Shown here: positions 1 through 34,173 of the stretch, piece after piece
Layout of the letters: every line of letters starts with the position of its first letter
Numbering within the stretch: position 1 is the first letter of the stretch
Assembly: GCA_028710405.1 (NCBI GenBank)
Contig: JAQTUD010000004.1
Span: forward strand, 1-34,173
Direction of reading: 5' to 3'
Origin: Candidatus Omnitrophota bacterium
GTDB taxonomy: Bacteria > Omnitrophota > Gorgyraeia > Gygaellales > Profunditerraquicolaceae
DNA length: 34,173 bases
The notes under the pieces: generated by a model
Seen by the model: only the letters and a program-made list of their open reading frames with translations
Database searches by the model: none
Told to the model about the DNA's origin: nothing
Program-made: the position numbers and the translations under genes

Positions 1-593
1 TCGGCGGAGAGACCGCGCAGATGCCCGGGATGTACAGAGAGGGCGAATATGATTTGGCGGGTTTCTGCGTGGGGATAGTGGAGAAGCCTAAAATTATTGA
101 CGGCTCTGCTATTTGTGCCGGTGATGAGGTGATCGGTATTGAATCCAGCGGTATTCACTCTAATGGATATTCTCTGGTCAGAAAAGCACTCTCGCAAAAT
201 GAATTAAAGCGCATGGGTAGTGAGTTGCTTAAACCCACGCGAATTTATGTAAAGCCAGTCTTAAATATATTACGCGTGGCCAAGATAAACGGGATAGCCC
301 ATATTACCGGTGGGGCTTTCTACGATAAGATCGCGCGTATTCTACCGGCGGATATCAATGTCAGAATAAATAAAGGCTCCTGGCCGGTACCCCAGATCTT
401 TAGGCTTATCCAGAATAAGGGCGGCATAGAAGAGAGGGAGATGTATCATACCTTTAATATGGGTGTAGGGATGGTTCTTATGGCCCCGCAATCCTCTGCC
501 AAATCAATAATCGCAAAGTTAGCGGAATATAAATTGAAGTCCTGGGTTATTGGGGAAGTAGTAAAAGGAAATAAGCAGGTAGAGATTATCTAA
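1..593 (+). CDS. purM: Phosphoribosylformylglycinamidine cyclo-ligase (AIR synthetase), C-terminal part; 5' end cut by window edge
   Basis: Translation ...GFCVGIVEK...GIHSNGYSLVRK...ITGGAF matches the PurM C-terminal AIRS_C domain. The reading frame is open from position 3. Followed by purD/purE downstream. Confidence 0.8.
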   Translation, partial: GGETAQMPGMYREGEYDLAGFCVGIVEKPKIIDGSAICAGDEVIGIESSGIHSNGYSLVRKALSQNELKRMGSELLKPTRIYVKPVLNILRVAKINGIAHITGGAFYDKIARILPADINVRINKGSWPVPQIFRLIQNKGGIEEREMYHTFNMGVGMVLMAPQSSAKSIIAKLAEYKLKSWVIGEVVKGNKQVEII

Positions 594-605
594 GGGGGGT
601 GTAGG

Positions 606-1475
606 ATGAATATCGGATATATGATCGGGATAGCGGTAGTGGTATTATTTTTTATGGGGATTAAAGTTGTGCGGCCCACGCACCGTGGTTTAGTTGAAAG
701 GCTGGGAAAATACAACCGTTTTGCCAAGCTGGGATTTAACTGGATTATCCCGGGAATCGAAAATCTGTATCAGGTCAATGTCACCGAGCAGATGGTAGAT
801 GCCGAGCCGCAGGAGATCATCACCAACGATAATTTAAATGCCAGGGTGGACGCGCAGGTTTATTTTAAGGTCAAGGACGATGAGTCCAGTGTTAAAAGTT
901 GCCAGTATAATGTGAATAATTATCAGTGGCAGATAGTGAACTTGGCCAGGACTACCCTGAGGAATATTATCGGGACCCTTACCTTAAAATCCGCCAACAG
1001 CGAAAGAGGGAAAATCAATTCTGAGCTGCACAAGACGCTGATGGAAGAGACCTCAACCTGGGGTATAGAGATTGTCAGGACCGAGTTAAAAGAAATAGAC
1101 CCGCCAAAAGACGTTCAGGAGACGATGAACAAGGTTGTTAAGGCCGAGAATGAGAAGATCGCGGCAGTGGATTTTGCCACCGCTACCGAGACCACTGCCG
1201 ATGGGCAGAAGAGGGCGGAGATCAAGAAAGCCGAAGGCATAAAGCAGGCCAGGATTTTAGAGGCTGAAGGCGAGGCAGAGGCGATCAAGCTTGTCAATGA
1301 AGCCGCCGAAAAATTCTTCGTCGGTAACGCCCAGGTCTTAAGAAAACTTGAAGCCGTAGAGCACGCGCTAAGTAACAACGCCAAGATTGTCGTACCCGCG
1401 GGCACGGAATTAGTCAATGTCATCGGCGAAATGGCCGGTATATTGCCTTTAAAGAGAGAATCAAAGGAAAAGTAG
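606..1475 (+). CDS. SPFH/band-7 (stomatin/prohibitin-like) membrane protein
   Basis: N-terminal TM helix, then RPTHRGLVERLGKY...NARVDAQVYFKV typical of the SPFH domain. Coiled-coil Ala/Glu-rich C-terminus. RBS GGGGGTG upstream. Confidence 0.8.
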   Translation: MNIGYMIGIAVVVLFFMGIKVVRPTHRGLVERLGKYNRFAKLGFNWIIPGIENLYQVNVTEQMVDAEPQEIITNDNLNARVDAQVYFKVKDDESSVKSCQYNVNNYQWQIVNLARTTLRNIIGTLTLKSANSERGKINSELHKTLMEETSTWGIEIVRTELKEIDPPKDVQETMNKVVKAENEKIAAVDFATATETTADGQKRAEIKKAEGIKQARILEAEGEAEAIKLVNEAAEKFFVGNAQVLRKLEAVEHALSNNAKIVVPAGTELVNVIGEMAGILPLKRESKEK

Positions 1476-1499
1476 CTATAAAGTTTGCTCTTGAGACAT

Positions 1500-1695
1500 A
1501 GATTCATTTTATGGTTTTGTACTCCGGCGCTGAAAATTTTCGCCGTCTGCTTCGGTTTACGGTTTGCTTTCGCTCCTGCCTTACCTATCAAGATAAGGTT
1601 AGTCGGCTTCAGCAACCCGTAATCCCTCGCAGACAGGACGCATTATATGGGCCGAAAATTTTCTAATGCGCCTTCGCACTAAAACCATAAAATTT
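1500..1695. other. About 195-nt extended imperfect inverted repeat (long hairpin); candidate structured ncRNA (6S-like shape) or MITE-like element
   Basis: 1500-1549 (cattttatggttttgtactccggcgctgaaaattttcg..cgtctgc) is reverse-complementary to 1629-1695 (gcagacag..cgaaaattttc..aaaaccataaaat). Inner arms ggtttacgg/ccgtaatcc and cctta/taagg continue the stem to an apical loop near 1590. No ORF. Confidence 0.35.
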
Positions 1696-1808
1696 AGTAA
1701 TGGGTTTCTCGGAGGCCTCTCTCAAACACCCCGAGTCACCCGCAAAAAATTAAGTAGCTTACAGTAGCAGACACAGAAACGGTCCTAAGATTGTAAGGAG
1801 GCCGAAAG

Positions 1809-2555
1809 ATGAGAAAAATATTATTAATAATTTTTTTATTATTAATTTTTAGTTTTGTAAAATCCAAGGCAGAAGAAACATCCATTGGAACCGCAGGAAA
1901 TCAAATAGAGACTAATGTAGTTTTATTGCAAAATAAAATTAGCGCCTTAGAGCAGAAAATTAGCACAGTTGATAAAGAGTTGGATAGAGTTTTGCAAACC
2001 TCGCAACATATTTGGCAGAATATTTTAACTGCTGTACTTACTATAATGGTGGCGCTCTTAGGAGCTAATATATTTAACACATTCTTTTATACTAGAACTA
2101 AAATAAATAAGGCCGAAGGATCATTAAGAAATGAGATAGCGGAAAAGCTGAAACAAATAAAGGGCGAATTTCAAGATAATGTTGATAATAAATTTAATAA
2201 GCTCAAAGATGAATACGATATTAAGTTCGATGAGTTAGATGCGGACATATGCGATGCTATTGGTAGGAATTATGTACAGGACAACCAAGAAGTCGGAGCT
2301 ATGTGGTTTGCCAGGTGTGTTGATAAATATATGGATCCAAAGAGATACCCTAACTTAGATAAAAAGACTGACGACTGGATTAAGGTTCGTATGGAGTGGG
2401 TCGTTGATAATCTGAAGAAAGGTGATAAATTGGATGAACCAAGATTTATCGCGGAACTCCAGGAAATTATATCAAGAATAGATGAAAATAAATATAAAGA
2501 ACAAAAAGAAGAAATACAAAAAGCATTAAAAGAAAATATTAATAAAACAGTATAA
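1809..2555 (+). CDS. Hypothetical protein, N-terminal signal/TM, coiled-coil, second TM; strongly AT-rich gene
   Basis: 248-aa ORF with RBS AGGAGG 7 nt upstream. Hydrophobic N-terminus MRKILLIIFLLLIFSFV and an internal TM (LTAVLTIMVALLGANIF). GC estimated by eye to be far below the flanking genes. Confidence 0.6.
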   Translation: MRKILLIIFLLLIFSFVKSKAEETSIGTAGNQIETNVVLLQNKISALEQKISTVDKELDRVLQTSQHIWQNILTAVLTIMVALLGANIFNTFFYTRTKINKAEGSLRNEIAEKLKQIKGEFQDNVDNKFNKLKDEYDIKFDELDADICDAIGRNYVQDNQEVGAMWFARCVDKYMDPKRYPNLDKKTDDWIKVRMEWVVDNLKKGDKLDEPRFIAELQEIISRIDENKYKEQKEEIQKALKENINKTV

Positions 2556-2561
2556 ATCTTG

Positions 2562-2585
2562 AATTCCGGAATTCCGGGGACTTAA
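2562..2585. repeat. Nested perfect palindromes gaattccggaattccgg (2x GAATTCCGG)
   Basis: ccggaattccgg (12 bp) and gaattccggaattc (14 bp) are each self-complementary. Lies in the 58-bp gap between the two AT-rich ORFs. Confidence 0.5.
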
Positions 2586-2613
2586 TTTCTAAAAAACAAA
2601 AGGGGAATGATTA

Positions 2614-2979
2614 ATGAGGGGGATTATAATATTCTTTATATTTATAATCTTGAGCACAGTTAATTTTGCATATGCGGAAAGTCAAGCAGATAAATTAGAG
2701 TTGATCGACAAACAAGATAATCCCAATATTATATACAAATCTAATCAGTATCAACTCATTATTGATAAACTAAAAGAATACACTACAGCAACAAGCGAAG
2801 AAGAAATCACTGCTTTAATATTTAAGGTTTACAGTGATTTAGAAAATAAATCTCCGGGACTTACTATTTATGAAGTTGCCGAAGAGATTAAAAAAACAGC
2901 AGGAATTCTCTACGATCAAGATGGCGGGAAGAAGCAAGATATTAGAAATATGGCAGCATTTTATATGACAACAAAATAA
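2614..2979 (+). CDS. Hypothetical small secreted protein (signal peptide), AT-rich
   Basis: 121-aa ORF. N-terminal IIIFFIFIILSTVNFAYA signal-like segment. No recognisable domain. Confidence 0.55.
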   Translation: MRGIIIFFIFIILSTVNFAYAESQADKLELIDKQDNPNIIYKSNQYQLIIDKLKEYTTATSEEEITALIFKVYSDLENKSPGLTIYEVAEEIKKTAGILYDQDGGKKQDIRNMAAFYMTTK

Positions 2980-3201
2980 GGGTAATTTCGGGGACGCAGT
3001 ACTTAATTATAAATCTTAGCGGGTGGATTGGCTGGGATTTCGAGGGACGTGGAGACAAGGAGCGGGCAAGGTTCACCCTATAAATAGATTGCTGTGAGAG
3101 CGACGCAGCCGACCCGAGCGAAGCCCCGCCACGCTGGGGCGGGGCGAGCGTTCCCGAGAAACCCAGACAAGCCAGCCGCGAGCGTTGGAAAGGAGTTAAG
3201 T

Positions 3202-3660
3202 ATGAAGAAATTATTCGTATTATCGTTAATCGTTTTATTTCTTACTCCTGCGCTTTGGGCGCAAGGGGAAGAGGATTTTTCGACGCCACTAGCGGCATTC
3301 CAAACTTATATCCGCGCTTGTCAGAGTCATGATTTTGATGCCGTAGACAATTGTTTCACCAAAGAGTTCAACAGGTTTAAAAAATCCAACAAGGAATATA
3401 TGAAACACCGCAACATGGGGCAATTGGATAATGAGCTAAGTTGCGTCTTGAATAAGGAGATCCAGGTTGACCTGCACAGCAGAAAAGCGATCATCTATCT
3501 CTACCCGGAAGATAGAAAAACGTCCCCTTATTTTATGACCAAAGAAGGCGGCCAATGGAAGATAGACGGAATGTTCATGTGGAATAACATAATTTTCGAT
3601 CAAAAAGACGAGTGGCATTGGGGCAACGGGAACAAGGAAAAGGCGTTTTTGAACAGCTGA
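3202..3660 (+). CDS. Hypothetical secreted protein; start moved to the internal ATG after the RBS
   Basis: AGGAG at 3191-3195, then ATG 3202 and signal peptide MKKLFVLSLIVLFLTPALWAQ. The longer ORF from 3094 would translate the GC-rich hairpin block (MRATQPTRAKPRHAGAGRA...) and is unlikely. Confidence 0.6.
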   Translation: MKKLFVLSLIVLFLTPALWAQGEEDFSTPLAAFQTYIRACQSHDFDAVDNCFTKEFNRFKKSNKEYMKHRNMGQLDNELSCVLNKEIQVDLHSRKAIIYLYPEDRKTSPYFMTKEGGQWKIDGMFMWNNIIFDQKDEWHWGNGNKEKAFLNS

Positions 3661-3663
3661 CAT

Positions 3664-4950
3664 ATGAGAGTTCTAGTTATCGGAAGCGGAGGACGGGAGC
3701 ATGCGCTGGTATGGTCGATAGCGCAGTCAAGGATGGTGGATAAGATCTTCTGCGCGCCGGGCAACGGCGGGATCTCTAAACTTGCGGAGTGCGTGGATAT
3801 CAAGGCCGATGATATAAAGAGGATATTGGATTTCGCCAGGAAAGAAAGAATAGACCTGACGGTAGTCGGCCCGGAAGTGCCTTTATCTGCCGGAATTTCT
3901 GATGAATTCATCAATCATAAAATAAAAGTATTCGGCCCCGGGAAAAAAGCCGCGCGCCTGGAGGCAAGCAAGGTTTTTGCCAAGGAGTTGATGGCAAAAT
4001 ATAATATTCCTACCGCAGCTTTCAAGATTTTTGATAACGCCGATTCCGCCAAGAAACATATTGAGAAGAACGGCGCCCCTTGCGTGGTCAAGGCCGATGG
4101 CCTGGCCCAGGGCAAGGGGGTAATTGTGGCCAAGACTATTGATGAGGCCAAAGATGCGGTAGATGCCATGATGCAGAAGAAGGTCTTTGGCGAGGCAGGA
4201 AGTAAGGTGATTATTGAAGAATGTCTAGTGGGGCAGGAGGCATCAATTTTAGTGATCACCGATTCTAAAGAAGTCATACCTTTGGCCTCGGCGCAAGACC
4301 ACAAGCGCATTTTTGATAATGACCAGGGCCCTAATACCGGCGGGATGGGGGCTTATTCTCCGGCGCCGATAGTAACCCCGAAACTCTTAGAAGAAATTTT
4401 AGATAAAGTTATTTATCGTGCCATAGACGGTTTGAACAAAGAAGGAATAGTTTATCGTGGTGTTTTATATGCCGGTATTATGCTAACCAAAGATGGCCCG
4501 AAGACCCTGGAATTCAACGTGCGTTTCGGAGATCCGGAGACGCAGGCGATACTGCCGCGGATGCGTTCAGACTTATTGGAGACAATGCTTGCGGTAAGCG
4601 AAGATAAGCTTAGCAAGGTAGCGAAATTAGGTGGGCTTAGCTGGGATAGCAGGCCTTGCGTGTGCGTGGTCTGCGCTGCCGGAGGGTATCCCGGAGATTA
4701 CCAAAAGGGCCAAGAGATTTTTGGCCTGCAAGAATTAGAGAATAACAAGGAAGCAGTGGTATTCCACGCCGGCACAAAAAAATCCGACGGTAAATATTTT
4801 ACCAATGGAGGCAGGGTGCTGGGGGTTACCGGTTTAGGCAATAATATTAGAGAGGCGATTGATAAGACATATCAGGCGGTAGATAAAATTCATTTTGAAG
4901 GGATGCATTATCGCAAGGATATCGGCAGAAGGGCGATATCCGAGGATTAG
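3664..4950 (+). CDS. purD: Phosphoribosylamine--glycine ligase (GAR synthetase)
   Basis: MRVLVIGSGGREHALVWSIAQS N-terminus and ATP-grasp region. Full length 428 aa. Confidence 0.9.
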   Translation: MRVLVIGSGGREHALVWSIAQSRMVDKIFCAPGNGGISKLAECVDIKADDIKRILDFARKERIDLTVVGPEVPLSAGISDEFINHKIKVFGPGKKAARLEASKVFAKELMAKYNIPTAAFKIFDNADSAKKHIEKNGAPCVVKADGLAQGKGVIVAKTIDEAKDAVDAMMQKKVFGEAGSKVIIEECLVGQEASILVITDSKEVIPLASAQDHKRIFDNDQGPNTGGMGAYSPAPIVTPKLLEEILDKVIYRAIDGLNKEGIVYRGVLYAGIMLTKDGPKTLEFNVRFGDPETQAILPRMRSDLLETMLAVSEDKLSKVAKLGGLSWDSRPCVCVVCAAGGYPGDYQKGQEIFGLQELENNKEAVVFHAGTKKSDGKYFTNGGRVLGVTGLGNNIREAIDKTYQAVDKIHFEGMHYRKDIGRRAISED

Positions 4951-4959
4951 GGAGGGGTT

Positions 4960-5439
4960 ATGGCAAAGGCGATCAGTATTATTATGGGAAGTAATTCGGA
5001 TCTGGAGATAGTGCAGGAATCTATCAATGTGCTCAAGGATTTCGGAGTAAGTTTTGAGGCCAAAGTCCTCTCCGCGCACAGGACCCCTAAAGAATTAGCC
5101 CAATACGTGGAGGCAGCCCCCAAGAGGGGGGTAAAAGTTTTTATCGCCGCTGCCGGCGGCTCGGCCGCCCTGGCAGGAGTAGTGGCCGCGCATACTACTT
5201 TACCGGTTATCGGTATTCCTATTGAAACTAAGAGTCTAAAGGGACTGGATTCCTTATTGTCCACGGTGCAGATGCCCGCGGGAGTGCCGGTAGCGTCTAT
5301 GGCCATAGGCAAGGCTGGCGCCAAGAACGCGGCCCTATTTGCCTTAGCGATATTAGGGATCACGGAAAAAAAGATCAACCTGAAATTACTAAAGTATAGG
5401 AAAGAATCTGCGGCGAAGATAAAGAGAATCAGATTATAA
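4960..5439 (+). CDS. purE: N5-carboxyaminoimidazole ribonucleotide mutase
   Basis: IIMGSNSD...[28 protein letters not shown] matches the PurE signature. 159 aa. Confidence 0.9.
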
Positions 5440-5442
5440 AGA

Positions 5443-5521
5443 TAAAGACAGCGGAAACACTTTCCTGCATATTCGTTTTAGCATCCCACGGAAAGCGTTT
5501 CCTCTAAGCTGGTTACGGAAA
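5443..5521. promoter_or_regulatory. Two 13-bp palindromes GGAAA-N3-TTTCC plus a half-site, upstream of the tsaC operon (candidate operator)
   Basis: ggaaacactttcc (5443-5455), ggaaagcgtttcc (5480-5492), cggaaac half-site (5515-5521). The same palindrome recurs at 16692-16727. Confidence 0.4.
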
Positions 5522-5535
5522 CAATTGAGTTGGTT

Positions 5536-6597
5536 ATGAGTACGACAAAGATTATTAAGATTGATCCGCTAAGCCCTAATCCGGAGGTCCTCCGGCTGGC
5601 AGCCGAGATTTTAGTTAAAGGCGGGTTGGTGATCATCCCTACTGAAACTGTCTATGGGGTAGCGGCGAATATGCAGGATAAAAAGGCGCTGGAGAGATTG
5701 TATGGAATAAAGCAGCGGCCTAAAGATAAACCTTTTTCTTTGCTTATAGACTGGAAACTGCGAATTGAAGAGTTCGCCATAAATATACCGGTGGCGGCTT
5801 ATAAACTGGTGGATAAATTCTGGCCCGGGCCGTTGACAGTGATACTAAAATCAAAAGATGGAGGTAAGGTGGGGCTGCGTATGCCGGATAATGAGGTTGC
5901 CCGCGGGATCATTCATCTGGCTGGGGTCCCCCTGGTTTGTCCGTCGGCGAATATCTCCGGTAAACCCGCTCCAACAGATTTCCAGCAGGCTATTCAAGGG
6001 CTGGAGGGGTTAGTGGATCTGGCTATAGACGCCGGCAACCCCAGGATACAAGTGGAGTCCACGGTCATAGACCTGACTACTGAACCGGTGCAAGTCTTAA
6101 GGGAGGGGGCGATTAAAAAAGAAGAGGTTGAGGCAGTGATTAATAAGAAGGTCGTGCTTTTTGTCTGCACGGGAAACTCCTGCCGCTCAGTAATAGCGGA
6201 AGCTTTACTAAAGAAGAAACTAAAAGAAAAGAACAGGAACGATGTGGAAGTCTTATCCGCCGGCACAATGTTAACCGGCGGCATGGGCGCTACTGAATCC
6301 ACGAAAGAAGTCCTGGCCAGGGAGGGGATAGATGTCTCCGGGCATCTCTCCCGGTCTATCAACGCGGGGATGATCAAGAAATCTGACCTTATCCTAGTAA
6401 TGGAGAAGGCGCATGAGAATAGGGTCCTGGAGATCGCCCCGGAAGTAAAAAATAGACTTTTCTTATTAAAGGAATTTGCTAAAATAAATGGGAATAACCT
6501 TGATATCGCCGATCCTATCGGCAAGCCTCTGGAATCTTACAGCCGGACCCTTGAGGTGATCAAAGAAGCAGTAGAGAAAGTGAGTGTACTGATATGA
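5536..6597 (+). CDS. tsaC: Fusion protein: L-threonylcarbamoyladenylate synthase (TsaC/YrdC/Sua5 domain) + low-molecular-weight protein phosphatase (Tyr/Arg, CX5R)
   Basis: N-terminal about 200 aa LAAEILVKGGLVIIPTETVYGVAANMQD...LRMPDNEVARGII is the YrdC fold. C-terminal about 150 aa VVLFVCTGNSCRSVIAEALL (CX5R P-loop) with a ...DIADPIG Asp-Pro general-acid motif is LMW-PTP. Start is ATG 5536 (a TTG at 5530 is also possible). Confidence 0.8.
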   Translation: MSTTKIIKIDPLSPNPEVLRLAAEILVKGGLVIIPTETVYGVAANMQDKKALERLYGIKQRPKDKPFSLLIDWKLRIEEFAINIPVAAYKLVDKFWPGPLTVILKSKDGGKVGLRMPDNEVARGIIHLAGVPLVCPSANISGKPAPTDFQQAIQGLEGLVDLAIDAGNPRIQVESTVIDLTTEPVQVLREGAIKKEEVEAVINKKVVLFVCTGNSCRSVIAEALLKKKLKEKNRNDVEVLSAGTMLTGGMGATESTKEVLAREGIDVSGHLSRSINAGMIKKSDLILVMEKAHENRVLEIAPEVKNRLFLLKEFAKINGNNLDIADPIGKPLESYSRTLEVIKEAVEKVSVLI

Positions 6598-7055
6598 AAA
6601 AGATCGTTATTGCCTCTGACCACGGAGGTTTTGGCCTGAAAGAAAAATTAAAGCCCTACCTGGAAAATAAGGGTTTCCAGGTAAAAGACCTGGGTACGTA
6701 TTCCAAAGAAAGCTGCGACTATCCCTGTTACGCTTATTCTTTAGCCAAGGAAATATCACAGGGCCGGTATAAAATAGGTATTCTTATATGTAAAAGCGGT
6801 ATCGGGAATTCCATAGTAGCAAACAGGCTCCCCGGAGTGCGCGCCGCGCTCTGCTATAACATAAAAGCCGCCCGCCTTTCCCGTCGGCATAATGATAGTA
6901 ACGTTCTGCTCTTGGCTTCTCTTTTCAGCAATACATCTCAAGCAAAGAAGATCACCGCGGCCTGGCTGAACACTGAATTTGAAGGCGGCAGGCATTTAAG
7001 GCGTGTTAAACAGATCACGAAAATTGAAAAGGAAATCAAAAGATGGAAAGCCTAA
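6594..7055 (+). CDS. rpiB: Ribose-5-phosphate isomerase B
   Basis: [19 protein letters not shown]...[16 protein letters not shown] matches RpiB/LacAB. ATGA overlap with the upstream gene. Confidence 0.85.
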
Positions 7056-8299
7056 AACATTTAAAGAAGACAGACCCGGAAATTTACACGGCAATAAATG
7101 AAGAGATAAAAAGGCAGGAGGATAACCTGGAGTTGATCGCCTCGGAGAATTTCGCGTCTCTGGCGATCCTGGAGGCCCAGGGGTCGGTCCTGACCAATAA
7201 GTATGCCGAGGGGTACCCCGGCCATCGCTGGTACGGAGGATGCGAATACGTTGACCAGGCAGAGCAGTTGGCTATAGACCGGGCCAAGGAACTCTTTGGC
7301 GGGGATCATGTGAATGTCCAGCCGCACTCCGGAAGCCAGGCGAATATGGCGGTGTATTTTGCGGCGCTTAACCTCGGGGATACGGTCCTGGCAATGGACT
7401 TAGCTGCCGGCGGGCACCTCACCCACGGGCATCCGCATAATTTTTCTGGGATGTTTTACAAAATATTCGGTTATGGCGTGGATAGAAAGACAGAGGAGCT
7501 GGATTATGACAATATATTAGTCTTAGCCAAAAAACATAAGCCCAAGATGATCCTTGCCGGGGCCTCGGCATATCCGCGCAGGATAGATTTCAAGCAATTC
7601 CGTAAGATCTGCGATAAAGTCGGCGCTTATCTTTTTGTGGATATGGCCCATATAGCAGGACTGGTGGCTGCCGGGGTCCATCCCACGCCAGTGCCTTACG
7701 CGGAATTCGTGACCTCTACCACTCATAAAACTTTACGCGGGCCGCGCGGCGGATTTGTGATCTGCCGCAAGGAATTCGCCAAGAAAATAGATATGCAGAT
7801 CTTCCCCGGTATCCAGGGAGGGCCGCTGATGCATGTTATCGCGGCAAAAGCGGTAGCCTTTAAGGAAGCCGGTAGCGCCAAATTCCGGGAGTATCAGCGC
7901 CAGATCATCCGTAATTCCCGGGCTTTATCCGCGGGCCTGGCGCAAAAAGGGTTCCGTATTGTCTCCGGAGGGACAGACACGCATTTATTCCTGGTGGATC
8001 TCTGCGACAAGAGGATCACCGGTAAGGACGCCTCTTGGGCATTGGGAGAGGCCAGTATTACTGTAAACAAGAACCTCATACCTTTTGATAGAAAGAGCGC
8101 CTCGGTCACCAGCGGTATCCGTCTGGGGACAGCGGCAGTGACTACGCGCGGGATGAAGGAAGCGCAGATGCGCCAGATCGCTGTACTTATCAGCGCGGCG
8201 GTGGAAGCCAGCGACGACCCGCAGAAATTAAAAGAGATCAAGACAGAGGTCTTGAGCCTGGCCAAGAGATTTCCTTTGTACCCGGAGTTAAAAAGATGA
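7043..8299 (+). CDS. glyA: Serine hydroxymethyltransferase
   Basis: [11 protein letters not shown]...[20 protein letters not shown]...[14 protein letters not shown] signature. 418 aa. Confidence 0.95.
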
Positions 8300-8778
8300 A
8301 GAATAAAACACTGAAGAGCCGCGCCAGAATTTATAAACGTCCGTCTTGGGATGAGTATTTCTTACAGGTAGCCCAGCTTGTCTCTAAAAGGTCCACCTGC
8401 CTGCGCCGCCACGTAGGGGCAGTGGTAGTGCGCGATAAGAGAATTTTAGCTACCGGATATAACGGCGCTCCCTCGGGGTTAAGGCATTGTATTGAGATCG
8501 GCTGCCTACGTGATAAACTGGAAGTTCCATCCGGCCAGAGGCATGAACTCTGCCGAGCTTTACATGCCGAGCAGAACGCGCTTATCCAGGCCTCTTTGTA
8601 TGGGGTGGGATTAAAGGGGAGCACTCTTTATGCCACCAACCAACCTTGCGTTATCTGCGCCAAGATGCTGATTAACGCCGGGATCAGCGAGATAGTGGTC
8701 TGCGACGGTTATCCGGATAGGATGGCGATGGATTTCTTAAAAGAAGCCAAAATAAAAGTAAGAAGGTTAGCTAAATGA
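8296..8778 (+). CDS. dCMP (deoxycytidylate) deaminase, ComEB-like
   Basis: [11 protein letters not shown] ... [19 protein letters not shown] zinc-binding CDA motifs. ATGA coupling to glyA. Confidence 0.8.
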
Positions 8779-9248
8779 AATGCCCGCACTGCGGATATAA
8801 AGAAGATAAAGTGGTTGATTCCCGCGCTACCGCCGAAGAATCCGCGGTCAGGCGCCGCCGCGAGTGCCTGAAATGCGGTAAGCGTTTTACCACTTACGAA
8901 TACATTGAAGAAGTATCCATGATGGTGATAAAGAAAGATAACCGGCGCGAGCCCTTTGACCGTAAAAAGATCCTCGCCGGGGTGATGAAGGCCTGCGAAA
9001 AGAGGCCGATCAGCATGGAGAAGATGGAAGATATCGTGGTGCAGGTAGAGCGCTCGATCCAGAAGAAATCCGACCGGGAAGTATCCGGCGCGCGCATCGG
9101 AGAATTGGTAATGGAGAAGTTAAAGGCCTTAGATGATGTGGCTTACGTGAGGTTTGCCTCCGTTTACAGGCAATTCAAAGACGTCGGGCAATTTATGGTG
9201 GAATTAAAAGATATGTTGAATAAAGGTAAGCGTAAAGGGACCAGGTAA
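8775..9248 (+). CDS. nrdR: Transcriptional repressor NrdR (zinc ribbon + ATP-cone)
   Basis: [17 protein letters not shown]...[16 protein letters not shown] zinc ribbon, then an ATP-cone. ATGA coupling. Confidence 0.9.
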
Positions 9249-9262
9249 GGGAGAGCCGCCAG

Positions 9263-9673
9263 ATGCTGGAGATGGAATTAAATAAGATCGTCATTGATGA
9301 GAAGAGGCACGATCAGCTCATCGTCTTAAAAGAGAAGAACGGCAACCGCATCCTGCCGATTGTTATCGGCTTGGCTGAGGCCTCGGCGATAAAATTAAAG
9401 ATCAGCGGTTTTACTCCCGCGCGCCCCTTAACCCACGACCTGCTGCATACTACCATAGAAAACCTGGAAGCCAGCATTGACAAGATCATCATCGACAAAT
9501 TAGAAGAGAGCACTTTTCACGCCAAGATCCTGCTGAAGACCGCAAGCGGCGCGATCAAAACCATAGATGCCCGCCCATCAGATAGCATCGCCCTGGCGGT
9601 GAGGGCGCATGCGCCGATATTCGTAGAAGAAGAGATTATTAAGCAGTCGGAGATTTTTAATAAAGAGAAATAG
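9263..9673 (+). CDS. Bifunctional nuclease family protein (DUF151/BFN domain)
   Basis: LPIVIGLAEASAIKL...PARPLTHDLL...KTIDARPSDSIALAVR is characteristic of DUF151. Confidence 0.7.
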   Translation: MLEMELNKIVIDEKRHDQLIVLKEKNGNRILPIVIGLAEASAIKLKISGFTPARPLTHDLLHTTIENLEASIDKIIIDKLEESTFHAKILLKTASGAIKTIDARPSDSIALAVRAHAPIFVEEEIIKQSEIFNKEK

Positions 9674-9683
9674 TTTGCGGGTA

Positions 9684-9824
9684 CCGAGGTTTGTTTTCGC
9701 AGCACCGCTCCATTTTCCCCACCGTGGAAAATGTCGCTTGGTGTTTATGCTCGCTCGCCCTCAGCTTGCGCTTCGGGCACCATGGCCGCTCGCATAAACA
9801 ACATGCTGCTCAAATCAAACCTCG
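9684..9824. other. About 140-nt branched inverted-repeat structure in the intergenic region; candidate structured RNA
   Basis: ccgaggtttg (9684-9693) pairs with caaacctcg (9816-9824). gtttatgc (9743-9750) pairs with gcataaac (9792-9799). Internal hairpin cattttcc/ggaaaatg (9710-9733). No ORF, no T-run terminator. Confidence 0.3.
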
Positions 9825-9858
9825 CTACCCTTAGTAATGTTAATAAGGTGCAATCTTA

Positions 9859-11310
9859 ATGAAATCCCACTTTGAATTTTCTCTGGAAGAACGAAATCTG
9901 CTCAAAGCTGTTTATAGTTTTGCGAAGACGCACAAAGTAAGGCCGTATATCGTCGGGGGGATATTGCGTGATATCTTACTGGGAAGAGAGAAAGAGAACC
10001 CAGATATAGATTTCTGTATCAAAAAAGGAGCGATAAATTTCGGTAGGCAGTTAGCCAGAGAGATAAAAGCGGGATTTGTAGTTTTGGACAAAGAGCATGG
10101 GGCCTGCCGCTTGGTCAGGAAGGCAAAGGATAAGATCTATACACTGGATTTCACGGATTTTCGCGGCAAAGATCTGGAAGATGACCTGCGCCACCGGGAT
10201 TTTACCATTAATGCCCTGGCCCTGGAGTGGCCGCGAGGGACGCTTATTGACCCTTGCTCCGGAGCCGCTGACCTTGCTAGAAAAATAATCAGGGTCCCTG
10301 ATAAGGGCGCGTTTATAGAGGACCCTTTAAGGATATTACGCGCTTTTAGTTTCTCCTCTCTGTTAGGTTTTAAAATCCAGAAGGAGACCCTCCATCTGGC
10401 GCGGCAAGCAAAAAAACTGCTCTCTAAAGTTTCTTGCGAGCGCATCCGCGATGAACTATTTAAATTGCTGGATAGCCGCAATTCTTATGAATATTTTCAG
10501 GCGTTAGATAAGTTGGGGATACTAAAAATTATCCTGCCGGAGATCGAGTTGATGCGTGGGGTGGCTCAAGGCCCGTATCATAATCTGGGAGTTTGGGAGC
10601 ATTCCCTGGAGGCGTTAAGGCAGTTTGAGGCGGTTGTTGAAGAATTCAAGAAGAACAGCTTCATCCATGCGCACCTTGAAGAAGAGATCTCTTGCCTCCG
10701 GCCGCGCCGATCTCTAATAAAATTGGCTATGCTTTTGCATGATGTGGGTAAGCCCGGCACTATGCGCCGGGAGGGTAAGAAACTTACCTTTCATGGCCAT
10801 GAGCACCTAAGTTGGGATATCGGCGTAGAGATCGCTCGGCGCCTGAAGCTTTCCAATGATGAATTAGACGCTTTGCGTAAGATGATCGTTAATCATCTGC
10901 GTCCCGGGTATCTGGCGGATCAGGGAATACTTACTCCTCGGGCGAAATTCCGTTATTTTCGCGATACCGGCATAGAGGCGCCAAGCGTATTATTGATCTC
11001 TCTGGCTGACCAGCGCGCCACCCGCGGCCGTCTGACCACTAAAGAATCGCGCGCCAGGCATGAGAAGACAGTCTCTGTTCTTTTAAGGGAGTATTTTAAA
11101 CAGAGGGGCCAGAAGAAAGTAACCCGCCTCTTAAACGGCGATGACCTGATCAAGATCTTTAAATTGCAACCCTCGCCTTTGATCGGAAGGATCCTCTCGG
11201 AGATAGAAGAGCTGCAGGCCATAGGCAGGATTAAAAATAAGGACGGGGCGCTGAAAATTTCCGCGGGGTTGATCAAAAAGACGAAGGCCAAAAATGAGAA
11301 AAAAGAATAA
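9859..11310 (+). CDS. cca: CCA-adding tRNA nucleotidyltransferase with HD domain
   Basis: PolyA-polymerase head domain YIVGGILRDILLG...DIDF, tRNA-NT region, HD motif MLLHDVGKP. 483 aa. Confidence 0.85.
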   Translation: MKSHFEFSLEERNLLKAVYSFAKTHKVRPYIVGGILRDILLGREKENPDIDFCIKKGAINFGRQLAREIKAGFVVLDKEHGACRLVRKAKDKIYTLDFTDFRGKDLEDDLRHRDFTINALALEWPRGTLIDPCSGAADLARKIIRVPDKGAFIEDPLRILRAFSFSSLLGFKIQKETLHLARQAKKLLSKVSCERIRDELFKLLDSRNSYEYFQALDKLGILKIILPEIELMRGVAQGPYHNLGVWEHSLEALRQFEAVVEEFKKNSFIHAHLEEEISCLRPRRSLIKLAMLLHDVGKPGTMRREGKKLTFHGHEHLSWDIGVEIARRLKLSNDELDALRKMIVNHLRPGYLADQGILTPRAKFRYFRDTGIEAPSVLLISLADQRATRGRLTTKESRARHEKTVSVLLREYFKQRGQKKVTRLLNGDDLIKIFKLQPSPLIGRILSEIEELQAIGRIKNKDGALKISAGLIKKTKAKNEKKE

Positions 11311-13759
11311 AGTCCTGATCATTGTTTTTCTTTTTATCCTGCTCTCAGGTATCGTGACCGTTTATCTGAATAAGATAGTCCTACCCACAAAGATTAAATC
11401 CCTGGTCATAGACAATATCGCGCAGGTAACGCGTAATAAAGTTACCCTGGATTCGCTGCAGTTCAATCTCTTCAAGGGCATAATTTTTAAAAACCTGGAT
11501 ATCTACGATGGCGAAGTCCCCGTAATTAAGATAGAGGAGGCGCGCTGCTCTTTCTTTATCATACCCATCTTTAAGAAGCAACTGGTCATCCCATCTATCA
11601 GGTTTAAATCCCCCCGGATAATTTTAATTCATAAAGAGAACCATACTTTTAATCTCCAGAGTTTATTCTCTCCCGACGCCGTAAAAAACAAAAATCCCGG
11701 TTTCAAGGTCATCGTGACCAGGATAGTGGTTACAGACGCCAGTATCCATTTTCAGGACCAGGCGCTGGCTGAGCCTTTTGAGAAGGATATAGAAGGCCTG
11801 AATTTGAACCTGCATTTAGGTCTGCCTGCCGACGTCAAGTTCAGCCTGAACGCGCGCCTGGCCACGCATAACCTGCCGCCTACGCAAGCCAAACTGGCGG
11901 GGAGTTTTTATATTCCCAATCATCAGCTTAAGGCCAGGATACTTTTACAGAATCTGGCCGTCCAGGATTTTGCCCCATATTACCGTAAGTTAGGTATCAA
12001 TATAACTGAAGGCATAACTGATGCGCGTATGGACCTGGGTCTAGCTGATGGCCTGGTTTCCCTGACCCTGGCGACGCAAAGTAAGGCCTTGGGGCTGACA
12101 CAGCAGGATATGCAGGCTAAGCTGGGATTAGAAGTTGAGGCTGACATTAAATATAACCTAAAAGATAAGCTGGTCAGTTATTCCGGCACAGCCAATATCA
12201 CCGGCGGTGCGGTAGAAGGGCTGGCCTTTATTAATGAGCTAAAGGATATCAACGGCCAATTGGCATTTAACCAGTCCGGGGTCACCACGGAAAACTTAAA
12301 AATTAATATCCTGGGCCTGCCGGCGCAAGTCAAGGGTAGTCTTACGGATTTCACCGATCCTCTCCTGAAGGCCAATCTCACTTCTTCATTGGATATGAGC
12401 GTATTGCAGGCTATGGCAAAAGAAAGATTTAATTTTAGCCCCGGCGCCCAGATGCAGGGCACAGGGAACCTGAATCTTGACCTGCAGGCCAAGATTCTTC
12501 CGGCGCTGGGATTGCGCGTGAGCGGGTACCTGGATGTTGTTGATTCAAAGGTAACCCCGGATAAGGGGTTATCCGCTATCGAGAATATTAACGGGAGGCT
12601 GGAGTTTACCCAAAGCCAGTTGAAATGGCAGGGATTGAATTTAAAATACCTGGGCCTGCCTTACCAGGCTTCCGGCACCCTGACCAATTTTACTAATCCC
12701 AATGTGCAACTCTCTCTATCCGGCCCTGAGCTTAATCTGGACTGCGCGTTTTTGGTCACCAATGGCCTATTTAATTTTTCTAAATTCAGCGGTAAATTCG
12801 GGGCTTCGGATTTCTCTTTACAGGGGACCCTTGATACTGCCCGGCAGCCGGATCTGGCGGCAAATATAAAAGGCAGTCTGAATGTGGACCTGGCAGATAT
12901 GAAAAAATTTATGCCGCAATTTAAAGAGGTGTTGGATAAAACCAGCCTGCAGGGAGTAGTGGCGGGGCAATTTAGCCTCAGAGGTAACCTGAATGATTTT
13001 AAGTCCTGCCTGGCACAGGCAGACCTATCCGCCCCATCTCTATCCGCCTGGGGTTTAAAAGGGCAAGATTTGACAGTTGAGCTTAGCCAATCGGCAGGGA
13101 TACTGGATATCCCTTCCGCGCAACTATCTTTTTATGAAGGATTGATAAATGCTTCCTTTAGCACTAACCTGAATACTCCCGGCCAGCCATATCAGTCATC
13201 CATTCAGGCGCAGGGGATAAAGATCGAGAAGTTAAAAAATGATACACCCTTTAAAAAAGAGGACATCTCCGGGGCCATCCAGGCTGAGGCCAGACTGAAT
13301 GGTTCTTTGAACGATCCGGATAGATTAAGCGGTTCCGGGAAAATCATCATTACCGACGGAAAGCTATGGCAGCTAGACCTATTTAAGGGGTTGGGGGCAA
13401 TACTTTTTGTCAAAGATTTTGCCAATATTATCTTTGAAGAGGCTTCCTGTTCTTTTCTGGTGCAGGATAAATATGTATCAACCCAGGACCTGCAGTTTAA
13501 GAGCAATATCGCCAATCTGTCCGGGACAGCAAAGGTCGGCTTTGACAGCACTATTGATGCCGCCTTAAATGTGCAGGTCTTGGATGAAGGAGCGCCTTTA
13601 ACCGGAACTTTCCGGGATATTACCACGGCTATCGTAGGGCAGGCAGGCAGGTTCGGGGTGATAAGAATAACCGGCACGTTGGGGGCACCGAAGTATAATT
13701 TCCAGACCGCGGTGTTGGATCTTTTTAAAGGGTTAAAGGGCGCTATTTTCGGGAGATAA
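11294..13759 (+). CDS. AsmA/TamB-like envelope biogenesis protein (N-terminal TM anchor, long beta-rich periplasmic domain)
   Basis: 821 aa. Single N-terminal TM (VLIIVFLFILLSGIVTVYL), then repetitive ...LxGxLxL... segments typical of the AsmA-like/DUF748 family. No catalytic motif. Confidence 0.5.
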   Translation: MRKKNKVLIIVFLFILLSGIVTVYLNKIVLPTKIKSLVIDNIAQVTRNKVTLDSLQFNLFKGIIFKNLDIYDGEVPVIKIEEARCSFFIIPIFKKQLVIPSIRFKSPRIILIHKENHTFNLQSLFSPDAVKNKNPGFKVIVTRIVVTDASIHFQDQALAEPFEKDIEGLNLNLHLGLPADVKFSLNARLATHNLPPTQAKLAGSFYIPNHQLKARILLQNLAVQDFAPYYRKLGINITEGITDARMDLGLADGLVSLTLATQSKALGLTQQDMQAKLGLEVEADIKYNLKDKLVSYSGTANITGGAVEGLAFINELKDINGQLAFNQSGVTTENLKINILGLPAQVKGSLTDFTDPLLKANLTSSLDMSVLQAMAKERFNFSPGAQMQGTGNLNLDLQAKILPALGLRVSGYLDVVDSKVTPDKGLSAIENINGRLEFTQSQLKWQGLNLKYLGLPYQASGTLTNFTNPNVQLSLSGPELNLDCAFLVTNGLFNFSKFSGKFGASDFSLQGTLDTARQPDLAANIKGSLNVDLADMKKFMPQFKEVLDKTSLQGVVAGQFSLRGNLNDFKSCLAQADLSAPSLSAWGLKGQDLTVELSQSAGILDIPSAQLSFYEGLINASFSTNLNTPGQPYQSSIQAQGIKIEKLKNDTPFKKEDISGAIQAEARLNGSLNDPDRLSGSGKIIITDGKLWQLDLFKGLGAILFVKDFANIIFEEASCSFLVQDKYVSTQDLQFKSNIANLSGTAKVGFDSTIDAALNVQVLDEGAPLTGTFRDITTAIVGQAGRFGVIRITGTLGAPKYNFQTAVLDLFKGLKGAIFGR

Positions 13760-13764
13760 AATAA

Positions 13765-14613
13765 ATGAAAGAGGGTATGCGCATTATTAAGTGCGGAGTA
13801 ATCCTTGTCATTCTATTCTGGTGCCATTCAGCAAGCGCGGAGGGCGTAATTGATTCATATTTGCGTTATATGCCGGCGCGTGATGCAAGCGCCCAGGCGG
13901 GTAAGGTAGAGATAATAGAGGCAGAGAGTCAGTATGATTATGAATTTAAAGTCCGGGATAAGCTACCAGTTAAGTTCTCTCTAAGCAACAATTATGTGGG
14001 TATAGAGAATACTACTGTTGTTAAACTACCGGCGCATTTGGTGGGATTAAGCGCGGATGCAGAGACCACCTTTCCTTTTTTTACGTTTGAGAATACTTAT
14101 CTGCGTCTGGGGGTCACTCCTTCTTTTTACGGCCAGGATTGGGATTTTCCTGCTTCGGCTTTTCGTATCCCTTCGCGGGCTTTCCTGATTTATCGCCCAA
14201 ATGAGAAATGGACATTCTTAGGAGGCGTGGCTTTTTATCCGAATTTTGAAAACGAGGTCTTGCCTATATTGGGCTTTATCTATAAGCCGAACCAGAAGCT
14301 GACATTTGAGATAGTTCCGAAGAGGCCGAATATCAGTTACGCCCTGAATGAAAAAGCCACTTTATTCACCGAAGCCGGGACCTCTTTCGGTGAATATGAG
14401 GTAGATAAGGATGGCCTTAAGAATGTAGTTTTAAGATACCGCCAGACCCACCTGGGCTCAGGAGTAAAGTATAAATTCAATAGATTTATAGAAGCTTCTT
14501 TTTCCGGTGGAGCGGTATTTGGGCGCTCGCTTAAATACAGGGATGACGCCCTGGGCAAGGTTAATATAAAAGACGCCGGATACGCGGAATTCAGGTTGGA
14601 AGTAAGGATATAA
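13765..14613 (+). CDS. Hypothetical outer-membrane (beta-barrel-like) protein with signal peptide
   Basis: Signal peptide ...LFWCHSASAEG. Alternating amphipathic strands, aromatic-rich, C-terminal ...AEFRLEVRI. Confidence 0.45.
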   Translation: MKEGMRIIKCGVILVILFWCHSASAEGVIDSYLRYMPARDASAQAGKVEIIEAESQYDYEFKVRDKLPVKFSLSNNYVGIENTTVVKLPAHLVGLSADAETTFPFFTFENTYLRLGVTPSFYGQDWDFPASAFRIPSRAFLIYRPNEKWTFLGGVAFYPNFENEVLPILGFIYKPNQKLTFEIVPKRPNISYALNEKATLFTEAGTSFGEYEVDKDGLKNVVLRYRQTHLGSGVKYKFNRFIEASFSGGAVFGRSLKYRDDALGKVNIKDAGYAEFRLEVRI

Positions 14614-14628
14614 AGAGCGGAGGAGAAA

Positions 14629-15312
14629 TTGAAAAAAATAGCGCTGGTTTTATTTTTTTCTGTATTCATCGGCCTGGCTTACGCGGATACGTTATATCTT
14701 AAAAATGGACGTAAGATCACAGGAGTGGTAAAAAGCGAGAATGACCGGGTGGTAGAATTAGAGGTCTGCCGGGGGATAGTAAAATTTAATAAGAGCGAGA
14801 TCGAAAAAATAGAGAGGGCGGCCGCTGAAGAGGTTGAGGTAATGCGCATGAAGTGGGAGGAGAGTGCTGCCGCCTCCCAGGAAAGAATAGTCCAGCAGCA
14901 GGAAAAGATAGAGAAGGCCCCGCGGAGAGTAGATTTTTCACGGGAAGGCCGAGGGATAACTTTAGATGTGTTGTTGAATAAAAAGATAGAGGCCAGCCTG
15001 GTCTTGGATACTGGCGCTTCAGTGGTAGTATTAAGAAAGGGTATGGCGGGGAAGTTGGGGATAGACTTGGATAAGGTCAGGCCGGACGCGAAATTGACCG
15101 TGGCTGACGGACGCCAGGTTGATGCCAAGCACATTATCTTAAAGAGTGTCAAGGTGCAGGGCGTAGAGGCGGAAAATGTGGATGCCGCCCTGATGATGGA
15201 GGAAGTAGGAGACGTTAGTTTCGCGGACGGATTATTGGGGATGTCTTTTTTAAGCAGGTTTAATTTTAAGATCGATAACCAAGAAAAAGAGTTGGTCCTG
15301 GAGAAGTTGTAA
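14629..15312 (+). CDS. Retropepsin-like (clan AA) aspartic protease with signal peptide; TTG start
   Basis: [12 protein letters not shown] active-site D-T-G-A motif in the C-terminal half. N-terminal signal [23 protein letters not shown] 6 nt before TTG. Confidence 0.6.
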
Positions 15313-15728
15313 TGCGTTCATATAGGCAATATTTATGGTTTAATACCGCTGGGCGCCAGGAATTTATCAATATCACCTCCCAGGTGGAAGAAGTGTTGAA
15401 GAAGAGTGGGATAAAAGAAGGGTTATGCTTAGTCAATGCCATGCATATTACCGCCAGTGTTTTTATTAATGATGACGAAGGCGGCCTGCACCAGGATTTC
15501 AGCGCCTGGTTGGAAAAATTGGCTCCTTACGGTAAAGATAAATATAAACATAATTTAAGCGGAGAGGATAACGGGGATAGCCATTTAAAGAGGACGATCA
15601 TGGGCCGGGAAGTGGTGGTGGCGGTTACCGAGGGAAAATTGGATTTCGGGCCCTGGGAACAGATATTTTACGCTGAGTTTGACGGCATGCGCAAGAAACG
15701 CGTGTTGGTAAAGATTATCGGAGAATAG
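15312..15728 (+). CDS. yjbQ: YjbQ/UPF0047 family protein (secondary thiamine-phosphate synthase-like)
   Basis: [26 protein letters not shown]...[35 protein letters not shown] matches UPF0047. TAATG coupling. Confidence 0.8.
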
Positions 15729-15730
15729 TA

Positions 15731-16669
15731 ATGAAGATAAAAGATACCGAGATTAAAGTCATCTGTGGCGATATTACGGAATTAAAGGTTGATGCCATTG
15801 TAAATGCCGCCAATAATAAGTTAGTGATGGGCGGGGGAGTGGCGGGGGCGATCAAAAGAAAGGGCGGCAAGAGCATTGAGGATGAGGCGGTAAAAGCTGG
15901 CCCGATAAAGATTGGCGAGGCGGTGGCGACCGGTGCGGGAAACCTGCCGGCCAAATATGTGATCCACGCCGCGACCATGGGGATGGACTTTCAGACCGAT
16001 GAGATAAAGATCCGGGATTCTGCAGCCAGCGCCCTGCGGGTCGCGCGGGAATTAAAAGTAAAATCAATTGCCTTTCCGGCTTTAGGTTGCGGCACAGGAG
16101 GCTTTCCGCTATTGGCCTCAGCAAAGGTGATGGCGCAAGAGGTCTTCCGGCAATTAAAAGAAGAGGAGGTGGGGCTTAAGGAAATAATCTTTTGTCTTTA
16201 TGATAAAGAAGCGCAGGAGGTTTTCCAGAAGGGAGTGATCGGTTACCTGGAATATATCACCCAGAAGTTGCAAAATGGCCCTTTTACCACGGTAGATGCG
16301 ATAATCGAGATTTCCGGGGGGATTGTAATAATTGAGCGCAGCAATCCGCCCTTTGGCTACGCGCTTCCCGGAGGTTTTGTGGATTATGGAGAGAGCCTGG
16401 AGGAGGCGGTAAAGAGAGAGGCCAAGGAGGAGACTAACCTGGATTTAGTGGGCCTGGAACAGTTCCACACTTATTCGGCACCGCAGCGTGACCCGCGTTT
16501 TCACACTATCGGGACGGTATTTATTGCCCAGGGCAAGGGAAACCCCAAGGCTGGCGATGACGCTAAGGCCTTGAAAATAGTGGAGTTAAAAGATATAGAA
16601 AAATTAGATTTTGCCTTTGACCATAAAGAGATCATCCGGGATTATATAAAAGCGGCCGTCTCGCGTTAG
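15731..16669 (+). CDS. Macro domain - NUDIX hydrolase fusion (ADP-ribose processing)
   Basis: N-terminal IKVICGDITELKVDAIVNAANNKLVMGGGVAGAIKRKGG is a macro domain. C-terminal GGFVDYGESLEEAVKREAKEETNL is a Nudix box. Confidence 0.75.
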   Translation: MKIKDTEIKVICGDITELKVDAIVNAANNKLVMGGGVAGAIKRKGGKSIEDEAVKAGPIKIGEAVATGAGNLPAKYVIHAATMGMDFQTDEIKIRDSAASALRVARELKVKSIAFPALGCGTGGFPLLASAKVMAQEVFRQLKEEEVGLKEIIFCLYDKEAQEVFQKGVIGYLEYITQKLQNGPFTTVDAIIEISGGIVIIERSNPPFGYALPGGFVDYGESLEEAVKREAKEETNLDLVGLEQFHTYSAPQRDPRFHTIGTVFIAQGKGNPKAGDDAKALKIVELKDIEKLDFAFDHKEIIRDYIKAAVSR

Positions 16670-16679
16670 GGGACACTGT

Positions 16680-16728
16680 CCCGATTGGATTGGAAACTGT
16701 TTCCCGATTGAAGCGGAAACAGTTTCCC
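16680..16728. promoter_or_regulatory. Tandem 23-bp direct repeat (2 units + partial), each junction forming the palindrome GGAAAC-N-GTTTCC (candidate operator/iteron-like sites)
   Basis: cccgattggattggaaactgttt / cccgattgaagcggaaacagttt / ccc. Palindromes at 16692-16704 and 16715-16727. Located 15-60 bp upstream of the -35 of the promoter at 16744. Confidence 0.45.
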
Positions 16729-16743
16729 AGGGTTTTGGCCTCT

Positions 16744-16771
16744 TGAAAAAAGCGGTAAAATATGTTATACT
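16744..16771 (+). promoter_or_regulatory. Sigma70-type promoter with extended -10
   Basis: -35 TTGAAA (16744-16749), 16-nt spacer, TGt-TATACT (TG 16763-16764, -10 16766-16771). Confidence 0.5.
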
Positions 16772-16777
16772 ATAGGT

Positions 16778-16947
16778 GTAAAAAGACACTTTGACAATTT
16801 GGTAAAAATGTCCTACTGAAAAAGGCAAACTAGCAGTAATGCTGGGGCGCAAAGCGACAGCCCCGACGTAAGTCGGGGGGCTGCGTTGCCAAAGAGGCTT
16901 GAAACCCTAAAGACTGCCTTTAGGGTTTATTTGTTTAGCCCTAAGTT
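16778..16947 (+). ncRNA. Candidate sRNA / structured leader of about 170 nt from promoter to first intrinsic terminator
   Basis: Transcript predicted from the promoter above. Contains an irregular hairpin of about 14 bp capped by GNRA tetraloop gtaa (16848-16891) and a 10-codon uORF (atg 16839..taa 16871). Ends at terminator 16913-16947. Confidence 0.35.
16913..16947 (+). terminator. Rho-independent terminator (11-bp stem + T-rich tail)
   Basis: aaaccctaaag-actgc-ctttagggttt followed by atttgttt. Confidence 0.6.
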
Positions 16948-17001
16948 TGCCTTAAGTTCAGAAAAAAGGTGAATTTAGGGCTTTTTTATTGGTAAAAACC
17001 A
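16947..17001 (+). terminator. Second tandem intrinsic terminator (stem agccctaa/ttagggct, long loop, T7 tail)
   Basis: agccctaa (16947-16954) ... ttagggct (16985-16992), then tttttta tt. Confidence 0.5.
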
Positions 17002-17048
17002 ACCCCACCAGCCACGGAAGGTGTTTTTAGAGAGGGGTCAGATGGTCC

Positions 17049-17072
17049 CGCCCTTTACAAAAGGGCGGGGCG
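17049..17072. promoter_or_regulatory. Perfect 9-bp inverted repeat CCCGCCCTT-tacaa-AAGGGCGGG immediately upstream of the RHH gene RBS (operator candidate or RNA hairpin)
   Basis: Seen directly. Followed by gcgcctGGAGGtgaatagatATG. Confidence 0.4.
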
Positions 17073-17089
17073 CCTGGAGGTGAATAGAT

Positions 17090-17353
17090 ATGAAAGAGAA
17101 GATAAATACCCACAGAGTAGTGACTTTTCTGACCCGGGAAGAATTAGATTTTTTGGATAAGCTGGAGAAGGATATGATGTTCTCCACGGGCAGGCATATC
17201 TCCCGTTCCCAGATCATCCAGGATATGGCCGGCCTGCTCACTGAGACCCAGATGGATGCATCAGGCGTAAAGGATGATACAGAATTACGCAGCAGGATAA
17301 TGCAGGCTATCGCTAAATTAGTCAAGGAAGAACAAGACAAAAACAGGGGGTAG
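17090..17353 (+). CDS. Ribbon-helix-helix (CopG/Arc/MetJ-like) DNA-binding protein
   Basis: HRVVTFLTREELDFLDKLEKDM...GRHISRSQIIQDMAGLL fits a beta-strand / helix A / G-x-S N-cap / helix B RHH pattern. GGAGG RBS. Confidence 0.65.
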   Translation: MKEKINTHRVVTFLTREELDFLDKLEKDMMFSTGRHISRSQIIQDMAGLLTETQMDASGVKDDTELRSRIMQAIAKLVKEEQDKNRG

Positions 17354-17357
17354 GCTG

Positions 17358-17549
17358 ATGAAAACCTACACTGAAGAAGCCAGGTTAAAGACATTAGCGT
17401 CTAAGGGGGGAGTAATGTATTTTCTGGTAGAGAAACCGGACCGGATCTACCGCGGAATGGTCTTATTATCCCCGGCGCACAACCATAACCGCAAGAGGAT
17501 CGTCTGTATGAAGGTATATAAGATAAATGAAGAAGGGAGGGCTAAATGA
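17358..17549 (+). CDS. Hypothetical 63-aa protein, translationally coupled downstream of the RHH gene
   Basis: AGGGGGTAGG RBS. ORF MKTYTEEARLKTLASKGGVMYFLVEKPDRIYRGMVLLSPAHNHNRKRIVCMKVYKINEEGRAK. No recognisable domain. Its stop overlaps the next ATG (ATGA). Confidence 0.45.
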   Translation: MKTYTEEARLKTLASKGGVMYFLVEKPDRIYRGMVLLSPAHNHNRKRIVCMKVYKINEEGRAK

Positions 17550-17656
17550 GGCGTTTTTCCCGTAGATCACACAAGAAGGCCAGAAAGAATGATAAAAAAC
17601 ACACCGGGTTCCTTGAGGCGCTCAGGCTTTATGCCGGTATGCCGGTGGAAGTATAA
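17546..17656 (+). CDS. Basic His/Arg/Lys-rich micropeptide (36 aa), paralog 1
   Basis: MRRFSRRSHKKARKNDKKHTGFLEALRLYAGMPVEV. GGGAGGG RBS 8 nt upstream. ATGA coupling to the upstream ORF. Confidence 0.4.
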   Translation: MRRFSRRSHKKARKNDKKHTGFLEALRLYAGMPVEV

Positions 17657-17671
17657 ACAGGAGGGATAAAA

Positions 17672-17770
17672 ATGAAGAGAACTCATCGCAGCGGGCACAA
17701 AAAACACAGGAGGCAGAAAAGACAATTTGGTATAATGGCCGCGTTAAAATGCATCTTCGGATGTCGGTAA
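17672..17770 (+). CDS. Basic His/Arg/Lys-rich micropeptide (32 aa), paralog 2
   Basis: MKRTHRSGHKKHRRQKRQFGIMAALKCIFGCR. GGAGGG RBS 7 nt upstream. Same frame as paralog 1, separated by TAA + 15 nt. Shares the M[RK]R..R[SR][SG]HKK[AH]R[KR] pattern. Confidence 0.4.
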   Translation: MKRTHRSGHKKHRRQKRQFGIMAALKCIFGCR

Positions 17771-17796
17771 ATCCCGGCACCCGTGGCGATGCCGCA

Positions 17797-17830
17797 AGGC
17801 CCGCTCTCGTTTGGGAGCGGGCCTTTTTAT
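17797..17830. terminator. Intrinsic terminator shared by the + strand micropeptide operon and the convergent helicase
   Basis: aggcccgctc-tcgtttgg-gagcgggcc followed by TTTTTATT on the + strand. The helicase stop codon lies inside the tail. Confidence 0.6.
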
Positions 17831-19707
17831 TATGCCTCGCGCAGCTGTTTCTCCGCGTCTATCACGTCGCGGTTAGTCACCCGGACAACCTCTTTTATTT
17901 TTTCTTTTAAGCCAGGCGAACATACCTTGGCATCCATGATCTCTCTTAAGATCTGTATCGCCATCCTGAAATAGCGCACTACTTCGCCCTCATCGGTATC
18001 AGTGAATTGTAATATCTTATCAAAGTTTGTCCCGCGCAGCCATCCTTCCATGCTTGAACTTAAATGAAAATACGGCTGTTTGCTAAAAGGATAAATCTTG
18101 TATTTCTGCTCCCGGTGTTTTATTAGTTCATATATCTCTTCGCAGGCATTTTTGACCTTATGGCCGGTCTTTGAGAGGCTGGTTACGCGTTGGTTCTTTC
18201 TGGGCTCAAAGACTGCCGCCGAGGCGATGATCCCTAAACCGAACTCATCTAATTGTTCCAGGATATTCTGGTCATAAAGTTCCGCCAGGATAAGCTCGTA
18301 ACCGTAGACATTCTTGGCGAATTGGCCTTTTTTGGTCAGGGCCCCTTTATCAATGTAACCCCATTCCTTAAGTAAATTTAATTTTGCCTCCATCAGCCTT
18401 AAGGCTTCTCTCTGGTGGTTTTTATGGGACTGGAAATAATGCAGCGATAGAGGATAGATTTTAAATAGCTCTTCTTTATGTTTTTCATAGAGGTTCAGGA
18501 TAGTAGCATAAGAAGTATTGAACTGGCTTCTGACCTGCTCGGCTCGGCCGTAAATAACGCGTTTTGCCTCGTCAAAATTTATGCGGTTTAAATTCAGGCG
18601 GCAGTAGACAAAACCTTCCTTGTCTATCCCCCGCCGTCCGGCGCGCCCGGCCATCTGGTAGAAATCCCGTGTTTTAAGATTACGCACATAGTGGCCGTAG
18701 AATTTGCGCAGTTCATCCAGGCATACCGAGCGGCTGGGCATATTTATCCCCAGGGCAAAGGTCTCGGTAGTGAATATGACTTTGAGCAGGCGGCTGGTAA
18801 ATAACCGTTCAATGACTTCTTTGAGGGTAGGAAGCATCCCGGCATGATGATAGGCAATACCCTGCTGTATGAGCGGATACATATTCTGCGCGCTGCGCTC
18901 GTGCTTTAAGTCAAAGCGTTCGCAGAGGGAGTTATACAGGTCGGTAATCTCGGCTCTTTCTTTGCCGTTAAGGAAATTAAAACTTTGTAATTCCTGGGCC
19001 AGGTCCTCGGCGCGCCTTCTCCCGAAGACAAAATAGATGCAAGGCAGGCCCTCCTTCTGGCGCAGGTAATTGATCAGCGTATTCATTTTATTCGGCCTGG
19101 CGAATTTGCCCCTTCTTACTTTGTCGATCTTGTCCACGATCTCATTTGAGCTCTGGAAGAAAAAGTGCAAGGGGACAGGGCGTTTCTCTTCAATTACCGT
19201 TTTTACCGGTTTATGGTGTATGGATTCTATCCAGGAGGCAAGTTCATTTATGTTGGGTATGGTTGCCGAGAGCGCCAGCAACTTCATATGTTTGGGAAGG
19301 AATATCAGGGATTCCTCCCAGACTGTCCCGCGCTCGGGATTGTCAATATAATGCACCTCGTCAAAGATGATCCAGGAGTACATCTGGAGGCTCTCCGGTT
19401 CATCCAGCACTTTATTACGGAAGATCTCGGTAGTCATGATCAATACTGGGGCCTGGGGGTTGATAGAGACATCCCCGGTCAATATACCGATGTTATCACC
19501 GAATTGCTGGTAGAAATCGCGGAATTTCTGGTTAGAGAGGGCTTTGATCGGGGCAGTGTAGATGACCCCCAGGTTATTCTGGATGGAGTTATTGATCACA
19601 TACTCGGCAATAGCGGTTTTTCCCGCTCCGGTGGGCGCCGAGACGATTACCGAACAGCCCTGGTTTATATAATCAATAGATTCCTCCTGGAAGCGGTCAT
19701 ATATCAT
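17830..19707 (-). CDS. SF2 DEVH-box helicase, Ski2/Hel308-like
   Basis: Motif I SAPTGAGKT, motif II DEVH, motif VI QMAGRAGRRG. 625 aa. Only minus-strand gene in the window. Confidence 0.8.
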   Translation of the reverse strand: MIYDRFQEESIDYINQGCSVIVSAPTGAGKTAIAEYVINNSIQNNLGVIYTAPIKALSNQKFRDFYQQFGDNIGILTGDVSINPQAPVLIMTTEIFRNKVLDEPESLQMYSWIIFDEVHYIDNPERGTVWEESLIFLPKHMKLLALSATIPNINELASWIESIHHKPVKTVIEEKRPVPLHFFFQSSNEIVDKIDKVRRGKFARPNKMNTLINYLRQKEGLPCIYFVFGRRRAEDLAQELQSFNFLNGKERAEITDLYNSLCERFDLKHERSAQNMYPLIQQGIAYHHAGMLPTLKEVIERLFTSRLLKVIFTTETFALGINMPSRSVCLDELRKFYGHYVRNLKTRDFYQMAGRAGRRGIDKEGFVYCRLNLNRINFDEAKRVIYGRAEQVRSQFNTSYATILNLYEKHKEELFKIYPLSLHYFQSHKNHQREALRLMEAKLNLLKEWGYIDKGALTKKGQFAKNVYGYELILAELYDQNILEQLDEFGLGIIASAAVFEPRKNQRVTSLSKTGHKVKNACEEIYELIKHREQKYKIYPFSKQPYFHLSSSMEGWLRGTNFDKILQFTDTDEGEVVRYFRMAIQILREIMDAKVCSPGLKEKIKEVVRVTNRDVIDAEKQLREA

Positions 19708-19762
19708 AGGGTTATTATATAGTTGATTTATCCAGAAATAAAGGGTAAAATAAAAGTAATCC

Positions 19763-19885
19763 CTCGCCTAAACACGGCAAAAATTTCATAAAACAATAAG
19801 CAAGAAACTTTTGCCGTAGGCTTCGGGATAAATTCGCACAAATAACTTATGTCGGCTTCGCCTCCATAAGTTATGTGCTCATTTA
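19763..19885. repeat. Copy 1 of a structured direct repeat of about 125-135 bp, abutting the thermonuclease start codon
   Basis: About 85% identical by eye to 20455-20592. Contains hairpins cggcaaaa.../...ttttgccg and gcacaaataacttatg-tcggcttcgcctc-cataagttatgtgc, and a cUUCGg motif. Confidence 0.6.
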
Positions 19886-20443
19886 ATGAAAAAGACTGTG
19901 TCATTGATGATATTGGCGTTATTAGCCAGCCTGCCTTTGATCGCCCAGGAGCTGCACGTAGATTATGATCCTAAGAAGGGCATAGTAAGCATTCCTTTCG
20001 GCCAGGCCCAGGCCCAGAAGGCTTATGTCCTGGTGAAAAGGGCGGTGGACGGGGATACCCTGTTGTTAGTGGATGGGCAGAGGGTGCGCTTAATCGGCAT
20101 AGACACTCCGGAGATGCACGAATCGGATAAACTTTACCGCGATGCCCAACGTACCAACCAGGACGTCAACACCATCAAAAAATTAGGCAGGCAGTCTTAC
20201 GAATTTACCAGGAGTATGGTGGAGGGCAAGCGGGTGAGCCTGGAATTTGACGTAGAAAGGCGCGATAAATACGAACGCCTGCTGGCTTATGTCTATCTTG
20301 AAGACGGCACCTTTGTAAACGCCGAGATCGTGAAGCAGGGGTACGCGTCTTTAATGACTATCCCGCCGAATAATAAATACGCGGATCTATTTTTGAAATT
20401 ATATCAGGAAGCGCGCGAAAATAAGCGCGGGTTGTGGAAGTAA
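19886..20443 (+). CDS. Secreted thermonuclease (staphylococcal nuclease/SNase-like)
   Basis: Signal peptide MKKTVSLMILALLASLPLIAQ. VDGDTLLLVDGQRVRLIGIDTPE...YERLLAYVY...NAEIVKQGYA SNase motifs. Confidence 0.8.
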   Translation: MKKTVSLMILALLASLPLIAQELHVDYDPKKGIVSIPFGQAQAQKAYVLVKRAVDGDTLLLVDGQRVRLIGIDTPEMHESDKLYRDAQRTNQDVNTIKKLGRQSYEFTRSMVEGKRVSLEFDVERRDKYERLLAYVYLEDGTFVNAEIVKQGYASLMTIPPNNKYADLFLKLYQEARENKRGLWK

Positions 20444-20454
20444 ATGAGGCTCTT

Positions 20455-20592
20455 CCCTTGCCTAAACGCGGCAAAAATTCCAGAAACAAGAGGAAAGGAA
20501 TTTTTACCGCAGGCTTCGGGATAAATTCGCAGACGGCCCTTACGGGCCTACAACTTATGTCGCTTCGCTCCATAAGTTGTCTGCTCATTTAA
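20455..20592. repeat. Copy 2 of the structured direct repeat, abutting the aroC RBS/start; carries an extra 14-nt hairpin insert
   Basis: Same element as 19763-19885, with the insert cggcccttacgggcc and compensatory stem changes (tttc/gaaa->ttcc/ggaa; ataactt/aagttat->acaactt/aagttgt). Confidence 0.6.
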
Positions 20593-20603
20593 GGAGGAGA
20601 TAA

Positions 20604-21644
20604 ATGTTGAGATGTCTGACCGCAGGGGAGTCGCATGGCAGGGGGATAATCGCCATTTTGGAAGGGATGCCCGCCGGGATAAAGATTGATGTAGCGGTAG
20701 TGGATCGGGAATTAAAACGCAGGCAGTCGGGATTTGGCCGGGGTAAGCGCATGCAGATAGAAAATGATTTGGCGCAGCTTGTCTCCGGTTTAAAAAACGG
20801 CCTGACCCTGGGGAGTCCGCTGACGCTACTTATTTTGAATAAAGATTTCAGCATAGAGAGGCTGCCTAAGGTGCTTAACCCGCGCCCGGGGCACGCGGAT
20901 CTGGCCGGCCTGTTAAAATACGGGTTCAGTGACGCCAGGAGTGTTTTGGAACGCGCCTCCGCCAGGAGCACGGTGGCAACCGTAGGGGTAGGGGCGGTCT
21001 GTAAGATTTTCTTAAATAATTTCGGCATCAAAATATCCAGCCGGGTCCTCTCTGTCGGGGGTGAGAATACCGCCGAGGGAATAAAAGAGAAGATCACGGA
21101 GGCGATACGTAATAAAGATACTGTGGGAGGGATTTTTGAAGTCATTGCCAGAGGCGCGCCTTGCGGGCTGGGTAGTTATGCCCAGGCAGACAGGCGTCTT
21201 GATGGCCGCCTTGCCCAGGCGTTAATGTCTATCCCCGGGATCAAGGCCGTAGAAATAGGCCTGGGTTCAGGATACGGGATAAGTTTTGGCTCAGAGGTCC
21301 ACGACGCGATCTATTATAAAAATGGCAAAGGATATTTTCGTAAGACCAATAATGCCGGCGGAATTGAGGGTGGGATATCTAATGGCCAGGATATTGTGCT
21401 GCGGGCCTGCATGAAACCTATTTCTACGTTATTGGATCCGCTGGATTCGGTGAATATAGCCAGTAAGAAACATGCCTTAGCCAGCACCGAGCGTTCGGAT
21501 ATCTGTGTAGTAGAGGCGGCAGGAGTAGTGGCAGAGTCAGCTTGCGCCTATATTTTGGCAGATGCTATCCTGGAGAAGTTCGGCGGGGATAACCTTTCGG
21601 ATATCAAGAACTCATATCAGGGCTATTTGAAAAGAATTAGATAA
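20604..21644 (+). CDS. aroC: Chorismate synthase
   Basis: MLRCLTAGESHGRG...GRGKRMQIE...RSDICVVEAAGVVAE signature. AAGGAGGAG RBS. Confidence 0.9.
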   Translation: MLRCLTAGESHGRGIIAILEGMPAGIKIDVAVVDRELKRRQSGFGRGKRMQIENDLAQLVSGLKNGLTLGSPLTLLILNKDFSIERLPKVLNPRPGHADLAGLLKYGFSDARSVLERASARSTVATVGVGAVCKIFLNNFGIKISSRVLSVGGENTAEGIKEKITEAIRNKDTVGGIFEVIARGAPCGLGSYAQADRRLDGRLAQALMSIPGIKAVEIGLGSGYGISFGSEVHDAIYYKNGKGYFRKTNNAGGIEGGISNGQDIVLRACMKPISTLLDPLDSVNIASKKHALASTERSDICVVEAAGVVAESACAYILADAILEKFGGDNLSDIKNSYQGYLKRIR

Positions 21645-21705
21645 AAAATTCCTGTTAGAAAATCGCCTCTTCTACGTCTATTTAGAGTAGAAGGGGGTGA
21701 TTGGG

Positions 21706-21963
21706 ATGGAAGATAAGGCGATTTGCGTCAGCCGCGTACACAAGGTCGATGGTGATTCCAGTTTAAAGGCCTTTGTGGATATTACACTCGCGGGTATTGT
21801 GATAAAGGGCCTGCGCGTGGTCAACGGAAAGAACGGCCTGTTTTTGGGTATGCCGCGCCATCAGGGCAAAGACGGCAAGTGGTATCCTACGGTTTATCCT
21901 TTGACCAAGGATATCCAGCAGGAGTTGAGTGATCTGGTACTGCAGGCATATCAGGGAGAGTAA
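21706..21963 (+). CDS. spoVG: SpoVG family regulatory protein
   Basis: ICVSRVHKVDGDSSLKAFVDITLAGIVIKGLRVVNGKNGLFLGMPRHQGKDGKWYPTVYPL resembles SpoVG (…GNNGLFVAMPS…). ATG 21706 preferred over GTG 21697 (RBS AAGGGGGTG). Confidence 0.8.
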   Translation: MEDKAICVSRVHKVDGDSSLKAFVDITLAGIVIKGLRVVNGKNGLFLGMPRHQGKDGKWYPTVYPLTKDIQQELSDLVLQAYQGE

Positions 21964-21986
21964 AAAACAGTAGAAATGTCGGAAAA

Positions 21987-22067
21987 GTCATTGCGAGGAG
22001 GCCGTAGGCCGACGAAGCAATCGCATTTTTGAGATTGCTTCGCTTCCTTCGGTCGCTCGCAATGACG
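21987..22067. other. 81-nt nested inverted repeat (long hairpin) between spoVG and aroK
   Basis: gtcattgcgag (21987-21997) / ctcgcaatgac (22057-22067) 11-bp outer stem. Inner gaagcaatc/gattgcttc with loop gcatttttga. Confidence 0.4.
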
Positions 22068-22095
22068 GTTCTCCGAAGATATTAATTTATTTAGG

Positions 22096-22644
22096 TTGCG
22101 TATGAATAATATCTATTTAGTGGGATTTATGGCCGCGGGTAAAACCAGCGTGGGCAGGGAACTCGCCAAAAAGAAGAAATGGCAGTTTGCCGACCTAGAT
22201 GACCTGATCGAGTTGCGGGAAAAAAGGAGTATCACCGATATCTTCGCCACAAGCGGGGAGCCGTATTTCCGCCGGGTAGAAAAGCAGGTCTTAAGAGACG
22301 CTTGCAAAGAAAAAAACTTTGTCTTTGCCTGTGGCGGCGGGATCGTCATAGATGAAGAGAATATCAAGATAATGAAAGAAAGCGGGACCTTAATCTGTCT
22401 ATCCGCCAGCCCGGAGGCAATTTTAAGGCGCGCCAGGGGATGCACGCACCGGCCGCTTTTAAATGTCAAAGACCCGAAGGATCAAATAGAGCTTTTACTG
22501 AAATTACGCGCCCCCTACTATGCCCAGGCGGATAAGACTATTAATACCTCCAAACTCTCGGTAAACCAGGTGGTGGCCAAGATTATAAAGGCCACGAGCC
22601 GTAAATCCCCAGCCGCAAGCAAGAAACCAAAGAGGAAAAAATGA
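22096..22644 (+). CDS. aroK: Shikimate kinase with Lys-rich C-terminal tail
   Basis: Walker [16 protein letters not shown] and shikimate-kinase core. C-terminal [15 protein letters not shown] extension. Confidence 0.85.
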
Positions 22645-22955
22645 AAAAATGCCCTTATTGCGCGGAAGAAATACAGGATGAAGCGATAAAGTGCAGGTTT
22701 TGCGGAGTGATGTTGGATAATAAAGACCCCAAGACTAAGTGGTATTTTAAAACTTACTGGTTAGTTATTGCTTTCTTGAGCGTAGGCCCATTTGCCTTGC
22801 CGCTGGTCTGGCTAAATCCCCGTTATGATCAGAAAAAGAAGATAATTATAACCATAATAATTATTATTTTAACTTATTATGTGGGCTCTTTGCTTATGGG
22901 TTCCTTCAGGTCCCTAAAACAATATTACGACATCATCTCGCGGGGTAGTTTCTAA
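22641..22955 (+). CDS. Zinc-ribbon membrane protein, hypothetical
   Basis: [19 protein letters not shown] zinc ribbon, then 2 TM helices including a poly-Ile tract ([10 protein letters not shown]). Confidence 0.5.
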
Positions 22956-22980
22956 AAAAAGGGGCCTGACCCCTTTTTTT
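22955..22980. terminator. Intrinsic terminator, palindromic with A-run/T-run (bidirectional potential)
   Basis: aaaaaaagggg-cctga-ccccttttttt. Confidence 0.6.
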
Positions 22981-23007
22981 AGAAAAGCGCCTGAGTCCTT
23001 TTTTTCT

Positions 23008-24105
23008 ATGACGCAGATTGAAGTATTAGTTGCTTTGAATATGGCTTGTGATATCGGCAGCACGCGCCTAAAGAAGCTGCTGGAATATTTCGGCAAGCCG
23101 CAAGAAATCTTAGAAGCCCCGCAGGAGAAGTTAAACGCGGTTGCCGGCATCGGCGAGAATATCGCATCCAGGATCCGCGCGCTTAAAAGCGAGGATATAA
23201 GCAAGGAATTTAAATCCGCGCAAAGGCTGGGCCTAAAGATCCTCACGCCTGAAGACGCGGAATATCCGCATAACCTCAAGTATATTTATGATCCGCCGAT
23301 CGTGCTTTATGTAAAAGGGGAATTGGAGCCGGAGGATAGTCTGGCTTTAGGCATTGTGGGTTCGCGCCGCGCCTCTTTTTACGGCTTATCCTGTGCCCAG
23401 AGATTTGCGGAAGAGCTATCCGCACATAATTTTACCATCGTATCCGGCATGGCGCGCGGCGTGGATACTGCCGCGCATCGCGGGGCATTAAAAGCCGGCG
23501 GCCGGACCATCGCGGTCATCGGCAGCGGTTTTAATAATATTTATCCGCAGGAGAATGTGGGATTAGCCGAAGAGATTGCCGCCAGCGGGGCGGTAATCTC
23601 TGAATTCTCCATAAACACCCAACCCCTCCCCCAGAATTTTCCCCGTCGTAACCGTATCATCAGCGGCCTATCTTTAGGGATATTGGTAGTGGAGGCGGCG
23701 CAGAATAGCGGTGCGATGATCACCGCGGATTGTGCCTTAGAACAAGGCAGGGAGGTTTTTGCCCTGCCGGGTAAGGTAGATTCCGCCACTTCTTTCGGTC
23801 CAAATACTTTAATCAAGCAGGGAGCGAAGTTAGTCTGCGCAGTGGAGGATATACTAGAGGAATTTAATCTTCTCCCACAAGAGGCAAAAAAAGAAAAGGT
23901 GGAAAATACGGATAAAGCCAACGCAGTAATTTCGCAAGAATCTCAGGTGTACGAACTAATATCTTCCGAATCCATCCACCTAGATGAGCTCCTGGAGAAA
24001 ACAAAACTGGATATTCCCAGGGTATCTGGTATACTTCTCTCATTGCAGCTAAAGAAATTGATCCGGCAACTTCCGGGGAAGCAATTCGTAAGGAATAGAG
24101 GCTAA
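23008..24105 (+). CDS. dprA: DNA processing protein A (Smf/DprA)
   Basis: GIVGSRRASFYG...VSGMARGVDTAAHRGAL...TIAVIGSGFNNIYPQEN Rossmann-like DprA core, plus C-terminal winged-helix region. Confidence 0.85.
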   Translation: MTQIEVLVALNMACDIGSTRLKKLLEYFGKPQEILEAPQEKLNAVAGIGENIASRIRALKSEDISKEFKSAQRLGLKILTPEDAEYPHNLKYIYDPPIVLYVKGELEPEDSLALGIVGSRRASFYGLSCAQRFAEELSAHNFTIVSGMARGVDTAAHRGALKAGGRTIAVIGSGFNNIYPQENVGLAEEIAASGAVISEFSINTQPLPQNFPRRNRIISGLSLGILVVEAAQNSGAMITADCALEQGREVFALPGKVDSATSFGPNTLIKQGAKLVCAVEDILEEFNLLPQEAKKEKVENTDKANAVISQESQVYELISSESIHLDELLEKTKLDIPRVSGILLSLQLKKLIRQLPGKQFVRNRG

Positions 24106-24113
24106 ACTACAAA

Positions 24114-26096
24114 ATGAAGAAGGATAAATTAGTTATAGTAGAATCTCCGACCAAGGCCAAGACCATCAGCAGGATATTGGGGGATGATTTCTCCATAGTC
24201 TCCTCTATGGGGCATCTGATTGACCTGCCCAAGAAGGATCTGGGGGTAAATATTGAAGAAGGTTTTGTGCCCGAATATGTCACCATCACGGGCAGGCAGA
24301 AGATGCTCACCGCCTTAAAGAAAGAGGCCAAGGATAAAAAAATAATCTATGTGGCTACCGACCCTGACCGTGAAGGCGAGGCGATCGGCTGGCAGATCAA
24401 GAACCGTCTTTTTAAAAATAAGAAATTCCTGCGGGTAGTCTTTCATGAGATCACCCCGGCGGCAGTCAGGGAGGCCTTTAAGAATCCCCGCGAATTTGAC
24501 CTGAATATGATCGAGGCCCAGGCCGGCAGAAGGATCCTAGACAGGATCGTGGGTTATTTTTTAAGCCCTCTACTCTGGAAAAAAATCACCCGAGGTTTAA
24601 GCGCCGGCAGGGTGCAGTCTGTGGCTTTGCGGTTGATCATCGAGCGGGAGAGGCAGATCGAAAAGTTTATCCCCCAGGAATATTGGGAGATCCAGGCGCA
24701 GTTAGCAAAAGCTACCAGTAAGTTCCTGGCTAAATTAGATAAAATAGAGGATAAGAAGGCCCAGATAAAAAATAAGGAAGAAGCGGATAAACTGGTTGAA
24801 GATATAAAAGGTAAGCAGTTTATGGTCGCCGACGTTAAAAAGGCGCAGAAGAAACGCTATCCCTTGGCCCCTTTTATCACCAGCACCCTGCAGCAGGATG
24901 CATTTAATAAATTAAGGTTCAACGCCACCAGGACTATGATACTGGCCCAGCAGCTTTATGAAGGCATCGATATTGGAGAGGATAATCCAGTCGGCCTTAT
25001 TACTTATATGCGCACCGACTCCACGCATGTGGCGCCCGAGGCGATGAAAGAACTCAGAGGGTATATCTCCAGGCATTTCGGTAAAGAATATTTACCGGAG
25101 GCCCCCAATGTTTATAAGGTTAAAAAATTGGCTCAGGAGGCGCACGAAGCCATCCGTCCGAGTTTCATATCACATTCTCCGGAAAGTTTAAAGGAATTCT
25201 TAAGCCCGGACCAGTATAAATTGTATGAACTTATCTGGCGCCGTTTCCTATCCAGCCAAATGACCCCCGCCGAATACCTGGTAACCACGGTGAGCATCTC
25301 GGCGGAGAAATATTTATTCAGCGCCTCCGGAAGCCAGCAGGTATTTGACGGCTTCATGGCCGTCTACGATAAGAATAACGGCCAGGAGGAAGAAGAGGAT
25401 AACCAACAGGAGGCGGCCGATTCTATTCCGCCTTTAGAGAAGGGGGATATTCTAGAGCTCCTGGGACTTATTCCTTCTCAGCATTTTACTAAACCCCCGC
25501 CGCGTTTTTCAGATAGTTCCCTGATCAAGGCCCTGGAAGAGGACGGTATCGGCCGGCCTTCCACTTACGCGCCGATAGTCCAGACCCTTATCCTGCGTAA
25601 TTATATACGCCGTATCAAGGGTTATTTTAACCCTACGGAATTAGGGGTGAAGGTCTGCGACCTATTGGTAGAGTATTTCCCCAAGGTTATGGATGTGAAT
25701 TTTACAGCACAGATGGAAGAGGAGCTGGATGAAGTGGAGGAGGGGCGCCTGGATAGGCTTAAGGTATTGCAGGATTTTTATGTGCCCTTCAAGGCCAACC
25801 TGGATTTCGCGCAAGCCAATATCAAGAAGGAAGTCGTTTACACCGACCAAGTCTGCGATAAGTGCGGGGAGCCGATGATCGTCAAATGGGGCAGGAAAGG
25901 GAAATTCTTAAGCTGCTCTACTTTTCCCAAATGTAAAAATTCCAAGTCTATAACCAGCGGAGTAAAGTGCCCGCAGCCTGATTGCGGCGGGGAATTAATA
26001 GAACGCCGCTCCTCGCGCGGATTCTTCTATGGCTGCTCCAATTTCCCGAAGTGCACATTTACCTCCAGGACTCTTCCTCAGGAAAAAGAAGGGTGA
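24114..26096 (+). CDS. topA: DNA topoisomerase I with C-terminal zinc ribbons
   Basis: Toprim LVIVESPTKAKTI, topoisomerase IA core, three C4 zinc-ribbon repeats at the C-terminus. Confidence 0.9.
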   Translation: MKKDKLVIVESPTKAKTISRILGDDFSIVSSMGHLIDLPKKDLGVNIEEGFVPEYVTITGRQKMLTALKKEAKDKKIIYVATDPDREGEAIGWQIKNRLFKNKKFLRVVFHEITPAAVREAFKNPREFDLNMIEAQAGRRILDRIVGYFLSPLLWKKITRGLSAGRVQSVALRLIIERERQIEKFIPQEYWEIQAQLAKATSKFLAKLDKIEDKKAQIKNKEEADKLVEDIKGKQFMVADVKKAQKKRYPLAPFITSTLQQDAFNKLRFNATRTMILAQQLYEGIDIGEDNPVGLITYMRTDSTHVAPEAMKELRGYISRHFGKEYLPEAPNVYKVKKLAQEAHEAIRPSFISHSPESLKEFLSPDQYKLYELIWRRFLSSQMTPAEYLVTTVSISAEKYLFSASGSQQVFDGFMAVYDKNNGQEEEEDNQQEAADSIPPLEKGDILELLGLIPSQHFTKPPPRFSDSSLIKALEEDGIGRPSTYAPIVQTLILRNYIRRIKGYFNPTELGVKVCDLLVEYFPKVMDVNFTAQMEEELDEVEEGRLDRLKVLQDFYVPFKANLDFAQANIKKEVVYTDQVCDKCGEPMIVKWGRKGKFLSCSTFPKCKNSKSITSGVKCPQPDCGGELIERRSSRGFFYGCSNFPKCTFTSRTLPQEKEG

Positions 26097-26965
26097 TGGA
26101 AAAATATATTGAGAAATTCATCCGCTATTTAGAAATAGAAAAGAATTATTCCCGTCATACTATCCTGAATTACCGCCTTGACCTGAAAAGTTTCCAAGAA
26201 TTTTTAGGCCCCATAGAATTAGAAAAGATAGATTACCTTACTTTAAGAAAATACCTTGCCGCCTTAAGAGAAAAGAGCCTGGCCTCAAGGAGTATCGCCC
26301 GCCGGCTCTCGGCCCTGCGTAGTTTCTTCAGGTTCCTTGCCCGCGATGGTTATCTCAAGGTTAATCCTATCTTAAGCATATCCAGCCCCAAGTCAGAGAA
26401 ACACCTGCCGCAATTTATGACCGAAGAAGAGGTAAAGAAACTAATTGAATCCGCCTTCGCGAAAAATGATTCAGATTTAAGAGGGTTACGTGACCGGGCA
26501 GTGCTGGAGACTTTCTATTCTACGGGCATCAGGATCTCGGAGTTAGCGGCATTAAGCCTGGATGATGTTGATTTTATCGGGGGAGTGGTCACGGTAAAGG
26601 GTAAGGGGAAGAAGGAGCGGATGGTCCCTATCGGGGATACGGCAACTATGGCTATCAGAAAGTATCTACAGAAGAGGAAGAAGGAATCCCCGGCCTTATT
26701 TTTAAATAGAAGCGCCAGGCGCATCACTGACCGCGGGATACGCAATATCGTGGGTAAATATATACGCCTGGCGGGGTTAAAGAGTAAGGTCTGTCCGCAT
26801 ACCTTCAGGCATTCCTTTGCCACGCATCTATTGAACCGCGGGGCGGACCTGCGCACGGTGCAGGAATTGTTGGGGCACGCTAACCTTGCCACTACCCAGA
26901 TTTACACGCATCTGACTACTGAGAGATTGAAGAGCGTATATGACAAGGCGCATCCGCGGGCGTAA
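26096..26965 (+). CDS. xerC: Tyrosine recombinase XerC/XerD family
   Basis: MEKYIEKFIRYLEIEKNYSRHTILNYRLDL N-terminal SAM-like domain. Catalytic R..HxxR..Y (RHSFATHLL...LGHANLATTQIYTHL). ATG overlaps the topA stop. The long N-terminal extension from 25982 is rejected. Confidence 0.85.
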   Translation: MEKYIEKFIRYLEIEKNYSRHTILNYRLDLKSFQEFLGPIELEKIDYLTLRKYLAALREKSLASRSIARRLSALRSFFRFLARDGYLKVNPILSISSPKSEKHLPQFMTEEEVKKLIESAFAKNDSDLRGLRDRAVLETFYSTGIRISELAALSLDDVDFIGGVVTVKGKGKKERMVPIGDTATMAIRKYLQKRKKESPALFLNRSARRITDRGIRNIVGKYIRLAGLKSKVCPHTFRHSFATHLLNRGADLRTVQELLGHANLATTQIYTHLTTERLKSVYDKAHPRA

Positions 26966-27013
26966 ATAAAGTAAAGAAGCAAGAAAGTAAAAAACAGTAG
27001 GAAAGTAGAGACG

Positions 27014-28285
27014 ATGTTTATTGTATATGACATAATATTTTTGATCATAGCGATATTTTTTCTGCCGGTGTATTTATTCCGCGGGAAATTCCACGGCGGA
27101 TTCTGGGCGCGGCTGGGATTCTTCTCCAAAGACCTGAAATTAGATAAACCCATCTGGGTGCACGCGGTGAGCGTGGGAGAGGCGATGGCCGCCAAGGAAT
27201 TAATCGCGGGGTTAAGAAAGGCCTATCCGGCAAAGAGGCTGGTTATCTCTACGGTTACGCCTACGGGGAATAAAATCGCCCGCGGCCTTGCCACCGAAAC
27301 AGACCTAGTGACTTATCTGCCCTTAGATTTCAGCTTTAGCGTGCGCACTGCCATAAAAAGAATAGACCCTTCTTTATTTATCATAGTTGAGACCGAACTC
27401 TGGCCGAATCTAATTAGTTATCTGCATAAGAAAAAAATCCCCGTAGTCATTGTCAACGGCAGGCTCTCCGATGATTCCTTCAGGGGTTATTCAGCGATAA
27501 AGTTCTTGTTAAAATCCGTGCTCAAAAAAGTGAGCCTTTTTTGCGTGCAGAGCGAGAATGATAAGCGTAAGTTAATCTCGCTGGGCGTAAGCCAGGAGGA
27601 TATTCAGGTTACCGGGAATATGAAGTTTGACGCCACCGGCCTTAAGATCGAGGCGAACACTCTTATCCAGTGCCGCCGGAATTTAGCGCTGGAGGAGACG
27701 GATAAGCTTTGGGTCTGCGGCTCAACACACCCCGGAGAAGAAAAGATGCTTCTTGAGGCCTATAAAAATTTACTCAAAAGTTACCCCGCGCTTAAGTTAC
27801 TGATCGCCCCGCGGCATCCGGAGCGCGCGCAGGAAGTGGCGGATTTAATAAAGCGTTTTAATTTTGAACCCGTAAGGTTAAGCCTGCTGAACTTAAGAAC
27901 TGAAGAACTAAAGAACTTAAGAGCTGTGTTTATCCTGGACACCGTCGGCCAGATGATGGATTACTACGCCCTGGCGGATATTGTTTTTGTCGGCGGCACT
28001 TTAGTTAAAAAGGGCGGGCATAATATTTTAGAGCCGGCCTCCCTGGGTAAAGCCATTCTCTTTGGGCCGTATATGTTCAATTTCCGGGATATCGCGGAGC
28101 TATTTTTAGCACGCCAGGCCGCGATTCTGGTGTATAATACCACGGAGTTAGAAAAAAAGATAAGCCAGCTCTTAGATGCTCCTTCCGGCGCGCTGGTATT
28201 AGCTCAGAGGGCAAGGGATACTATTACCTTGGGCTCCGGGGCTACGACAAGGAACCTGGAACTGATAAAGAGGTACGCGCGTTGA
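27014..28285 (+). CDS. waaA: 3-deoxy-D-manno-octulosonic acid (KDO) transferase
   Basis: N-terminal TM, ...IWVHAVSVGEAMAAKELI... and glycosyltransferase region typical of KdtA/WaaA. Confidence 0.85.
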   Translation: MFIVYDIIFLIIAIFFLPVYLFRGKFHGGFWARLGFFSKDLKLDKPIWVHAVSVGEAMAAKELIAGLRKAYPAKRLVISTVTPTGNKIARGLATETDLVTYLPLDFSFSVRTAIKRIDPSLFIIVETELWPNLISYLHKKKIPVVIVNGRLSDDSFRGYSAIKFLLKSVLKKVSLFCVQSENDKRKLISLGVSQEDIQVTGNMKFDATGLKIEANTLIQCRRNLALEETDKLWVCGSTHPGEEKMLLEAYKNLLKSYPALKLLIAPRHPERAQEVADLIKRFNFEPVRLSLLNLRTEELKNLRAVFILDTVGQMMDYYALADIVFVGGTLVKKGGHNILEPASLGKAILFGPYMFNFRDIAELFLARQAAILVYNTTELEKKISQLLDAPSGALVLAQRARDTITLGSGATTRNLELIKRYAR

Positions 28286-29487
28286 GCACGCCAAAGATCA
28301 AACGGATACTGATCATTTCTTCGGATAAAAGCCTGATCGACGTTTTGACTTTTTGTTTTGACGGATGGGGTTATGAGGTCTTTCTGCAGCATAATATGGC
28401 CCCGGACATAGATGTGATAAAGAGGGTATCTCCGGACGTGATCGTGGTGGATATTGACGCCGCGCACAAATCTGAAATCGGTATCTGCCGGACGCTAAAA
28501 GACGATTTTATGACCGCTTTCGTGCCGGTAATCGCGATCATCAATAAACGCCAGCTAAGGCAGCAGCTTCTGGATATCAGGCAGGGAGTGGATGATTACC
28601 TGATCAAGCCGCCTGACCCGCTGGACCTGCGCACCAGGGTCGAGATGGCGATCAAGAGGTCGCAGTATAGCATTTACACCAGCCCGCTTACCGGCCTGCC
28701 CGGCGGCAGGATCATTGAGGAGACCATTAAGGATAAGATAAAAGAAGGATTCCCGTTGTCGTTCGCACATCTTGATATAGACAATTTTAAATATTTCAAT
28801 GATGCCTACGGATACCTCAGGGGCGACAGGGTGATCATGCAGACTGCCTACCTGCTCTATGCCACCATTAAGAGGTTCGGTAATAACAGGGATTTTATCG
28901 GCCATATCGGCGGAGACGACTTTATGTTCATCAGCACCCCGGAAAAATGCGCGCAGATCTGCCATAATTTTATCCAACTCTTTGAGAAGGTGACTCCTTT
29001 TCATTATTCGTCCAAAGAGAGGGAGTGTGGTTTTATCGTAGCCAAGGACAGGGCGCGTAAGATAAAAGAGATCCCGCTGATGAGTATTTCTATAGCAATA
29101 GTGAATAAATCCGGGCCGCAGCATTTTAAGAACGCGGTGGAGATAAACGAGAAGATGGCGGAGATAAAATGTTATCTCAAGAGTATGCCGGGGAGTAAAT
29201 TTATGGCCGACCGCCGCAGCGCCACACCTGAATATGCGCAGGGCCCGCAATTCCGGCCCAAAGGAGAAAAGACAATCAGTTTATACAAGCCCCTGGGGCA
29301 GATCTTGATAGAGAGAAGCCTGGTTACTCCGGAGCAGCTTGATGAGGCACTCAAGACCCACTGGAAGAGGGGGGTTCAGCTGGGGGAGATCCTTAAGGAA
29401 TTGAAGCTTATCAGAGACATAGACCTACAGGAGGCATTAAAGGCGCAAGGGTCAATACCGCTTGCGCGTATTCAGGAGCAGCGATGA
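28282..29487 (+). CDS. Response-regulator receiver + degenerate GGDEF (GGDDF) + C-terminal MshEN-like tandem motif (putative c-di-GMP signalling/receptor protein); TTG start
   Basis: REC: RILIISSDKSL...DVIVVDID...VPVIAII. GGDEF-domain core with HIGGDDF. C-terminal PLGQILIERSLVTPEQLDEALKTH + QLGEILKELKLIRDIDLQEALKAQ resemble the 24-aa MshEN/T2SSE_N c-di-GMP-binding repeats. Confidence 0.7.
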   Translation: MSTPKIKRILIISSDKSLIDVLTFCFDGWGYEVFLQHNMAPDIDVIKRVSPDVIVVDIDAAHKSEIGICRTLKDDFMTAFVPVIAIINKRQLRQQLLDIRQGVDDYLIKPPDPLDLRTRVEMAIKRSQYSIYTSPLTGLPGGRIIEETIKDKIKEGFPLSFAHLDIDNFKYFNDAYGYLRGDRVIMQTAYLLYATIKRFGNNRDFIGHIGGDDFMFISTPEKCAQICHNFIQLFEKVTPFHYSSKERECGFIVAKDRARKIKEIPLMSISIAIVNKSGPQHFKNAVEINEKMAEIKCYLKSMPGSKFMADRRSATPEYAQGPQFRPKGEKTISLYKPLGQILIERSLVTPEQLDEALKTHWKRGVQLGEILKELKLIRDIDLQEALKAQGSIPLARIQEQR

Positions 29488-30902
29488 GAAAGATGCGTTT
29501 TATCTTTAGCAGTTTCTGTGTCAAGGTCATCATAACGCTTATTCTTTCTATATTTTTTGTTATGGCTTTAAGCAGCCTGCTTGTCTATAAATTTGCCCTG
29601 GATTCTCAATTCCATCAATTAAGGGAGAGGTTGAAGATAATCGCCTCTACCGCCGCGTTGATGGTGGATGCCGAGTCGCTTAAACAGGTCCCCTTGAACG
29701 CCGAGGGGATAAACAGCCCGGCTTATCTGGCTGTGGCCGCTAAGTTAAAAAAGATCAAAGAAGTAAATCCCACCCTGAAATATATTTATACCATGGCCAG
29801 GACCGATGATCCGCGTTTCCTACAATTCGTGGTTGACCCGGACCCCATGGTCAATGTCCGCGGCAAAACAACAGTTACTTCTTACCCTGGTGACAGGTAT
29901 GATACCATCTCTTGTCCGGATATAATTCAGGCCTTTGATGGGCCGGCCGCGGATAAGAAATTGGTAATTGACGATTGGGGGGTTTTTCTCTCCGGGTATG
30001 CCCCGGTTCATGATAAATCCGGCAGGGCGCAATACATCCTGGGCGTGGATATGGCAGCCCAAGATATCTATGCCTTGCAGGGGCAGGTAAGCCGCCGGGT
30101 GATGCTGGTGTTAGGCATCGGTTTTCTAATGTCGGTTCTTTTTGGGCTTTTTATTTCTTTCGGGATCACCAGCCGGATCAGGAAGCTGGTAGAGGGGACG
30201 CGGCGCATTGCTGCCGAAGACCTGGAATATAAAGTAGAAGTAAAGGGGCACGATGAGATCAGCGAATTAGCCAGCTCTTTTAACCTTATGGCCACCAGCC
30301 TTTCTGAATCCAAGGGCAGGCTGCAGGATTATTTCTACCGGGTAGTGCAGTCCCTGGTGCGCATCCTGGAAGCAAAGGATGCTTACACCAAGGGGCATTC
30401 GGATAGGGTTGCCAATTACGCCCAGGCGATCGCCCTGAATATGGGGTTTGCCCAGAACAAGGTAGAGCTTGTGAGAAAGGCCGCGCAGCTGCACGATATA
30501 GGAAAGTTGGCGGTCCATGAAGGCATCCTGAACAAAAAGGAGGCCCTTACCGAGGAGGAATGGAGAATTATCAAAGAGCATCCCATAATCGGGGAAGAGG
30601 TATTAAAGCCGGTCCTGCTGGATGAGGAGATGTTGTCTATGGTCAGGTCGCATCATGAGCGTTACGACGGGGGCGGATATCCCGACAAGATAAAAGGCGA
30701 CGCGATAAATATTTTTGCCCAGATAATTTCCGTGGCTGACGCTTATGACGCCATGACCTCTCCGCGCGCATACCGAGAAGCCAGGGATAAAGAAAAAGCC
30801 ATAACGGAATTAAAAAATAATAGTGGCAGCCAGTTTAATACCCAGGTAGTAAAGGCATTCCTTAAAGTATTGGCCCAGCAAGAAAAGGAGGCAGGGAAAT
30901 GA
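29484..30902 (+). CDS. Membrane sensor HD-GYP phosphodiesterase (periplasmic sensor-TM-HAMP-HD-GYP)
   Basis: Two TMs flanking an approximately 170-aa periplasmic domain, HAMP-like linker, HD...LHDIGK...HHERYDGGGYPD HD-GYP motifs. Confidence 0.8.
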   Translation: MRKMRFIFSSFCVKVIITLILSIFFVMALSSLLVYKFALDSQFHQLRERLKIIASTAALMVDAESLKQVPLNAEGINSPAYLAVAAKLKKIKEVNPTLKYIYTMARTDDPRFLQFVVDPDPMVNVRGKTTVTSYPGDRYDTISCPDIIQAFDGPAADKKLVIDDWGVFLSGYAPVHDKSGRAQYILGVDMAAQDIYALQGQVSRRVMLVLGIGFLMSVLFGLFISFGITSRIRKLVEGTRRIAAEDLEYKVEVKGHDEISELASSFNLMATSLSESKGRLQDYFYRVVQSLVRILEAKDAYTKGHSDRVANYAQAIALNMGFAQNKVELVRKAAQLHDIGKLAVHEGILNKKEALTEEEWRIIKEHPIIGEEVLKPVLLDEEMLSMVRSHHERYDGGGYPDKIKGDAINIFAQIISVADAYDAMTSPRAYREARDKEKAITELKNNSGSQFNTQVVKAFLKVLAQQEKEAGK

Positions 30903-31864
30903 AAGCCGTAGAGATAACCGCCAAGGACCTCAGGCCGGAAGATTTCATTAAAGAAAAAGTAAAAGATATTTCTCAGGCGGTTGGTCAAGGCCTGGCGATC
31001 AACGCGCTCTCCGGAGGAGTGGATTCCTCCGCGGTCACTATGCTGGGGCACAAGGCCCTGGGGGATAGGTTAAAGACCTATTTCATCAATAACGGCATTA
31101 TGCGCCAGGGGGAGCCGGAAGAGATAGTTTCTATATTCAAGAGATTAGGCGTGCCCGTGGAAGTCATCGACGCCCAGGATAATTTTTTCTCGGCCTTAAA
31201 AGGGGTTACTGACCCGGAGAAGAAGAGGGAGGCGATCACCCAGACTTTCTACAAAGATGTATTTGCTGAGCTGGTGAAAAAGAGCGGCGCCAAATATCTG
31301 CTCCAGGGCACGATCCTTACTGATGTGGATGAAACAGTCGCCGGGATAAAAAGACAACACAATGTCTTTATGCAATTAGGCATAGACCCGCAGGCAGCTT
31401 TCGGATATAAAATTATTGAGCCACTGGTTGAGTTGCGTAAGGATGGAGTAAGAAAAGTCGCTGCGGCCTTAGGGATGCCGGAGAAGATATATAACCGTAT
31501 GCCTTTTCCCGGCCCGGCTTTAGCTGCCAGGGTCATCGGGGAGGCTACTCCGGAGAGGATAAAGGTGGCCAGGCTCGCCACCATGATCGTGGAAGAAGAG
31601 TTATCCGCAAGCCGGGCCTTTCAGTACATGGCAATTTTACATCAGGATAGGGTCACCGGCATGCGGGATGGTAAAAGGGACTTTGGTCTGCAGATTGAAA
31701 TCCGCTCCTGGGATAGCACTGACGCCCGGAAAGCCCAGCCGACCAGATTACCATATGAAATCTTAGATAAACTGGCCAGCCGGATAGTCGGGGAGGTCCC
31801 GGGAGTAGTAAGCGTTACTTATAATATTACCCAGAAGCCGCCTTCTACTATAGAGGCGGTTTAA
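30899..31864 (+). CDS. guaA: Stand-alone GMP synthase ATP-pyrophosphatase (PP-loop) subunit, GuaA C-terminal-domain homologue
   Basis: PP-loop SGGVDSS, ...QGTILTDVDE..., dimerisation domain MPFPGPALAARVIGE. No glutamine amidotransferase domain in this ORF. Confidence 0.7.
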   Translation: MKAVEITAKDLRPEDFIKEKVKDISQAVGQGLAINALSGGVDSSAVTMLGHKALGDRLKTYFINNGIMRQGEPEEIVSIFKRLGVPVEVIDAQDNFFSALKGVTDPEKKREAITQTFYKDVFAELVKKSGAKYLLQGTILTDVDETVAGIKRQHNVFMQLGIDPQAAFGYKIIEPLVELRKDGVRKVAAALGMPEKIYNRMPFPGPALAARVIGEATPERIKVARLATMIVEEELSASRAFQYMAILHQDRVTGMRDGKRDFGLQIEIRSWDSTDARKAQPTRLPYEILDKLASRIVGEVPGVVSVTYNITQKPPSTIEAV

Positions 31865-31881
31865 CTTCAGATAGGATAAAG

Positions 31882-32607
31882 ATGCCATTAGAGATAAGAG
31901 TAGGGCAGAAGAATAATATCATCAAGTTGGACCTGGCCGGCCGCATTGATATAGACTCCGCAAACCTCATTGAGGTCATCGGACAATGCCTGCACGACGG
32001 ATACACCGATATACTCTGTAATTTTGAAGAAGTGGAGTTTATTGATTATATGGGTGTTTCGCTGATCGTGGTTGCCTACAAAGAGATCGCCAATAACCGC
32101 GGGAGGATGAAATTCCTGAATATCCCGACGCATCTTAGGGGGATATTCTCTATCTGCGGGTTGGATAAGATCATTGAAATATACGCCGAAGAGGACGCGG
32201 CGGTAAATAGTTTTAGCGAGGATAAGGCGATAGAGAATATCAAGAAGATGCAGTTACGGCGCCGCTTTAAGCGCCTGCCTATTGATATCAAGGTGGAGTT
32301 GAAAGCTGTTCAGCAGAATAGCCCGGCTTGTTATAAGGTAGATATACTGGATTTAAGCGGAGTAGGCGCGTATATATTCGGCTGTGATAAATTCAAGCTG
32401 GGTGATGATGTGGTGATAAGGCTGAAGCTTTCCCCCAAACAGGAGCAGATAGACCTGGAGGCCAGGGTAGTCTGGCTCTCCGACAAACAGGTGCAGCATC
32501 AGATCCACCCCGGGATGGGAGTGGAATTCCGTAATATTCCCACCACCCTGCAGCAGAAACTCGTGGAATTCATTGAAAGAAACCTCTCTTTTACCTCTAC
32601 GGAATAA
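31882..32607 (+). CDS. STAS (anti-sigma-factor antagonist-like) - PilZ fusion protein
   Basis: N-terminal STAS (IKLDLAGRIDIDSAN...EVEFIDYMGVSLIV...). C-terminal PilZ with RRRFKR (RxxxR) and DLSGVGAYI (DxSxxG). Confidence 0.7.
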   Translation: MPLEIRVGQKNNIIKLDLAGRIDIDSANLIEVIGQCLHDGYTDILCNFEEVEFIDYMGVSLIVVAYKEIANNRGRMKFLNIPTHLRGIFSICGLDKIIEIYAEEDAAVNSFSEDKAIENIKKMQLRRRFKRLPIDIKVELKAVQQNSPACYKVDILDLSGVGAYIFGCDKFKLGDDVVIRLKLSPKQEQIDLEARVVWLSDKQVQHQIHPGMGVEFRNIPTTLQQKLVEFIERNLSFTSTE

Positions 32608-32699
32608 CCCGTCTTTTTGAGGGAGCAAAAAATCCCTATCTTTATGTAAAGCATAGAGTTTCCTGCTTGCTTAAACCCGATTTCCCGCGCATAAAACAT

Positions 32700-32729
32700 A
32701 TTGCCTCCGGCCGGCTATTGTGCTAAAAT
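32700..32729 (+). promoter_or_regulatory. Sigma70-type promoter with extended -10 for the UPF0016 gene
   Basis: -35 TTGCCT (32701-32706), 17-nt spacer ending TGc, -10 TAAAAT (32724-32729). Confidence 0.45.
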
Positions 32730-32769
32730 CATACTTCTTATAGTTGCATTTATAACGCGGAGGTTTATA

Positions 32770-33042
32770 ATGGGATGGAAGGTCTTTTTTATGACATTTG
32801 GGGCGGTATTTGTGGCTGAATTGGCGGATAAGACCCAGTTGGTGGGGATAGGCATGAGTGCTAAGTCCGGTAAGCCAGCCTGGGTATGGCTGGGTTCTGT
32901 CTGCGGCTATATGGTGGTAACATTGATCTCGGTTATCATCGGCGCGCTTGGCGCCAAATACCTTAACCCTGAAGTAATCAGGTATCTGGGAGGCTCAATA
33001 TTTATTATTATGGGTTTATTGATGTTTTTAAAGCTGGTATAG
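32770..33042 (+). CDS. Single-repeat UPF0016 (GDT1/TMEM165-like) membrane protein
   Basis: GGAGG RBS then ATG 32770. Motif ELADKTQL (E-x-G-D-K-T type) in the first TM. 3 TM, 90 aa. The upstream in-frame extension lacks an RBS. Confidence 0.6.
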   Translation: MGWKVFFMTFGAVFVAELADKTQLVGIGMSAKSGKPAWVWLGSVCGYMVVTLISVIIGALGAKYLNPEVIRYLGGSIFIIMGLLMFLKLV

Positions 33043-33049
33043 GAGTAAA

Positions 33050-34093
33050 ATGCGCGAGTATCTCTATAAAATAGCCACAGATAAGATCCAGGGGTTTATC
33101 CCCGGCCTGATAAAGGCCGCCTTCTTTTTCTTATCTATTATATATGGCCTGTCAGTAAGGGGCGCTATTTTCTTCAGCCGGATTTTTCCTTGCCGCCTGG
33201 GTTGTAAAGTAATCAGTGTGGGTAATATTACAGTGGGGGGGACCGGTAAGACAACCCTGGTGGAATATATCGCCCGCTATTTAAAAGATAGCGGCCATAA
33301 GGTGGCGATTTTAAGCCGCGGCTATAAGAGAAAAAGCACCAGTAGTGAAAATATGGGCGATGAACCTTATATGTTATCTAAGAATTTATCCGATATCCCG
33401 GTGATAGTAAATAAGGATAGGGCTAGCGGCGCCCTGCGCGCGATAATAGAGTATCAGACGGATACGGTTATTTTAGATGACGGGATGCAGCAGTGGCGCC
33501 TGCGCAAGGATTTAGAGATCATTGCCATAGACGCGGTTTCTCCTTTTGGAAACCGTCATCTTCTGCCACGCGGCATATTGCGTGAGCCTTTATCCGGGCT
33601 TAAGCGCGCTGATATCTTTATCCTGACTAAGTCTGATTTGGCGCAGAATAATATAGAAGAGATAAAGGGGTTACTGGGGCGCGTCAACCCCAGGGCGAAG
33701 ATCTTTGAATCTATCCACCAGCCTTTGGGTTTTTACCAGATCGGCGGTAAGGAGGAATTATTCAGCCCGCGGGCATTCACAGGTAAGCCCGCGGTCATAT
33801 TTTGTGCTATCGGCGATCCGGATTCCTTTGAAAAAACAATTAAGAACTTAGGGATAGAGGTAGCTTTATCTTTTAATTTTCCTGATCATCATCACTACGG
33901 TCAGAAAGACCTGGAGCGGATCACCAAAGTTGCCCAGGCAAGAAATATTGATTTGATTATTACTACGCAGAAGGACGCAGCCAGGCTTGACCGGCAACTG
34001 CAGGCACGGATATTAGTGTTACGTATCGGAATAAAAATAACCAAAGATGAAGATAAATTCCGCGATAGACTACTTAAGCTGTATTCTCTTTAG
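33050..34093 (+). CDS. lpxK: Tetraacyldisaccharide 4'-kinase
   Basis: Walker A VGNITVGGTGKTT, LpxK fold, 347 aa. Confidence 0.85.
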   Translation: MREYLYKIATDKIQGFIPGLIKAAFFFLSIIYGLSVRGAIFFSRIFPCRLGCKVISVGNITVGGTGKTTLVEYIARYLKDSGHKVAILSRGYKRKSTSSENMGDEPYMLSKNLSDIPVIVNKDRASGALRAIIEYQTDTVILDDGMQQWRLRKDLEIIAIDAVSPFGNRHLLPRGILREPLSGLKRADIFILTKSDLAQNNIEEIKGLLGRVNPRAKIFESIHQPLGFYQIGGKEELFSPRAFTGKPAVIFCAIGDPDSFEKTIKNLGIEVALSFNFPDHHHYGQKDLERITKVAQARNIDLIITTQKDAARLDRQLQARILVLRIGIKITKDEDKFRDRLLKLYSL

Positions 34094-34142
34094 GGCCTTC
34101 AGTCCCGTAGCGTGCGTATTACCTAAAGGCACGGCCTTTTTC
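34094..34142 (+). terminator. Possible interrupted-stem terminator after lpxK
   Basis: ggcc...cgtgc-gtattacctaaag-gcacggcc followed by TTTTTCTT. Stem interrupted by a 13-nt internal loop. Confidence 0.3.
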
Positions 34143-34173
34143 TTGGGCAGGAGGCTGGGGGATCTTTTTTATT

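Follow-up and report, generated by a model that had tools for sequence, protein, structure and literature searches.

The closest described systems include MITE-flanked composites, such as integron mobilization units and the TIME-COMP units formed from Tn3-derived inverted-repeat miniature elements. We know of no systematic bracketing of foreign genes by the dispersed REP/BIME, REPIN and ERIC/Correia families. The Omnitrophota are uncultured, and their routes of gene acquisition are, as far as we are aware, almost entirely undescribed. The structure of attC sites and the pools of integron cassettes are treated in two earlier papers (PMC8352920, PMC2727003).

The window analysed here is a stretch of 34,173 nucleotides from an Omnitrophota bacterium in which an AT-rich block (positions 1476-3201) interrupts a gene row that is conserved in Omnitrophota, purM-SPFH-purD-purE. 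The block is framed by members of two structured repeat families, here called HP and GCB, which recur around other AT-rich genes. A full-text search of the literature found nothing on such elements in Omnitrophota. HP and GCB are best explained as MITE-like palindromic elements that mark hot spots of insertion and enclose accessory cassettes open to exchange, a reading to which we give about an even chance of being right.

An AT-rich block in a conserved gene row

The left anchor of the variable spacer is a conserved SPFH/Band-7 gene (606-1475, + strand; Pfam Band_7, 2.4e-37). This gene is found with purM upstream in many Omnitrophota MAGs at 80-87% amino acid identity, and a look-up of the identical SPFH protein found no record. 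The right anchor is the conserved purD gene (3664-4950, + strand), which tblastn places 3' of SPFH in 41 related Omnitrophota loci at 55-78% identity. Among these loci the spacer between SPFH and purD can be as short as 4 bp or as long as 4724 bp. The three open reading frames between the anchors, ORF1, ORF2 and ORF3, have no tblastn homolog in 80 related loci, and the block as a whole is present in 0 of the 80.

The block is compositionally foreign. ORF1 (1809-2555) and ORF2 (2614-2979) had been picked out by eye as AT-rich, and they measure about 31% GC and 26-29% GC3 (0.313 and 0.285 for ORF1; 0.306 and 0.262 for ORF2), compared to a mean GC of 0.475 (sd 0.028) and a mean GC3 of 0.560 (sd 0.047) for the other 32 ORFs of the window. 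The corresponding z values for ORF1 and ORF2 are -5.7 and -6.0 (GC) and -5.9 and -6.4 (GC3). The minimum GC of any 700-nt segment is 0.309 and lies inside the block, while all segments outside are at 0.427 or above; the AT-rich stretch is unique within the 34 kb. The original prediction of an acquired block thus holds for foreign composition and accessory status, and it is unsupported where it cast the products as surface or secreted effectors (see below).

The window contains no tRNA or tmRNA gene and the block no recombinase or integrase ORF, in agreement with the earlier reading of this DNA, and the repeats flanking the block are inverted and not direct. A target gene, an integrase and direct att repeats, the features of tRNA- or tmRNA-type islands, were not found at the block. 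A promoter and terminator scan performed no better than on shuffled sequences. Two pattern scans of viral contigs gave chance matches only, and blastn searches of phage and plasmid collections gave no match.

Structured repeats at the borders

HP, the left border, is a long imperfect hairpin of about 190 nt on the + strand (core 1506-1693) and a copy of a dispersed repeat. The hairpin of roughly 195 nt expected at this border is confirmed, with its extent refined to 1496-1705 (nhmmer profile score 137, E 1.8e-40). A perfect 13-bp closing stem joins ATTTTATGGTTTT (1506-1518) to AAAACCATAAAAT (1681-1693), an additional 11-bp stem pairs GAAAATTTTCG with CGAAAATTTTC, and the whole forms a near-complete palindrome. 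When positions 1476-1808 are folded, the + strand scores z = -4.5 and the - strand z = -5.5, and 0 of 100 shuffles are as stable. In an alignment of 18 HP sequences (A4), 39 pairs are 93.9% paired, compared to about 40% in slid controls, and compensatory changes occur in 20 of them. Only 5 of 702 cells hold a G.U pair, and an unpaired block, CUAAUGC, is conserved. Ten full copies were found in the window and the 80 SPFH loci taken together, with eight more in metagenome loci.

The right border had been described as a GC-rich hairpin. The perfect 8-bp hairpin is there (3123-3145, GCCCCGCC-ACGCTGG-GGCGGGGC), as are the repeated GCGAGCGTT (3144-3152 and 3178-3186) and a segment, 3095-3185, whose GC content was put at about 70% and measures 72.5%. 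However, these are only parts of GCB, a GC-rich multi-helix element of about 190 nt that occupies 2996-3192 on the + strand (covariance model, 165.5 bits, E 5e-49). Its termini follow the pattern TTTT(A)GCGGGT ... ACCCGC(A)AAA, and an outer helix of about 20 bp lies just inside them.

More than 100 GCB copies were found across loci. In an alignment of 114 sequences, 94.2% of cells are paired (37-48% in slid controls) and 1041 cells have changed on both sides, compared to 253 +/- 17 in shuffles, an apparent conservation that is inflated because the metagenome loci were chosen by GCB pattern and model-aligned. Covariation is very strong in four helices. The hairpin contains G.U pairs in only 2 of about 650 cells. 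Several U.G pairs (109-183, 85-352 and 102-238) are conserved, and only on one strand. Two sequences replace G-C by C-G in a candidate loop-to-strand pseudoknot, and two unpaired blocks, GAGCGGGCA and CACGCUGG, are conserved. GCB-like cores occur beside unrelated housekeeping genes in genomes of 36-67% GC. Rfam searches of the window and 20 GCB-bearing loci found nothing at gathering score, and at E<=10 positions 1400-3300 gave only chance-level matches to unrelated families (E 0.9-8), none of them on HP or GCB.

A second GCB copy in the window (9664-9854, - strand; covariance model, 100.7 bits, E 5.8e-29) occupies the spacer between a 136-aa nuclease-like gene and a gene of the poly(A) polymerase/CCA-adding enzyme family. 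Its terminus, TTTGCGGGTACC, begins directly 3' of a TAG stop codon. The same spacer measures 0-27 nt in 13 related loci and 185-212 nt when it carries one element, which is GCB(-) in locus L047 and HP(+) in L033.

A truncated, inverted GCB follows the left hairpin (1687-1769, - strand). This mini-GCB is internally deleted and retains the terminal helix only (TGGGTTTCTCGG ... CACCCGC). It is a weak match to the covariance model (19.5 bits, E 7.6e-4) and, on an identical contig from Logan, to the nhmmer profile. A perfect 12-nt inverted repeat joins 1701-1712 to 3154-3165 and carries the form of the GCB 3' arm that is specific to this window. With the mini-GCB(-) on one side and the full GCB(+) on the other, the cargo is therefore bracketed head-to-head by GCB. 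Termini-only minis are found in the window, in L038 and in L017 (four copies), and those without the whole conserved core still keep the head-to-head layout. In a partial comparison, partner GCB copies were not mutual nearest relatives. No direct duplication was seen at the flanks of about 57 copies or of the L033 pair, but the divergence between empty and filled sites prevents their alignment. No conserved flank motif or target tetranucleotide was found at GCB copies.

The structure of these elements raises a possible though doubtful alternative, that GCB, and possibly HP too, function as structured RNAs at gene boundaries. They could form a new multicopy sRNA class, or serve as modules that process, stabilise or insulate mRNAs. 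Operon spacers would then tolerate foreign genes only if these are framed, some unrelated process would bring in the cargo, and constraints on expression would account for the polarity described below. The four covarying helices, the strand-specific U.G pairs, the candidate pseudoknot, the conserved unpaired blocks of both families and the broad range of genomes and neighbours are all consistent with a functional RNA, and in the window HP and GCB are on the operon's coding strand. However, GCB follows no rule of orientation relative to its neighbours (27 convergent and 13 co-oriented on the 3' side), and the variable pairs are nearly free of G.U wobble. The persistence of core-less minis in head-to-head layout, the inverted pairs, the symmetric termini, the lack of a promoter or terminator signature in the scan and the lack of an Rfam match also argue against an RNA function.

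Several known classes were considered for these elements and set aside. HP was rejected as a 6S RNA: no model matches it, it is multicopy and occurs in both orientations, and its 3' bulge is optional, so that the conserved central bubble of 6S RNA is missing. GCB was rejected as a riboswitch or leader of the purine operon, as its orientation is independent of the neighbouring genes and these are unrelated. The E3 module was inspected as a possible sigma-54 promoter, but its GG/GC spacing is wrong. Retrons, group II introns, omega-RNAs and bridge-RNAs were dropped since RT, TnpB, IscB and IS110 are absent near all copies.

Cargo genes and spacer boxes

ORF1 (248 aa) and ORF2 (121 aa) lie on the + strand, and each has its own Shine-Dalgarno sequence (for ORF1, AAGGAGG 8 nt upstream). 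Both translations begin with the hydrophobic, signal-like segments that had been noticed before, MRKILLIIFLLLIFSFVKSKA followed by EE in ORF1 and MRGIIIFFIFIILSTVNFAYA followed by ES in ORF2. ORF1 has a second hydrophobic helix at about residues 68-90, long predicted helices and a C-terminal helical bundle that AlphaFold models with pLDDT of 83-96. ORF2 is small and predicted to be all-helical (mean pLDDT 69).

The proposal that these proteins are surface or secreted effectors found no support in Pfam, NCBIfam, PADLOC or fold searches. Database searches with ORF1 to ORF3 gave nothing convincing; a LeoB match (1.4e-5) spans residues 71-140 only, which is a hydrophobic, helical stretch. Structure prediction had been suggested as a check, and Foldseek found no PDB fold match at E<=0.001 for the AlphaFold models of the ORF1 C-terminal domain and ORF2.

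Among 5.8 billion proteins, ORF1 has only two close relatives (61% and 57% identity), with about 29 cluster representatives in its wider family, and ORF2 has only three (70-73%). These relatives reside in other AT-rich accessory contexts, beside SocA_Panacea/ParE genes, DruA or a resolvase; those of ORF2 adjoin DruA or belong to an array of small ORFs. ORF3 (3202-3660, + strand; 152 aa) lies between GCB and purD. It is an orphan with a signal-like N-terminus whose codon GC is near normal (GC 0.418, GC3 0.536), and searches returned no homolog except itself.

The spacer between ORF1 and ORF2, E4a (2562-2600, + strand), consists of a palindrome, CCGGAATTCCGG, and a box, CCGGGGAC-TTAATTT, and appears terminator-like in the scan. 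The box has a second copy at 2984-3012, and other loci carry it where their cargo ends. This second copy (E4b, AATTTCGGGGACGCAGTACTTAATTATAAA, + strand) lies directly 5' of the GCB start. Similar boxes (GGGGACGGTTCTAATTTT) stand before GCB(+) in L269 (twice), L073, L321, L261 and L033. The distance from box to GCB ranges from 16 to 32 nt across loci, and therefore no fixed crossover point is visible.

Recurrence, polarity and exchange of cargo

Searches by blastn, nhmmer and covariance model found HP and GCB at several sites across many genomes, and in either orientation. They recur as brackets around cargo. For example, HP(+) and HP(-) enclose a 195-aa ORF in L015 and a 113-aa ORF in L018, and HP(+) and GCB(+) enclose a 242-aa ORF in L016. 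In L033, GCB(-) and GCB(+) enclose ORFs of 211 and 238 aa. L269 reads GCB(-), two ORFs, GCB(+), two ORFs, GCB(+). Such layouts surround unrelated AT-rich ORFs in L277, L284 and L302, and full GCB pairs serve as brackets in L033, L269, L277, L284 and L365. Empty brackets, in which HP and GCB or GCB(-) and GCB(+) abut, are found in L035, L062, L254, L300, L303, L304, L317, L318, L268, L313 and L305.

The brackets have a polarity, with AT-rich DNA only 5' of GCB and only 3' of HP. The AT-rich flank is 5' in 8 of 15 GCB copies and 3' in 0 of 15, and for HP it is 3' in 7 of 9 copies and 5' in 0 of 10. An independent metagenome set gives about 12 of 42 AT-rich neighbours on the 5' side of GCB and 0 of 40 on the 3' side. 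GCB-like cores also flank genes of ordinary GC (L276, L351, L365). The original prediction had missed that the borders belong to two dispersed repeat families, that a mini-GCB follows the left hairpin, and that this layout recurs with fixed polarity.

Cargo is replaced between near-identical flanks. L015 and L018 differ in cargo between flanks that are 85% identical. The same is true of L034 and L321, whose flanks are 98% identical and whose sequences begin to differ some 15 nt past the 5' end of GCB, within the element. The cargo pool consists of small, mostly orphan ORFs that are often membrane or secreted proteins, along with HEPN/MNT, TIR-like and radical-SAM genes.

It is very unlikely that the block was placed here by an assembly error at the HP and GCB repeats, or that it is an old resident of unusual composition. 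These repeats do break short-read assemblies: a Logan contig with the exact cargo (run SRR22315508) ends inside HP and at the GCB start, and the SPFH-HP junction is without independent confirmation. However, the same contig reproduces the HP-cargo and cargo-GCB junctions at 100% identity, and AT-rich cargo with the same brackets appears in the SPFH-purD spacer in independently made assemblies of many samples. The absence of the block from 80 relatives and of any further AT-rich stretch in the 34 kb also argues against this reading.

Some loci resemble cassette arrays with one orientation. L269 and L376 are of this kind, while most brackets elsewhere are inverted. L376 is an array at 34% GC that holds relatives of ORF2 and has one common hairpin in five inter-ORF spacers, and in L374 direct repeats of about 75 nt flank a relative of ORF2. 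Such arrangements suggest that HP, GCB and the small GGGGACGGTTC...GAACCGTCCCC hairpins might be folded single-strand recombination sites, at which an unlinked site-specific recombinase inserts, excises and shuffles promoterless AT-rich cassettes. This integron-like scheme is rather improbable. The cargo pool does recall chromosomal integron arrays, the consecutive cassettes of L269 each end in GCB(+), and the conserved box stands at cargo 3' ends immediately 5' of GCB; precise swaps between conserved borders and stems held to Watson-Crick pairing fit as well. However, no integrase adjoins any array examined, and the elements have about 190 nt and 4-5 helices, compared to 57-141 nt for attC. 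GTTRRRY/RYYYAAC cores were not seen by eye in alignments A2-A4, most brackets are inverted, there is no fixed crossover point, and the small hairpins could be mere bidirectional terminators.

A broader claim, which we consider unlikely, is that HP and GCB are the recombination sites of an undescribed gene-cassette capture system of Omnitrophota, with GCB-like cores in other phyla. In such a system, folded modules of about 190 nt, seated in fixed spacers of operons, would take up AT-rich orphan cassettes, retain them and exchange them. It would resemble integrons in function but differ from them in its sites, its inverted geometry and its unlinked recombinase. In a weaker variant, GCB would represent a new, widespread class of pseudoknotted structured nucleic acid that is absent from Rfam.

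A model for the bracketed insertions

In the preferred reading, HP and GCB would be two non-autonomous MITE-like families with a length of about 190 nt, terminal inverted repeats and stems constrained to Watson-Crick pairing. Element insertion is polymorphic and can begin directly after a stop codon. Head-to-head pairs, or HP plus GCB, bracket DNA of foreign composition and might act as portable ends, as in composite transposons, or as portable sites of homology or recombination. The block at 1476-3201 would then be a strain-specific accessory insertion in a hot spot, the SPFH-purD spacer, with two AT-rich orphan genes as cargo, HP and the inverted mini-GCB as left frame and the full GCB as right frame. 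Foreign genes could be captured, swapped and kept in operon spacers while the operon is left unbroken, and the cargo would presumably be expressed by read-through. Either the whole bracketed unit may move or the cargo alone may be exchanged. A mobilising enzyme, of which none was found linked to the elements, would act in trans.

Several characteristics of MITEs are evident, namely dispersed short non-coding copies, terminal inverted repeats and presence/absence polymorphism at orthologous sites. Two copies bracket a passenger, as in composite transposons, both in the window (mini-GCB(-) and GCB(+)) and in the five loci with full GCB pairs. An autonomous transposase partner was not found: 36 + 87 flanking ORFs and the neighbour clusters contain no transposase, recombinase or recurrent neighbour family, and no TnpA (Y1) or TnpB is present near about 200 copies. 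One bracketed unit was never seen at two sites, and strongly AT-rich cargo ORFs are singletons across the fetched loci.

Other observations count against a MITE origin. The strict 5'-inward polarity of GCB has no reason in a plain MITE with terminal inverted repeats, and its internal covarying helices, U.G pairs and possible pseudoknot are features of a functional single-stranded RNA or DNA fold and not of a simple transposon end. In addition to the missing partner or candidate enzyme, there is no definable target-site duplication. The occurrence of GCB-like cores beside ordinary-GC genes and the weak match of the mini-GCB also weigh against it.

The architecture is reproducible: structured repeats at defined operon spacers frame diverse AT-rich orphan genes, some of them similar to defence or toxin-antitoxin genes. 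If the repeats are agents of capture or exchange, they would provide a new route for the flux of accessory genes that leaves essential operons intact. Models of HP and GCB would give a sequence handle for finding strain-variable genes in metagenomes. Whatever its role, GCB merits description as a strongly covarying fold of about 180 nt that is found in genomes of 36-67% GC and has no Rfam family. By interrupting short-read assemblies, these repeats can also misplace accessory genes in MAGs.

Comparison with known systems

In tRNA- and tmRNA-targeted islands, as here, an AT-rich accessory block adjoins a structured element in a conserved backbone. However, this locus has neither the tRNA or tmRNA nor the integrase, and its flanking repeats are inverted.

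Elements derived from IS200/IS605 that are associated with palindromes have structured, unequal and strand-asymmetric ends, like HP and GCB, and lack duplications of the type made by elements with terminal inverted repeats. They also hold cargo between a left and a right end, with the right end abutting the flanking gene. Unlike these elements, HP and GCB have no TnpA or TnpB nearby and no conserved target tetranucleotide, and a left-end/right-end scheme leaves no place for head-to-head GCB pairs.

Integron cassettes, attC sites and CALINs, which are attC clusters that have no integrase, share with these loci diverse small orphan and toxin-antitoxin-like genes of deviant composition, paired structured sites, arrays and exchange from strain to strain. 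However, HP and GCB differ from attC sites in length, lack their core motifs and do not share their uniform direct orientation, and no integrase or attI was found in the block or beside the arrays examined.

REP/BIME, REPIN and ERIC/Correia-type repeats are likewise dispersed palindromes at gene ends with mosaic and head-to-head arrangements. Any enzyme is unlinked, and compensatory changes preserve the stems. REPs measure 20-40 nt, compared to about 190 nt with a conserved multi-helix core for HP and GCB.

MITE-flanked composites also consist of two short non-coding elements with terminal inverted repeats that bracket passengers, have no transposase inside and exist in empty and filled forms. 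No target duplication, partner transposase or second copy of a unit was found here. HP and GCB differ from them in belonging to two families, in being highly structured with several covarying helices, and in the orientation of GCB, whose 5' side always points inward.

A conserved operon with a variable spacer

The AT-rich block (1476-3201) has an SPFH/Band-7 gene (606-1475; Pfam 2.4e-37) on its left and purD (3664-4950) on its right, with purM upstream of the SPFH gene and purE downstream of purD. Many Omnitrophota MAGs encode a counterpart of the SPFH protein at 80-87% identity. SPFH and purD are adjacent in 41 of 80 fetched loci, where their spacer varies from 4 bp to 4,724 bp. An orthologous block in all relatives, which the original prediction named as evidence against horizontal acquisition, was not found: none of the 80 related loci encodes relatives of ORF1, ORF2 or ORF3 (tblastn, 1e-5). 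This makes the block accessory and its site, the SPFH-purD spacer, a variable hot spot within a conserved operon.

Composition sets the two cargo genes apart. ORF1 (1809-2555, 248 aa) has GC 0.313 and GC3 0.285, and ORF2 (2614-2979, 121 aa) has 0.306 and 0.262. Means for the window's remaining 32 ORFs are 0.475 (sd 0.028) and 0.560 (sd 0.047), which places each gene about six standard deviations out in both measures and bears out its predicted AT-richness relative to flanking genes. GC in 700-nt windows reaches its minimum (0.309) within the block and is at least 0.427 everywhere else in the window. The composition profile has no second trough, and the many similar AT-rich stretches expected of native heterogeneity are not seen across the window. 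The window also carries no tRNA or tmRNA, as had been claimed for tRNA.

Cargo genes

Among 5.8 billion proteins, ORF1 has two close relatives (61% and 57% identity). A profile search extends this to about 29 cluster representatives, and neither these nor the close relatives match a Pfam family. One relative adjoins SocA_Panacea and ParE genes in another AT-rich islet; the other adjoins PLDc_2 and resolvase. In locus L248 (7300-9300), an ORF1 relative comes first in a ~2-kb AT-rich islet (GC 0.28-0.43 versus 0.47-0.53 in the flanks), followed by a SocA_Panacea gene, unknown ORFs and, farther along, a ParE toxin gene. The 278-nt spacer upstream of this relative contains AAAATTTT-type palindromes and no match to the HP element described below.

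ORF2 has three relatives (70-73% identity). In L374, one adjoins a DruA gene between ~75-nt direct repeats (about 2453-2525 and 3070-3140; ACACAATAAGGAACGT.T.CTTCTAACTAGTTGCGATTAAGTTG.TTCTGATGGAAGTGT). Another belongs to a series of small, uncharacterised ORFs (3220-7256) on L376, a 34%-GC Logan contig, where one hairpin, GCTTCTAATTTTTGAAAAATAGAAC, recurs in five inter-ORF spacers with G/C clamps and A/T runs alongside. This hairpin, also present in L374, L262 and L275, could mark a cassette array or be a bidirectional terminator that is used repeatedly. A related box, GGGGACGGTTCTAATTTT, occurs at cargo 3' ends directly before the GCB element (described below) in several loci and in degenerate form at 2562-2600 and 2984-3012 of the window; it may be either a cassette site or a member of a bidirectional-terminator family.

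ORF3 (3202-3660) has near-normal codon GC, and the protein search returned no relatives at all. Structure models predict a helical bundle at the ORF1 C terminus with confidence and a small helical protein for ORF2, and neither model has a fold match in the PDB. A good Shine-Dalgarno sequence precedes each of the three genes, which makes expression by read-through with the operon plausible.

Two structured repeat families

When the block is compared with the 80 loci (blastn), matches are confined to its two non-coding ends and occur in either orientation. Profile searches and a covariance model delimit two repeat families. The first, HP (1496-1705, +), is an irregular hairpin of ~190 nt. The left-border hairpin of the original prediction is real: its closing stem is a perfect 13 bp (1506-1518/1681-1693), a perfect 11-bp stem lies inside, and fold z-scores are -4.5 (+ strand) and -5.5 (- strand). 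Conserved blocks include GAAAATTTTCGCCGTGTGCTRCGGTTTACGGCTC and CGCCGTAAT.CCTTGCACAC ... TGCCGAAAATTTTCTAATGC. Pairing over 39 pairs reaches 93.9% in 18 copies (slid controls, ~40%), and 20 pairs show compensatory changes.

The second family, GCB (2996-3192, +), is a multi-helix element of ~190 nt that includes the GC-rich right border previously noted. This border (3095-3185) is indeed 72.5% GC; its hairpin spans 3123-3145, and GCGAGCGTT occurs twice, at 3144 and 3178. An alignment of 114 copies has 94.2% of cells paired (slid controls, 37-48%), and both sides have changed in 1,041 cells versus 253 +/- 17 in shuffles. A putative pseudoknot would join the loop of the hairpin (ACGCUGG) to an invariant GCGGGC, and a G-C to C-G swap in two sequences supports it weakly. 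Searches of Rfam with the window, with 1400-3300 at E<=10 and with 20 further loci that carry GCB gave no match to either family.

The window contains two more GCB copies. A divergent one at 9664-9854 (-; 100.7 bits) carries the pseudoknot swap. A truncated inverted copy at 1687-1769 (-) is a weak match (19.5 bits, E 7.6e-4) backed by a 12-nt perfect inverted repeat (1701-1712/3154-3165) in which the GCB 3' arm has its window-specific form. GCB copies thus bracket the cargo in a head-to-head arrangement, the left-hand one weakly matched, with HP immediately outside on that side.

Recurrence, polarity and exchange

Other Omnitrophota loci have AT-rich ORFs (GC 27-34%, GC3 22-32%, in genomes of 40-47% GC) between the same elements. 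A single ORF lies between HP+ and HP- in L015 (195 aa) and L018 (113 aa), between a partial HP+ and GCB+ in L016 (242 aa), and between GCB- and a mini-GCB+, an internally deleted copy, in L038 (134 aa). L033 carries two (211 and 238 aa) between GCB- and GCB+, and L269 reads GCB-, two ORFs, GCB+, two ORFs, GCB+. The pattern is repeated in L277, L284 and L302. None of the cargo proteins is related to another, and the majority lack a Pfam family; the few exceptions are BamE-like lipoproteins, HEPN and nucleotidyltransferase pairs, and radical-SAM or TIR-like proteins. Cargo-free abutments also occur, as HP-GCB tandems (L035, L254, L300, L303, L304, L317, L318), head-to-head GCB-/GCB+ pairs (L062, L268, L313, L305) and mini-GCB pairs (L017).

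Because this layout recurs in many independent assemblies, it is unlikely that the block is an assembly chimera formed at repeats. A 1,476-bp Logan contig is 100% identical to 1569-3044, which independently reproduces the HP-cargo and cargo-GCB junctions, the SPFH-HP junction excepted. This contig ends inside HP and just inside GCB, showing that these repeats break short-read graphs.

The elements are polar. Taking flanks with GC at least 0.10 below that of their locus as AT-rich, the genome set has such flanks on the 3' side of 7 of 9 HP copies and the 5' side of 0 of 10, and on the 5' side of 8 of 15 GCB copies and the 3' side of 0 of 15. High-scoring GCB copies in an independent metagenome set have AT-rich neighbour ORFs in ~12 of 42 cases on the 5' side and 0 of 40 on the 3' side. 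Immediately downstream of core genes, HP(+) and GCB(-) are interchangeable. Either follows SPFH, depending on the genome, and the spacer between a 136-aa nuclease-like gene and the CCA-adding enzyme gene holds GCB(-) in the window (9664-9854) and L047 and HP(+) in L033. In 13 loci this spacer measures 0-27 nt; where one element occupies it, the length is 185-212 nt. In the window, the GCB terminus begins immediately after the stop codon.

Two pairs of loci show that cargo is exchanged while the borders stay conserved. In L015 and L018, from one MAG bin, ~85% identical flanks and common HP borders enclose unrelated segments of 667 and 433 nt. L034 and L321 are 98% identical across SPFH and GCB, diverge from ~15 nt inside the GCB 5' end (673 versus 2,997 nt of differing content), and regain identity 31 nt before purD.

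Other repeats and features

These Omnitrophota genomes carry several palindromic repeat families. A third module of ~45 nt, GGCTAAAATCGACATTCGCTCG..CGCCAGATTCATTT, absent from the window, lies between cargo and the HP 3' end or GCB 5' end, in forward orientation in L015, L016, L034, L321, L337, L333, L320 and L310, and reversed and fused to the GCB 5' end in L277, L284, L350, L327 and L275. Dispersed repeats AGGGACGGTTCTCAA..AAGCAAAAGTGTCCC (often inverted pairs) and GGGGACTGTCCC are found at L047 10876/10944, L302 2371/2434, L317 3098/3163, L315/L338, L028 7502 and L031, the last in the spacer after the nuclease-like gene. A small palindrome, CGTCAT(T/C)..GAG.CTGCC(A/G)TAGGCAG.CGAAG.A(A)TC, immediately follows the SPFH stop codon, before HP or GCB, in L033 (about 10880-10920) and L015 (about 1005-1045).

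Elsewhere in the window, a c-di-GMP-I riboswitch aptamer (16814-16893, +; 73.3 bits, E 9e-13) has no large + strand ORF between it and the - strand gene at 17830-19707. A ~135-nt non-coding element is duplicated at 19760-19889 and 20454-20595 (81-89% identity), each copy just upstream of a + strand ORF (19886-20443 and 20604-21644), and could serve as a leader or cis-regulatory RNA common to both. A perfect 16-bp palindrome with a 5-nt loop (22949-22985; TTTCTAAAAAAAGGGG/CCCCTTTTTTTAGAAA), directly after an ORF ending at 22955, looks like a bidirectional terminator.

Nature of the elements

We conclude that the two-gene cargo was acquired horizontally and is strain-specific, that it sits in a conserved hot spot, and that the elements framing it belong to two new families of structured repeats. 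Several features suggest that these families are MITE-like and act as DNA. GCB termini are symmetric (TTTT(A)GCGGGT...ACCCGC(A)AAA), and minis keep the layout and retain only the terminal helix, without the conserved core. Insertion is polymorphic at the nuclease-like/CCA-adding enzyme spacer, the housekeeping genes next to the elements are unrelated and follow no rule of orientation, and G.U is rare in variable pairs (5/702 cells in HP, 2/~650 in the GCB hairpin). In contrast, heavy covariation of internal helices, U.G pairs conserved on one strand only, conserved unpaired blocks, the possible pseudoknot and GCB-like cores in genomes of 36-67% GC point to an RNA or single-strand fold, and the elements may instead be functional RNAs.

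As the most likely mechanism, to which we give about an even chance, we infer that cassettes are captured and exchanged by way of MITE-like elements, which serve as portable ends or as substrates for recombination. An integron-like cassette system is another possible reading. Neither a transposase or recombinase among the cargo proteins of bracketed loci nor an enzyme gene near any HP or GCB copy was found, no target duplication could be defined on inspection of GCB flanks, and no bracketed unit occurs at two sites among the fetched loci. Relative to known systems, what is new here is a set of polar, structured brackets drawn from two families, with no enzyme linked to them.

What the first reader, a model, noticed from the sequence alone, without database searches (positions are those of the whole stretch)
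16670..17830. Compact small-gene locus: tandem palindromic repeats, promoter, sRNA-like unit with two terminators, then an RHH / 63-aa / two-micropeptide operon
In 1.2 kb between a housekeeping macro-NUDIX gene and a convergent helicase there are five stacked elements. (a) Two 23-bp tandem repeats carrying GGAAAC-N-GTTTCC palindromes. (b) A sigma70 promoter with extended -10. (c) An approximately 170-nt untranslated segment with a GNRA-capped hairpin and two consecutive intrinsic terminators. (d) A perfect 9-bp inverted repeat just before the RBS. (e) Four translationally coupled small genes: an RHH DNA-binding protein, an unannotatable 63-aa protein and two paralogous micropeptides. None of it resembles a known toxin-antitoxin, CRISPR or phage module that I can name. 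The density of regulatory structure around proteins with no known family makes this the best candidate for an undescribed system in the window, possibly an RHH-regulated small-protein module or an attenuator-controlled operon.
Basis: partly seen in the sequence, partly recalled or inferred. Interest (0 to 1): 0.78.

Follow-up and report, generated by a model that had tools for sequence, protein, structure and literature searches.

The report
c-di-GMP riboswitch controlling small-protein operon
The "sRNA-like unit" is a c-di-GMP class I riboswitch with two terminators, and it controls a four-gene small-protein operon whose first gene belongs to an unannotated, probably ribbon-helix-helix family that sits behind this riboswitch almost everywhere it occurs in Omnitrophota and is elsewhere fused to c-di-GMP-binding PilZ domains.

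Summary
Window 16814-16893 is a canonical c-di-GMP-I (GEMM-I) riboswitch aptamer (Rfam RF01051, 73.3 bits, gathering score 35). It is followed by two intrinsic terminators and a four-gene operon of 87, 63, 36 and 32 aa. The window is a Candidatus Omnitrophota MAG contig.

Terminator regions are enriched for complementarity to the aptamer's ligand-binding cores. I infer from this that c-di-GMP promotes termination (OFF switch). This is not shown.

The GGAAAC-N-GTTTCC repeats are specific to this genome and are not part of the conserved unit.

Verdict: a known riboswitch class wired to an undescribed c-di-GMP output module. Moderately interesting, not categorically new.

The parts
16670..16727 (.). 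Three tandem 13-nt palindromes about 22-23 bp apart: GGGACAcTGTCCC at 16670, GGAAACtGTTTCC at 16692 and GGAAACaGTTTCC at 16715. They lie upstream of the -35. This is a lineage-specific insertion, a probable operator for an unknown transcription factor, and not part of the conserved unit.
   Evidence: Absent from all 35 related loci held at that point and from the syntenic intergenic regions of L031, L035 and L004. Two 1-mismatch copies occur at 5453 and 5490.
16743..16771 (+). Sigma-70-type promoter: TTGAAA, 17-nt spacer, TG-extended TATACT. The transcription start is predicted near 16778.
   Evidence: 10 of 12 positions, TG present. The same -35 / 17 nt / TGTTATACT is conserved in L031, L035 and L004.
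16788..16804 (+). Conserved 5' leader segment ACTTTGACAATTTGGTA between the start site and the aptamer. Part of it (GACA, 16793-16796) forms one arm of a small 5' stem-loop predicted in some folds, pairing with UGUC at 16809-16812. Role unknown.
   Evidence: Identical in WIN, L031, L035 and L004. Hairpin in two of the MFE folds.
16814..16893 (+). c-di-GMP-I (GEMM-I) riboswitch aptamer. A probable P1 extends to about 16810-16898. The positions I map to the ligand contacts are G16824 (G20), A16851 (A47) and C16889 (C92).
   Evidence: RF01051 at 73.3 bits against a gathering score of 35, E 9.4e-13, full-length match. In a 23-sequence alignment these positions are invariant, and 15 of 20 predicted pairs show compensatory changes. 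The identity of the Vc2 contact residues is from PMC4744006. The mapping onto this sequence is my inference.
16902..16936 (+). Terminator T1: an 11-bp stem AAACCCUAAAG/CUUUAGGGUUU with a 5-nt loop and an interrupted U tract AUUUGUUU. The loop and 3' arm contain UGCCUUU, complementary to aptamer AAAGGCA.
   Evidence: I4. A first terminator sits a median 33.5 nt after the aptamer end in 96 leaders.
16937..16991 (+). Terminator T2: a 17-position stem with a 12-nt loop and UUUUUUAUU. Its 5' arm (16944-16953, AGUUUGCCUU) is a perfect 10-nt complement of the aptamer core AAGGCAAACU (16822-16831), making it a candidate antiterminator pairing.
   Evidence: I1, I5. Two terminators after the aptamer recur by eye in about 19 of 28 leaders.
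17002..17038 (+). Clade-specific conserved leader element: a stem ACCCC/GGGGU enclosing the invariant motif CCAGCCACGG (17008-17017). Function unknown.
   Evidence: The motif is present at the same relative position in WIN, L002, L003, L007, L009, L010, L011, L012, L026, L031, L034 and L035. L034 shows a compensatory CCCU/AGGG change. The motif is found in 20 of 109 leaders.
17047..17069 (+). GC-rich 10-bp inverted repeat or hairpin (CCCGCCCUUU-ACA-AAAGGGCGGG) just upstream of the Shine-Dalgarno sequence. The CCGCC...GGCGG core is conserved. It could be an RNA hairpin or a DNA operator.
   Evidence: I6. A CCGCC-N-GGCGG repeat lies within 110 nt of the start codon in 14 of 109 leaders, against 0.7% of background windows.
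17090..17353 (+). 87-aa protein, the founding and constant gene of the unit. It belongs to an unannotated family, is probably a ribbon-helix-helix output domain, and is preceded by the SD GGAGGUG at 17076-17082.
17358..17549 (+). 63-aa protein with a predicted fold of one helix and three beta strands. It is a conserved family restricted to the closer clade. Function unknown.
   Evidence: 62 homologues, no Pfam. Alignments A2 and A3. AF2 pLDDT 87.6. No Foldseek hit with E below 0.1.
17546..17656 (+). 36-aa micropeptide, type A: a basic N-terminus followed by FLEALRLYAGMPVEV. Its start overlaps the stop of the 63-aa gene (ATGA).
   Evidence: The family is found in 25 of 116 loci with the conserved C-terminal motif FL.A.RLY.GMPV. 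In some loci it lies upstream of the 87-aa homologue.
17672..17770 (+). 32-aa micropeptide, type B paralogue: a basic N-terminus followed by ...ALKCIFGCR. Its SD is AGGAGGG.
   Evidence: Conserved in L034 (MKRTHRNGHKKQRRQKKQFGIIDALKCIFGCR) and in L031/L032/L033 (...FLDVLRCIFGCR).
17796..17831 (+). Strong intrinsic terminator ending the operon (13 pairs, 9 of them G-C, then a T run). It abuts the stop of the convergent helicase gene.

Best explanation
This locus is a c-di-GMP-controlled operon of a Candidatus Omnitrophota bacterium. A sigma-70 promoter at 16743-16771 starts a roughly 310-nt leader. The leader holds a canonical class I c-di-GMP riboswitch aptamer (16814-16893), two intrinsic terminators (T1 at 16902-16936, T2 at 16937-16991) and a further conserved leader element ending in a GC-rich hairpin next to the ribosome-binding site.

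The riboswitch decides whether RNA polymerase reads through into four translationally linked small genes. The first and evolutionarily constant gene encodes an 87-aa protein of an unannotated family. That family is most likely a ribbon-helix-helix-type output (DNA-binding) domain of c-di-GMP signalling. Standalone copies get their c-di-GMP input from the riboswitch. Other family members get it from a fused PilZ domain, or get phosphorylation input from a fused receiver domain.

The 63-aa protein and the two arginine/lysine-rich micropeptides are clade-specific accessory partners of unknown role.

Inferred direction: ligand-free aptamer cores (AAGGCAAAC and CGCAAAGC) pair with complementary stretches in the terminators and act as antiterminators. 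Bound c-di-GMP locks the cores so that T1 and T2 form. High c-di-GMP would therefore switch the operon OFF.

Shown: aptamer identity, terminators, gene conservation, the riboswitch-gene association and the domain fusions. Inferred: ligand binding, the OFF direction, the RHH fold and DNA binding.
For: Aptamer:
- RF01051 at 73.3 bits against a gathering score of 35, full length.
- The positions I map to the ligand contacts are invariant, and 15 of 20 pairs show compensatory changes across 23 related leaders.

c-di-GMP metabolism in the same window: REC-GGDEF, a HAMP plus HD-GYP-type HD_5 protein, and STAS-PilZ at 28282-32607.

Association of the riboswitch with the 87-aa family:
- Of 30 genome loci from Omnitrophota-type MAGs, 25 have a clan CL00126 aptamer above the curated threshold, upstream on the same strand.
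- Two more are just below threshold and carry long hairpin insertions. One is masked by N but its 5' start is visible. Two have no upstream DNA.
- In metagenome loci, 68 of 80 have the aptamer. Only 6 of 74 testable loci lack it.

Terminators and coupling:
- Every one of 96 leaders has at least one terminator-like hairpin between the aptamer and the gene. The first U tract starts a median 33.5 nt after the aptamer end.
- There is a perfect 10-nt complementarity between 16822-16831 and 16944-16953.
- TTTGC occurs in 20 of 28 terminator regions, against 10.6 +/- 2.5 in shuffles.
- Core-to-downstream duplex energy averages -11.4 against -8.9 kcal/mol for shuffles. Mean z is -1.61 and 50% of 76 leaders have z below -1.64. 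The reversed-core control gives 3%.

Protein family:
- 231 representatives.
- 25 of 35 long members carry a C-terminal PilZ with RxxxR and D/NxSxxG motifs, and 2 carry an N-terminal REC.
- Some RHH-PilZ fusions also sit behind the riboswitch: L025, L037, L093, L096, L099, L100, L108 and L109.
- In other clades the gene is followed by a HAMP-GAF-GGDEF cyclase or by TIGR04073 exosortase-associated secreted proteins. Both fit c-di-GMP biology. Negative feedback on a cyclase fits an OFF switch.
Against: - No RHH HMM in Pfam or NCBIfam matches any of 41 family members. hhalign against NikR-N and CopG is not significant. Foldseek finds nothing.
- Thermodynamic folding shows the aptamer, T1 and T2 all forming together. 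Any switching must therefore be kinetic, and the OFF direction rests only on complementarity statistics from phylogenetically related sequences.
- In the one studied dual-terminator c-di-GMP-I riboswitch, Bc1, c-di-GMP unfolds T1 and the riboswitch barely responds in vivo (PMC11218506).
- Six family loci have no riboswitch.
- No transcript or ligand-binding data exist for this organism.
Confidence: 0.8

Rival explanations
1. Same riboswitch-controlled operon, but an ON switch. c-di-GMP binding stabilises P1 or the aptamer and prevents terminator formation, so the small proteins are made at high c-di-GMP.
For: Several characterised GEMM-I riboswitches are ON switches. In Bc1, which also has two terminators, c-di-GMP unfolds T1 (PMC11218506). 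The P1 3' strand (to about 16898) lies only about 4 nt from the T1 5' arm, and an AGGC/GUUU extension of T1 overlaps it in one predicted fold. Downstream partners such as TIGR04073 exosortase-associated proteins would intuitively be biofilm, high-c-di-GMP functions.
Against: The complementarity that links the terminators to the aptamer involves the ligand-binding cores. Ligand binding can only make these less available, which favours terminator formation. T2 lies about 45 nt beyond the aptamer and has no overlap with P1. A GGDEF cyclase inside the regulated operon in L013 and L015 fits negative feedback better.
Confidence: 0.3
2. The aptamer plus T1/T2 is mainly a stand-alone terminated small RNA, acting as a c-di-GMP sponge or a trans-acting riboswitch RNA. 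The operon would then be driven by its own promoter in the 16990-17050 region, which holds the conserved CCAGCCACGG element.
For: The aptamer and both terminators fold together in the MFE structure with no competing structure. A conserved sequence-level motif of unknown function follows T2 in many leaders. Terminated riboswitch transcripts acting in trans are known for other classes (my own knowledge).
Against: No promoter-like site was found on the + strand between T2 and the start codon. The aptamer is always on the same strand, 70-450 nt upstream of the gene, across very divergent clades, including leaders as short as 26-90 nt after the aptamer where there is no room for a second promoter. 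The terminator-core complementarity implies cis switching.
Confidence: 0.1
3. A type II toxin-antitoxin or defence module, with the RHH protein as antitoxin and the 63-aa protein or a micropeptide as toxin.
Against: There are no Pfam, NCBIfam or PADLOC hits for any of the four proteins. In most clades the 87-aa gene occurs without the 63-aa gene or micropeptides and pairs instead with a diguanylate cyclase, TIGR04073 proteins or a fused PilZ. The locus keeps a conserved chromosomal synteny rather than a mobile context.
Confidence: 0.03

Closest known systems
c-di-GMP-I (GEMM-I) riboswitch, Rfam RF01051 (for example Vc2, Cd1)
   Same: Full-length covariance-model match at twice the gathering score. 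It has the GNRA-capped first hairpin and a second hairpin with covariation. The G/A/C at the positions I map to the ligand contacts are conserved. It lies in a 5' UTR and is followed by an intrinsic-terminator expression platform.
   Different: The downstream gene family is not among the described GEMM-I targets as far as I could find. Many relatives score best against the variant models RF03167 and RF03168 although their contact positions are canonical. Ligand binding has not been tested.
Bc1 c-di-GMP-I riboswitch of the Bacillus cereus group (dual-terminator expression platform; PMC11218506)
   Same: One aptamer is followed by two rho-independent terminators in a long expression platform. 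The authors call this architecture 'rarely seen'. Here it recurs in most Omnitrophota leaders.
   Different: The phylum and downstream genes are unrelated. In Bc1 c-di-GMP unfolds T1, whereas here the complementarity pattern suggests that the ligand promotes termination. Homology between the two expression platforms was not tested.
CdbA/CdbB of Myxococcus xanthus (RHH nucleoid-associated c-di-GMP receptors; PMC7156744)
   Same: A small (67-86 aa) ribbon-helix-helix protein wired into c-di-GMP signalling.
   Different: CdbA binds c-di-GMP directly and is reported only in Myxococcales. A profile of the 87-aa family finds no PDB sequence, CdbA included. Here the c-di-GMP input comes from an RNA aptamer or a fused PilZ domain.
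PilZ-domain c-di-GMP receptors with output domains (for example YcgR and MrkH-type regulators)
   Same: Long family members carry a canonical PilZ domain, with RxxxR and D/NxSxxG motifs, fused to the same N-terminal domain.
   Different: The window protein has no PilZ domain. I did not find an RHH-like-N-terminus-plus-PilZ architecture described in the searched literature.
CopG/Arc/MetJ/NikR/ParD ribbon-helix-helix superfamily
   Different: No RHH HMM matches. The loop between the helices is longer and there is an extra C-terminal helix.

Membership tests
c-di-GMP-I riboswitch (RF01051, clan CL00126) | Covariance-model score at or above the curated gathering threshold, over the full model | tested here: met
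   73.3 bits against 35, model positions 1-87 of 87, E 9.4e-13.
c-di-GMP-I riboswitch (RF01051, clan CL00126) | Ligand-contacting nucleotides equivalent to Vc2 G20, A47 and C92 | tested here: met
   G16824, A16851 and C16889 are present and invariant in all 23 aligned related aptamers. The residue identities come from PMC4744006. The positional mapping is my inference from the Rfam consensus.
c-di-GMP-I riboswitch (RF01051, clan CL00126) | Two-hairpin architecture with a GNRA tetraloop, supported by covariation | tested here: met
   The tetraloop is GUAA. 15 of 20 predicted pairs show compensatory changes.
c-di-GMP-I riboswitch (RF01051, clan CL00126) | Cis position in a 5' UTR with an expression platform | tested here: met
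   A promoter lies upstream and T1 and T2 lie downstream. The aptamer is upstream on the same strand in 27 of 27 testable genome loci and 68 of 74 testable metagenome loci.
c-di-GMP-I riboswitch (RF01051, clan CL00126) | Specific, high-affinity binding of c-di-GMP and ligand-dependent gene control | not testable with these tools
   This needs in-line probing or ITC and transcription assays. Supporting context: GGDEF, HD-GYP-type and PilZ genes are in the same window.
Ribbon-helix-helix (RHH) superfamily | Match to an RHH sequence profile (Pfam RHH_1 and related families) | tested here: not met
   No RHH family matches any of 41 members even at E up to 10. hhalign against NikR-N and CopG gives a probability below 1%. 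A PDB profile search found nothing.
Ribbon-helix-helix (RHH) superfamily | Strand-helix-helix fold similar to solved RHH domains | tested here: inconclusive
Ribbon-helix-helix (RHH) superfamily | Dimer with an intermolecular beta-sheet that binds repeated DNA operators | not testable with these tools
   Multimer prediction and EMSA are not available. The candidate operator is the conserved CCGCC...GGCGG inverted repeat at 17047-17069.
Type II toxin-antitoxin module | Recognisable toxin partner and a strictly co-inherited gene pair | tested here: not met
   There is no Pfam, NCBIfam or PADLOC hit. The 87-aa gene occurs with other partners or alone in most clades.
PilZ c-di-GMP receptor | PilZ domain with RxxxR and D/NxSxxG motifs | tested here: not met
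   The window's 87-aa protein has no PilZ domain. By contrast, 25 of 35 long family members do.
CdbA-type RHH c-di-GMP receptor | Sequence homology to CdbA/CdbB | tested here: not met
   The family profile finds no PDB chain, although the paper reports crystal structures of CdbA.

The most novel reading that the evidence does not exclude
The four small proteins may form a new c-di-GMP-gated effector module. The RHH-type protein would bind the conserved CCGCC...GGCGG element in its own leader. The arginine-rich micropeptides would act like lambda-N/Tat-type arginine-rich motifs on the leader RNA hairpins (or on the 63-aa protein) to tune termination or translation. That would be a protein layer on top of a dual-terminator riboswitch, in a phylum of ultra-small, possibly host-dependent bacteria. 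It would also define a new c-di-GMP output domain family that occurs standalone, fused to PilZ and fused to REC.
Probability: 0.12. Interest if true: 0.8.

Novelty: new variant of a known kind. Interest (0 to 1): 0.5.

Why it matters

The comparative result is still useful. It names an unannotated protein family (231 cluster representatives, no Pfam or NCBIfam model) as the main riboswitch-controlled gene in Omnitrophota-type genomes. The same domain is fused to PilZ or receiver domains, which marks it as a c-di-GMP signalling output. That gives a concrete, testable candidate for how c-di-GMP reaches gene expression in a poorly understood, uncultivated phylum.

It also supplies about 100 natural examples of the rare dual-terminator expression platform, and a conserved family of 32-41-aa basic micropeptides that most gene callers miss.

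Tried and rejected
- Pfam, NCBIfam and PADLOC scans of the four proteins and of whole family alignments gave no meaningful hits.
- A PDB sequence-profile search with the 87-aa family found nothing.
- The 2017 paper on riboswitch variants, which defines c-di-GMP-I-GGC and -UAU, could not be retrieved. What those variant names mean here rests on my alignment. All related aptamers carry canonical G/A/C at the contact positions, so the Rfam variant labels probably reflect overall lineage similarity rather than altered binding sites.
- My first complementarity test was confounded by A-run/U-tract matches. I replaced it with the TTTGC count and the duplex-energy test with a reversed-core control.
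- A locus search with the very diverse alignment A5 failed. A6 worked.
- I considered a sigma-54 or ECF promoter, or an anti-Shine-Dalgarno role, for the CCAGCCACGG motif by eye. None fitted consistently, so it stays unexplained.
- I considered HicA-like or RelE-like toxin folds for the 63-aa protein. Neither Pfam nor Foldseek supports them.
- tRNA scan of the window: none found.
Full report
OBSERVATION

- The 23-nt direct repeats at 16679-16724 carry two perfect 13-nt palindromes, GGAAACTGTTTCC and GGAAACAGTTTCC. A third palindrome, GGGACACTGTCCC, directly precedes them.
- A TG-extended sigma-70-type promoter, TTGAAA-17-TATACT, lies at 16743-16771.
- The untranslated segment contains a GUAA-capped hairpin and two terminator hairpins. 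T1 is 16902-16928. T2 is 16937-16982, followed by UUUUUUAUU.
- The inverted repeat before the ribosome-binding site is 10 bp: 17047-17056 pairs with 17060-17069.
- Four + strand ORFs of 87, 63, 36 and 32 aa follow, each with a Shine-Dalgarno sequence. They are separated by a 4-nt gap, an ATGA overlap and a 15-nt gap.
- A strong terminator at 17796-17825 closes the unit.
- The flanks are a Macro+NUDIX gene and a convergent DEAD/DSHCT helicase.

WHAT THE RNA SEGMENT IS

An Rfam scan of the whole window returns one hit. It is the c-di-GMP-I riboswitch aptamer (RF01051) at 16814-16893 on the + strand. The score is 73.3 bits against a gathering score of 35, with E 9.4e-13 over the full model. So the 'GNRA-capped hairpin' is the first hairpin of a GEMM-I aptamer.

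The residues that contact c-di-GMP in Vc2 are G20, A47 and C92 (PMC4744006). By my mapping onto the Rfam consensus they correspond to G16824, A16851 and C16889.

The window is a Candidatus Omnitrophica MAG contig. The 87-aa protein is 100% identical to NCBI entry PHG40_00965, which sits on a 34,173-nt contig.

The same window encodes the enzymes and a receptor of c-di-GMP signalling:
- a REC-GGDEF protein at 28282-29487
- a HAMP plus HD_5 (HD-GYP-type) protein at 29484-30902
- a STAS-PilZ protein at 31882-32607

THE PROTEINS

None of the four proteins matches Pfam, NCBIfam or PADLOC.

The 87-aa protein has 107 homologues in the 90%-clustered database, nearly all labelled Omnitrophota. Its N-terminal half is almost invariant: THRVVTFLTREELEFLDKLEKDMMFSTG.H.SRSQILQD.

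The 63-aa protein first gave only 6 homologues. Genomic context and a profile search raised this to 62, with the motif KGG.MFFTIERP.RLYKG.I.LSPV....QRRAVYI.EY.

Both micropeptides are conserved as ORFs in the 94%- and 74%-identical relatives. Peptides of this family have a basic N-terminus and then FL.A.RLY.GMPV or ...CIFGCR. They occur in 25 of the 116 loci examined, sometimes upstream rather than downstream of the 87-aa homologue.

THE CONSERVED CORE IS RIBOSWITCH PLUS 87-AA GENE

I fetched 30 loci encoding relatives from species-representative genomes.
- 25 have a c-di-GMP-I-clan aptamer above the curated threshold, upstream on the same strand.
- L020 scores 34.9 bits against 35. L010 scores 30.8 bits. 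Both have 60-66-nt insertions in the first hairpin.
- L004 has a masked N run exactly where the aptamer should be, and its 5' start UACUGAUAAA is visible.
- Two loci have no upstream DNA.

I then built a covariance model from 23 of these aptamers. It found an aptamer upstream on the + strand in 68 of 80 further metagenome loci. Of the 12 without a hit, five have fewer than 130 nt upstream and one is visibly truncated inside the leader. Six genuinely lack the aptamer and mostly sit inside other operons.

In the 23-sequence alignment the three contact positions are invariant, and 15 of 20 predicted pairs show compensatory changes. Several relatives score best against the variant models RF03167 and RF03168. 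Since their contact positions are canonical, I read this as lineage similarity, not altered specificity.

What follows the 87-aa gene varies by clade:
- The 63-aa gene and micropeptides follow in the closer clade.
- A HAMP-GAF-GGDEF diguanylate cyclase overlaps the gene in L013 and L015.
- TIGR04073 exosortase-system-associated secreted proteins follow in about ten loci.
- Small secreted proteins follow in others.

DOMAIN FUSIONS

A profile search of 1.84 billion cluster representatives found 231 family members with E up to 0.001. Of the best 150, 34 are 148 aa or longer. I scanned those 34 together with the long L025 protein, 35 in all. Of these, 25 carry a C-terminal PilZ domain with the RxxxR and D/NxSxxG motifs, and two carry an N-terminal receiver domain with the family domain at the C-terminus.

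The domain therefore behaves as a signalling output module. Its input is c-di-GMP through PilZ, phosphorylation through REC, or, for the standalone form in this window, c-di-GMP through the riboswitch. Several RHH-PilZ fusions also sit behind a riboswitch: L025, L037, L093, L096, L099, L100, L108 and L109.

IS IT RIBBON-HELIX-HELIX?

The sequence pattern fits strand-helix-helix, but the statistical evidence is thin.
- No RHH HMM matches.
- hhalign against NikR-N and CopG is not significant.
- A PDB profile search is empty.
- The AF2 monomer has pLDDT 70.9, helices at 16-33, 39-53 and 63-85, and an unstructured N-terminus. An unstructured N-terminus is expected for a strand that forms only in the dimer.
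- Foldseek finds nothing.

I take RHH as probable, not established.

The 63-aa protein gives a confident model (pLDDT 87.6) of one helix and three strands. It has no informative structural neighbour.

EXPRESSION PLATFORM

Every one of 96 leaders has at least one terminator-like hairpin between the aptamer and the gene. The first U tract starts a median 33.5 nt after the aptamer end. By eye, about 19 of 28 leaders have two consecutive terminators, as in the window. A dual terminator in a single expression platform has been described for the Bacillus Bc1 c-di-GMP-I riboswitch, where the authors call it rare (PMC11218506).

Thermodynamic folding of 16778-17000 forms the aptamer, T1 and T2 simultaneously. 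There is no equilibrium exclusivity, so any switching must be kinetic.

The terminators are nonetheless linked to the aptamer.
- The T2 5' arm (16944-16953) is a perfect 10-nt complement of the aptamer core at 16822-16831.
- The T1 loop and 3' arm contain UGCCUUU.
- Across loci, TTTGC (the complement of the GCAAA found in both cores) occurs in 20 of 28 terminator regions, against 10.6 +/- 2.5 in dinucleotide shuffles.
- The duplex energy between each aptamer's own cores and its downstream 110 nt averages -11.4 kcal/mol against -8.9 for shuffles. Half of 76 distinct leaders have z below -1.64. A reversed-core control gives 3%.

Ligand binding can only sequester these cores. The simplest reading is that free cores act as antiterminators and c-di-GMP promotes termination, which makes this an OFF switch. 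A cyclase inside the regulated operon in L013 and L015 would then give negative feedback. This direction is an inference, which I put at about 0.6. The sequences are also phylogenetically related, which inflates such statistics.

OTHER LEADER ELEMENTS

Downstream of T2 lies a clade-specific conserved element. It is a stem ACCCC/GGGGU around an invariant CCAGCCACGG at 17008-17017. The motif is present in 20 of 109 leaders. I could not assign it a role.

It may be an RNA hairpin next to the Shine-Dalgarno sequence or a DNA operator.

THE PALINDROMIC REPEATS ARE NOT PART OF THE UNIT

In the syntenic relatives L031 and L032 (74% identity) the gene order is the same: AsmA-like, DUF6268, aspartyl protease, Macro-NUDIX, leader, operon, helicase, SNase. 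L035 and L004 share the upstream Macro-NUDIX-type gene (L004 by eye). In these relatives the conserved promoter abuts the stop codon of the Macro-NUDIX gene and there are no GGAAAC-N-GTTTCC sites. None of the 35 loci held at that point contained the pattern.

Two 1-mismatch copies lie at 5453 and 5490, upstream of a Sua5/YrdC-LMWPc gene. The repeats therefore look like operators of an unidentified factor specific to this lineage.

COMPARISON AND NOVELTY

The RNA is a new member of a known riboswitch class. Literature searches for Omnitrophota or Omnitrophica with riboswitch returned only versions of the unrelated ComFB study. A search for PilZ with ribbon-helix-helix returned CdbA and AmrZ work, but no RHH-PilZ architecture.

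The nearest functional analogue is CdbA, an RHH protein that binds c-di-GMP directly. It is reported only in Myxococcales and shows no detectable sequence similarity to this family.

A toxin-antitoxin reading fails on partner variability and on the lack of any toxin match.

Overall this is a known regulatory principle, a c-di-GMP riboswitch with a terminator platform, applied to an undescribed output-domain family with accessory micropeptides. It is worth a note to people working on c-di-GMP or small proteins. It is not a new kind of system.

Noticed in passing
window 5453-5465 and 5490-5502: Two 1-mismatch copies of the GGAAAC-N-GTTTCC palindrome (GGAAACACTTTCC and GGAAAGCGTTTCC) lie 37 bp apart in the intergenic region upstream of a Sua5/YrdC-LMWPc fusion gene (5530-6597). 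This suggests a small regulon for an unidentified transcription factor, shared with the repeats at 16692 and 16715.
   Followed up: partly
window 28282-32607: A cluster of c-di-GMP signalling genes: REC-GGDEF (28282-29487), HAMP plus HD_5/HD-GYP-type (29484-30902), a PP-loop/GMP-synthase-C-like protein (30899-31864) and STAS-PilZ (31882-32607).
   Followed up: partly
window 17002-17038; L002, L003, L007, L009-L012, L026, L031, L034, L035 leaders: The invariant motif CCAGCCACGG(A/U)A(A/G)G, inside an ACCCC/GGGGU stem downstream of the terminators. It is conserved in sequence across a clade and tolerates an inserted hairpin in L035. No function was found. Promoter and anti-SD ideas did not fit consistently.
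   Followed up: partly
L004 2890-2988; L009 2612-2621: In the genome collection the aptamer region of two relatives is replaced wholly or partly by runs of N. Their riboswitches could therefore only be inferred from the visible 5' start, or were scored as a partial sequence.
   Followed up: yes
L013 3275-4708 (L015 similar); L023 2058-2525, L028 3256-3747 and about eight others: In distant clades the 87-aa homologue is followed by a HAMP-GAF-GGDEF diguanylate cyclase that overlaps it, or by a TIGR04073 exosortase-system-associated secreted protein.
   Followed up: yes
L088 1262-1414; L092 1684-1783: A second GEMM-I aptamer lies downstream of the 87-aa homologue in two metagenome loci. This suggests tandem riboswitch-controlled units side by side.
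   Followed up: no
L043, L046, L047, L050, L051, L075, L102: In these loci the basic micropeptide gene lies between the riboswitch terminators and the 87-aa homologue. Gene order inside the regulated unit is therefore flexible, while the partnership is kept.
   Followed up: partly
L011 808-859: An nhaA-I RNA (RF03057) hit at 47.8 bits against a gathering score of 37, about 1.7 kb upstream of the c-di-GMP riboswitch in one relative.
   Followed up: no
L001, L002, L003, L007, L016-L019, L024, L026-L028, L031 (RF03167); L011, L029 (RF03168): Many related aptamers score best against the Rfam variant models c-di-GMP-I-GGC and c-di-GMP-I-UAU. Where aligned, they carry the canonical G/A/C at the three positions I map to the ligand contacts. 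The variant models may therefore capture lineage features as well as binding-site changes.
   Followed up: partly
L004 3585-4316: An AbiEii-type nucleotidyltransferase toxin gene follows the micropeptide genes in one relative, where the window has the convergent helicase.
   Followed up: no

Follow-up and report, generated by a model that had tools for sequence, protein, structure and literature searches.

A predicted c-di-GMP-I riboswitch leader with two tandem terminators precedes an operon of small proteins in an uncultured Omnitrophota bacterium

The stretch of DNA that we analysed, 34,173 nt of a contig from an uncultured Omnitrophota bacterium (from here on, the window), carries an element that we assign by its sequence to the canonical c-di-GMP class I (c-di-GMP-I, GEMM-I) riboswitches. 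In our best explanation, which we consider very probable, it forms a c-di-GMP-I riboswitch leader that would act as an OFF switch through two terminators, here called T1 and T2, in front of an operon of four genes for small proteins. The features on which this reading is based are collected in Table 1.

Results

A canonical aptamer

Membership in the Rfam family RF01051 was judged by the curated gathering threshold, which a sequence had to exceed in an alignment to the full model. The covariance model matched the window with 73.3 bits (cut-off 35; E = 9e-13), and the alignment covers model positions 1-87, which is the full length. The preliminary description, in which no known riboswitch consensus was recognised, was wrong in this respect, as the Rfam scan gave a match to a known family and the element was reclassified as c-di-GMP-I. 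Judged by this score, there should be little room for other readings of the aptamer segment. Sub-threshold Rfam matches to Spy779816, RybB and WT1-AS_5, which fell on T1, T2 and the hairpin at the Shine-Dalgarno (SD) sequence, were rejected, being far below the gathering scores and reflecting terminator-like shapes only.

The nucleotides of the pocket are all canonical. The equivalents of G20, A47 and C92 are positions 16824, 16851 and 16889, and the three columns are invariant in an alignment of 22 related aptamers. These nucleotides are the ones that contact the ligand in the Vc2 structure, in Vc2 numbering, mapped here through the Rfam consensus. The GC-rich hairpin capped by GUAA that had been noticed earlier is real, but its coordinates had to be corrected and it turned out to be the P3 arm of a three-helix aptamer. 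The 11-nt tetraloop receptor is absent from this P3, and the matching model positions are deleted in the alignment of the window to RF01051. Docking of a GNRA loop on P2 into a receptor on P3 is a type 1 trait, and membership in RF01051 is possible without it; the receptor-less P3 presumably marks what is called the "type 2" GEMM subclass.

Covariation in the GNRA hairpin, which had been put forward as a check, was indeed found, with compensatory changes at 14 of the 19 predicted pairs of P2, P3 and the GC clamp, and with all P2 pairs (6/6) covarying. The P1 helix of the window is short, bipartite and weak (UG:CA plus CCU:AGG), and consists of the distal CCU (16812-14) paired with AGG (16895-97) and the proximal UG (16817-18) paired with CA (16890-91). 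When P1 strands of related loci were paired with their own partners, the duplex ΔG was -4.86, compared with -3.75 for permuted partners, and none of 5000 permutations was as good. Compensatory examples among these loci are CACC:GGUG, GUGC:GUAC, CAUUG:CAAUG and CUC:GAG.

Table 1. Features of the predicted riboswitch leader and of the operon that follows it (positions in the window).
Feature	Position	Strand	Details
Sigma-70-type promoter	16743-16771	+	-35 TTGAAA 16743-48; 17-nt spacer; extended -10 TG (16763-64)-n-TATACT (16766-71)
Two 8-nt direct repeats and partial third	16785-16802	+	GACACTTT GACAATTT GG; just 3' of predicted start
P1 5' strand	16812-16818	+	CCUACUG; P1 covariation across related loci
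c-di-GMP-I (GEMM-I) aptamer	16814-16893	+	Rfam RF01051; 16812-16897 counting P1
GC clamp	16825-26:16849-50
P2	16830-16845		capped by GUAA loop 16836-39
10-codon uORF	16839-16871		MLGRKATAPT; inside aptamer
P3	16853-16887		GUAA loop 16868-71; GG bulge 16879-80
P1 3' strand	16890-16897	+	CAAAGAGG; P1 covariation across related loci
Terminator T1 (weak)	16902-16936	+	stem AAACCCUAAAG/CUUUAGGGUUU (16902-12 / 16918-28); loop ACUGC; ΔG -13.2
Terminator T2 (strong)	16937-16990	+	stem AGCCCUAAG...UUUAGGGCU (16937-82); tail UUUUUUAUU to 16990; ΔG -22.4
Conserved box	17005-17022	+	CCACCAGCCACGGAAGGU; core CCAGCCACGG 17008-17017; exact core in related loci
Bipartite GC-rich stem-loop	17035-17075	+	outer helix GGGU:GCCU (17035-38 / 17072-75); inner 12 bp 17045-56 / 17060-71
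SD and ORF1 ATG	17076-17092	+	SD GGAGGUG (17076-82); ATG 17090; sequence; CCUGGAGGUG kept in relatives
Operon of four small ORFs	17090-17770	+	ORF list; homologues
ORF1	17090-17353	+	87 aa; first operon ORF
ORF2	17358-17549	+	63 aa; second operon ORF
ORF3	17546-17656	+	36 aa; third operon ORF
ORF4	17672-17770	+	32 aa; fourth operon ORF; ORF3-like basic peptide
Strong intrinsic terminator closing the operon	17796-17825	+	13 bp, 9 GC pairs, U-tract
c-di-GMP genes	28282-32607		REC-GGDEF; HAMP-HD_5 (HD-GYP type); STAS-PilZ

Promoter, terminators and the rest of the leader

The promoter had also been seen earlier, with a spacer given as 16 nt that is in fact 17 nt long, and it is conserved in related loci. 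It scores 10/12, with the TG of an extended -10 present, and a strict scan found TTGACA/TTGAAA-16/17-TGnTATACT 5' of the aptamer in 32 of 59 leaders. The distance from the -10 to the aptamer G20 is about 52 nt in related loci. Transcription is predicted to start near 16778, which gives a leader of 312 nt up to the ATG of ORF1. The leader folds much better than its shuffles (z = -6.2; 0/100 as good). No ORF of at least 30 aa was found on the + strand within 16670-17089, in agreement with the earlier statement that no long ORF follows the promoter. Just 3' of the predicted start, tandem (T)TGACAWWT units stand at the repeat position in related loci in 1.5-6 copies (3 in locus L095, about 6 in L023). 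TRF run on the window did not call the 8-nt repeats, since the array is too short. They could be an operator or a site for an RNA-protein contact.

Both intrinsic terminators of the preliminary description exist, at corrected coordinates. The U-tract of T1 is interrupted (AUUUGUUU, 16929-36) and T2 begins directly after it; both terminators lie clear of the aptamer and of P1. At least two terminators are present in 46 of 64 non-identical leaders. By inspection, most relatives have ACCUUGAG/CUCAAGGU as T1 and GCCCUAAG/CUUAGGGC as T2, and no cross-pairing between the two. In the window, the 3' arm of T1 (UUUAGGG) can pair with the 5' arm of T2 (CCCUAA), and a trp-style attenuator with 1:2, 2:3 and 3:4 pairings was considered and rejected because this pairing is not conserved. 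We also rejected the idea that T1 and T2 are copies of a genome-wide palindromic repeat: within the window the CCCTAA..TTAGGG palindrome is confined to them, with 2 found and 0.19 expected.

Between T2 and ORF1 the leader has about 100 nt of additional conserved sequence, made of a box and a hairpin, which we counted against the riboswitch model. The core of the box has an exact match in 27 of 110 loci, one per locus and always on the + strand. In L076 it lies 3' of ORF1, ahead of a gene for a secreted protein, and the coordinates place it likewise after ORF1 in L070, L072, L074, L075 and L077. The box belongs with the untranslated regions of the operon and not with the riboswitch. Three possible roles of CCAGCCACGG were discarded. 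As an anti-SD it would pair with the SD region, but RNAalifold gave just 6 such pairs, all of them invariant and none covarying; as a promoter, it stands at varying distances (12 to 20 nt) from the next element; as a small ORF, its frame is not conserved and it follows ORF1 in some loci. The stem-loop (ΔG -23.9, z = -2.9) abuts the SD, which is itself unpaired, and hairpins of differing sequence stand at its position in 13 of 17 box-bearing leaders.

Linkage to an operon of small proteins

The aptamer lies 5' of ORF1 homologues, on the same strand, in 87 of 96 Omnitrophota loci (~91%), where only loci with 400 nt or more of sequence 5' of the ORF1 homologue are counted. No promoter-like site was found between T2 and ORF1. 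Together, these two results argue for a cis-regulatory role. The 107 ORF1 homologues all come from Omnitrophota or unnamed sources; 32 loci have ORF2 after ORF1, and 42 have ORF3. Loci L031-L110 derive from groundwater or sediment samples such as Hainich and Ga03152xx.

The operon had been labelled an RHH operon, and this label found no support. The ORF1 family has no match to Pfam or NCBIfam even at E <= 10 across 40 members, the best result of a PDB profile search with ORF1 was a de novo designed protein (E = 0.2) and the best Foldseek result against PDB had E = 2.2. A strand-helix-helix pattern can be read in ORF1 by eye and an RHH strand would form only in the dimer, so that an RHH fold of ORF1 is still conceivable; the AF2 monomer (pLDDT 74) is modelled as a coil followed by three helices and does not support the assignment. 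No PHROG or PADLOC match pointed to a phage or defence origin of ORF1-ORF4. The window also contains c-di-GMP genes. Judged by the encoded GGDEF cyclase, HD-GYP-type phosphodiesterase and PilZ protein, the host has c-di-GMP machinery.

The linkage bears on whether the element could be a stand-alone riboswitch sRNA of about 157-210 nt, a sponge or reservoir of c-di-GMP for which regulation of the ORFs would be secondary or absent. The merRNA of Bdellovibrio bacteriovorus, a c-di-GMP riboswitch present as an abundant non-coding RNA and proposed to be a storage RNA, is a precedent for this (PMC3627812). The two share a strong promoter and a discrete, potentially abundant short c-di-GMP riboswitch RNA. 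The near-consensus promoter with its extended -10 fits such a role, the tandem terminators make a discrete short product very likely, and the gap between T2 and the ORF is about 100-360 nt in many loci. However, merRNA is defined by having no conserved downstream ORF (PMC3627812), whereas in the great majority of the present loci the aptamer is followed by one and the same ORF family, which would have no promoter of its own. In addition, the conserved complements of the terminators to the junction strands, described below, fit a conditional and not a constitutive terminator. We therefore regard a free-standing sRNA, one of the two options offered in the preliminary description, as unlikely, at least as the sole function. 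The other option, an attenuator-type leader of about 310 nt with read-through control, was essentially right, as the 312-nt leader is a predicted riboswitch leader with terminators. Any terminated aptamer RNA would in any case hold c-di-GMP.

Pairing between terminators and aptamer

AGUUUGCCUU (16944-53) in T2 matches the aptamer sequence AAGGCAAACU (16822-31) by perfect complementarity over 10 nt, a result with p = 0.005 against dinucleotide shuffles, and T2 GCCCU (16938-42) is able to pair with aptamer GGGGC (16844-48). T1 UGCCUUU (16915-21) complements aptamer AAAGGCA (16821-27) in a 7-nt run, which is not significant alone (p = 0.125). For a transcript that ends at 16922 the predicted MFE structure is the T1-aptamer pairing, and for transcripts that end at 16956-16975 it is a three-way-junction antiterminator. 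In the full-length MFE structure the aptamer, T1 and T2 are formed together, which implies an OFF-switch geometry. The terminators are thermodynamically favoured in the full-length RNA even without ligand, and the OFF model therefore relies on folding kinetics.

To a degree, these complements recur across loci. Between each terminator and the aptamer of its own leader, the longest Watson-Crick run without gaps is 7.4-7.8 nt on average, compared with 5.9-6.2 nt for dinucleotide shuffles, and 27 of 106 terminators reach p <= 0.05 for such a run. For 81% of the terminators the run falls on the strand of G20 or of A47, compared with 59% for the shuffles (p ~1e-6), a location signal that we grade as moderate since shuffles also meet the A-rich strands that often and the loci are phylogenetically related. 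The flank of the G20 helix covaries, with 4.68 Watson-Crick pairs for own partners compared with 4.20 and 26 of 2000 permutations as good, and at its position +7 U:A switches to C:G among loci. The A47-strand helix gave no covariation (679/2000 permutations as good). Gapped RNAduplex energies between terminator and aptamer were no better than those of shuffles, with z-scores near 0. The P1 3' strand (GAGGn) and n'CCUC at the T1 loop covary by eye. As the main antiterminator this strand was rejected, because it is the best-matching site in few terminators only, and it is kept as a minor possibility.

From these foldings and complements we infer the direction of the switch, the identity of the antiterminator helices, their kinetic order and the response to the ligand, as follows. 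Transcription would start near 16778 from the strong sigma-70-type promoter. c-di-GMP would bind at the junction of the G20 strand (AAAGGCAAAC), the A47 strand (CGCAAAGC) and C92. With c-di-GMP present, the junction would be locked and the terminators would form, so the RNA would end at ~16936 or ~16990, with expected lengths of about 157 and 210 nt. Without ligand, the exposed G20 strand would pair with the apex of T1 (7 bp) and, at a later point, with T2, where it would contact the 5' arm and the loop (10 bp plus GGGGC:GCCCU, in a three-way junction). These antiterminators would precede the synthesis of each terminator's 3' arm and would lead to read-through into ORF1-ORF4. Since the terminators do not overlap the aptamer, a ligand-bound aptamer would be compatible with both, which again points to an OFF switch. 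Ligand binding and termination at T1 and T2 are predictions from the sequence.

The two terminators could also work as in Bc1, a c-di-GMP-I riboswitch of the Bacillus cereus group (B. thuringiensis) with a dual rho-independent terminator, weak and then strong (PMC11218506). There, T1 unfolds with c-di-GMP while T2 is constitutive and stays intact, and a translational effect and Zur binding were reported (PMC11218506). The dual terminator of the window would then be unresponsive to the ligand or of opposite sense, with T2 or both terminators constitutive or controlled by a protein. The window has the same weak-strong order, no response to c-di-GMP was seen for Bc1, whether in vitro or in vivo (PMC11218506), and the operator-like 8-nt repeats and the conserved box suggest additional protein inputs. 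Against this, the position of both terminators off the aptamer and P1 is unlike the ON design, and the 10-nt complement of T2, the strongest in the window, lies on the ligand-binding strand and has counterparts across loci, with some covariation. We consider this arrangement improbable, to the same degree as the stand-alone sRNA, and retain the OFF switch.

Ligand specificity and the short upstream ORF

A different ligand, namely c-AMP-GMP or the ligand of the c-di-GMP-I-GGC or -UAU variant families, is very unlikely. It was brought up by 19 related loci that score best with variant models, 17 with RF03167 (GGC) and 2 with RF03168 (UAU). In the Rfam consensus, the mark of GGC is a G in place of A47 (GCGAAG), and that of UAU is a U at both 20 and 92. 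However, L016, L029 and 22/22 aligned aptamers, the window included, keep G20, A47 and C92; the window and its relatives read GCAAAG and not GCGAAG; and the top-scoring model of the window is RF01051. The changed pocket nucleotide of the c-AMP-GMP variants (PMC9481103) was not seen here. Since the pocket stays canonical in loci called as variants, these calls are probably a by-product of the short, receptor-less P3.

Attenuation by a leader peptide (the uORF MLGRKATAPT) or by a protein, with no sensing of a small molecule, is the least credible reading, for although this short ORF overlaps the hairpin and is followed by two terminators, it has no SD, it lies entirely within an aptamer whose conservation tracks RNA pairing and not codons, and the ATG of the uORF, which comes from the GUAAUG of the P2 loop and stem, is missing in relatives whose P2 stem sequence differs. 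The 10-codon uORF noted earlier thus exists, but inside the aptamer, and it is incidental.

Discussion

The leader of the window shares the P1/P2/P3 architecture, the GNRA loop on P2 and G20, A47 and C92 with other RF01051 members (Vc2 of Vibrio cholerae, Cd1 of Clostridioides difficile), as well as the position in the 5' UTR, in the orientation of the genes, an intrinsic terminator after the aptamer and a host that encodes GGDEF, HD-GYP and PilZ proteins. It differs from them by a GYRA (GUAA) loop on P2, by the missing 11-nt receptor and by a short bipartite P1. The host is also different, an Omnitrophota bacterium, and the regulated genes would be orphan small proteins. With RF03167 and RF03168 it shares the short receptor-less P3, and the scores of many orthologous leaders are a little higher under these two models. 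Neither the window nor any of the 22 aligned relatives carries the substitutions in the pocket that define the two families (G47, or U20 with U92). This calls for caution, as the Rfam c-di-GMP-I-GGC and -UAU models capture canonical receptor-less aptamers and the pocket nucleotides should be checked.

A c-di-GMP-I riboswitch with a dual terminator is already published (Bc1, PMC11218506). Bc1 and the window have in common a single aptamer and two terminators in one expression platform that is conserved in the lineage. The terminators of Bc1 are separated by 28 bp, while in the window T2 adjoins the U-tract of T1, and there is no sequence homology between the platforms beyond the aptamer. Unlike Bc1, the window has both terminators off the aptamer and both with complements to ligand-contacting strands, which predicts ligand-promoted termination at both. 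The related loci provide about 60 natural variants of the single-aptamer dual-terminator platform, a design so far studied in one system (Bc1), and with these variants one could ask whether a second terminator makes the response sharper or wider.

A further possibility, which we put forward tentatively and rate as clearly doubtful, is a platform with two checkpoints. Each of the tandem terminators would be individually keyed to a ligand-contacting strand of one aptamer and, together with the operator-like repeats and the box, the leader would be under multi-input control. T1 and T2 of the window are both complementary to the G20 strand, and about one quarter of the two-terminator relatives have one terminator keyed to each of the two strands, G20 and A47. 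If this were true, RNA polymerase would be challenged twice and the ligand would have two chances to stop transcription, the 8-nt TTGACAAT repeats at the start and the operon-specific CCAGCCACGG box would add inputs, and the very small Omnitrophota-specific proteins of the operon would be direct c-di-GMP effectors.

What looked like an orphan sRNA is reclassified as a standard second-messenger riboswitch and is not a new RNA. Its meaning lies in the organism and in the target. It would place c-di-GMP riboswitch control in the Omnitrophota, a candidate phylum for which MAGs and metagenome sequences were the only sources here, and its conserved target, an operon of 32-92-aa proteins without family assignment, may offer a handle on c-di-GMP control in this phylum.

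Identity of the leader element

The leader of the four-gene small-protein operon (ORF1-ORF4) carries a c-di-GMP-I riboswitch of canonical type whose expression platform has two terminators; the family is a known one, found here in an understudied phylum. The Rfam scan placed an RF01051 c-di-GMP-I aptamer at 16814-16893 on the + strand (73.3 bits against a gathering score of 35, E = 9e-13, model positions 1-87), and this was the sole Rfam match in the whole window. The preliminary description had recognised no T-box or known riboswitch consensus, which is thereby corrected. Its view of the region as a possible regulatory leader stands, but the family was already known, so the element is reclassified. 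The GUAA-capped, irregular GC-rich hairpin is present; the alignment to RF01051 shows it to be P3 of the aptamer and not a separate element. The model positions of the 11-nt tetraloop receptor are deleted in this alignment, and we therefore assign the aptamer to the subclass that lacks the receptor and has a GYRA loop. The ligand-contacting residues G20, A47 and C92 (Vc2 numbering), which map through the Rfam consensus to G16824, A16851 and C16889, are all canonical in the window.

Reading of 16300-17700 together with the ORF listing confirmed the proposed layout of a promoter, no long ORF and small ORFs thereafter, with zero + strand ORFs of at least 30 aa in the 420 nt after the Macro-NUDIX gene. 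The MFE fold of the leader is far more stable than that of shuffled sequence (z = -6.2). A promoter-like site on the - strand (TTGTCA-17-TATAGT, 16769-16797, 10/12) overlaps the + promoter and the repeat region. The TTGACAA repeat and the TATACTATA palindrome together give rise to this site, from which transcription would enter the end of the Macro-NUDIX gene in antisense orientation.

Features of the locus and its relatives (window positions unless a locus is named)
Feature	Position	Strand	Basis or remark
Macro-NUDIX fusion protein gene	15731-16669		upstream neighbour
Promoter TTGAAA-17-TATACT, upstream TG	16743-16771	+	10/12, consensus scan
Aptamer GGCAAAC junction			alignment to RF01051
P2, GUAA-capped	16830-45		alignment to RF01051
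GC clamp of aptamer			alignment to RF01051
Aptamer CGCAAAGC junction			alignment to RF01051
P3, GUAA-capped	16853-87		alignment to RF01051
Aptamer closing UGCC			alignment to RF01051
T1, terminator-like hairpin	16902-16928		consensus scan
T2, longer hairpin and U6 tract	16937-16990		MFE fold
Conserved box CCACCAGCCACGGAAGGU	17005-17022; L076 1683-1700	+	specific to this operon
Four small ORFs (87, 63, 36, 32 aa)	17090-17770	+	ORF listing
ORF3 MRRFSRRSHKKARKNDKKHTGFLEALRLYAGMPVEV and ORF4 MKRTHRSGHKKHRRQKRQFGIMAALKCIFGCR	17546-17770		paralogous very basic 32-36-aa peptides, hydrophobic C-terminal half
Strong terminator closing operon	17796-17825		consensus scan
Ski2-like DEAD/DSHCT helicase gene	17830-19707	-	convergent on operon terminator
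REC-GGDEF protein gene	28282-29487		
HAMP-HD_5 (HD-GYP-type) protein gene	29484-30902		
GMP-synthase-C / NAD-synthase-like gene	30899-31864		
STAS-PilZ protein gene	31882-32607		
8-nt tandem array upstream of aptamer	L023, L095, L008, L016, L019		
Variant-model matches (RF03167/RF03168)	L001-L003, L007, L011, L016-L019, L024, L026-L029, L041, L049, L069, L082, L098		

Conservation of the aptamer and the regulated proteins

The alignment of ORF1 relatives (n = 107; all source-named organisms among them Omnitrophota) was used to fetch 30 genome and 80 metagenome loci. Rfam and pattern searches found a c-di-GMP-I-clan aptamer on the same strand upstream of the ORF1 homologue in 87 of the 96 loci with at least ~400 nt of upstream sequence. 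RNAalifold, applied to 22 of these aptamers, recovered the clamp and both P2 and P3; 14 of the 19 pairs show compensatory changes, and the G20, A47 and C92 columns were invariant. P1, composed of a proximal UG:CA and a distal helix of 3-6 bp, also covaries (true-partner duplex -4.86 vs -3.75 kcal/mol permuted; 0/5000 permutations as good). A stand-alone c-di-GMP riboswitch RNA has a precedent in merRNA of Bdellovibrio (PMC3627812). merRNA is without a conserved downstream ORF, whereas the window element has one. In L011, an nhaA-I (Na+) riboswitch match (808-859) lies ~1.7 kb upstream of the c-di-GMP aptamer.

ORF1 had no match in Pfam, NCBIfam, PHROGs or PADLOC, no PDB sequence-profile match and no significant Foldseek match, and none of its 107 relatives carries a Pfam domain. 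Its AF2 monomer model (pLDDT 74) consists of an unstructured N-terminus followed by three helices. The label "RHH operon" is thus unsupported by family, fold or model; a dimeric ribbon, which a monomer model would not reveal, is possible. ORF2 follows ORF1 in 32 loci, and ORF3 (36 aa, basic) occurs in 42, usually after ORF2 and in two (L088, L090) upstream of ORF1. Where contigs are long, the gene after ORF1 and ORF2 encodes a further protein without a known domain.

Terminators and their predicted pairing with the aptamer

Both previously proposed intrinsic terminators were recovered, T1 by consensus scan and T2 in the MFE fold. T1 is the weak one, its U-tract being interrupted; T2, whose stem is longer and is followed by a U6 tract, is the strong one. 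Of 64 non-identical leaders, 46 carry at least two terminators downstream of the aptamer, typically as a T1/T2 pair, and the other 18 carry a single one. The stem sequences are unusually conserved (T1 ~ AACCYUNAR/YUNARGGUU; T2 ~ GCCCUWAG/CUWAGGGC), the apexes bear UUUGCC or GCUUUGC, and the CCCTAA..TTAGGG palindrome is confined, within the window, to T1 and T2. Neither terminator overlaps the aptamer or P1 and all three coexist in the full-length MFE, which points to an OFF-switch geometry.

The longest ungapped Watson-Crick run between a terminator and its own aptamer averaged 7.4-7.8 nt, compared to 5.9-6.2 nt for dinucleotide-shuffled terminators, and reached p <= 0.05 in 27 of 106 terminators. 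It fell on one of the two ligand-contacting junction strands, G20 (AAAGGCAAAC) or A47 (ACGCAAAGC), in 81% of cases vs 59% for shuffled terminators, a high background that stems from the A-rich junction strands and the U-rich terminators. This enrichment is genuine but moderate (binomial p ~1e-6, a statistic that ignores phylogeny). The terminator complement also follows the variable first bases of P2 (AGGCAAACUC/GAGUUUGCCU; GGCAAACCAAG/CUUGGUUUGCC). When partners were permuted and the flanking positions scored, the G20 helix had 4.68 vs 4.20 pairs, with 26/2000 permutations as good; the A47 helix gave no signal.

In the window, UGCCUUU of T1 (16915-21) lies opposite AAAGGCA (16821-27; 7 nt, p = 0.125) and AGUUUGCCUU of T2 (16944-53) opposite AAGGCAAACU (16822-31; 10 nt, p = 0.005). 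We followed the growing transcript by MFE folds at successive 3' ends. At 16922 the optimum is the 7-nt T1-aptamer pairing. At 16956-16975 it is a three-way junction in which the 10-bp helix is joined by a shortened P2 and by GGGGC:GCCCU. Either terminator wins as soon as its own 3' arm is present.

Proposed mechanism

The platform is predicted to be OFF with ligand. Binding of c-di-GMP would lock both junction strands, G20 and A47, into the core of the aptamer and stabilise P1, leaving the terminator apexes without a competitor, and transcription would stop at T1 or T2 to give RNAs of ~157 or 210 nt. Without ligand, a junction strand would pair with the nascent terminator while the 3' arm of the latter is still to be made, and the polymerase would escape. 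The second terminator may simply reduce leakage or may offer a second time window for ligand action. In about one quarter of the two-terminator relatives T1 and T2 do not share a target strand, one matching G20 and the other A47, which would allow antitermination of both at the same time. In the window both target the G20 strand and would thus have to act in sequence.

A similar "weak-strong" dual terminator on a single expression platform was described for Bc1, a c-di-GMP-I riboswitch of Bacillus thuringiensis, whose authors call this design rarely seen (PMC11218506). Multi-aptamer c-di-GMP-I arrangements are covered in a review of tandem riboswitch architectures, which does not list the single-aptamer dual-terminator form (PMC9481103). 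In Bc1, T1 unfolded with c-di-GMP, T2 remained intact, and there was no response in vivo (PMC11218506), a warning against taking the ligand response of the window element as given.

Other conserved leader features

Three conserved features of the leader are beyond what the riboswitch explains: 8-nt repeats, a box and a stem-loop next to the ORF1 ribosome-binding site (SD). The repeats, tandem (T)TGACAWWT units in 1.5-6 copies (~2 in the window, 16785-16802), lie directly after the -10 and before the aptamer. Such an 8-bp array, placed at the start site, is reminiscent of a repressor operator of the kind of the MetJ metboxes, or could be an RNA-protein binding array.

The box CCAGCCACGG (17008-17017) occurs in 27 of 110 loci, exactly once per locus and invariably on the + strand. 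In the subclade of the window its place is between T2 and ORF1; in L076 it follows ORF1 and precedes a secreted-protein gene, an arrangement that the coordinates also give for L070, L072, L074, L075 and L077. This variable position argues for an element that belongs to the untranslated regions of the operon and is portable. The longer form CCACCAGCCACGGAAGGU has no Rfam match and no covarying partner, and its distance to neighbouring elements varies. The GC-rich bipartite stem-loop at 17035-17075 adjoins the SD without covering it. Of the 17 leaders that carry the box, 13 have a hairpin in this place, and these hairpins differ in sequence.

A hairpin insert of ~60-80 nt (CCCCGTTAGAAA...TTTCTAACGGGG) was observed in or beside the CCAGCCACG box in L009 (2800-2890, flanked by duplicated CCAGCC), L001, L050 and L053, and has the look of a miniature hairpin element, mobile or expandable. 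L013 and L051 carry a similar unit, CCCCGTTAGA...TCTAACGGGG, upstream of their aptamers.

Ligand

The window encodes GGDEF, HD-GYP-type and PilZ proteins, therefore the host has c-di-GMP enzymes and a receptor. This signalling cluster spans 28282-32607, and its REC-GGDEF, HAMP-HD_5 and GMP-synthase-C genes, overlapping or abutting, look like one operon.

In 19 orthologous leaders a variant Rfam model scored highest (17 c-di-GMP-I-GGC, 2 c-di-GMP-I-UAU), with scores barely exceeding the gathering thresholds (59-69 bits). The GGC consensus has G at the A47 position (GCGAAG) and the UAU consensus has U at positions 20 and 92. We rejected a variant ligand pocket, since these loci carry GCAAAG, G20 and C92; the assignments arise from the short, receptor-less P3 while the pocket is unchanged. 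Judged by its pocket residues, the ligand should be c-di-GMP. Rfam clan competition on such canonical-pocket aptamers probably leads to mis-annotation in Omnitrophota genomes.

What the first reader, a model, noticed from the sequence alone, without database searches (positions are those of the whole stretch)
17546..17770. Two tandem, in-frame paralogous His/Arg/Lys-rich micropeptides
MRRFSRRSHKKARKNDKKHTGFLEALRLYAGMPVEV and MKRTHRSGHKKHRRQKRQFGIMAALKCIFGCR each have a strong, well-spaced Shine-Dalgarno. They share an N-terminal M[RK]R..R[SR][SG]HKK[AH]R[KR] block and lie in the same reading frame, separated by TAA plus 15 nt. Their composition (extremely basic N-terminus, amphipathic/hydrophobic C-terminus with Cys in the second) suggests nucleic-acid or membrane interaction. 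They are not recognisable ribosomal proteins (bL34 shares only the MKRT start). Tandem duplication implies selection for the coding capacity.
Basis: seen in the sequence. Interest (0 to 1): 0.6.

Follow-up and report, generated by a model that had tools for sequence, protein, structure and literature searches.

The report
c-di-GMP riboswitch-controlled cationic micropeptides
The two tiny, very basic open reading frames are real, conserved genes that close a small operon controlled by a c-di-GMP-sensing riboswitch in Omnitrophota bacteria, so this second messenger probably acts here through unannotated 32-40-residue peptides whose target is still unknown.

Summary
Both ORFs exist exactly as described (17546-17656, 36 aa; 17672-17770, 32 aa). 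They are real genes. The 36-aa peptide belongs to a family of about 44 sequence clusters. Members have a variable polycationic head (K+R+H about 59%, net charge about +10) and a near-invariant tail, FLEALRLYAGMPVG[VI]. Codon third positions vary 2.5-4.6 times more than positions 1 and 2, which shows selection on the protein. The 32-aa peptide has orthologues (tail L[KR]CIFGCR, dN/dS 0.15) and is a diverged paralogue.

A c-di-GMP-I riboswitch (16814-16893, 73 bits) and a terminator precede a four-gene operon: an 87-aa ribbon-helix-helix (RHH) protein, a 63-aa beta-protein, pep1 and pep2. A strong terminator follows.

Across 24 lineages the riboswitch-peptide link recurs. In some genomes the peptide(s) are the riboswitch's only cargo. 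Function is unproven. I favour effector peptides that combine a polyanion-binding tail with a docking helix, expressed when c-di-GMP is low. The closest analogue is the Clostridioides difficile CD1980.2 small-protein family. No match was found in Pfam, NCBIfam, PADLOC or PDB.

The parts
16743..16771 (+). sigma-70-like promoter (TTGAAA-17-TATACT, with an extended -10 TG)
   Evidence: Consensus scan, 10 of 12 matches. Its position 43 nt upstream of the aptamer fits. This is a pattern match only.
16814..16893 (+). c-di-GMP-I (GEMM-I) riboswitch aptamer
   Evidence: Rfam RF01051, 73.3 bits against a gathering score of 35, E 9e-13, full-length match. The same aptamer class lies upstream of homologous operons in most related loci.
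16902..16928 (+). first expression-platform hairpin (AAACCCUAAAGACUGCCUUUAGGGUUU)
   Evidence: This is the terminator in orthologous leaders, where a U6-U8 run follows it. Its loop and 3' arm (UGCCUUU) are complementary to the aptamer P1 5' strand (AAAGGCA), an alternative pairing that costs 1-11 kcal/mol more than the MFE.
16937..16991 (+). second, 17-bp intrinsic terminator hairpin plus U6 tract
   Evidence: Folding. Its 5' arm carries GUUUGCCU, complementary to the aptamer's conserved AGGCAAAC. The same 8-mer occurs downstream of the aptamer in 8 of 29 leaders.
17047..17069 (+). 10-bp GC-rich hairpin just 5' of the SD of the first gene
   Evidence: Read from the sequence and from folding. 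It is identical in L045 and L046. Its role is unknown.
17090..17353 (+). 87-aa ribbon-helix-helix (RHH) protein gene
17358..17549 (+). 63-aa basic small protein gene (helix plus three beta strands)
17546..17656 (+). pep1, a 36-aa type A cationic micropeptide (tail FLEALRLYAGMPVEV)
   Evidence: Family of 35 called proteins and 44 cluster representatives. Summed codon entropies are 7.0, 3.8 and 17.6 bits for positions 1, 2 and 3. dN/dS 0.31 against L045.
17672..17770 (+). pep2, a 32-aa paralogous micropeptide (tail ALKCIFGCR)
   Evidence: Orthologues in L045, L046 and L038 with a conserved L[KR]CIFGCR tail, an in-frame codon indel, and dN/dS 0.15. Homology to type A is bridged by L038. No gene with this exact product is on record.
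17796..17832 (+). operon terminator (13-bp GC-rich stem plus T-run)
   Evidence: It lies between pep2 and the convergent helicase gene, which ends at 17830.

Best explanation
Both ORFs are translated genes. They encode members of a family of 32-40-residue polycationic micropeptides, seen so far only in Omnitrophota-type genomes, that are cargo of a c-di-GMP-I riboswitch.

Shown:
- The promoter is followed by an aptamer and a terminator-type expression platform. Then comes a polycistronic unit (RHH DNA-binding protein, 63-aa beta-protein, pep1, pep2) closed by a strong terminator.
- The peptides are under protein-level purifying selection.
- The link between riboswitch and peptide recurs across lineages. 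In some genomes the peptide(s) are the only genes behind the riboswitch.

Inferred:
- The ligand is c-di-GMP.
- Ligand binding locks helix P1 and lets the terminator form, so this is an OFF switch and the peptides are made when c-di-GMP is low (about 55% confidence).
- Each peptide has two modules. The first is a roughly 20-residue tail with net charge about +10 and almost no acidic residues, conserved in composition but not in sequence, which binds a polyanion. The second is a near-invariant 15-residue C-terminal helix-Pro motif (F-L-x-x-L-R-L-Y-A-G-M-P-V), which docks onto a conserved partner or self-associates.
- The paralogues (pep2 with a CIFGCR tail; type B with a YLDILAG tail) keep the first half of the helix and change the end. 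This suggests altered partner specificity or hetero-pairing.

My preferred reading, at about 35-40%, is that the polyanion is nucleic acid. The peptides would then act with or beside the co-expressed RHH protein as small modulators of the nucleoid or of transcription.
For: - Riboswitch: 73 bits in the window. The same class lies upstream of the peptide unit in 15 of 22 assessable peptide lineages at the gathering score, plus 2 below threshold.
- Minimal units: L042, and L050 (where the peptide is the first gene behind the aptamer), pair the riboswitch with a type A peptide. L047 has riboswitch, type B and type A with no RHH or 63-aa gene, at the same syntenic site between the Macro-NUDIX gene and the DSHCT helicase.
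- Coding selection: codon-position entropies of 7.0, 3.8 and 17.6 bits over 14 codons in 21 genes, with Arg and Leu switching between codon families. dN/dS is 0.15-0.31, pS is 0.7 to about 1.0 against pN 0.26-0.30 in the comparison with L038, and the indel is in frame. SD motifs are conserved upstream.
- Family size and shape: 44 representatives, nearly all 34-45 aa.
- Tail composition: K 23%, R 22%, H 13%, D+E 1%, net charge +9.7. The C-terminal helix has mean hydrophobicity 0.73 and hydrophobic moment 0.43.
- RHH fold of the operon partner.
- Tight coupling of RHH and peptide genes: overlapping or nearly abutting stop and start in L036, L040, L044 and L029.
- Precedent for an RHH nucleoid protein in c-di-GMP signalling: CdbA (PMC7156744).
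- OFF logic: the conserved terminator hairpin follows the aptamer, and its loop and 3' arm mimic the P1 3' strand. The GTTTGCCT element is present in 8 of 29 leaders. The C. difficile small-protein riboswitches are OFF switches (bioRxiv 10.64898/2026.06.10.731418).
Against: - There is no direct evidence of translation, of ligand binding, or of any molecular target.
- Six lineages carry the peptide without an adjacent RHH gene. Many RHH operons lack peptides (L002, L003, L005, L010 and the distant clade L011-L026). The peptide C-terminal motif is the same whether or not an RHH gene is adjacent. An obligate RHH-peptide complex is therefore not indicated.
- One protein (P0181) carries the peptide module directly in front of a signal-peptide-like hydrophobic core. 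The only characterised analogue (C. difficile) is membrane-associated. Both facts favour a location at the membrane.
- Equilibrium folding always forms the terminator, and the alternative pairing costs 1-11 kcal/mol more. The ON/OFF direction is therefore not settled.
- Several orthologous aptamers score slightly better on the 'GGC' variant model. As far as I know, the ligand of that variant has not been verified.
Confidence: 0.5

Rival explanations
1. The peptides are membrane-associated small regulators, functionally like the C. difficile CD1980.2/CD2309 family. The polybasic tail binds anionic lipid head groups at the cytoplasmic face. The hydrophobic C-terminal helix inserts at the interface and contacts a membrane protein.
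For: - The architecture matches: a basic N-terminal part, a hydrophobic C-terminus, paralogous copies, and a class I c-di-GMP riboswitch upstream. The C. difficile proteins are shown to be membrane-associated (bioRxiv 10.64898/2026.06.10.731418).
- The C-terminal segment is very hydrophobic, with mean hydrophobicity 0.70-0.84.
- In P0181/L053 the peptide module is fused directly to a signal-peptide-like hydrophobic core, next to a PilZ gene.
Against: - The apolar stretch is only 9-15 residues and contains E, R, G and P, which is too short for a transmembrane helix.
- Residue-by-residue invariance (R-L-Y-A-G-M-P-V) is unusual for a generic lipid anchor.
- A tail of +10 with 13% His looks more like a nucleic-acid binder.
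- The P0181 fusion is a single contig.
- Sequence homology to the C. difficile family was not tested; I did not have those sequences.
Confidence: 0.27
2. The peptides are toxin-like or antimicrobial. The RHH protein would act as antitoxin and repressor, and the cationic peptides as small toxins (or as leaderless cationic peptides used against hosts or prey). c-di-GMP would gate their production.
For: - The RHH C-terminal half is acidic and the peptides are strongly basic (read from the sequences).
- Tandem paralogous cationic peptides recall two-peptide leaderless bacteriocins (general knowledge).
Against: - No PADLOC or Pfam toxin match.
- The locus is syntenic and vertically conserved between the Macro-NUDIX and helicase genes across divergent lineages. 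It is not patchy or mobile.
- No viral hits.
- No transporter or immunity genes nearby.
- Stand-alone peptides occur without an RHH gene.
- Gene order varies, and the peptide precedes the RHH gene in L029 and L050.
Confidence: 0.12
3. The peptides are ribosome- or RNA-associated basic micro-proteins. They would work like bL34, bS22, Thx or hibernation factors by binding rRNA, or like an arginine-rich motif by binding a specific RNA.
For: The composition (K+R+H about 59% of the tail) and the size resemble very small ribosomal proteins.
Against: - No sequence match to any PDB chain, ribosomal proteins included, nor to Pfam or NCBIfam.
- Control by c-di-GMP rather than a growth-rate signal.
- Patchy presence and variable copy number.
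- A hydrophobic conserved tail is atypical for rRNA-binding micro-proteins.
Confidence: 0.07
4. The ORFs are not functional proteins. They would be chance ORFs, an RNA element, or cis-acting leader or arrest peptides whose translation regulates another gene.
For: They are short, and the source annotation lacks them. A conserved C-terminal segment ending near Pro superficially recalls arrest peptides such as SecM or SpeFL (general knowledge).
Against: - There is a strong codon-position signature, and orthologues are conserved over saturated synonymous divergence.
- These are the last genes of the operon and are followed by a terminator and a convergent gene. In L042 and L047 they are the only genes, so there is nothing downstream to regulate.
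- No Rfam family reaches its gathering score across 17546-17770.
Confidence: 0.04

Closest known systems
C. difficile CD1980.2/CD2309 family of c-di-GMP riboswitch-regulated small proteins (bioRxiv 10.64898/2026.06.10.731418)
   Same: Both are small, previously unannotated proteins directly downstream of class I c-di-GMP riboswitches with terminator-type control. Both have a positively charged N-terminal part and a hydrophobic C-terminal segment. Both exist as paralogous copies. Neither has a recognisable domain.
   Different: The C. difficile proteins are 58 aa, with a predicted four-helix bundle and an 18-residue C-terminal helix. They are dispersed as monocistronic copies in a Firmicute, and are shown to be membrane-associated and to promote sporulation. 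Here the peptides are 32-40 aa with a far more cationic tail (+10) and a 15-residue invariant motif. They are often tandem and often co-operonic with an RHH protein, and the host is Omnitrophota, where sporulation is not known. Homology was not tested, and the authors report no homologues outside C. difficile.
CdbA, the c-di-GMP-binding RHH nucleoid-associated protein of Myxococcus xanthus (PMC7156744)
   Same: An RHH DNA-binding protein is wired into c-di-GMP signalling. This is relevant to the 87-aa operon partner and to the nucleoid model.
   Different: CdbA senses c-di-GMP by binding it directly. Here the signal enters through a riboswitch. No sequence similarity was tested. CdbA has no associated micropeptide that I know of.
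Type II toxin-antitoxin operons with RHH antitoxins (ParD, RelB, CopG/MazE-like)
   Same: An RHH gene is followed by a tightly coupled small gene. The fold hits are to antitoxin DNA-binding domains.
   Different: The downstream products are 32-40-aa peptides with no known toxin family. Control is by riboswitch. The chromosomal position is syntenic and conserved. Gene order varies and stand-alone peptides exist.
Very small basic ribosomal proteins (bL34, bL36, bS22, Thx)
   Same: Size and extreme basicity. Pep2 starts with MKRT, like bL34.
   Different: No detectable sequence relationship. The peptides have a conserved hydrophobic C-terminal motif, lie behind a second-messenger riboswitch, and vary in copy number.
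Regulatory arrest or leader peptides (SecM, SpeFL, TnaC)
   Same: A short ORF with a variable N-terminal part and a highly conserved C-terminal 15-mer containing Pro.
   Different: These peptides sit at the 3' end of the transcription unit, or alone, with no downstream gene to regulate.

Membership tests
c-di-GMP-I (GEMM-I) riboswitch regulon | Aptamer matching the Rfam covariance model above the gathering score, upstream on the same strand | tested here: met
   RF01051 at 73.3 bits against a gathering score of 35, at 16814-16893. The aptamer recurs upstream of homologous units.
c-di-GMP-I (GEMM-I) riboswitch regulon | Expression platform linking the aptamer to downstream gene expression | tested here: met
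   Terminator hairpins with U-tracts lie 9-45 nt after the aptamer and before the first gene. The ON/OFF direction is only inferred.
c-di-GMP-I (GEMM-I) riboswitch regulon | Specific binding of c-di-GMP | not testable with these tools
   This needs in-line probing or ITC. Orthologous aptamers score about equally on RF01051 and the GGC variant RF03167.
C. difficile CD1980.2-type riboswitch-regulated small proteins | Gene immediately downstream of a class I c-di-GMP riboswitch | tested here: met
   In L042, L047 and L050 the peptide is the first ORF after the aptamer. In the window the peptides are genes 3 and 4 of the riboswitch operon.
C. difficile CD1980.2-type riboswitch-regulated small proteins | About 58 aa with an 18-residue C-terminal hydrophobic helix giving membrane association | tested here: not met
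   The peptides are 32-40 aa. The hydrophobic stretch is 9-15 residues and is interrupted by E, R, G and P. Membrane association itself cannot be tested here.
C. difficile CD1980.2-type riboswitch-regulated small proteins | Sequence homology to CD1980.2 | not tested
The authors state there are no homologues outside C. difficile.
Ribosomal micro-proteins (bL34, bL36, bS22, Thx) | Match to the family profile or to solved ribosomal chains | tested here: not met
   No Pfam or NCBIfam hit at E up to 0.1 and 10 respectively. The type A profile finds no PDB chain at E up to 10.
Type II toxin-antitoxin module with RHH antitoxin | RHH-fold DNA-binding protein encoded directly upstream of, and coupled to, the second gene | tested here: met
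Type II toxin-antitoxin module with RHH antitoxin | Downstream gene belongs to a known toxin family, and the module is mobile or patchy | tested here: not met
   No Pfam or PADLOC match. Synteny is conserved. Gene order is variable.
Type I toxins and small membrane toxins (Hok, Fst, TisB type) | Single transmembrane helix of about 18 or more apolar residues | tested here: not met
   The longest apolar run is about 9 residues, and the tail carries +10 charge.
Leader or arrest peptides | Located upstream of the gene they regulate | tested here: not met
   These are the last ORFs before the terminator at 17796-17825 and a convergent gene. They are the sole ORFs behind the aptamer in L042 and L047.
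Ribbon-helix-helix superfamily (for the 87-aa operon partner) | An N-terminal beta-strand followed by two helices, with structural similarity to RHH domains | tested here: met

The most novel reading that the evidence does not exclude
In Omnitrophota (ultra-small, possibly host-dependent bacteria), c-di-GMP signalling is carried out largely by riboswitch-gated micropeptides. A roughly 35-residue peptide with a +10 tail and an invariant docking helix would be a direct effector that reorganises the nucleoid, or a membrane machine, when c-di-GMP falls. Diverged tandem paralogues would tune partner choice. Taken with the unrelated C. difficile family, this would make 'second-messenger riboswitch to micropeptide' a convergent, widespread and so far overlooked signalling architecture.
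Probability: 0.3. Interest if true: 0.75.

Novelty: new variant of a known kind. Interest (0 to 1): 0.6.

Why it matters
Most known outputs of c-di-GMP riboswitches are pili, flagella, adhesins or enzymes. Only one very recent study, in C. difficile, shows small proteins as the cargo.

This finding adds an independent micropeptide family with strong evolutionary support in an uncultivated phylum. It is largely absent from annotation: the 63-aa product and pep2 are not on record in the assembly gene index at all, and pep1 is recorded only on a short Logan contig, not on the 34-kb source contig. In some genomes these peptides are the riboswitch's only cargo.

It gives a concrete, synthesisable 36-mer and a defined RNA switch with which to ask how Omnitrophota read c-di-GMP. 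It also shows that gene callers miss functional second-messenger effectors below 40 residues.

Tried and rejected
1. Pfam, NCBIfam and PADLOC scans of all four small proteins gave nothing meaningful.
2. Profile searches against PDB sequences for the RHH, 63-aa and peptide families gave nothing significant.
Single-chain prediction of the peptide was not attempted.
It was repeated with other alignments.
6. Equilibrium folding of the leader, including 5' truncations, always kept the terminator, so it could not show the switch direction. An enforced alternative pairing is 1-11 kcal/mol above the MFE.
7. A viral-contig scan for the peptide motif found no relatives.
8. A search for a conserved RHH operator upstream of the promoter found a 23-nt tandem repeat and palindrome in the window only, not conserved in L038, L008 or L009. 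It is probably the terminator of the upstream gene.
9. Stop-codon read-through fusing the two in-frame ORFs is rejected, because the frame relation is not conserved.
10. The leader or arrest-peptide idea is rejected because of the position at the operon end.
11. Literature searches for an Omnitrophota riboswitch or micropeptide description found nothing.
Full report
**Observation.** The first runs 17546-17656 (+) and encodes MRRFSRRSHKKARKNDKKHTGFLEALRLYAGMPVEV. The second runs 17672-17770 (+) and encodes MKRTHRSGHKKHRRQKRQFGIMAALKCIFGCR. They share a reading frame and are separated by TAA plus 15 nt. Each has a Shine-Dalgarno sequence (GGGAGG and AGGAGG) 5-8 nt upstream. The pep1 ATG overlaps the TGA of the preceding 63-aa ORF (ATGA). 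Among 78 ATG ORFs of 25-45 aa in the window, only pep2 combines an SD-like site with K+R+H of at least 40%; pep1 has 36%.

An Rfam scan finds one element in the whole window: a full-length c-di-GMP-I riboswitch aptamer at 16814-16893, scoring 73.3 bits against a gathering score of 35.

- A sigma-70-like promoter lies at 16743-16771.
- Two hairpins follow the aptamer. The second is a 17-bp stem with a U6 tract.
- Four closely packed + strand ORFs come next, with no internal terminator: 87 aa (17090-17353), 63 aa (17358-17549), pep1 and pep2.
- A 13-bp GC-rich terminator at 17796-17825 closes the unit, just before a convergent DEAD/DSHCT helicase gene.

The peptides are therefore the distal genes of a riboswitch-controlled operon. 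A database entry identical to the 87-aa protein, found on a 34,173-nt contig, is named as coming from a Candidatus Omnitrophica MAG.

**Are they genes?** I approached this from the 87-aa protein. It has 107 homologues, and every one that a source names is labelled Omnitrophica/Omnitrophota. With it I fetched 27 genome loci. In the closer relatives, basic micropeptides follow the operon. They have a variable N-terminal part and a tail FLEA[LV]RLYAGMPVG[VI], which I call type A.

- A profile of these peptides recovered 35 called proteins.
- A full HMMER scan of 1.84 billion cluster representatives recovered 44 clusters at E up to 1e-3. Nearly all are 34-45 aa and all carry the same C-terminal motif.
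- A motif scan of metagenomes added 17 loci.
- Over the 14 C-terminal codons of 21 genes, summed nucleotide entropy is 7.0, 3.8 and 17.6 bits for codon positions 1, 2 and 3. Arg alternates between AGG and CGN, and Leu between CTN and TTR. That is the signature of selection on the amino-acid sequence, not on an RNA.
- In pairwise comparisons, pep1 has dN/dS 0.31 against L045, and pS 0.72 with pN 0.30 against L038.

**Pep2.**

- Orthologues occur in L045 and L046 (MKRTHRNGHKKQRRQKKQFGIIDALKCIFGCR) and in L038 (MKRMHRTTHRRYKKHLKRQYSFLDVLRCIFGCR).
- dN/dS is 0.15, synonymous sites are saturated against L038, and the indel is an in-frame codon.
- Against the type A profile, window pep2 scores only 13.5 bits. 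One of 2000 full shuffles and 14 of 2000 segment-preserving shuffles reach that score. Its L038 orthologue scores 29.6 bits with 0 of 2000. Paralogy is therefore supported through the orthologue.
- No gene with exactly the pep2 or the 63-aa product is on record in the assembly gene index. Pep1 is recorded only on a short Logan contig. All three are thus effectively unannotated on the source contig.

**Family anatomy.** The N-terminal region averages 22 residues. Its composition is K 23%, R 22%, H 13%, and D+E 1%, giving net charge +9.7. It is conserved in composition but not in sequence. The C-terminal 15-mer is near-invariant at F, L, R, L, Y, A, G, M, P and V. It is strongly hydrophobic, with mean hydrophobicity 0.73 and hydrophobic moment 0.43.

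Second, diverged copies occur in 7 of 24 lineages.

- The CIFGCR type follows type A in the window lineage and in L038.
- A YVGLAVGGA variant follows type A in L037.
- A Y[IL]D[IF]LAG type (type B) precedes type A in L004, L009, L028 and L047.

The two peptides are in frame in only 3 of these 7 lineages, so that feature is incidental.

**Link to the riboswitch.** GEMM-I-class aptamers (RF01051, or its GGC variant RF03167, with similar scores) lie upstream of the 87-aa homologue in 16 of the first 20 genome loci scanned, a set that includes a distant clade lacking micropeptides. Among peptide-bearing lineages, 15 of 22 assessable ones have the aptamer at the gathering score, and 2 more have it below threshold.

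The most telling cases share the window's synteny: dUTPase, Asp protease, YjbQ, Macro-NUDIX, an optional DUF192 gene, then the riboswitch unit, a convergent DSHCT helicase, and DUF3786. Three of them lack the RHH and 63-aa genes.

- L042 has the riboswitch and one type A peptide.
- L047 has the riboswitch, then type B, then type A.
- L051 has a sub-threshold aptamer and one peptide.

Gene order elsewhere varies: RHH-p63-pep, RHH-pep with overlapping stop and start, and pep-RHH. The peptide is therefore a direct riboswitch cargo, and the RHH and 63-aa genes are frequent but dispensable companions.

**Operon partners.**

- **The 63-aa protein.** Its model (pLDDT 72, from a shallow alignment) is a helix plus three beta strands with no informative structural neighbour.

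**Regulatory direction.** In the window's clade, a conserved hairpin (ACCCUAAAGAUUGCCUUUAGGGU followed by a U-run) lies 10-15 nt after the aptamer in most leaders; in L050 it lies further downstream. Its loop and 3' arm (UUGCCUUUA) mimic the P1 3' strand and can pair with the P1 5' strand (UAAAGGCAA). Enforcing that pairing costs 1.1-11 kcal/mol relative to the MFE.

In the window a second terminator carries GUUUGCCU in its 5' arm, complementary to the aptamer's AGGCAAAC. That 8-mer recurs in 8 of 29 leaders, against about 0.1 expected. This fits an OFF switch, in which ligand locks P1 and the terminator forms. The C. difficile small-protein riboswitches work that way (bioRxiv 10.64898/2026.06.10.731418). 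Equilibrium folding does not prove it. I rate the OFF direction at about 55%.

**Mechanism.** The following is shown: these are translated-type genes under purifying selection, they sit behind a c-di-GMP-class riboswitch, they are co-expressed with an RHH protein in the window, and each has two modules. The rest is inferred: the polycationic tail binds a polyanion, and the invariant helix-Pro motif docks on a conserved partner or mediates self- or hetero-association, with the paralogues altering the last eight residues.

I favour nucleic acid as the polyanion, at 35-40%. The reasons are the charge density, the tight genetic coupling to a DNA-binding RHH protein in 16 of 24 lineages, and the precedent of the RHH nucleoid protein CdbA in c-di-GMP signalling (PMC7156744).

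The main rival is a location at the membrane surface, at about 27%. It draws support from the C. difficile analogue, which is experimentally membrane-associated. It also draws support from one protein, P0181. There the peptide module runs straight into a signal-peptide-like hydrophobic core, next to a PilZ gene.

Other readings rank lower.

- A toxin-antitoxin-like or antimicrobial reading (about 12%) fits the RHH-first layout but not the conserved synteny, the variable gene order, or the absence of toxin, defence and viral matches.
- A ribosomal or RNA-binding role (about 7%) lacks any sequence support.
- Non-coding or leader-peptide readings are essentially excluded.

**Comparison and novelty.** The closest known system is the C. 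difficile CD1980.2/CD2309 family. Both are small proteins behind class I c-di-GMP riboswitches, with a basic N-terminus, a hydrophobic C-terminus and paralogous copies. The family here differs in size (32-40 aa against 58 aa), in lacking a helix of transmembrane length, in its much more cationic tail, in its invariant docking motif, in its tandem arrangement, in its RHH partner and in its phylum. Homology was not tested.

I found no description of this family or of Omnitrophota riboswitch cargo in the searchable literature. I therefore class it as a new variant of a recently recognised kind, riboswitch-gated small-protein effectors, and rate its interest at about 0.6.

Noticed in passing
window 17047-17069: A perfect 10-bp GC-rich hairpin (CCCGCCCUUU-ACA-AAAGGGCGGG) sits immediately 5' of the SD of the 87-aa gene, well downstream of the riboswitch terminators. 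It is identical in L045 and L046. L038 has a different sequence that is still hairpin-like. It may be an mRNA-stabilising or processing element.
   Followed up: partly
window 16679-16727: A 23-nt tandem repeat contains two palindromes, GGAAAC[T/A]GTTTCC, which together form a 13-bp inverted repeat followed by GGGTTTTGG. It lies between the Macro-NUDIX gene and the operon promoter. It is probably the upstream gene's terminator rather than an RHH operator, because it is not conserved in L038, L008 or L009.
   Followed up: partly
L053 677-2761 (Logan SRR22387819; protein P0181): The first 34 residues of a 694-aa LamG/MopE-repeat protein are a type A peptide (MRQHYHSRSPRAKRHHKKRFSFLEILRRYVGMPV). 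They run directly into a signal-peptide-like core (LLSLVVLFSL...DAVA|K). The gene upstream encodes a PilZ-domain protein, a c-di-GMP receptor domain. This is a single contig.
   Followed up: partly
L011-L026 (for example L012 2279-3116): A distant Omnitrophota clade has the same riboswitch and RHH homologue (about 108 aa). It is followed not by micropeptides but by a 105-140-aa protein with a conserved PLEYGDNFPV...W.P.VPWRFP motif and one hydrophobic segment.
   Followed up: no
L002, L003, L010 (about 2975-3340) and L005 (about 640-900): In these relatives the riboswitch-RHH-p63 operon continues with a signal-peptide-bearing, Q/E-rich coiled-coil protein instead of a micropeptide. L001 and L005 come from the same MAG, so one genome can carry both operon versions.
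   Followed up: no
L041 125-1702: The operon is truncated. Only a fragment of the 63-aa gene and a type A peptide lacking its N-terminus remain, next to a 442-aa transposase-like ORF on the opposite strand. An insertion sequence has apparently disrupted it.
   Followed up: no
L029 1035-1117, L030 1380-1462, L036 1408-1527: A second GEMM-I-class aptamer lies just downstream of the peptide and RHH unit. This suggests many riboswitch copies per Omnitrophota genome. Their cargo was not identified because the contigs end.
   Followed up: partly
window 14629-19707 and L042, L047, L050, L051: The gene neighbourhood is conserved around the peptide locus: retropepsin-like Asp protease, YjbQ/UPF0047, a Macro-NUDIX fusion protein, an optional DUF192 gene, then a convergent Ski2-like DEAD/DSHCT helicase and DUF3786. 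The Macro-NUDIX fusion and a bacterial DSHCT helicase deserve a look in their own right.
   Followed up: no
L004, L009, L011, L013-L016, L018, L020-L022, L027 (record titles): Several public MAG records that carry this Omnitrophota-type operon are labelled 'uncultured Planctomycetales' or 'uncultured Planctomycetia bacterium'. Protein identity and synteny suggest the taxonomic labels are imprecise.
   Followed up: no
window 16814-16893 and orthologous leaders: Orthologous aptamers flip between best hits to RF01051 (c-di-GMP-I) and RF03167 (the c-di-GMP-I-GGC variant) with similar scores. The window aptamer reads GGCGCAAAG where the RF01051 consensus has GACGCAAAG. Ligand specificity should be checked experimentally.
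   Followed up: partly

Follow-up and report, generated by a model that had tools for sequence, protein, structure and literature searches.

The two direct repeats, E1 and E2, that accompany an SNase-family nuclease gene and the adjacent chorismate synthase gene (aroC) belong to a family of interspersed repeats, modular and structured, that is found across the phylum Omnitrophota and had not been catalogued before, and are two members of the host genome's pool of such elements. The preferred reading, to which a probability of roughly 0.5 is assigned, is that a BIME/BOX-like interspersed structured repeat has been co-opted as a cis-acting RNA leader on the gene strand. Omnitrophota are uncultured, mostly ultra-small bacteria, and to our knowledge nothing is known about the control of gene expression in this phylum. 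An abundant, phylum-conserved and structurally defined element that replaces SD leaders before core genes and flanks tRNAs in the reversed orientation is a handle on Omnitrophota translation start, RNA processing or repeat spread.

The nuclease-aroC locus and its two repeats

Sequence reading and a repeat finder place E1 at 19759-19885 and E2 at 20453-20591 of the window, that is, the whole stretch of 34,173 nucleotides analysed here (Table 1). The preliminary description had recorded two direct repeats of about 125-135 bp with approximately 85% identity; the copies are real, but pairwise alignment gives a mean column identity of 81%, both overall and for module A only, with a 14-15-nt insertion in E2. 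Both copies contain the 21-mer AGGCTTCGGGATAAATTCGCA and, in their 5' part, the 20-mer GCCTAAACRCGGCAAAAATT, each of which occurs exactly twice in the window, against a shuffle expectation of 0.00.

Table 1. Features of the nuclease-aroC locus in the window, and SNase leaders in the window and in syntenic relatives
Feature	Position	Strand	Evidence or description
SNase sigma-70-like promoter	19723-19751	+	TTGATT (19723-19728), 17-nt spacer, TAAAAT (19746-19751); promoter scan
SNase-family nuclease gene	19886-20443	+	Pfam PF00565, E = 1.8e-24
Chorismate synthase gene aroC with SD AGGAGG (20592-20597)	20592-21644	+	Pfam PF01264, E = 1.1e-100; ATG at 20604
Divergent Ski2-like DEAD/DSHCT helicase gene	17830-19707	-	Pfam; context
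E1 module A	19759-19829	+	Covariance-model match 19758-19831, 64.1 bits, E = 6e-16; fold; family covariation
E1 module B, simple subtype	19830-19885	+	Fold; ends flush with ATG
E2 module A	20453-20522	+	Covariance-model match 20452-20524, 61.3 bits, E = 3.6e-15; fold
E2 module B, side-hairpin subtype	20523-20591	+	Sequence, fold; CATTTA end abuts SD
SNase 5'UTR, window			Modules A and B, flush to ATG
SNase 5'UTR, L011			Plain SD leader; complete element in opposite orientation abuts helicase ATG
SNase 5'UTR, L141			Module-B-only hairpin and SD
SNase 5'UTR, L145			ATG 6 nt past -10; predicted leaderless

Each copy folds into two hairpins, which on the gene strand are far more stable than shuffled sequences (z = -8.3 and -4.2 for E1 and E2, respectively). 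Module A of E1 consists of P1 (AUCCC/GGGAU), an internal loop UC/UUC, P1b (GCCU/AGGC), the bulge AAAC and a variable P2, whose loop is unusually long in E1 and E2 alike. Module B of E1 comprises a closing helix AAAU/AUUU, a UC/UC internal loop, the helix GCAC/GUGC, an AA bulge and the stem AUAACUUAUG/CAUAAGUUAU. In E2, the 2-nt bulge of this simple subtype is replaced by a side hairpin, GGCCC-UUAC-GGGCC (20535-20548). The hairpin insert had been noted as an addition of the second copy; it is present there but not peculiar to it, the same module-B subtype being found, with covarying stems, in at least nine other copies (L020, L022, L025, L030, L032, L035, L053, L099 and L107). The base changes quoted from the two copies, TTTC/GAAA versus TTCC/GGAA and ATAACTT/AAGTTAT versus ACAACTT/AAGTTGT, were confirmed in the sequence and preserve pairing in both hairpins.

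The description of both copies as ending at gene starts also holds. E1 closes with CATTTA (19880-19885) flush with the SNase ATG, so that the gene, which has no SD, begins right after the last nucleotides of the element, while the CATTTA of E2 (20586-20591) lies directly before the aroC SD. The predicted SNase transcription start, at about 19757-19760, corresponds to the first base of E1; judging from the sequence, E1 thus appears to occupy the whole SNase 5'UTR, from predicted start to ATG. E2 starts 10 nt past the stop codon of SNase and takes up the space between this gene and the aroC SD; it is an operon-spacer insertion specific to this lineage. The SNase product carries an N-terminal hydrophobic leader, and the helicase gene has its own TATAAT, 6 nt before its ATG and outside E1.

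Several other identities were considered and rejected. An intrinsic terminator scan of 19500-20800 returned no gene-strand site and one weak minus-strand site within E1; the stems are followed by UCAUUUA or UUCGGG, and terminator identity is ruled out because no U tract follows the hairpins. Minus-strand ORFs at 19728-19904 and 20358-20588 share the peptide CEFIPKP via the conserved core only, and the variable-length hairpins shift the reading frame between copies, which speaks against a small-ORF reading. An internal promoter with GGGATAAAT as its -10 lacks a suitably spaced, usable -35, and covariation of xAAU/AUUx' favours pairing instead.

The same locus in related genomes is informative about the history of the two copies. 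The order helicase(-)/SNase/aroC/spoVG/aroK is kept in five relatives, L011 and four others in which aroC is 77-79% identical, and SNase orthologues occupy the same position in L011, L141, L145 and L146. The promoter TTGATT-16/17-TAAAAT is found upstream of SNase in four lineages (the window, L011, L141 and L145). In the four relatives with 77-79% identical aroC, no module A was found anywhere in the 9-21 kb around the locus; the SNase-aroC spacer in relatives measures 12-13 nt (13 nt in L141), and that of L146 contains a different palindrome. Since the element is absent at this locus in the nearest relatives, it can be regarded as dispensable for SNase and aroC.

These comparisons bear directly on the possibility that a promoter-leader was recently duplicated in tandem at this locus, capturing SNase or carrying it along. 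The modules A of E1 and E2 are mutual nearest relatives among the 137 collected copies, and their common long P2 loop would fit such an event. However, the 81% identity together with the differing module-B subtypes indicates that E2 did not arise from E1, or the reverse, by a recent simple duplication; when module B is included, E2 is nearer to L032 than to E1, and the promoter, situated outside the repeat, has no second copy. SNase stands between helicase and aroC in all five syntenic relatives and is therefore not a mobilised cassette, its promoter being kept even in element-free lineages. The suggestion that the repeats had mobilised the nuclease gene is thus refuted, and a local duplication carrying SNase is essentially excluded.

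Extent, architecture and covariation of the family

The exact 19-mer core occurs at 19 loci in a species-representative genome collection. Sixteen of these, from 12 MAGs labelled Omnitrophota (some of them Planctomycetes in automated submissions), are true members, and the remaining three are GC-rich chance matches. A two-part pattern retrieved at least 120 stretches from a metagenome collection. With a covariance model built on the first hairpin (module A) and nhmmer applied over the collected loci, 137 non-redundant module-A copies were counted in approximately 0.79 Mb of collected DNA from Omnitrophota MAGs and metagenomes, where gene calls are ORF-based. Both collection scans demanded the exact core, and its invariance among the collected copies is consequently overstated: 21 of about 29 copies found through their flanks only deviate from it, and about 28% keep it. 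The further copies whose existence had been raised at the outset lie in Omnitrophota MAGs and metagenomes, where they form a large family; over the 34 kb of the window, neither the covariance model with filters off nor mismatch searches detected a copy, whole or degenerate, besides E1 and E2. Viral contigs gave a single 25-bit GC-rich match, taken as chance.

Tandem arrays of the element are found in L009, L020, L037, L084, L101 and L132, and the module-B hairpin AACTTAYG…CRTAAGTT is present in 53 of 147 loci, often repeated and also without module A. In Rfam 15, searched on both strands, no family matches the repeats in the window at gathering score, and the tRNA-linked copies are likewise without a match; at E <= 10, the region 19650-20700 returned chance snoRNA/miRNA matches of at most 20 bits only. 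The element is not described in the full-text literature searched, including the main Omnitrophota genomics paper, in which RNAs were annotated with Rfam only. The new covariance model is usable for Omnitrophota genome annotation. Elsewhere in the window, a c-di-GMP-I riboswitch at 16814-16893 is the only Rfam match at gathering score.

Module A is a hairpin of approximately 60-70 nt with the conserved base CCCUYGCCUAAAC…AGGCUUCGGGAU. From the outside inward it consists of the 5-bp P1 (AUCCC/GGGAU), the internal loop UY/UUC, the 4-bp P1b (GCCU/AGGC), an A-rich 4-nt bulge (AAAC, AAGC or AAUC) and P2, a variable hairpin with a freely covarying stem. Module B follows without a linker as a bulged REP-like hairpin, xAAUUCGC…AACUUAYG…CRUAAGUU…GCUCAUUx'A, in which the closing helix xAAU/AUUx' is succeeded by an invariant UC/UC loop, P3a (GCNC/GNGC), a bulge or side hairpin, and P3b, a semi-conserved stem AYAACUUAYG/CRUAAGUURU with a variable tip. 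Among the copies, module B may be long, short or missing. A third recurrent module is seen upstream of some copies.

The reality of these helices is supported by changes on both sides of the pairs. The 57 pattern-selected copies show both-sided changes at 11 of 12 P2 pairs, and none of 500 shuffles attains the observed score. In this set P1 and P1b are fixed by the search pattern; among the flank-found copies, P1b varies from GCCU/AGGC to GCGU/ACGC (six times), GUCU/AGAC and GCUU/AAGC, and P1 from AUCCC/GGGAU to ACCCC/GGGGU and ACUCC/GGAGU. Double-sided changes affect 18 of the 21 module-A pairs of the mixed alignment; none of 500 shuffles matches this, and all slid controls collapse. Among the 51 parsed copies of module B, the x/x' pair that closes the hairpin is A-U in 24, U-A in 13 and C-G in 5, and both P3a and P3b covary. 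Taken together with the shuffle and slid controls, these both-sided changes indicate that the structure is real.

What such changes say about function is a separate matter. DNA palindromes can self-correct by template switching, one arm templating the other, and covariation alone is for this reason no proof of RNA function. The compensatory changes that had been read in E1 and E2 as the signature of a functional RNA thus extend to a large family, but do not by themselves establish that function. As a more general caution, compensatory changes between two local repeats may signal that they belong to a dispersed family, and not that they regulate a particular gene.

Placement, strand and competing readings

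The genes downstream of the copies are unrelated housekeeping genes, with roles in translation, chaperones, replication, phosphate, amino-acid and energy metabolism, in addition to tRNAs; they include rplK, rpsJ, rplC, rplU, rpmA, groES, gyrA, phoU, pth and smc, as well as leuA, pfk, rlmN, an hdrA-like gene, fabG and a helicase gene. The downstream long ORF lies on the same strand in 52 cases versus 9 on the other, and in 23 versus 2 when only co-directional gene arrays are counted. The association with gene starts first seen at E1 and E2 persists in many copies, mostly same-strand and 5' of genes, and the spacing between the module-B end and the start codon falls into two classes. In 19 copies, all before ATG, it amounts to -1 to +1 nt, with no SD; in a second class of 24 copies it is 8-14 nt, SD included. 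Upstream of the copies, -10-like hexamers are enriched only about 1.7-fold, and promoter inference past E1 is accordingly weak.

Copies in tRNA and rRNA operons point the other way. Of 14 tRNA-adjacent copies, 13 have their reverse complement as the sense strand, and this reverse strand begins flush with the tRNA 3' end, as in the junctions of CCA with TAAATGAGC or with UAAAUGAGC…; nine copies have the end of module A at approximately 30 nt from the tRNA, and the others at 54-104 nt. Reversed copies are also present after tRNA-Ile and in the 16S-tRNA-Ile spacer, while the L134 copy is in sense orientation and flush with the 5' end of tRNA-Ser. Flush junctions at start codons, reversed flush junctions at tRNA 3' ends and an asymmetric core conserved across the phylum constitute an unusual combination.

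Orthologous genes (gyrA, phoU, the hdrA-like gene and others, at 42-90% protein identity) keep an upstream element whose differences preserve the structure, and the position and orientation of the element change between syntenic genomes. Retention at orthologues, considered together with the absence of the element from relatives at the nuclease locus, shows that the family combines long retention with local turnover.

This range of neighbours counts against a metabolite or signal riboswitch, or a gene-specific cis-regulator common to the nuclease gene and aroC. A regulator of this kind would fit the conserved junction-like core, the variable stems and the position directly 5' of the start codon, where the closing helix could mask the initiation region. 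The downstream genes, however, share no pathway (ribosomal proteins, groES, gyrA, phoU, smc, tRNAs), the element is absent upstream of both SNase and aroC in the nearest relatives, and reversed copies and tandem arrays exist; moreover, the scans returned neither an expression platform (terminator) nor an Rfam match. The riboswitch is thus essentially excluded, and the earlier proposal of a leader specific to SNase and aroC falls, since the element precedes many unrelated genes and is missing here in the closest syntenic relatives.

An RNA role is suggested by the sense orientation, the exact start-codon junctions, the substitution for SD leaders, the position of E1 at the predicted start site and the retention at orthologues. 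According to the preferred reading, the element would be transcribed on the gene strand and act in cis as RNA. As a 5'-terminal or intercistronic double hairpin it may protect or stabilise the downstream message, and the closing helix, ending at the ribosome entry point, could set the mode of translation start. The copies would spread and turn over by duplication or recombination, as repeats of the BIME/BOX type do.

The choice of strand is the main difficulty for this reading. The P2 loops C-UNC-G and C-UUNC-G of the gene strand read C-GNA-G and C-GNAA-G on the opposite strand in at least 67 of 118 cases, and on that strand the invariant internal loops become GA/GA and GAA/RA. Of the 137 copies, 126 fold better on the opposite strand. 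E1 and E2 each have one P2 mismatch, an A·C when read on the gene strand but a G·U on the opposite one, and per-copy folds contain 17-21 G·U pairs on the gene strand versus 36-52 on the opposite strand; for module B, 6 G·U versus 10 A·C give no signal. Hence, the features that normally identify a folded strand, namely GNA/GNRA loops and tandem G·A, sit opposite the gene strand, while no strand is assigned from the G·U versus A·C counts. C-G-closed GNA triloops and tandem G·A are very stable in DNA. The opposite strand is also the one transcribed in stable-RNA operons, and a pure mRNA-leader model leaves the reversed orientation at tRNA and rRNA genes unexplained. The absence of the element from the nuclease locus in the nearest relatives and the modest enrichment of -10-like hexamers also speak against the preferred reading. 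The position of these hallmarks, together with the transcription of that strand in stable-RNA operons, makes two rival explanations serious ones.

The first, which we consider unlikely but deserving of weight, is a selfish, DNA-level palindromic repeat (REP/BIME or a miniature IS200/IS605-type element) whose single-stranded DNA hairpins on the strand opposite the genes would propel its spread and which would have no RNA role, its orientation and position reflecting only host-tolerated insertions. Such an element would account for module-B hairpins with a conserved stem that occur alone, including in relatives without module A, for the tandem arrays and the turnover of position and orientation between syntenic genomes, and for the confinement of the DNA-stable triloops and tandem G·A to one strand. 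The module B of L141, which is perfectly symmetrised, is likewise as expected from palindrome self-correction. It is more difficult to reconcile with the 19 flush, SD-less ATG copies, since insertions at such sites should do damage if the element did not support or tolerate initiation, and with the persistence of copies upstream of orthologues that share as little as 42% protein identity. Asymmetric bulges and loops have been conserved instead of being erased, and the opposite orientations at protein and tRNA/rRNA genes cannot result from a replication-strand rule. In addition, tblastn over 0.94 Mb found no Y1-transposase-like ORF (best E = 0.95), although the test is a weak one, its IS200 TnpA query being approximate.

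The second is RNA punctuation and/or trans-pairing, which appears quite improbable. The end of the module-B helix would be a cut site in both orientations, giving leaderless AUG mRNAs and tRNA ends; additionally or alternatively, abundant opposite-strand RNA from tRNA/rRNA operons would pair with the leaders and couple the genes to stable-RNA synthesis. The flush junctions at 19 ATG starts, at tRNA 3' ends and at the one tRNA 5' end are in line with this, as are the predicted leaderless SNase of L145, a core sequence conserved beyond pairing needs, and the fact that the sense strand of stable-RNA operons is the one with GNRA/GNA loops and tandem G·A. On the other hand, half of the copies retain an SD after the element and have no need to become leaderless, only about 28% of the copies not selected by pattern carry the exact core, and genome streamlining could equally give flush junctions. 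A doubtful extension combines both roles in a bidirectional punctuation module, cut at the end of the closing helix on the gene strand to give leaderless mRNAs that start with AUG, whose abundantly made tRNA/rRNA-derived strand would define tRNA 3' ends and be complementary to dozens of leaders. If this were true, the released structured RNA could tie the expression of dozens of mRNAs to stable-RNA synthesis.

Relation to known repeats

In this comparison, the element appears to work most like REP/BIME, BOX and Correia/ERIC repeats, yet fails defining features of each. With REP/BIME of Enterobacteria and Pseudomonas it shares a high-copy extragenic imperfect palindrome with a conserved stem (module B), mosaics and tandem arrays, long persistence with local turnover and, presumably here, transcription with neighbouring genes. 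Unlike REP/BIME, which are located mostly 3' of genes or between convergent genes, its commonest site is directly 5' of start codons. Module A, with its approximately 60-70 nt, conserved asymmetric base and freely covarying top, has no equivalent there; sequence and phylum are unrelated, and no RAYT (Y1 HUH transposase) gene was found in the 0.94 Mb, subject to the weakness of that test.

Like the BOX elements of Streptococcus pneumoniae (boxA-boxB-boxC), the present element is modular, about 100-200 nt in length and near gene starts, with a stable predicted fold and modules that may be missing or multiplied; unlike BOX, its sequence and host are unrelated. We know of no report of BOX elements ending flush with start codons or tRNA ends. 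Correia (CREE) and ERIC repeats are, similarly, interspersed and structured, lie in 5' regions, where they can provide or modify a leader, and influence how mRNA is processed and how stable it is. Correia elements, however, have 26-bp terminal inverted repeats and TA duplications, neither of which is present here, and ERIC is one long imperfect palindrome instead of two separate hairpins.

In contrast to a classical MITE derived from a DDE transposon, the element has neither terminal inverted repeats nor target-site duplications. The inverted repeats found in E1 and E2 are internal hairpin arms only, and the 5' end, ATCCCTYGCC, does not match the reverse complement of the 3' end, TAAATGAGC; the flanks of E1 (AAAAGTA / ATGAAAA) and of E2 (GAGGCTCT / AGGAGGAG) contain no direct repeat. 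Of the two explanations offered in the preliminary description, a structured repeat supplying a leader is therefore the closer one, although its identification as a MITE and the accompanying SNase mobilisation have to be dropped. An integron attC site (RYYYAAC / GTTRRRY) was also rejected: GCCUAAAC forms the bulged strand without a paired GTTRRRY partner, and the neighbours are syntenic housekeeping genes, not promoterless cassettes.

A final resemblance concerns 5' stabiliser hairpins such as those of the ompA 5'UTR and the aprE leader. Those hairpins serve a single gene each, unlike the dispersed family with a conserved core described here, for which a stabilising effect is conjectural. Like them, E1 starts with a closed helix at the predicted transcription start, and the 5' end of the message would consequently be base-paired.

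Modules A and B and an upstream companion

Ahead of the element, at unrelated genes, a recurrent third module, AATTTTAGCATATCTTATGAGTCGGGATGAATTTGATAAT, precedes module A (the hairpin with the conserved core) by about 50 nt; it was found at nine of the fetched Omnitrophota and metagenome loci (L086, L066, L025, L043, L085, L035, L027, L001 and L011). Within this third module lie a -10-like GATAAT, which ends up 6-7 nt ahead of module A, and a degenerate core copy (TCGGGATGAATT). Module-B-type hairpins (AACTTAYG…CRTAAGTT) also stand alone in intergenic spacers of syntenic relatives without module A, one of them being a perfectly symmetrical palindrome. Module B acts as an independent REP-like unit.

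In another syntenic relative, L146, the SNase-aroC spacer is occupied by a different nested palindrome, GGGACGGTTCTC…GAGAACCGTCCC, which encloses an inner hairpin, GGGACAGTTCT, and may represent a second repeat family. In one relative, a gene for an MshEN-domain (c-di-GMP-binding) protein is inserted between SNase and aroC.

Positions of the features discussed
Feature	Locus	Positions	Strand	Score (gathering score)
c-di-GMP-I riboswitch aptamer, full-length	window	16814-16893	+	73.3 bits (35)
Three small ORFs	window	17090-17353, 17358-17549, 17546-17656
Small-gene trio	L141	6646-7268
nhaA-I riboswitch match	L026	166-221	-	51.4 bits (37)
TATAAT and helicase ATG	window	19708-19722	-
TAAAAT and SNase ATG	L145	4480-4497
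Standalone module-B-type hairpins	L141	9335-9410, 3852-3878
Standalone module-B-type hairpins	L145	1879-1907, 7093-7121
Nested palindrome in the SNase-aroC spacer	L146	9900-10000
MshEN-domain gene	L145	5070-5987
tRNA-Pro/Arg/His cluster	L026	1266-1755
tRNA-Pro/Arg/His cluster	L118	29-435
16S-tRNA-Ile spacer	L137	611-1970
Reversed element copy	L137	1775-1835

Element copies at tRNA and rRNA genes

The first two tRNAs of a tRNA-Pro/Arg/His cluster, present at two loci, are each trailed by the element in reversed orientation; in L026, the match to the second of these copies is weak (25 bits). A TATAAT located 8 nt upstream of tRNA-His suggests that every tRNA in this cluster forms a separate transcription unit. 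The 16S-tRNA-Ile spacer of L137, unusually long at about 1360 nt, holds a reversed copy of the element.

Start sites and riboswitches

The helicase gene of the window carries TATAAT just 6 nt upstream of its ATG, and in L145 a TAAAAT is followed, 6 nt on, by the SNase ATG. Both mRNAs look leaderless, which suggests that initiation of this kind is common in this lineage.

The c-di-GMP-I riboswitch of the window is followed, about 200 nt downstream, by three small ORFs, and a comparable small-gene trio is called in the same location in relatives. An nhaA-I riboswitch match was found in L026.

Follow-up and report, generated by a model that had tools for sequence, protein, structure and literature searches.

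Four co-oriented genes (G1 to G4, positions 28282-32607) of a 34,173-nucleotide stretch of DNA from an uncultured Omnitrophota bacterium, hereafter the window, form a local c-di-GMP cluster; they are arranged in a unique way and do not constitute a conserved operon. By its sequence, G1 is the Omnitrophota ortholog of a large, uncharacterised clade of GGDEF proteins, the HxGGDDF clade. The GGDDF motif of G1 does not look like decay, and the clade is probably an active enzyme family.

Layout and neighbourhood of the four genes

The open reading frames lie exactly where a preliminary description of this DNA had placed them, all on the + strand: G1 (28282..29487, 401 aa; a pseudo-receiver, a GGDEF-family domain of the HxGGDDF type and a C-terminal MshEN_N), G2 (29484..30902; a membrane sensor HD-GYP phosphodiesterase), G3 (30899..31864; a stand-alone GMP synthase subunit B, the ATP pyrophosphatase) and G4 (31882..32607; STAS and PilZ). 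Together with the profile searches, these coordinates confirm that the four genes and all domain calls of that description are real. Upstream is kdtA/waaA, for the Kdo transferase (27014..28285, + strand; Pfam Glycos_transf_N, 207.7 bits; NCBIfam PRK05749, 378 bits), the stop codon of which overlaps the start of G1 by 4 nt. Downstream are a gene for a GDT1-family membrane protein (32767..33042, + strand; Pfam GDT1, 75.6 bits) and, at the end of the conserved kdtA...lpxK block, lpxK for the lipid A 4'-kinase (33050..34093, + strand; Pfam LpxK, 268 bits). G1 starts at a TTG codon with an AAGAGG ribosome-binding site. The junctions measure -4 nt for kdtA/G1, G1/G2 and G2/G3 and +17 nt for G3/G4, a spacing consistent with co-transcription from kdtA onward.

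The home of G4 across Omnitrophota is fixed, between kdtA and lpxK: kdtA is found upstream in 39/49 loci, lpxK downstream in 38/48 and GDT1 downstream in 24/48. The conserved lipid-A block of the phylum reads topA-xerC-kdtA-[STAS-PilZ]-(GDT1)-lpxK, and G1-G3 are inserted at its kdtA|G4 junction. The order of the four genes recurs at none of the 80 G1 loci and likewise at none of some 80 G4 loci; what comes back is pairs, with about 6 loci for G1-G4, 2 for G2-G4 and 1 or 2 for G1-G3. The set had been described as a self-contained module and an undescribed operon type. These counts, and the fact that G3 almost never adjoins the others, go against that view: as a module, the set reflects no more than a chance local gene order. 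Genes related to c-di-GMP are more frequent around G1 (54 of 944 ORFs) than around G4 (7 of 690; p 2e-7).

On the same contig, 11 kb upstream of the cluster, a c-di-GMP-I (GEMM-I) riboswitch (16814..16893, + strand; Rfam RF01051, 73.3 bits against a gathering score of 35, E 9e-13) precedes four small ORFs (17090-17770). Its presence indicates that the organism uses c-di-GMP. Neither another GGDEF gene nor a GATase subunit was found anywhere in the window.

The GGDEF-family domain of G1 and the HxGGDDF clade

The GGDEF-family domain (residues 135-312; 28684..29217, + strand) scores above the cutoffs of Pfam PF00990 (52.5 bits vs 23.8, the match covering only profile positions 5-113 of 161) and of TIGR00254 (50.1 bits vs 37.4), and the top Foldseek matches of its fold are PleD, WspR and DgcR. 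It contains an insertion of ~20 residues at about residues 244-265, and its signature (residues 210-214; nt 28909-28923, + strand) is GGDDF, not GG[DE]EF.

Only 43 of the 401 G1 columns are invariant across the 80 Omnitrophota orthologs. D165, D167, K170, N173, D182, H208, G210, G211, D212, D213 and K300 are conserved in 80/80, and the final F of the motif is kept in 79/80. In the alignment with PleD, D165, K170, N173, D182 and K300 correspond to the metal, phosphate and guanine ligands D327, K332, N335, D344 and K442, while D212/D213 align with E370/E371 and H208 takes the position of R366. The I-site of G1 reads NxxD in place of RxxD, which normally stands five residues before the motif, and the I-site Arg is present in 0/80 of these orthologs. 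This RxxD inhibitory site is common in GGDEF cyclases, not universal.

At E<=1e-30 the HxGGDDF clade counts 1,319 representatives. Among the best 150 of them, the 147 proteins that cover the motif all have [GA]GDD[FY]; 145 carry His at the R366 position, 139 have DKND and 146 keep the equivalent of K442. The clade is made up mostly of REC-GGDDF proteins of ~310 aa, in which the receiver is canonical and there is no further output domain. The domain is also fused to EAL, to HD-GYP and to hybrid kinases, and in relatives of ~480 aa a Pfam MshEN domain (PF05157) directly follows the motif.

By sequence, the best matches of G1 among solved structures are PleD (E 7e-21) and DgcR (3e-17). G1 shares with PleD, WspR and DgcR the layout REC-linker helix-GGDEF, and the metal/GTP ligands all align. 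It differs from them by HxGGDDF instead of RxGG[DE]EF, by the missing RxxD I-site, by a receiver deprived of the acidic pair and the Thr, by the extra insertion and by the C-terminal MshEN_N. Compared by motif and domain layout, the Hypr-GGDEF enzyme GSU1937 of Geobacter sulfurreducens resembles G1 in its GGDDF, in having no EAL/HD-GYP partner domain and in its many same-motif homologs; it is the single precedent for activity, being active for cGAMP and c-di-GMP, an activity that came from an artificial fusion of the Hypr-type GGDDF domain and was measured in E. coli (PMC8835794). At the specificity position GSU1937 carries the Hypr Ser, where G1 has Asp; the N-terminal part of GSU1937 is a membrane domain, that of G1 is REC-like, and G1 has MshEN_N in addition.

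The preliminary description had considered GGDDF likely inactive and had seen no obviously active cyclase in the cluster. The first claim does not fit the active-site alignment, in which GGDD and the metal/GTP ligands are invariant, nor the activity of GSU1937. Because of this invariance, of a clade with canonical receivers and of the activity of GSU1937, the cluster probably contains its cyclase, which would be G1 itself. Some observations count against catalysis by G1. It has been proposed that the fourth-position Glu of the motif serves as catalytic base across the dimer; the shorter Asp could therefore impair catalysis. The replacement of R366 by His is a further active-site change, and the strict conservation of the GTP ligands would also be expected of a GTP-sensing, non-catalytic domain.

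Receiver, MshEN_N unit and partner proteins

The REC-like domain of G1 (residues 7-132; 28300..28677, + strand) was delimited by Response_reg, by the alignment with PleD D1 and by the 80 orthologs. It does not have the full set of features of a two-component receiver: the Response_reg score is below the cutoff (28.8 bits vs 30.2), the acidic pocket is S13/S14 and the Thr/Ser position is I87, while D57 and K109 are kept. The same state is found in the Omnitrophota orthologs (D57 in 79/79, K109 in 80/80, S/T-S at the acidic pair, Ile at the Thr position in 79/79). The receivers of the clade are mostly canonical, the acidic pocket, D57, T/S87 and K109 being present together in 105 of the 141 representatives that include the REC region as well as the motif. 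A degenerate receiver occurs in 11/14 MshEN-bearing clade members vs 25/127 of the others (Fisher p 1.7e-5): where MshEN is present, the receiver pocket tends to be degenerate.

The C-terminal 53-residue unit of G1 (residues 337-389; 29290..29448, + strand) matches NCBIfam NF053729 ("c-di-GMP-binding domain, MshE-related") with 48 bits vs a cutoff of 38, over the full profile (positions 1-53 of 53). Two 24-aa repeats with a 5-aa spacer make up the unit. With the published relaxed pattern, motif 1 agrees at 10/11 and motif 2 at 8/11 specified positions; His closes motif 1, and in motif 2 a hydrophobic position is taken by Lys. Of 24 homologs, 23 could be scored; all 23 have the exact spacing, and none matches the relaxed pattern in full. 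The unit matches residues 8-63 of V. cholerae MshE (5htl) in register (E 3e-8). Its AF2 domain model (pLDDT 74.7) superimposes on the c-di-GMP-bound structure of 5htl with an rmsd of 0.9 A over 56 columns, and its best 16 Foldseek matches are all MshEN/GSPII domains. The MshEN-like repeats announced in the preliminary description are thus well founded, and according to the model the unit has the four-helix MshEN_N fold. No match to the MshEN_C subdomain (PF05157) is found in G1, which ends 12 residues after motif 2. This absence and the departures from the relaxed pattern speak against the explanation favoured below.

The two 24-residue repeats, the 5-residue spacer and the four-helix bundle are common to G1 and to MshE, T. 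thermophilus PilF GSPII-B, E. coli NfrB and Bdellovibrio Bd2402. G1 differs from these receptors in having the MshEN_N half only, attached C-terminally to GGDEF, and a motif 1 that ends in His, not Gln. The leading Arg is absent from G1, as at K167/L196 of PilF GSPII-B, a high-affinity domain that these first-position deviations resemble: GSPII-B tolerates or gains from the missing Arg, with a KD of 6 nM for K167/L196 and of 2 nM for K167L (PMC11731258). The fusion partners of MshEN listed in the literature are ATPase, GT2, REC, HD-GYP, CheA/CheX, adenylate/guanylate cyclase and kinase; in the literature that could be searched, no fusion of GGDEF with a C-terminal MshEN_N came up.

G2 has two hydrophobic segments, TM1 (residues 3-41) and TM2 (202-232), enclosing a periplasmic domain (~42-201, ~160 aa) that has no Pfam match. 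They are followed by HAMP (residues 228-274, 51.9 bits) and HD-GYP (residues 291-454; HD_5 117 bits, HD 78.6), which contains the motifs HDIGK (residue 337) and HHERYDGGGYP (residue 390). From these motifs, the hydropathy and the Pfam matches, G2 is predicted to be an intact membrane-sensor HD-GYP phosphodiesterase, in agreement with its earlier assignment.

G4 combines STAS (residues 1-112; nt 31882-32217, + strand; Pfam 48 bits, above the cutoff; TIGR00377 61 bits vs 53.45) and PilZ (residues 126-232; nt 32257-32577, + strand; PF07238 59.8 bits vs 22.5). The PilZ assignment was upheld by this score and by the intact motifs RxxxR (RRFKR at residue 127) and [D/N]xSxxG (DLSGVG at 157); 20 G4 homologs keep the Arg residues, L158, S159 and G162 without exception and have D or N at the start of the second motif. 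The STAS profile matches SpoIIAA (E 2.6e-12). Its phospho-site reads DYMG at residue 55, invariant in the 20 homologs, so that the phosphorylatable Ser/Thr of the DS[ST]G site is not in G4 and its position is an invariant Tyr; we take this position to be S58 of B. subtilis SpoIIAA. Classical kinase/phosphatase partner switching therefore seems unlikely despite the SpoIIAA-type STAS, at variance with the partner-switching output proposed earlier, and no kinase/phosphatase partner was found nearby. G4 shares its STAS profile with SpoIIAA/RsbV and the RxxxR and [D/N]xSxxG motifs with single-domain PilZ receptors; it differs from both by their fusion, by the Tyr in place of the phospho-Ser and by its fixed place between kdtA and lpxK.

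G3 carries GMP_synt_C and the PP-loop sequence SGGVDS but lacks a GATase domain, as expected from its description as a stand-alone ATP-PPase subunit of GuaA. Its TIGR00884 equivalog score is 310.7 bits (cutoff 338.75). The best solved relative is the "GMP synthase subunit B" 2dpl of P. horikoshii (E 1e-84), ahead of M. jannaschii 6jp9 (E 2e-74). G3 is like these two-subunit GMP synthases in length, PP-loop and C-terminal dimerisation domain, and nothing notable differs. Its best 120 relatives all have 311-333 aa. G3 is the phylum's ordinary split GuaA subunit B, a housekeeping protein and a passenger in the cluster; it resembles the archaeal-type subunit B, shows 77-83% identity across the phylum and is the only form seen there.

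Proposed mechanism and alternative explanations

We give about an even chance to an explanation that unites a lineage-specific juxtaposition, G1 as a working cyclase that senses its product through MshEN_N, and G3 as a passenger. The c-di-GMP genes are juxtaposed in one lineage and are probably co-transcribed with kdtA inside the lipid-A block. G1 is most likely, from its sequence, a nucleotide cyclase making c-di-GMP from GTP. In the Omnitrophota branch its receiver would have lost the Mg/phosphoryl pocket, the RxxD inhibitory site being absent, and the C-terminal four-helix MshEN_N unit would probably sense the product of G1. Regulation would then have passed from phosphorylation to the c-di-GMP level, through feedback or sensing on a local scale. 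G2 would degrade c-di-GMP on a periplasmic cue, the PilZ of G4 would bind c-di-GMP and the non-phosphorylatable STAS would pass its occupancy to a partner. A broader reading, which we regard as doubtful in its entirety, holds jointly that HxGGDDF is an unrecognised, widespread enzymatic subclass of GGDEF, that Omnitrophota have a pseudo-receiver, that MshEN_N replaces both phospho-control and RxxD, a novel allosteric route by which a cyclase would perceive its product, and that STAS-PilZ couples c-di-GMP to lipid-A/outer-membrane biogenesis.

G1 could instead be a dead GGDEF protein serving, like PopA, as a c-di-GMP receptor or adaptor through MshEN_N, with the synthase elsewhere in the genome; this we judge unlikely, if deserving of some weight. 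The departure from GG[DE]EF at the catalytic-base position and the change of Arg366 to His speak for it, as do P. aeruginosa PA3258 (GGDDF-EAL), which gave no cyclase phenotype, and the well supported MshEN_N unit. In addition, canonical GGEEF proteins (PAS-GGDEF-HD-GYP) stand directly upstream of G1 in at least 11 related genomes, and other cyclases are therefore available. PopA, a REC-containing GGDEF protein proposed to bind and not to make c-di-GMP, as the preliminary description implied for G1, binds it through an intact I-site, its A-site being decayed. More generally, receptor-type GGDEF domains (PopA, PelD, FimX) keep or use the I-site and have a decayed A-site. G1 is the reverse, its I-site Arg absent and its A-site invariant in 80/80. 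Moreover, the ~310-aa REC-GGDDF members with no other output are hard to explain without catalysis, and GSU1937 is active (PMC8835794).

It appears improbable that the HxGGDDF enzyme yields some other product or uses its substrate differently, whether by forming another cyclic dinucleotide or linear pppGpG or by hydrolysing GTP like the GGDEF of GdpP, in which case G1 would be no standard diguanylate cyclase. The E371 to D and R366 to H changes are coupled clade-wide, in 145 to 147 top representatives, which suggests altered chemistry, and the GGDDF domain of GSU1937 makes cGAMP. But Asp (D182, 80/80) and not the Hypr Ser occupies the base-specificity position, which agrees with GTP-specific cyclases, and the domain co-occurs with the c-di-GMP-specific partners EAL, HD-GYP, MshEN and PilZ. 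It is very improbable that G3 is a functional part of a module, coupling GMP/GTP supply or recycling of GMP from HD-GYP to c-di-GMP turnover. Its 4-nt overlap with G2 indeed provides translational coupling, a close relative has kdtA-G1-guaAB (locus L165), and purF-like genes abut G1 or G4 (loci L014, L081/L085). Yet only 1/80 G1 loci contain G3 within 8 kb and none of about 80 G4 loci has it nearby, G3 follows an EF-G-like gene in locus L166, and its conservation as the sole, archaeal-type form of the phylum also argues against such a role.

If the HxGGDDF clade is active, genome censuses in which GGDDF counts as "degenerate" give wrong cyclase numbers for several little-studied phyla, among them Omnitrophota, Calditrichota and environmental Chlamydiota. 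A cyclase sensing its product via MshEN, and not through an RxxD I-site, would if true be a new regulatory design. Finally, a c-di-GMP receptor fixed phylum-wide among the Kdo/lipid-A genes of ultra-small bacteria points to a connection of c-di-GMP with envelope assembly that can be tested.

The GGDDF active site of G1

The four ORFs of the cluster lie exactly where the preliminary description had placed them, i.e. G1 (REC-like, GGDEF-family and MshEN_N) at 28282-29487, G2 (HD-GYP) at 29484-30902, G3 (GMP synthase subunit B) at 30899-31864 and G4 (STAS-PilZ) at 31882-32607. Profile searches recovered all their domain assignments: an MshEN-type profile scores above its cutoff in G1, and both STAS and PilZ are found in G4. 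The observation therefore stands; its interpretation does so only in part. Nearly all genes of the window are on the + strand and the junctions are tight, with overlaps of 4 nt for kdtA/G1, G1/G2 and G2/G3 and a gap of 17 nt for G3/G4. With such junctions, co-transcription of G1-G4 with the upstream Kdo transferase gene (kdtA, 27014-28285) is probable.

The GGDEF domain of G1 scores 52.5 bits. Family members, 55-74% identical, occur in 134 species-level genomes that are almost without exception Omnitrophota. Across 80 orthologs 43 of the 401 columns are invariant, including D165, D167, K170, N173, D182, H208, G210, G211, D212, D213 and K300, which the profile alignment equates, in this order, with PleD D327, D329, K332, N335, D344, R366, G368, G369, E370, E371 and K442. 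Thus all metal, phosphate and guanine ligands are kept, and two substitutions are fixed: E371 to D and R366 to H (PleD numbering). At the specificity position G1 has Asp, the residue of GTP-specific enzymes, and not the Ser found in Hypr enzymes.

When 1.84 billion representatives were searched exhaustively by profile, 1,319 proteins reached E<=1e-30. Among the best 150 of these, [GA]GDD[FY] is present in all 147 in which the motif is covered (GGDDF 130, AGDDF 16, GGDDY 1), His at the R366 position in 145, the D/K/N/D set in 139 and K442 in 146. These matches score 218-691 bits vs ~77 bits for PleD, so the clade is no artefact of two profile columns. Most members are ~310-aa REC-GGDDF proteins with no further output domain, and others carry EAL, HD-GYP or hybrid-kinase fusions. 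The names of their sources include Calditrichales, Chlamydiota and Omnitrophota, and their annotation goes no further than "response regulator" or "GGDEF-like".

GGDDF had been taken as the mark of a likely inactive cyclase. The GGDD residues are fixed in 80/80 orthologs with the ligands preserved, and the alignments argue for a clade signature rather than a lesion: G1 does not look like a decayed cyclase. In the literature searched, the motif has had a single functional test: in a biosensor assay run in E. coli, the GGDDF domain of Geobacter GSU1937 yielded both cGAMP and c-di-GMP, and a GADDF mutant was dead. According to the same paper (PMC8835794), PA3258 (GGDDF-EAL) gives no cyclase phenotype, and the catalytic base acting across the dimer is presumed to be the Glu at the fourth position of the motif. 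Thus catalysis by G1 is plausible but unproven. A second cyclase was looked for in the window and none was found.

The receiver and the MshEN_N unit

The receiver of G1 is sub-threshold in the profile search (28.8 bits vs 30.2). It retains D57 and K109, carries Ser/Thr-Ser at the acidic pair (PleD D9/D10) and Ile at PleD T83, a pattern that points to a pseudo-receiver. The I-site is also altered: the Arg of RxxD is found in 0/80 orthologs, which mostly have NxxD instead.

The C-terminal unit of G1 appears to be a genuine MshEN_N, on the evidence of profiles and of a predicted structure. NCBIfam NF053729 ("c-di-GMP-binding domain, MshE-related") scores 48 vs a cutoff of 38 at residues 337-389. 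Two repeats of 24 residues separated by exactly five are present in all 23 homologs, out of 24, that could be scored, and satisfy 8-10 of the 11 specified positions of the relaxed pattern of its authors. A profile built from the C-terminal ~75 residues aligns in register with residues 8-63 of V. cholerae MshE (E 3e-8), and also matches the c-di-GMP-binding GSPII domains of PilF. For the AlphaFold model of this fragment (pLDDT 74.7) the top Foldseek match is c-di-GMP-bound MshE (rmsd 0.9 A over 56 columns, 34% identity), and the next 15 are likewise MshEN/GSPII domains.

Both motifs lack the leading Arg, replaced by Pro in motif 1 and by a hydrophobic residue in motif 2. This need not be disqualifying, because PilF GSPII-B binds with Lys and Leu at these positions (KD 6 nM; 2 nM for K167L; PMC11731258). 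In relatives of ~480 aa, another Omnitrophota protein among them, Pfam MshEN (PF05157) directly follows the repeat motif, so G1 reads as a truncated REC-GGDDF-MshEN protein.

Of the 141 clade representatives in which REC region and motif are both present, 105 have a fully canonical receiver (acidic pair, D57, T/S87, K109). The receiver is degenerate in 11/14 of those with MshEN vs 25/127 of those without (Fisher p 1.7e-5). Since MshEN goes with a degenerate receiver, control may have passed from phosphorylation to c-di-GMP binding, and MshEN_N would also substitute for the absent I-site. A GGDEF-MshEN fusion is not described in the literature searched, which lists ATPases, glycosyltransferases, REC, HD-GYP, CheA/CheX, adenylate/guanylate cyclases and kinases as the partners of MshEN. 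The same searches gave nothing specific on c-di-GMP in Omnitrophota.

Neighbours of G1 inside and outside the window

G2 has HAMP and HD_5/HD with all HD-GYP signature motifs (HDIGK and HHERYDGGGYP). The ~160-aa domain between its two membrane segments matches no Pfam family, even with the cutoff relaxed to E<=10. G2 itself is present in few relatives only, with 53-62% identity at loci L013 and L088. G3 combines GMP_synt_C with the PP-loop SGGVDS and is devoid of a GATase domain; a GATase partner was looked for in the window and none was found. A special GuaA paralog was considered and rejected: the 120 closest relatives are all stand-alone proteins of 311-333 aa without GATase domain, 77-83% identical, and among solved structures the P. 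horikoshii subunit B matches best (E 1e-84). G3 is thus, by its sequence, probably the normal GMP synthase subunit B of the phylum, and we treat it as a passenger in the cluster. A weak signal against the passenger view comes from a few close relatives in which purine genes (guaAB, purF-like) neighbour G1 or G4. At L014 (6556-7998), L081 (5613-6983) and L085 (6586-7953) purF-like amidophosphoribosyltransferase genes come directly before G1 or G4; with guaAB in the window and at L165 they form a weak recurrent link between purine and c-di-GMP genes.

The cluster had been presented as a self-contained four-gene module. All window proteins were compared by tblastn with 80 genome loci at G1 and ~80 metagenome loci at G4, on contigs from MAGs and metagenomes that vary in length, and the order never recurs; a conserved operon is therefore rejected. 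G3 lies <8 kb from G1 at only 1/80 genome loci and G4 directly adjoins G1 at ~5/80. The nearest relative with context (L165) reads kdtA-G1-guaAB, with neither G2 nor G4. Most neighbours of G1 at the 80 genome loci are unrelated housekeeping genes (EF-G-like, MscS, heptosyltransferase, metY). Other c-di-GMP-domain ORFs number 54/944 around G1 vs 7/690 around G4 (p 2e-7), so G1 tends to c-di-GMP-rich neighbourhoods without a fixed operon. Strong enrichment right beside G1 is not supported: within loci it is mild (7.4% vs ~5%) and becomes clear only against the G4 flanks.

At 11/75 loci the gene immediately before the G1 ortholog encodes a PAS-GGDEF(GGEEF)-HD-GYP protein. This hybrid (L009, L012, L016, L020, L021, L030 and L038, at ~6300-7990; representative L030_9, 547 aa) has RxxD and pairs a canonical cyclase/phosphodiesterase with the GGDDF protein. 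On a 914-kb contig (L167, 5530-6306) the G1 ortholog is closely preceded by two tandem single-domain PilZ genes and then a LysE-family gene in divergent orientation; at 6 loci LysE occupies the -1 position. At 13 loci this position is held by an EF-G-like GTPase whose N-terminus is extended by a ~350-residue Lys/Glu-rich coiled coil (e.g. L067_6, 1,038 aa), and an EF-G-like gene of ~1,000 aa precedes guaAB at L166 (3006-6011).

The window also holds a full-length c-di-GMP-I (GEMM-I) riboswitch at 16814-16893 on the + strand (73.3 bits vs a gathering score of 35, E 9e-13), a sign that the organism uses c-di-GMP. The riboswitch is preceded by a TTGACA-like box and followed by a hairpin with a T-run, then by four small + strand ORFs at 17090-17353, 17358-17549, 17546-17656 and 17672-17770 (87, 63, 36 and 32 aa). 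The first looks ribbon-helix-helix-like by eye and the last two are Lys/Arg-rich. None of the four has a Pfam match, or relatives in 1.8 Mb of Omnitrophota loci, where the riboswitch itself has no blastn match; no riboswitch was found near G1 at eight other loci. Elsewhere, a Macro domain is fused to NUDIX (15731-16669, 312 aa) and Sua5/YrdC to a low-molecular-weight phosphotyrosine phosphatase (5530-6597, 355 aa). A low-GC stretch (1809-3660; GC 0.32 at 2001-3000 vs ~0.47 elsewhere) separates an SPFH/Band-7 gene from purD, and its ORFs (1809-2555, 2614-2979 and 3094-3660) have no Pfam match.

STAS-PilZ among the lipid-A genes

Relatives of G4 were found in at least 413 metagenome stretches, and their context was counted in the best 80 of these and in two long contigs. 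Of 49 informative loci, 39 have kdtA upstream, its stop codon often abutting or overlapping the G4 start; lpxK is downstream in 38 of 48. The STAS-PilZ gene has a fixed position between kdtA/waaA and lpxK across Omnitrophota (L083-L164; e.g. L089 2396-4322, L084 2759-9848 and, here, 27014-34093). Thus the window contains the conserved topA-xerC-kdtA-[STAS-PilZ]-GDT1-lpxK block (GDT1 32767-33042, lpxK 33050-34093) with G1-G2-G3 inserted at the kdtA/G4 junction. Other genomes carry different insertions here, e.g. greA, deaminases or UbiA: unrelated genes have repeatedly been inserted at this junction.

G4 is 66-78% identical across Omnitrophota. In its PilZ domain RRRFKR and the L-S-x-x-G core are invariant, the preceding position being D or N. 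The STAS domain resembles SpoIIAA (E 2.6e-12), with an invariant Tyr among homologs at what we take to be the position of the phosphorylated Ser of SpoIIAA. The proposed partner-switching output, by a classical kinase and phosphatase, is therefore unlikely, and c-di-GMP occupancy of the predicted PilZ receptor is more likely to be the switch than phosphorylation. A MlaB-like STAS is a remote idea only: the profile matches SpoIIAA/RsbV-type proteins alone and MlaB is absent from the PDB matches. Nothing specific on STAS-PilZ fusions was found in the literature searched.

Judged from these sequences, the cluster most likely assembles a synthase (G1), a degrader (G2), a receptor (G4) and an unrelated housekeeping gene (G3), and would have arisen by insertions beside the conserved receptor gene. 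The novelty is one of degree, not of kind, and it is twofold: an uncharacterised HxGGDDF clade whose MshEN-bearing pseudo-receiver branch is universal in Omnitrophota, and a STAS-PilZ protein fixed among the lipid-A genes.
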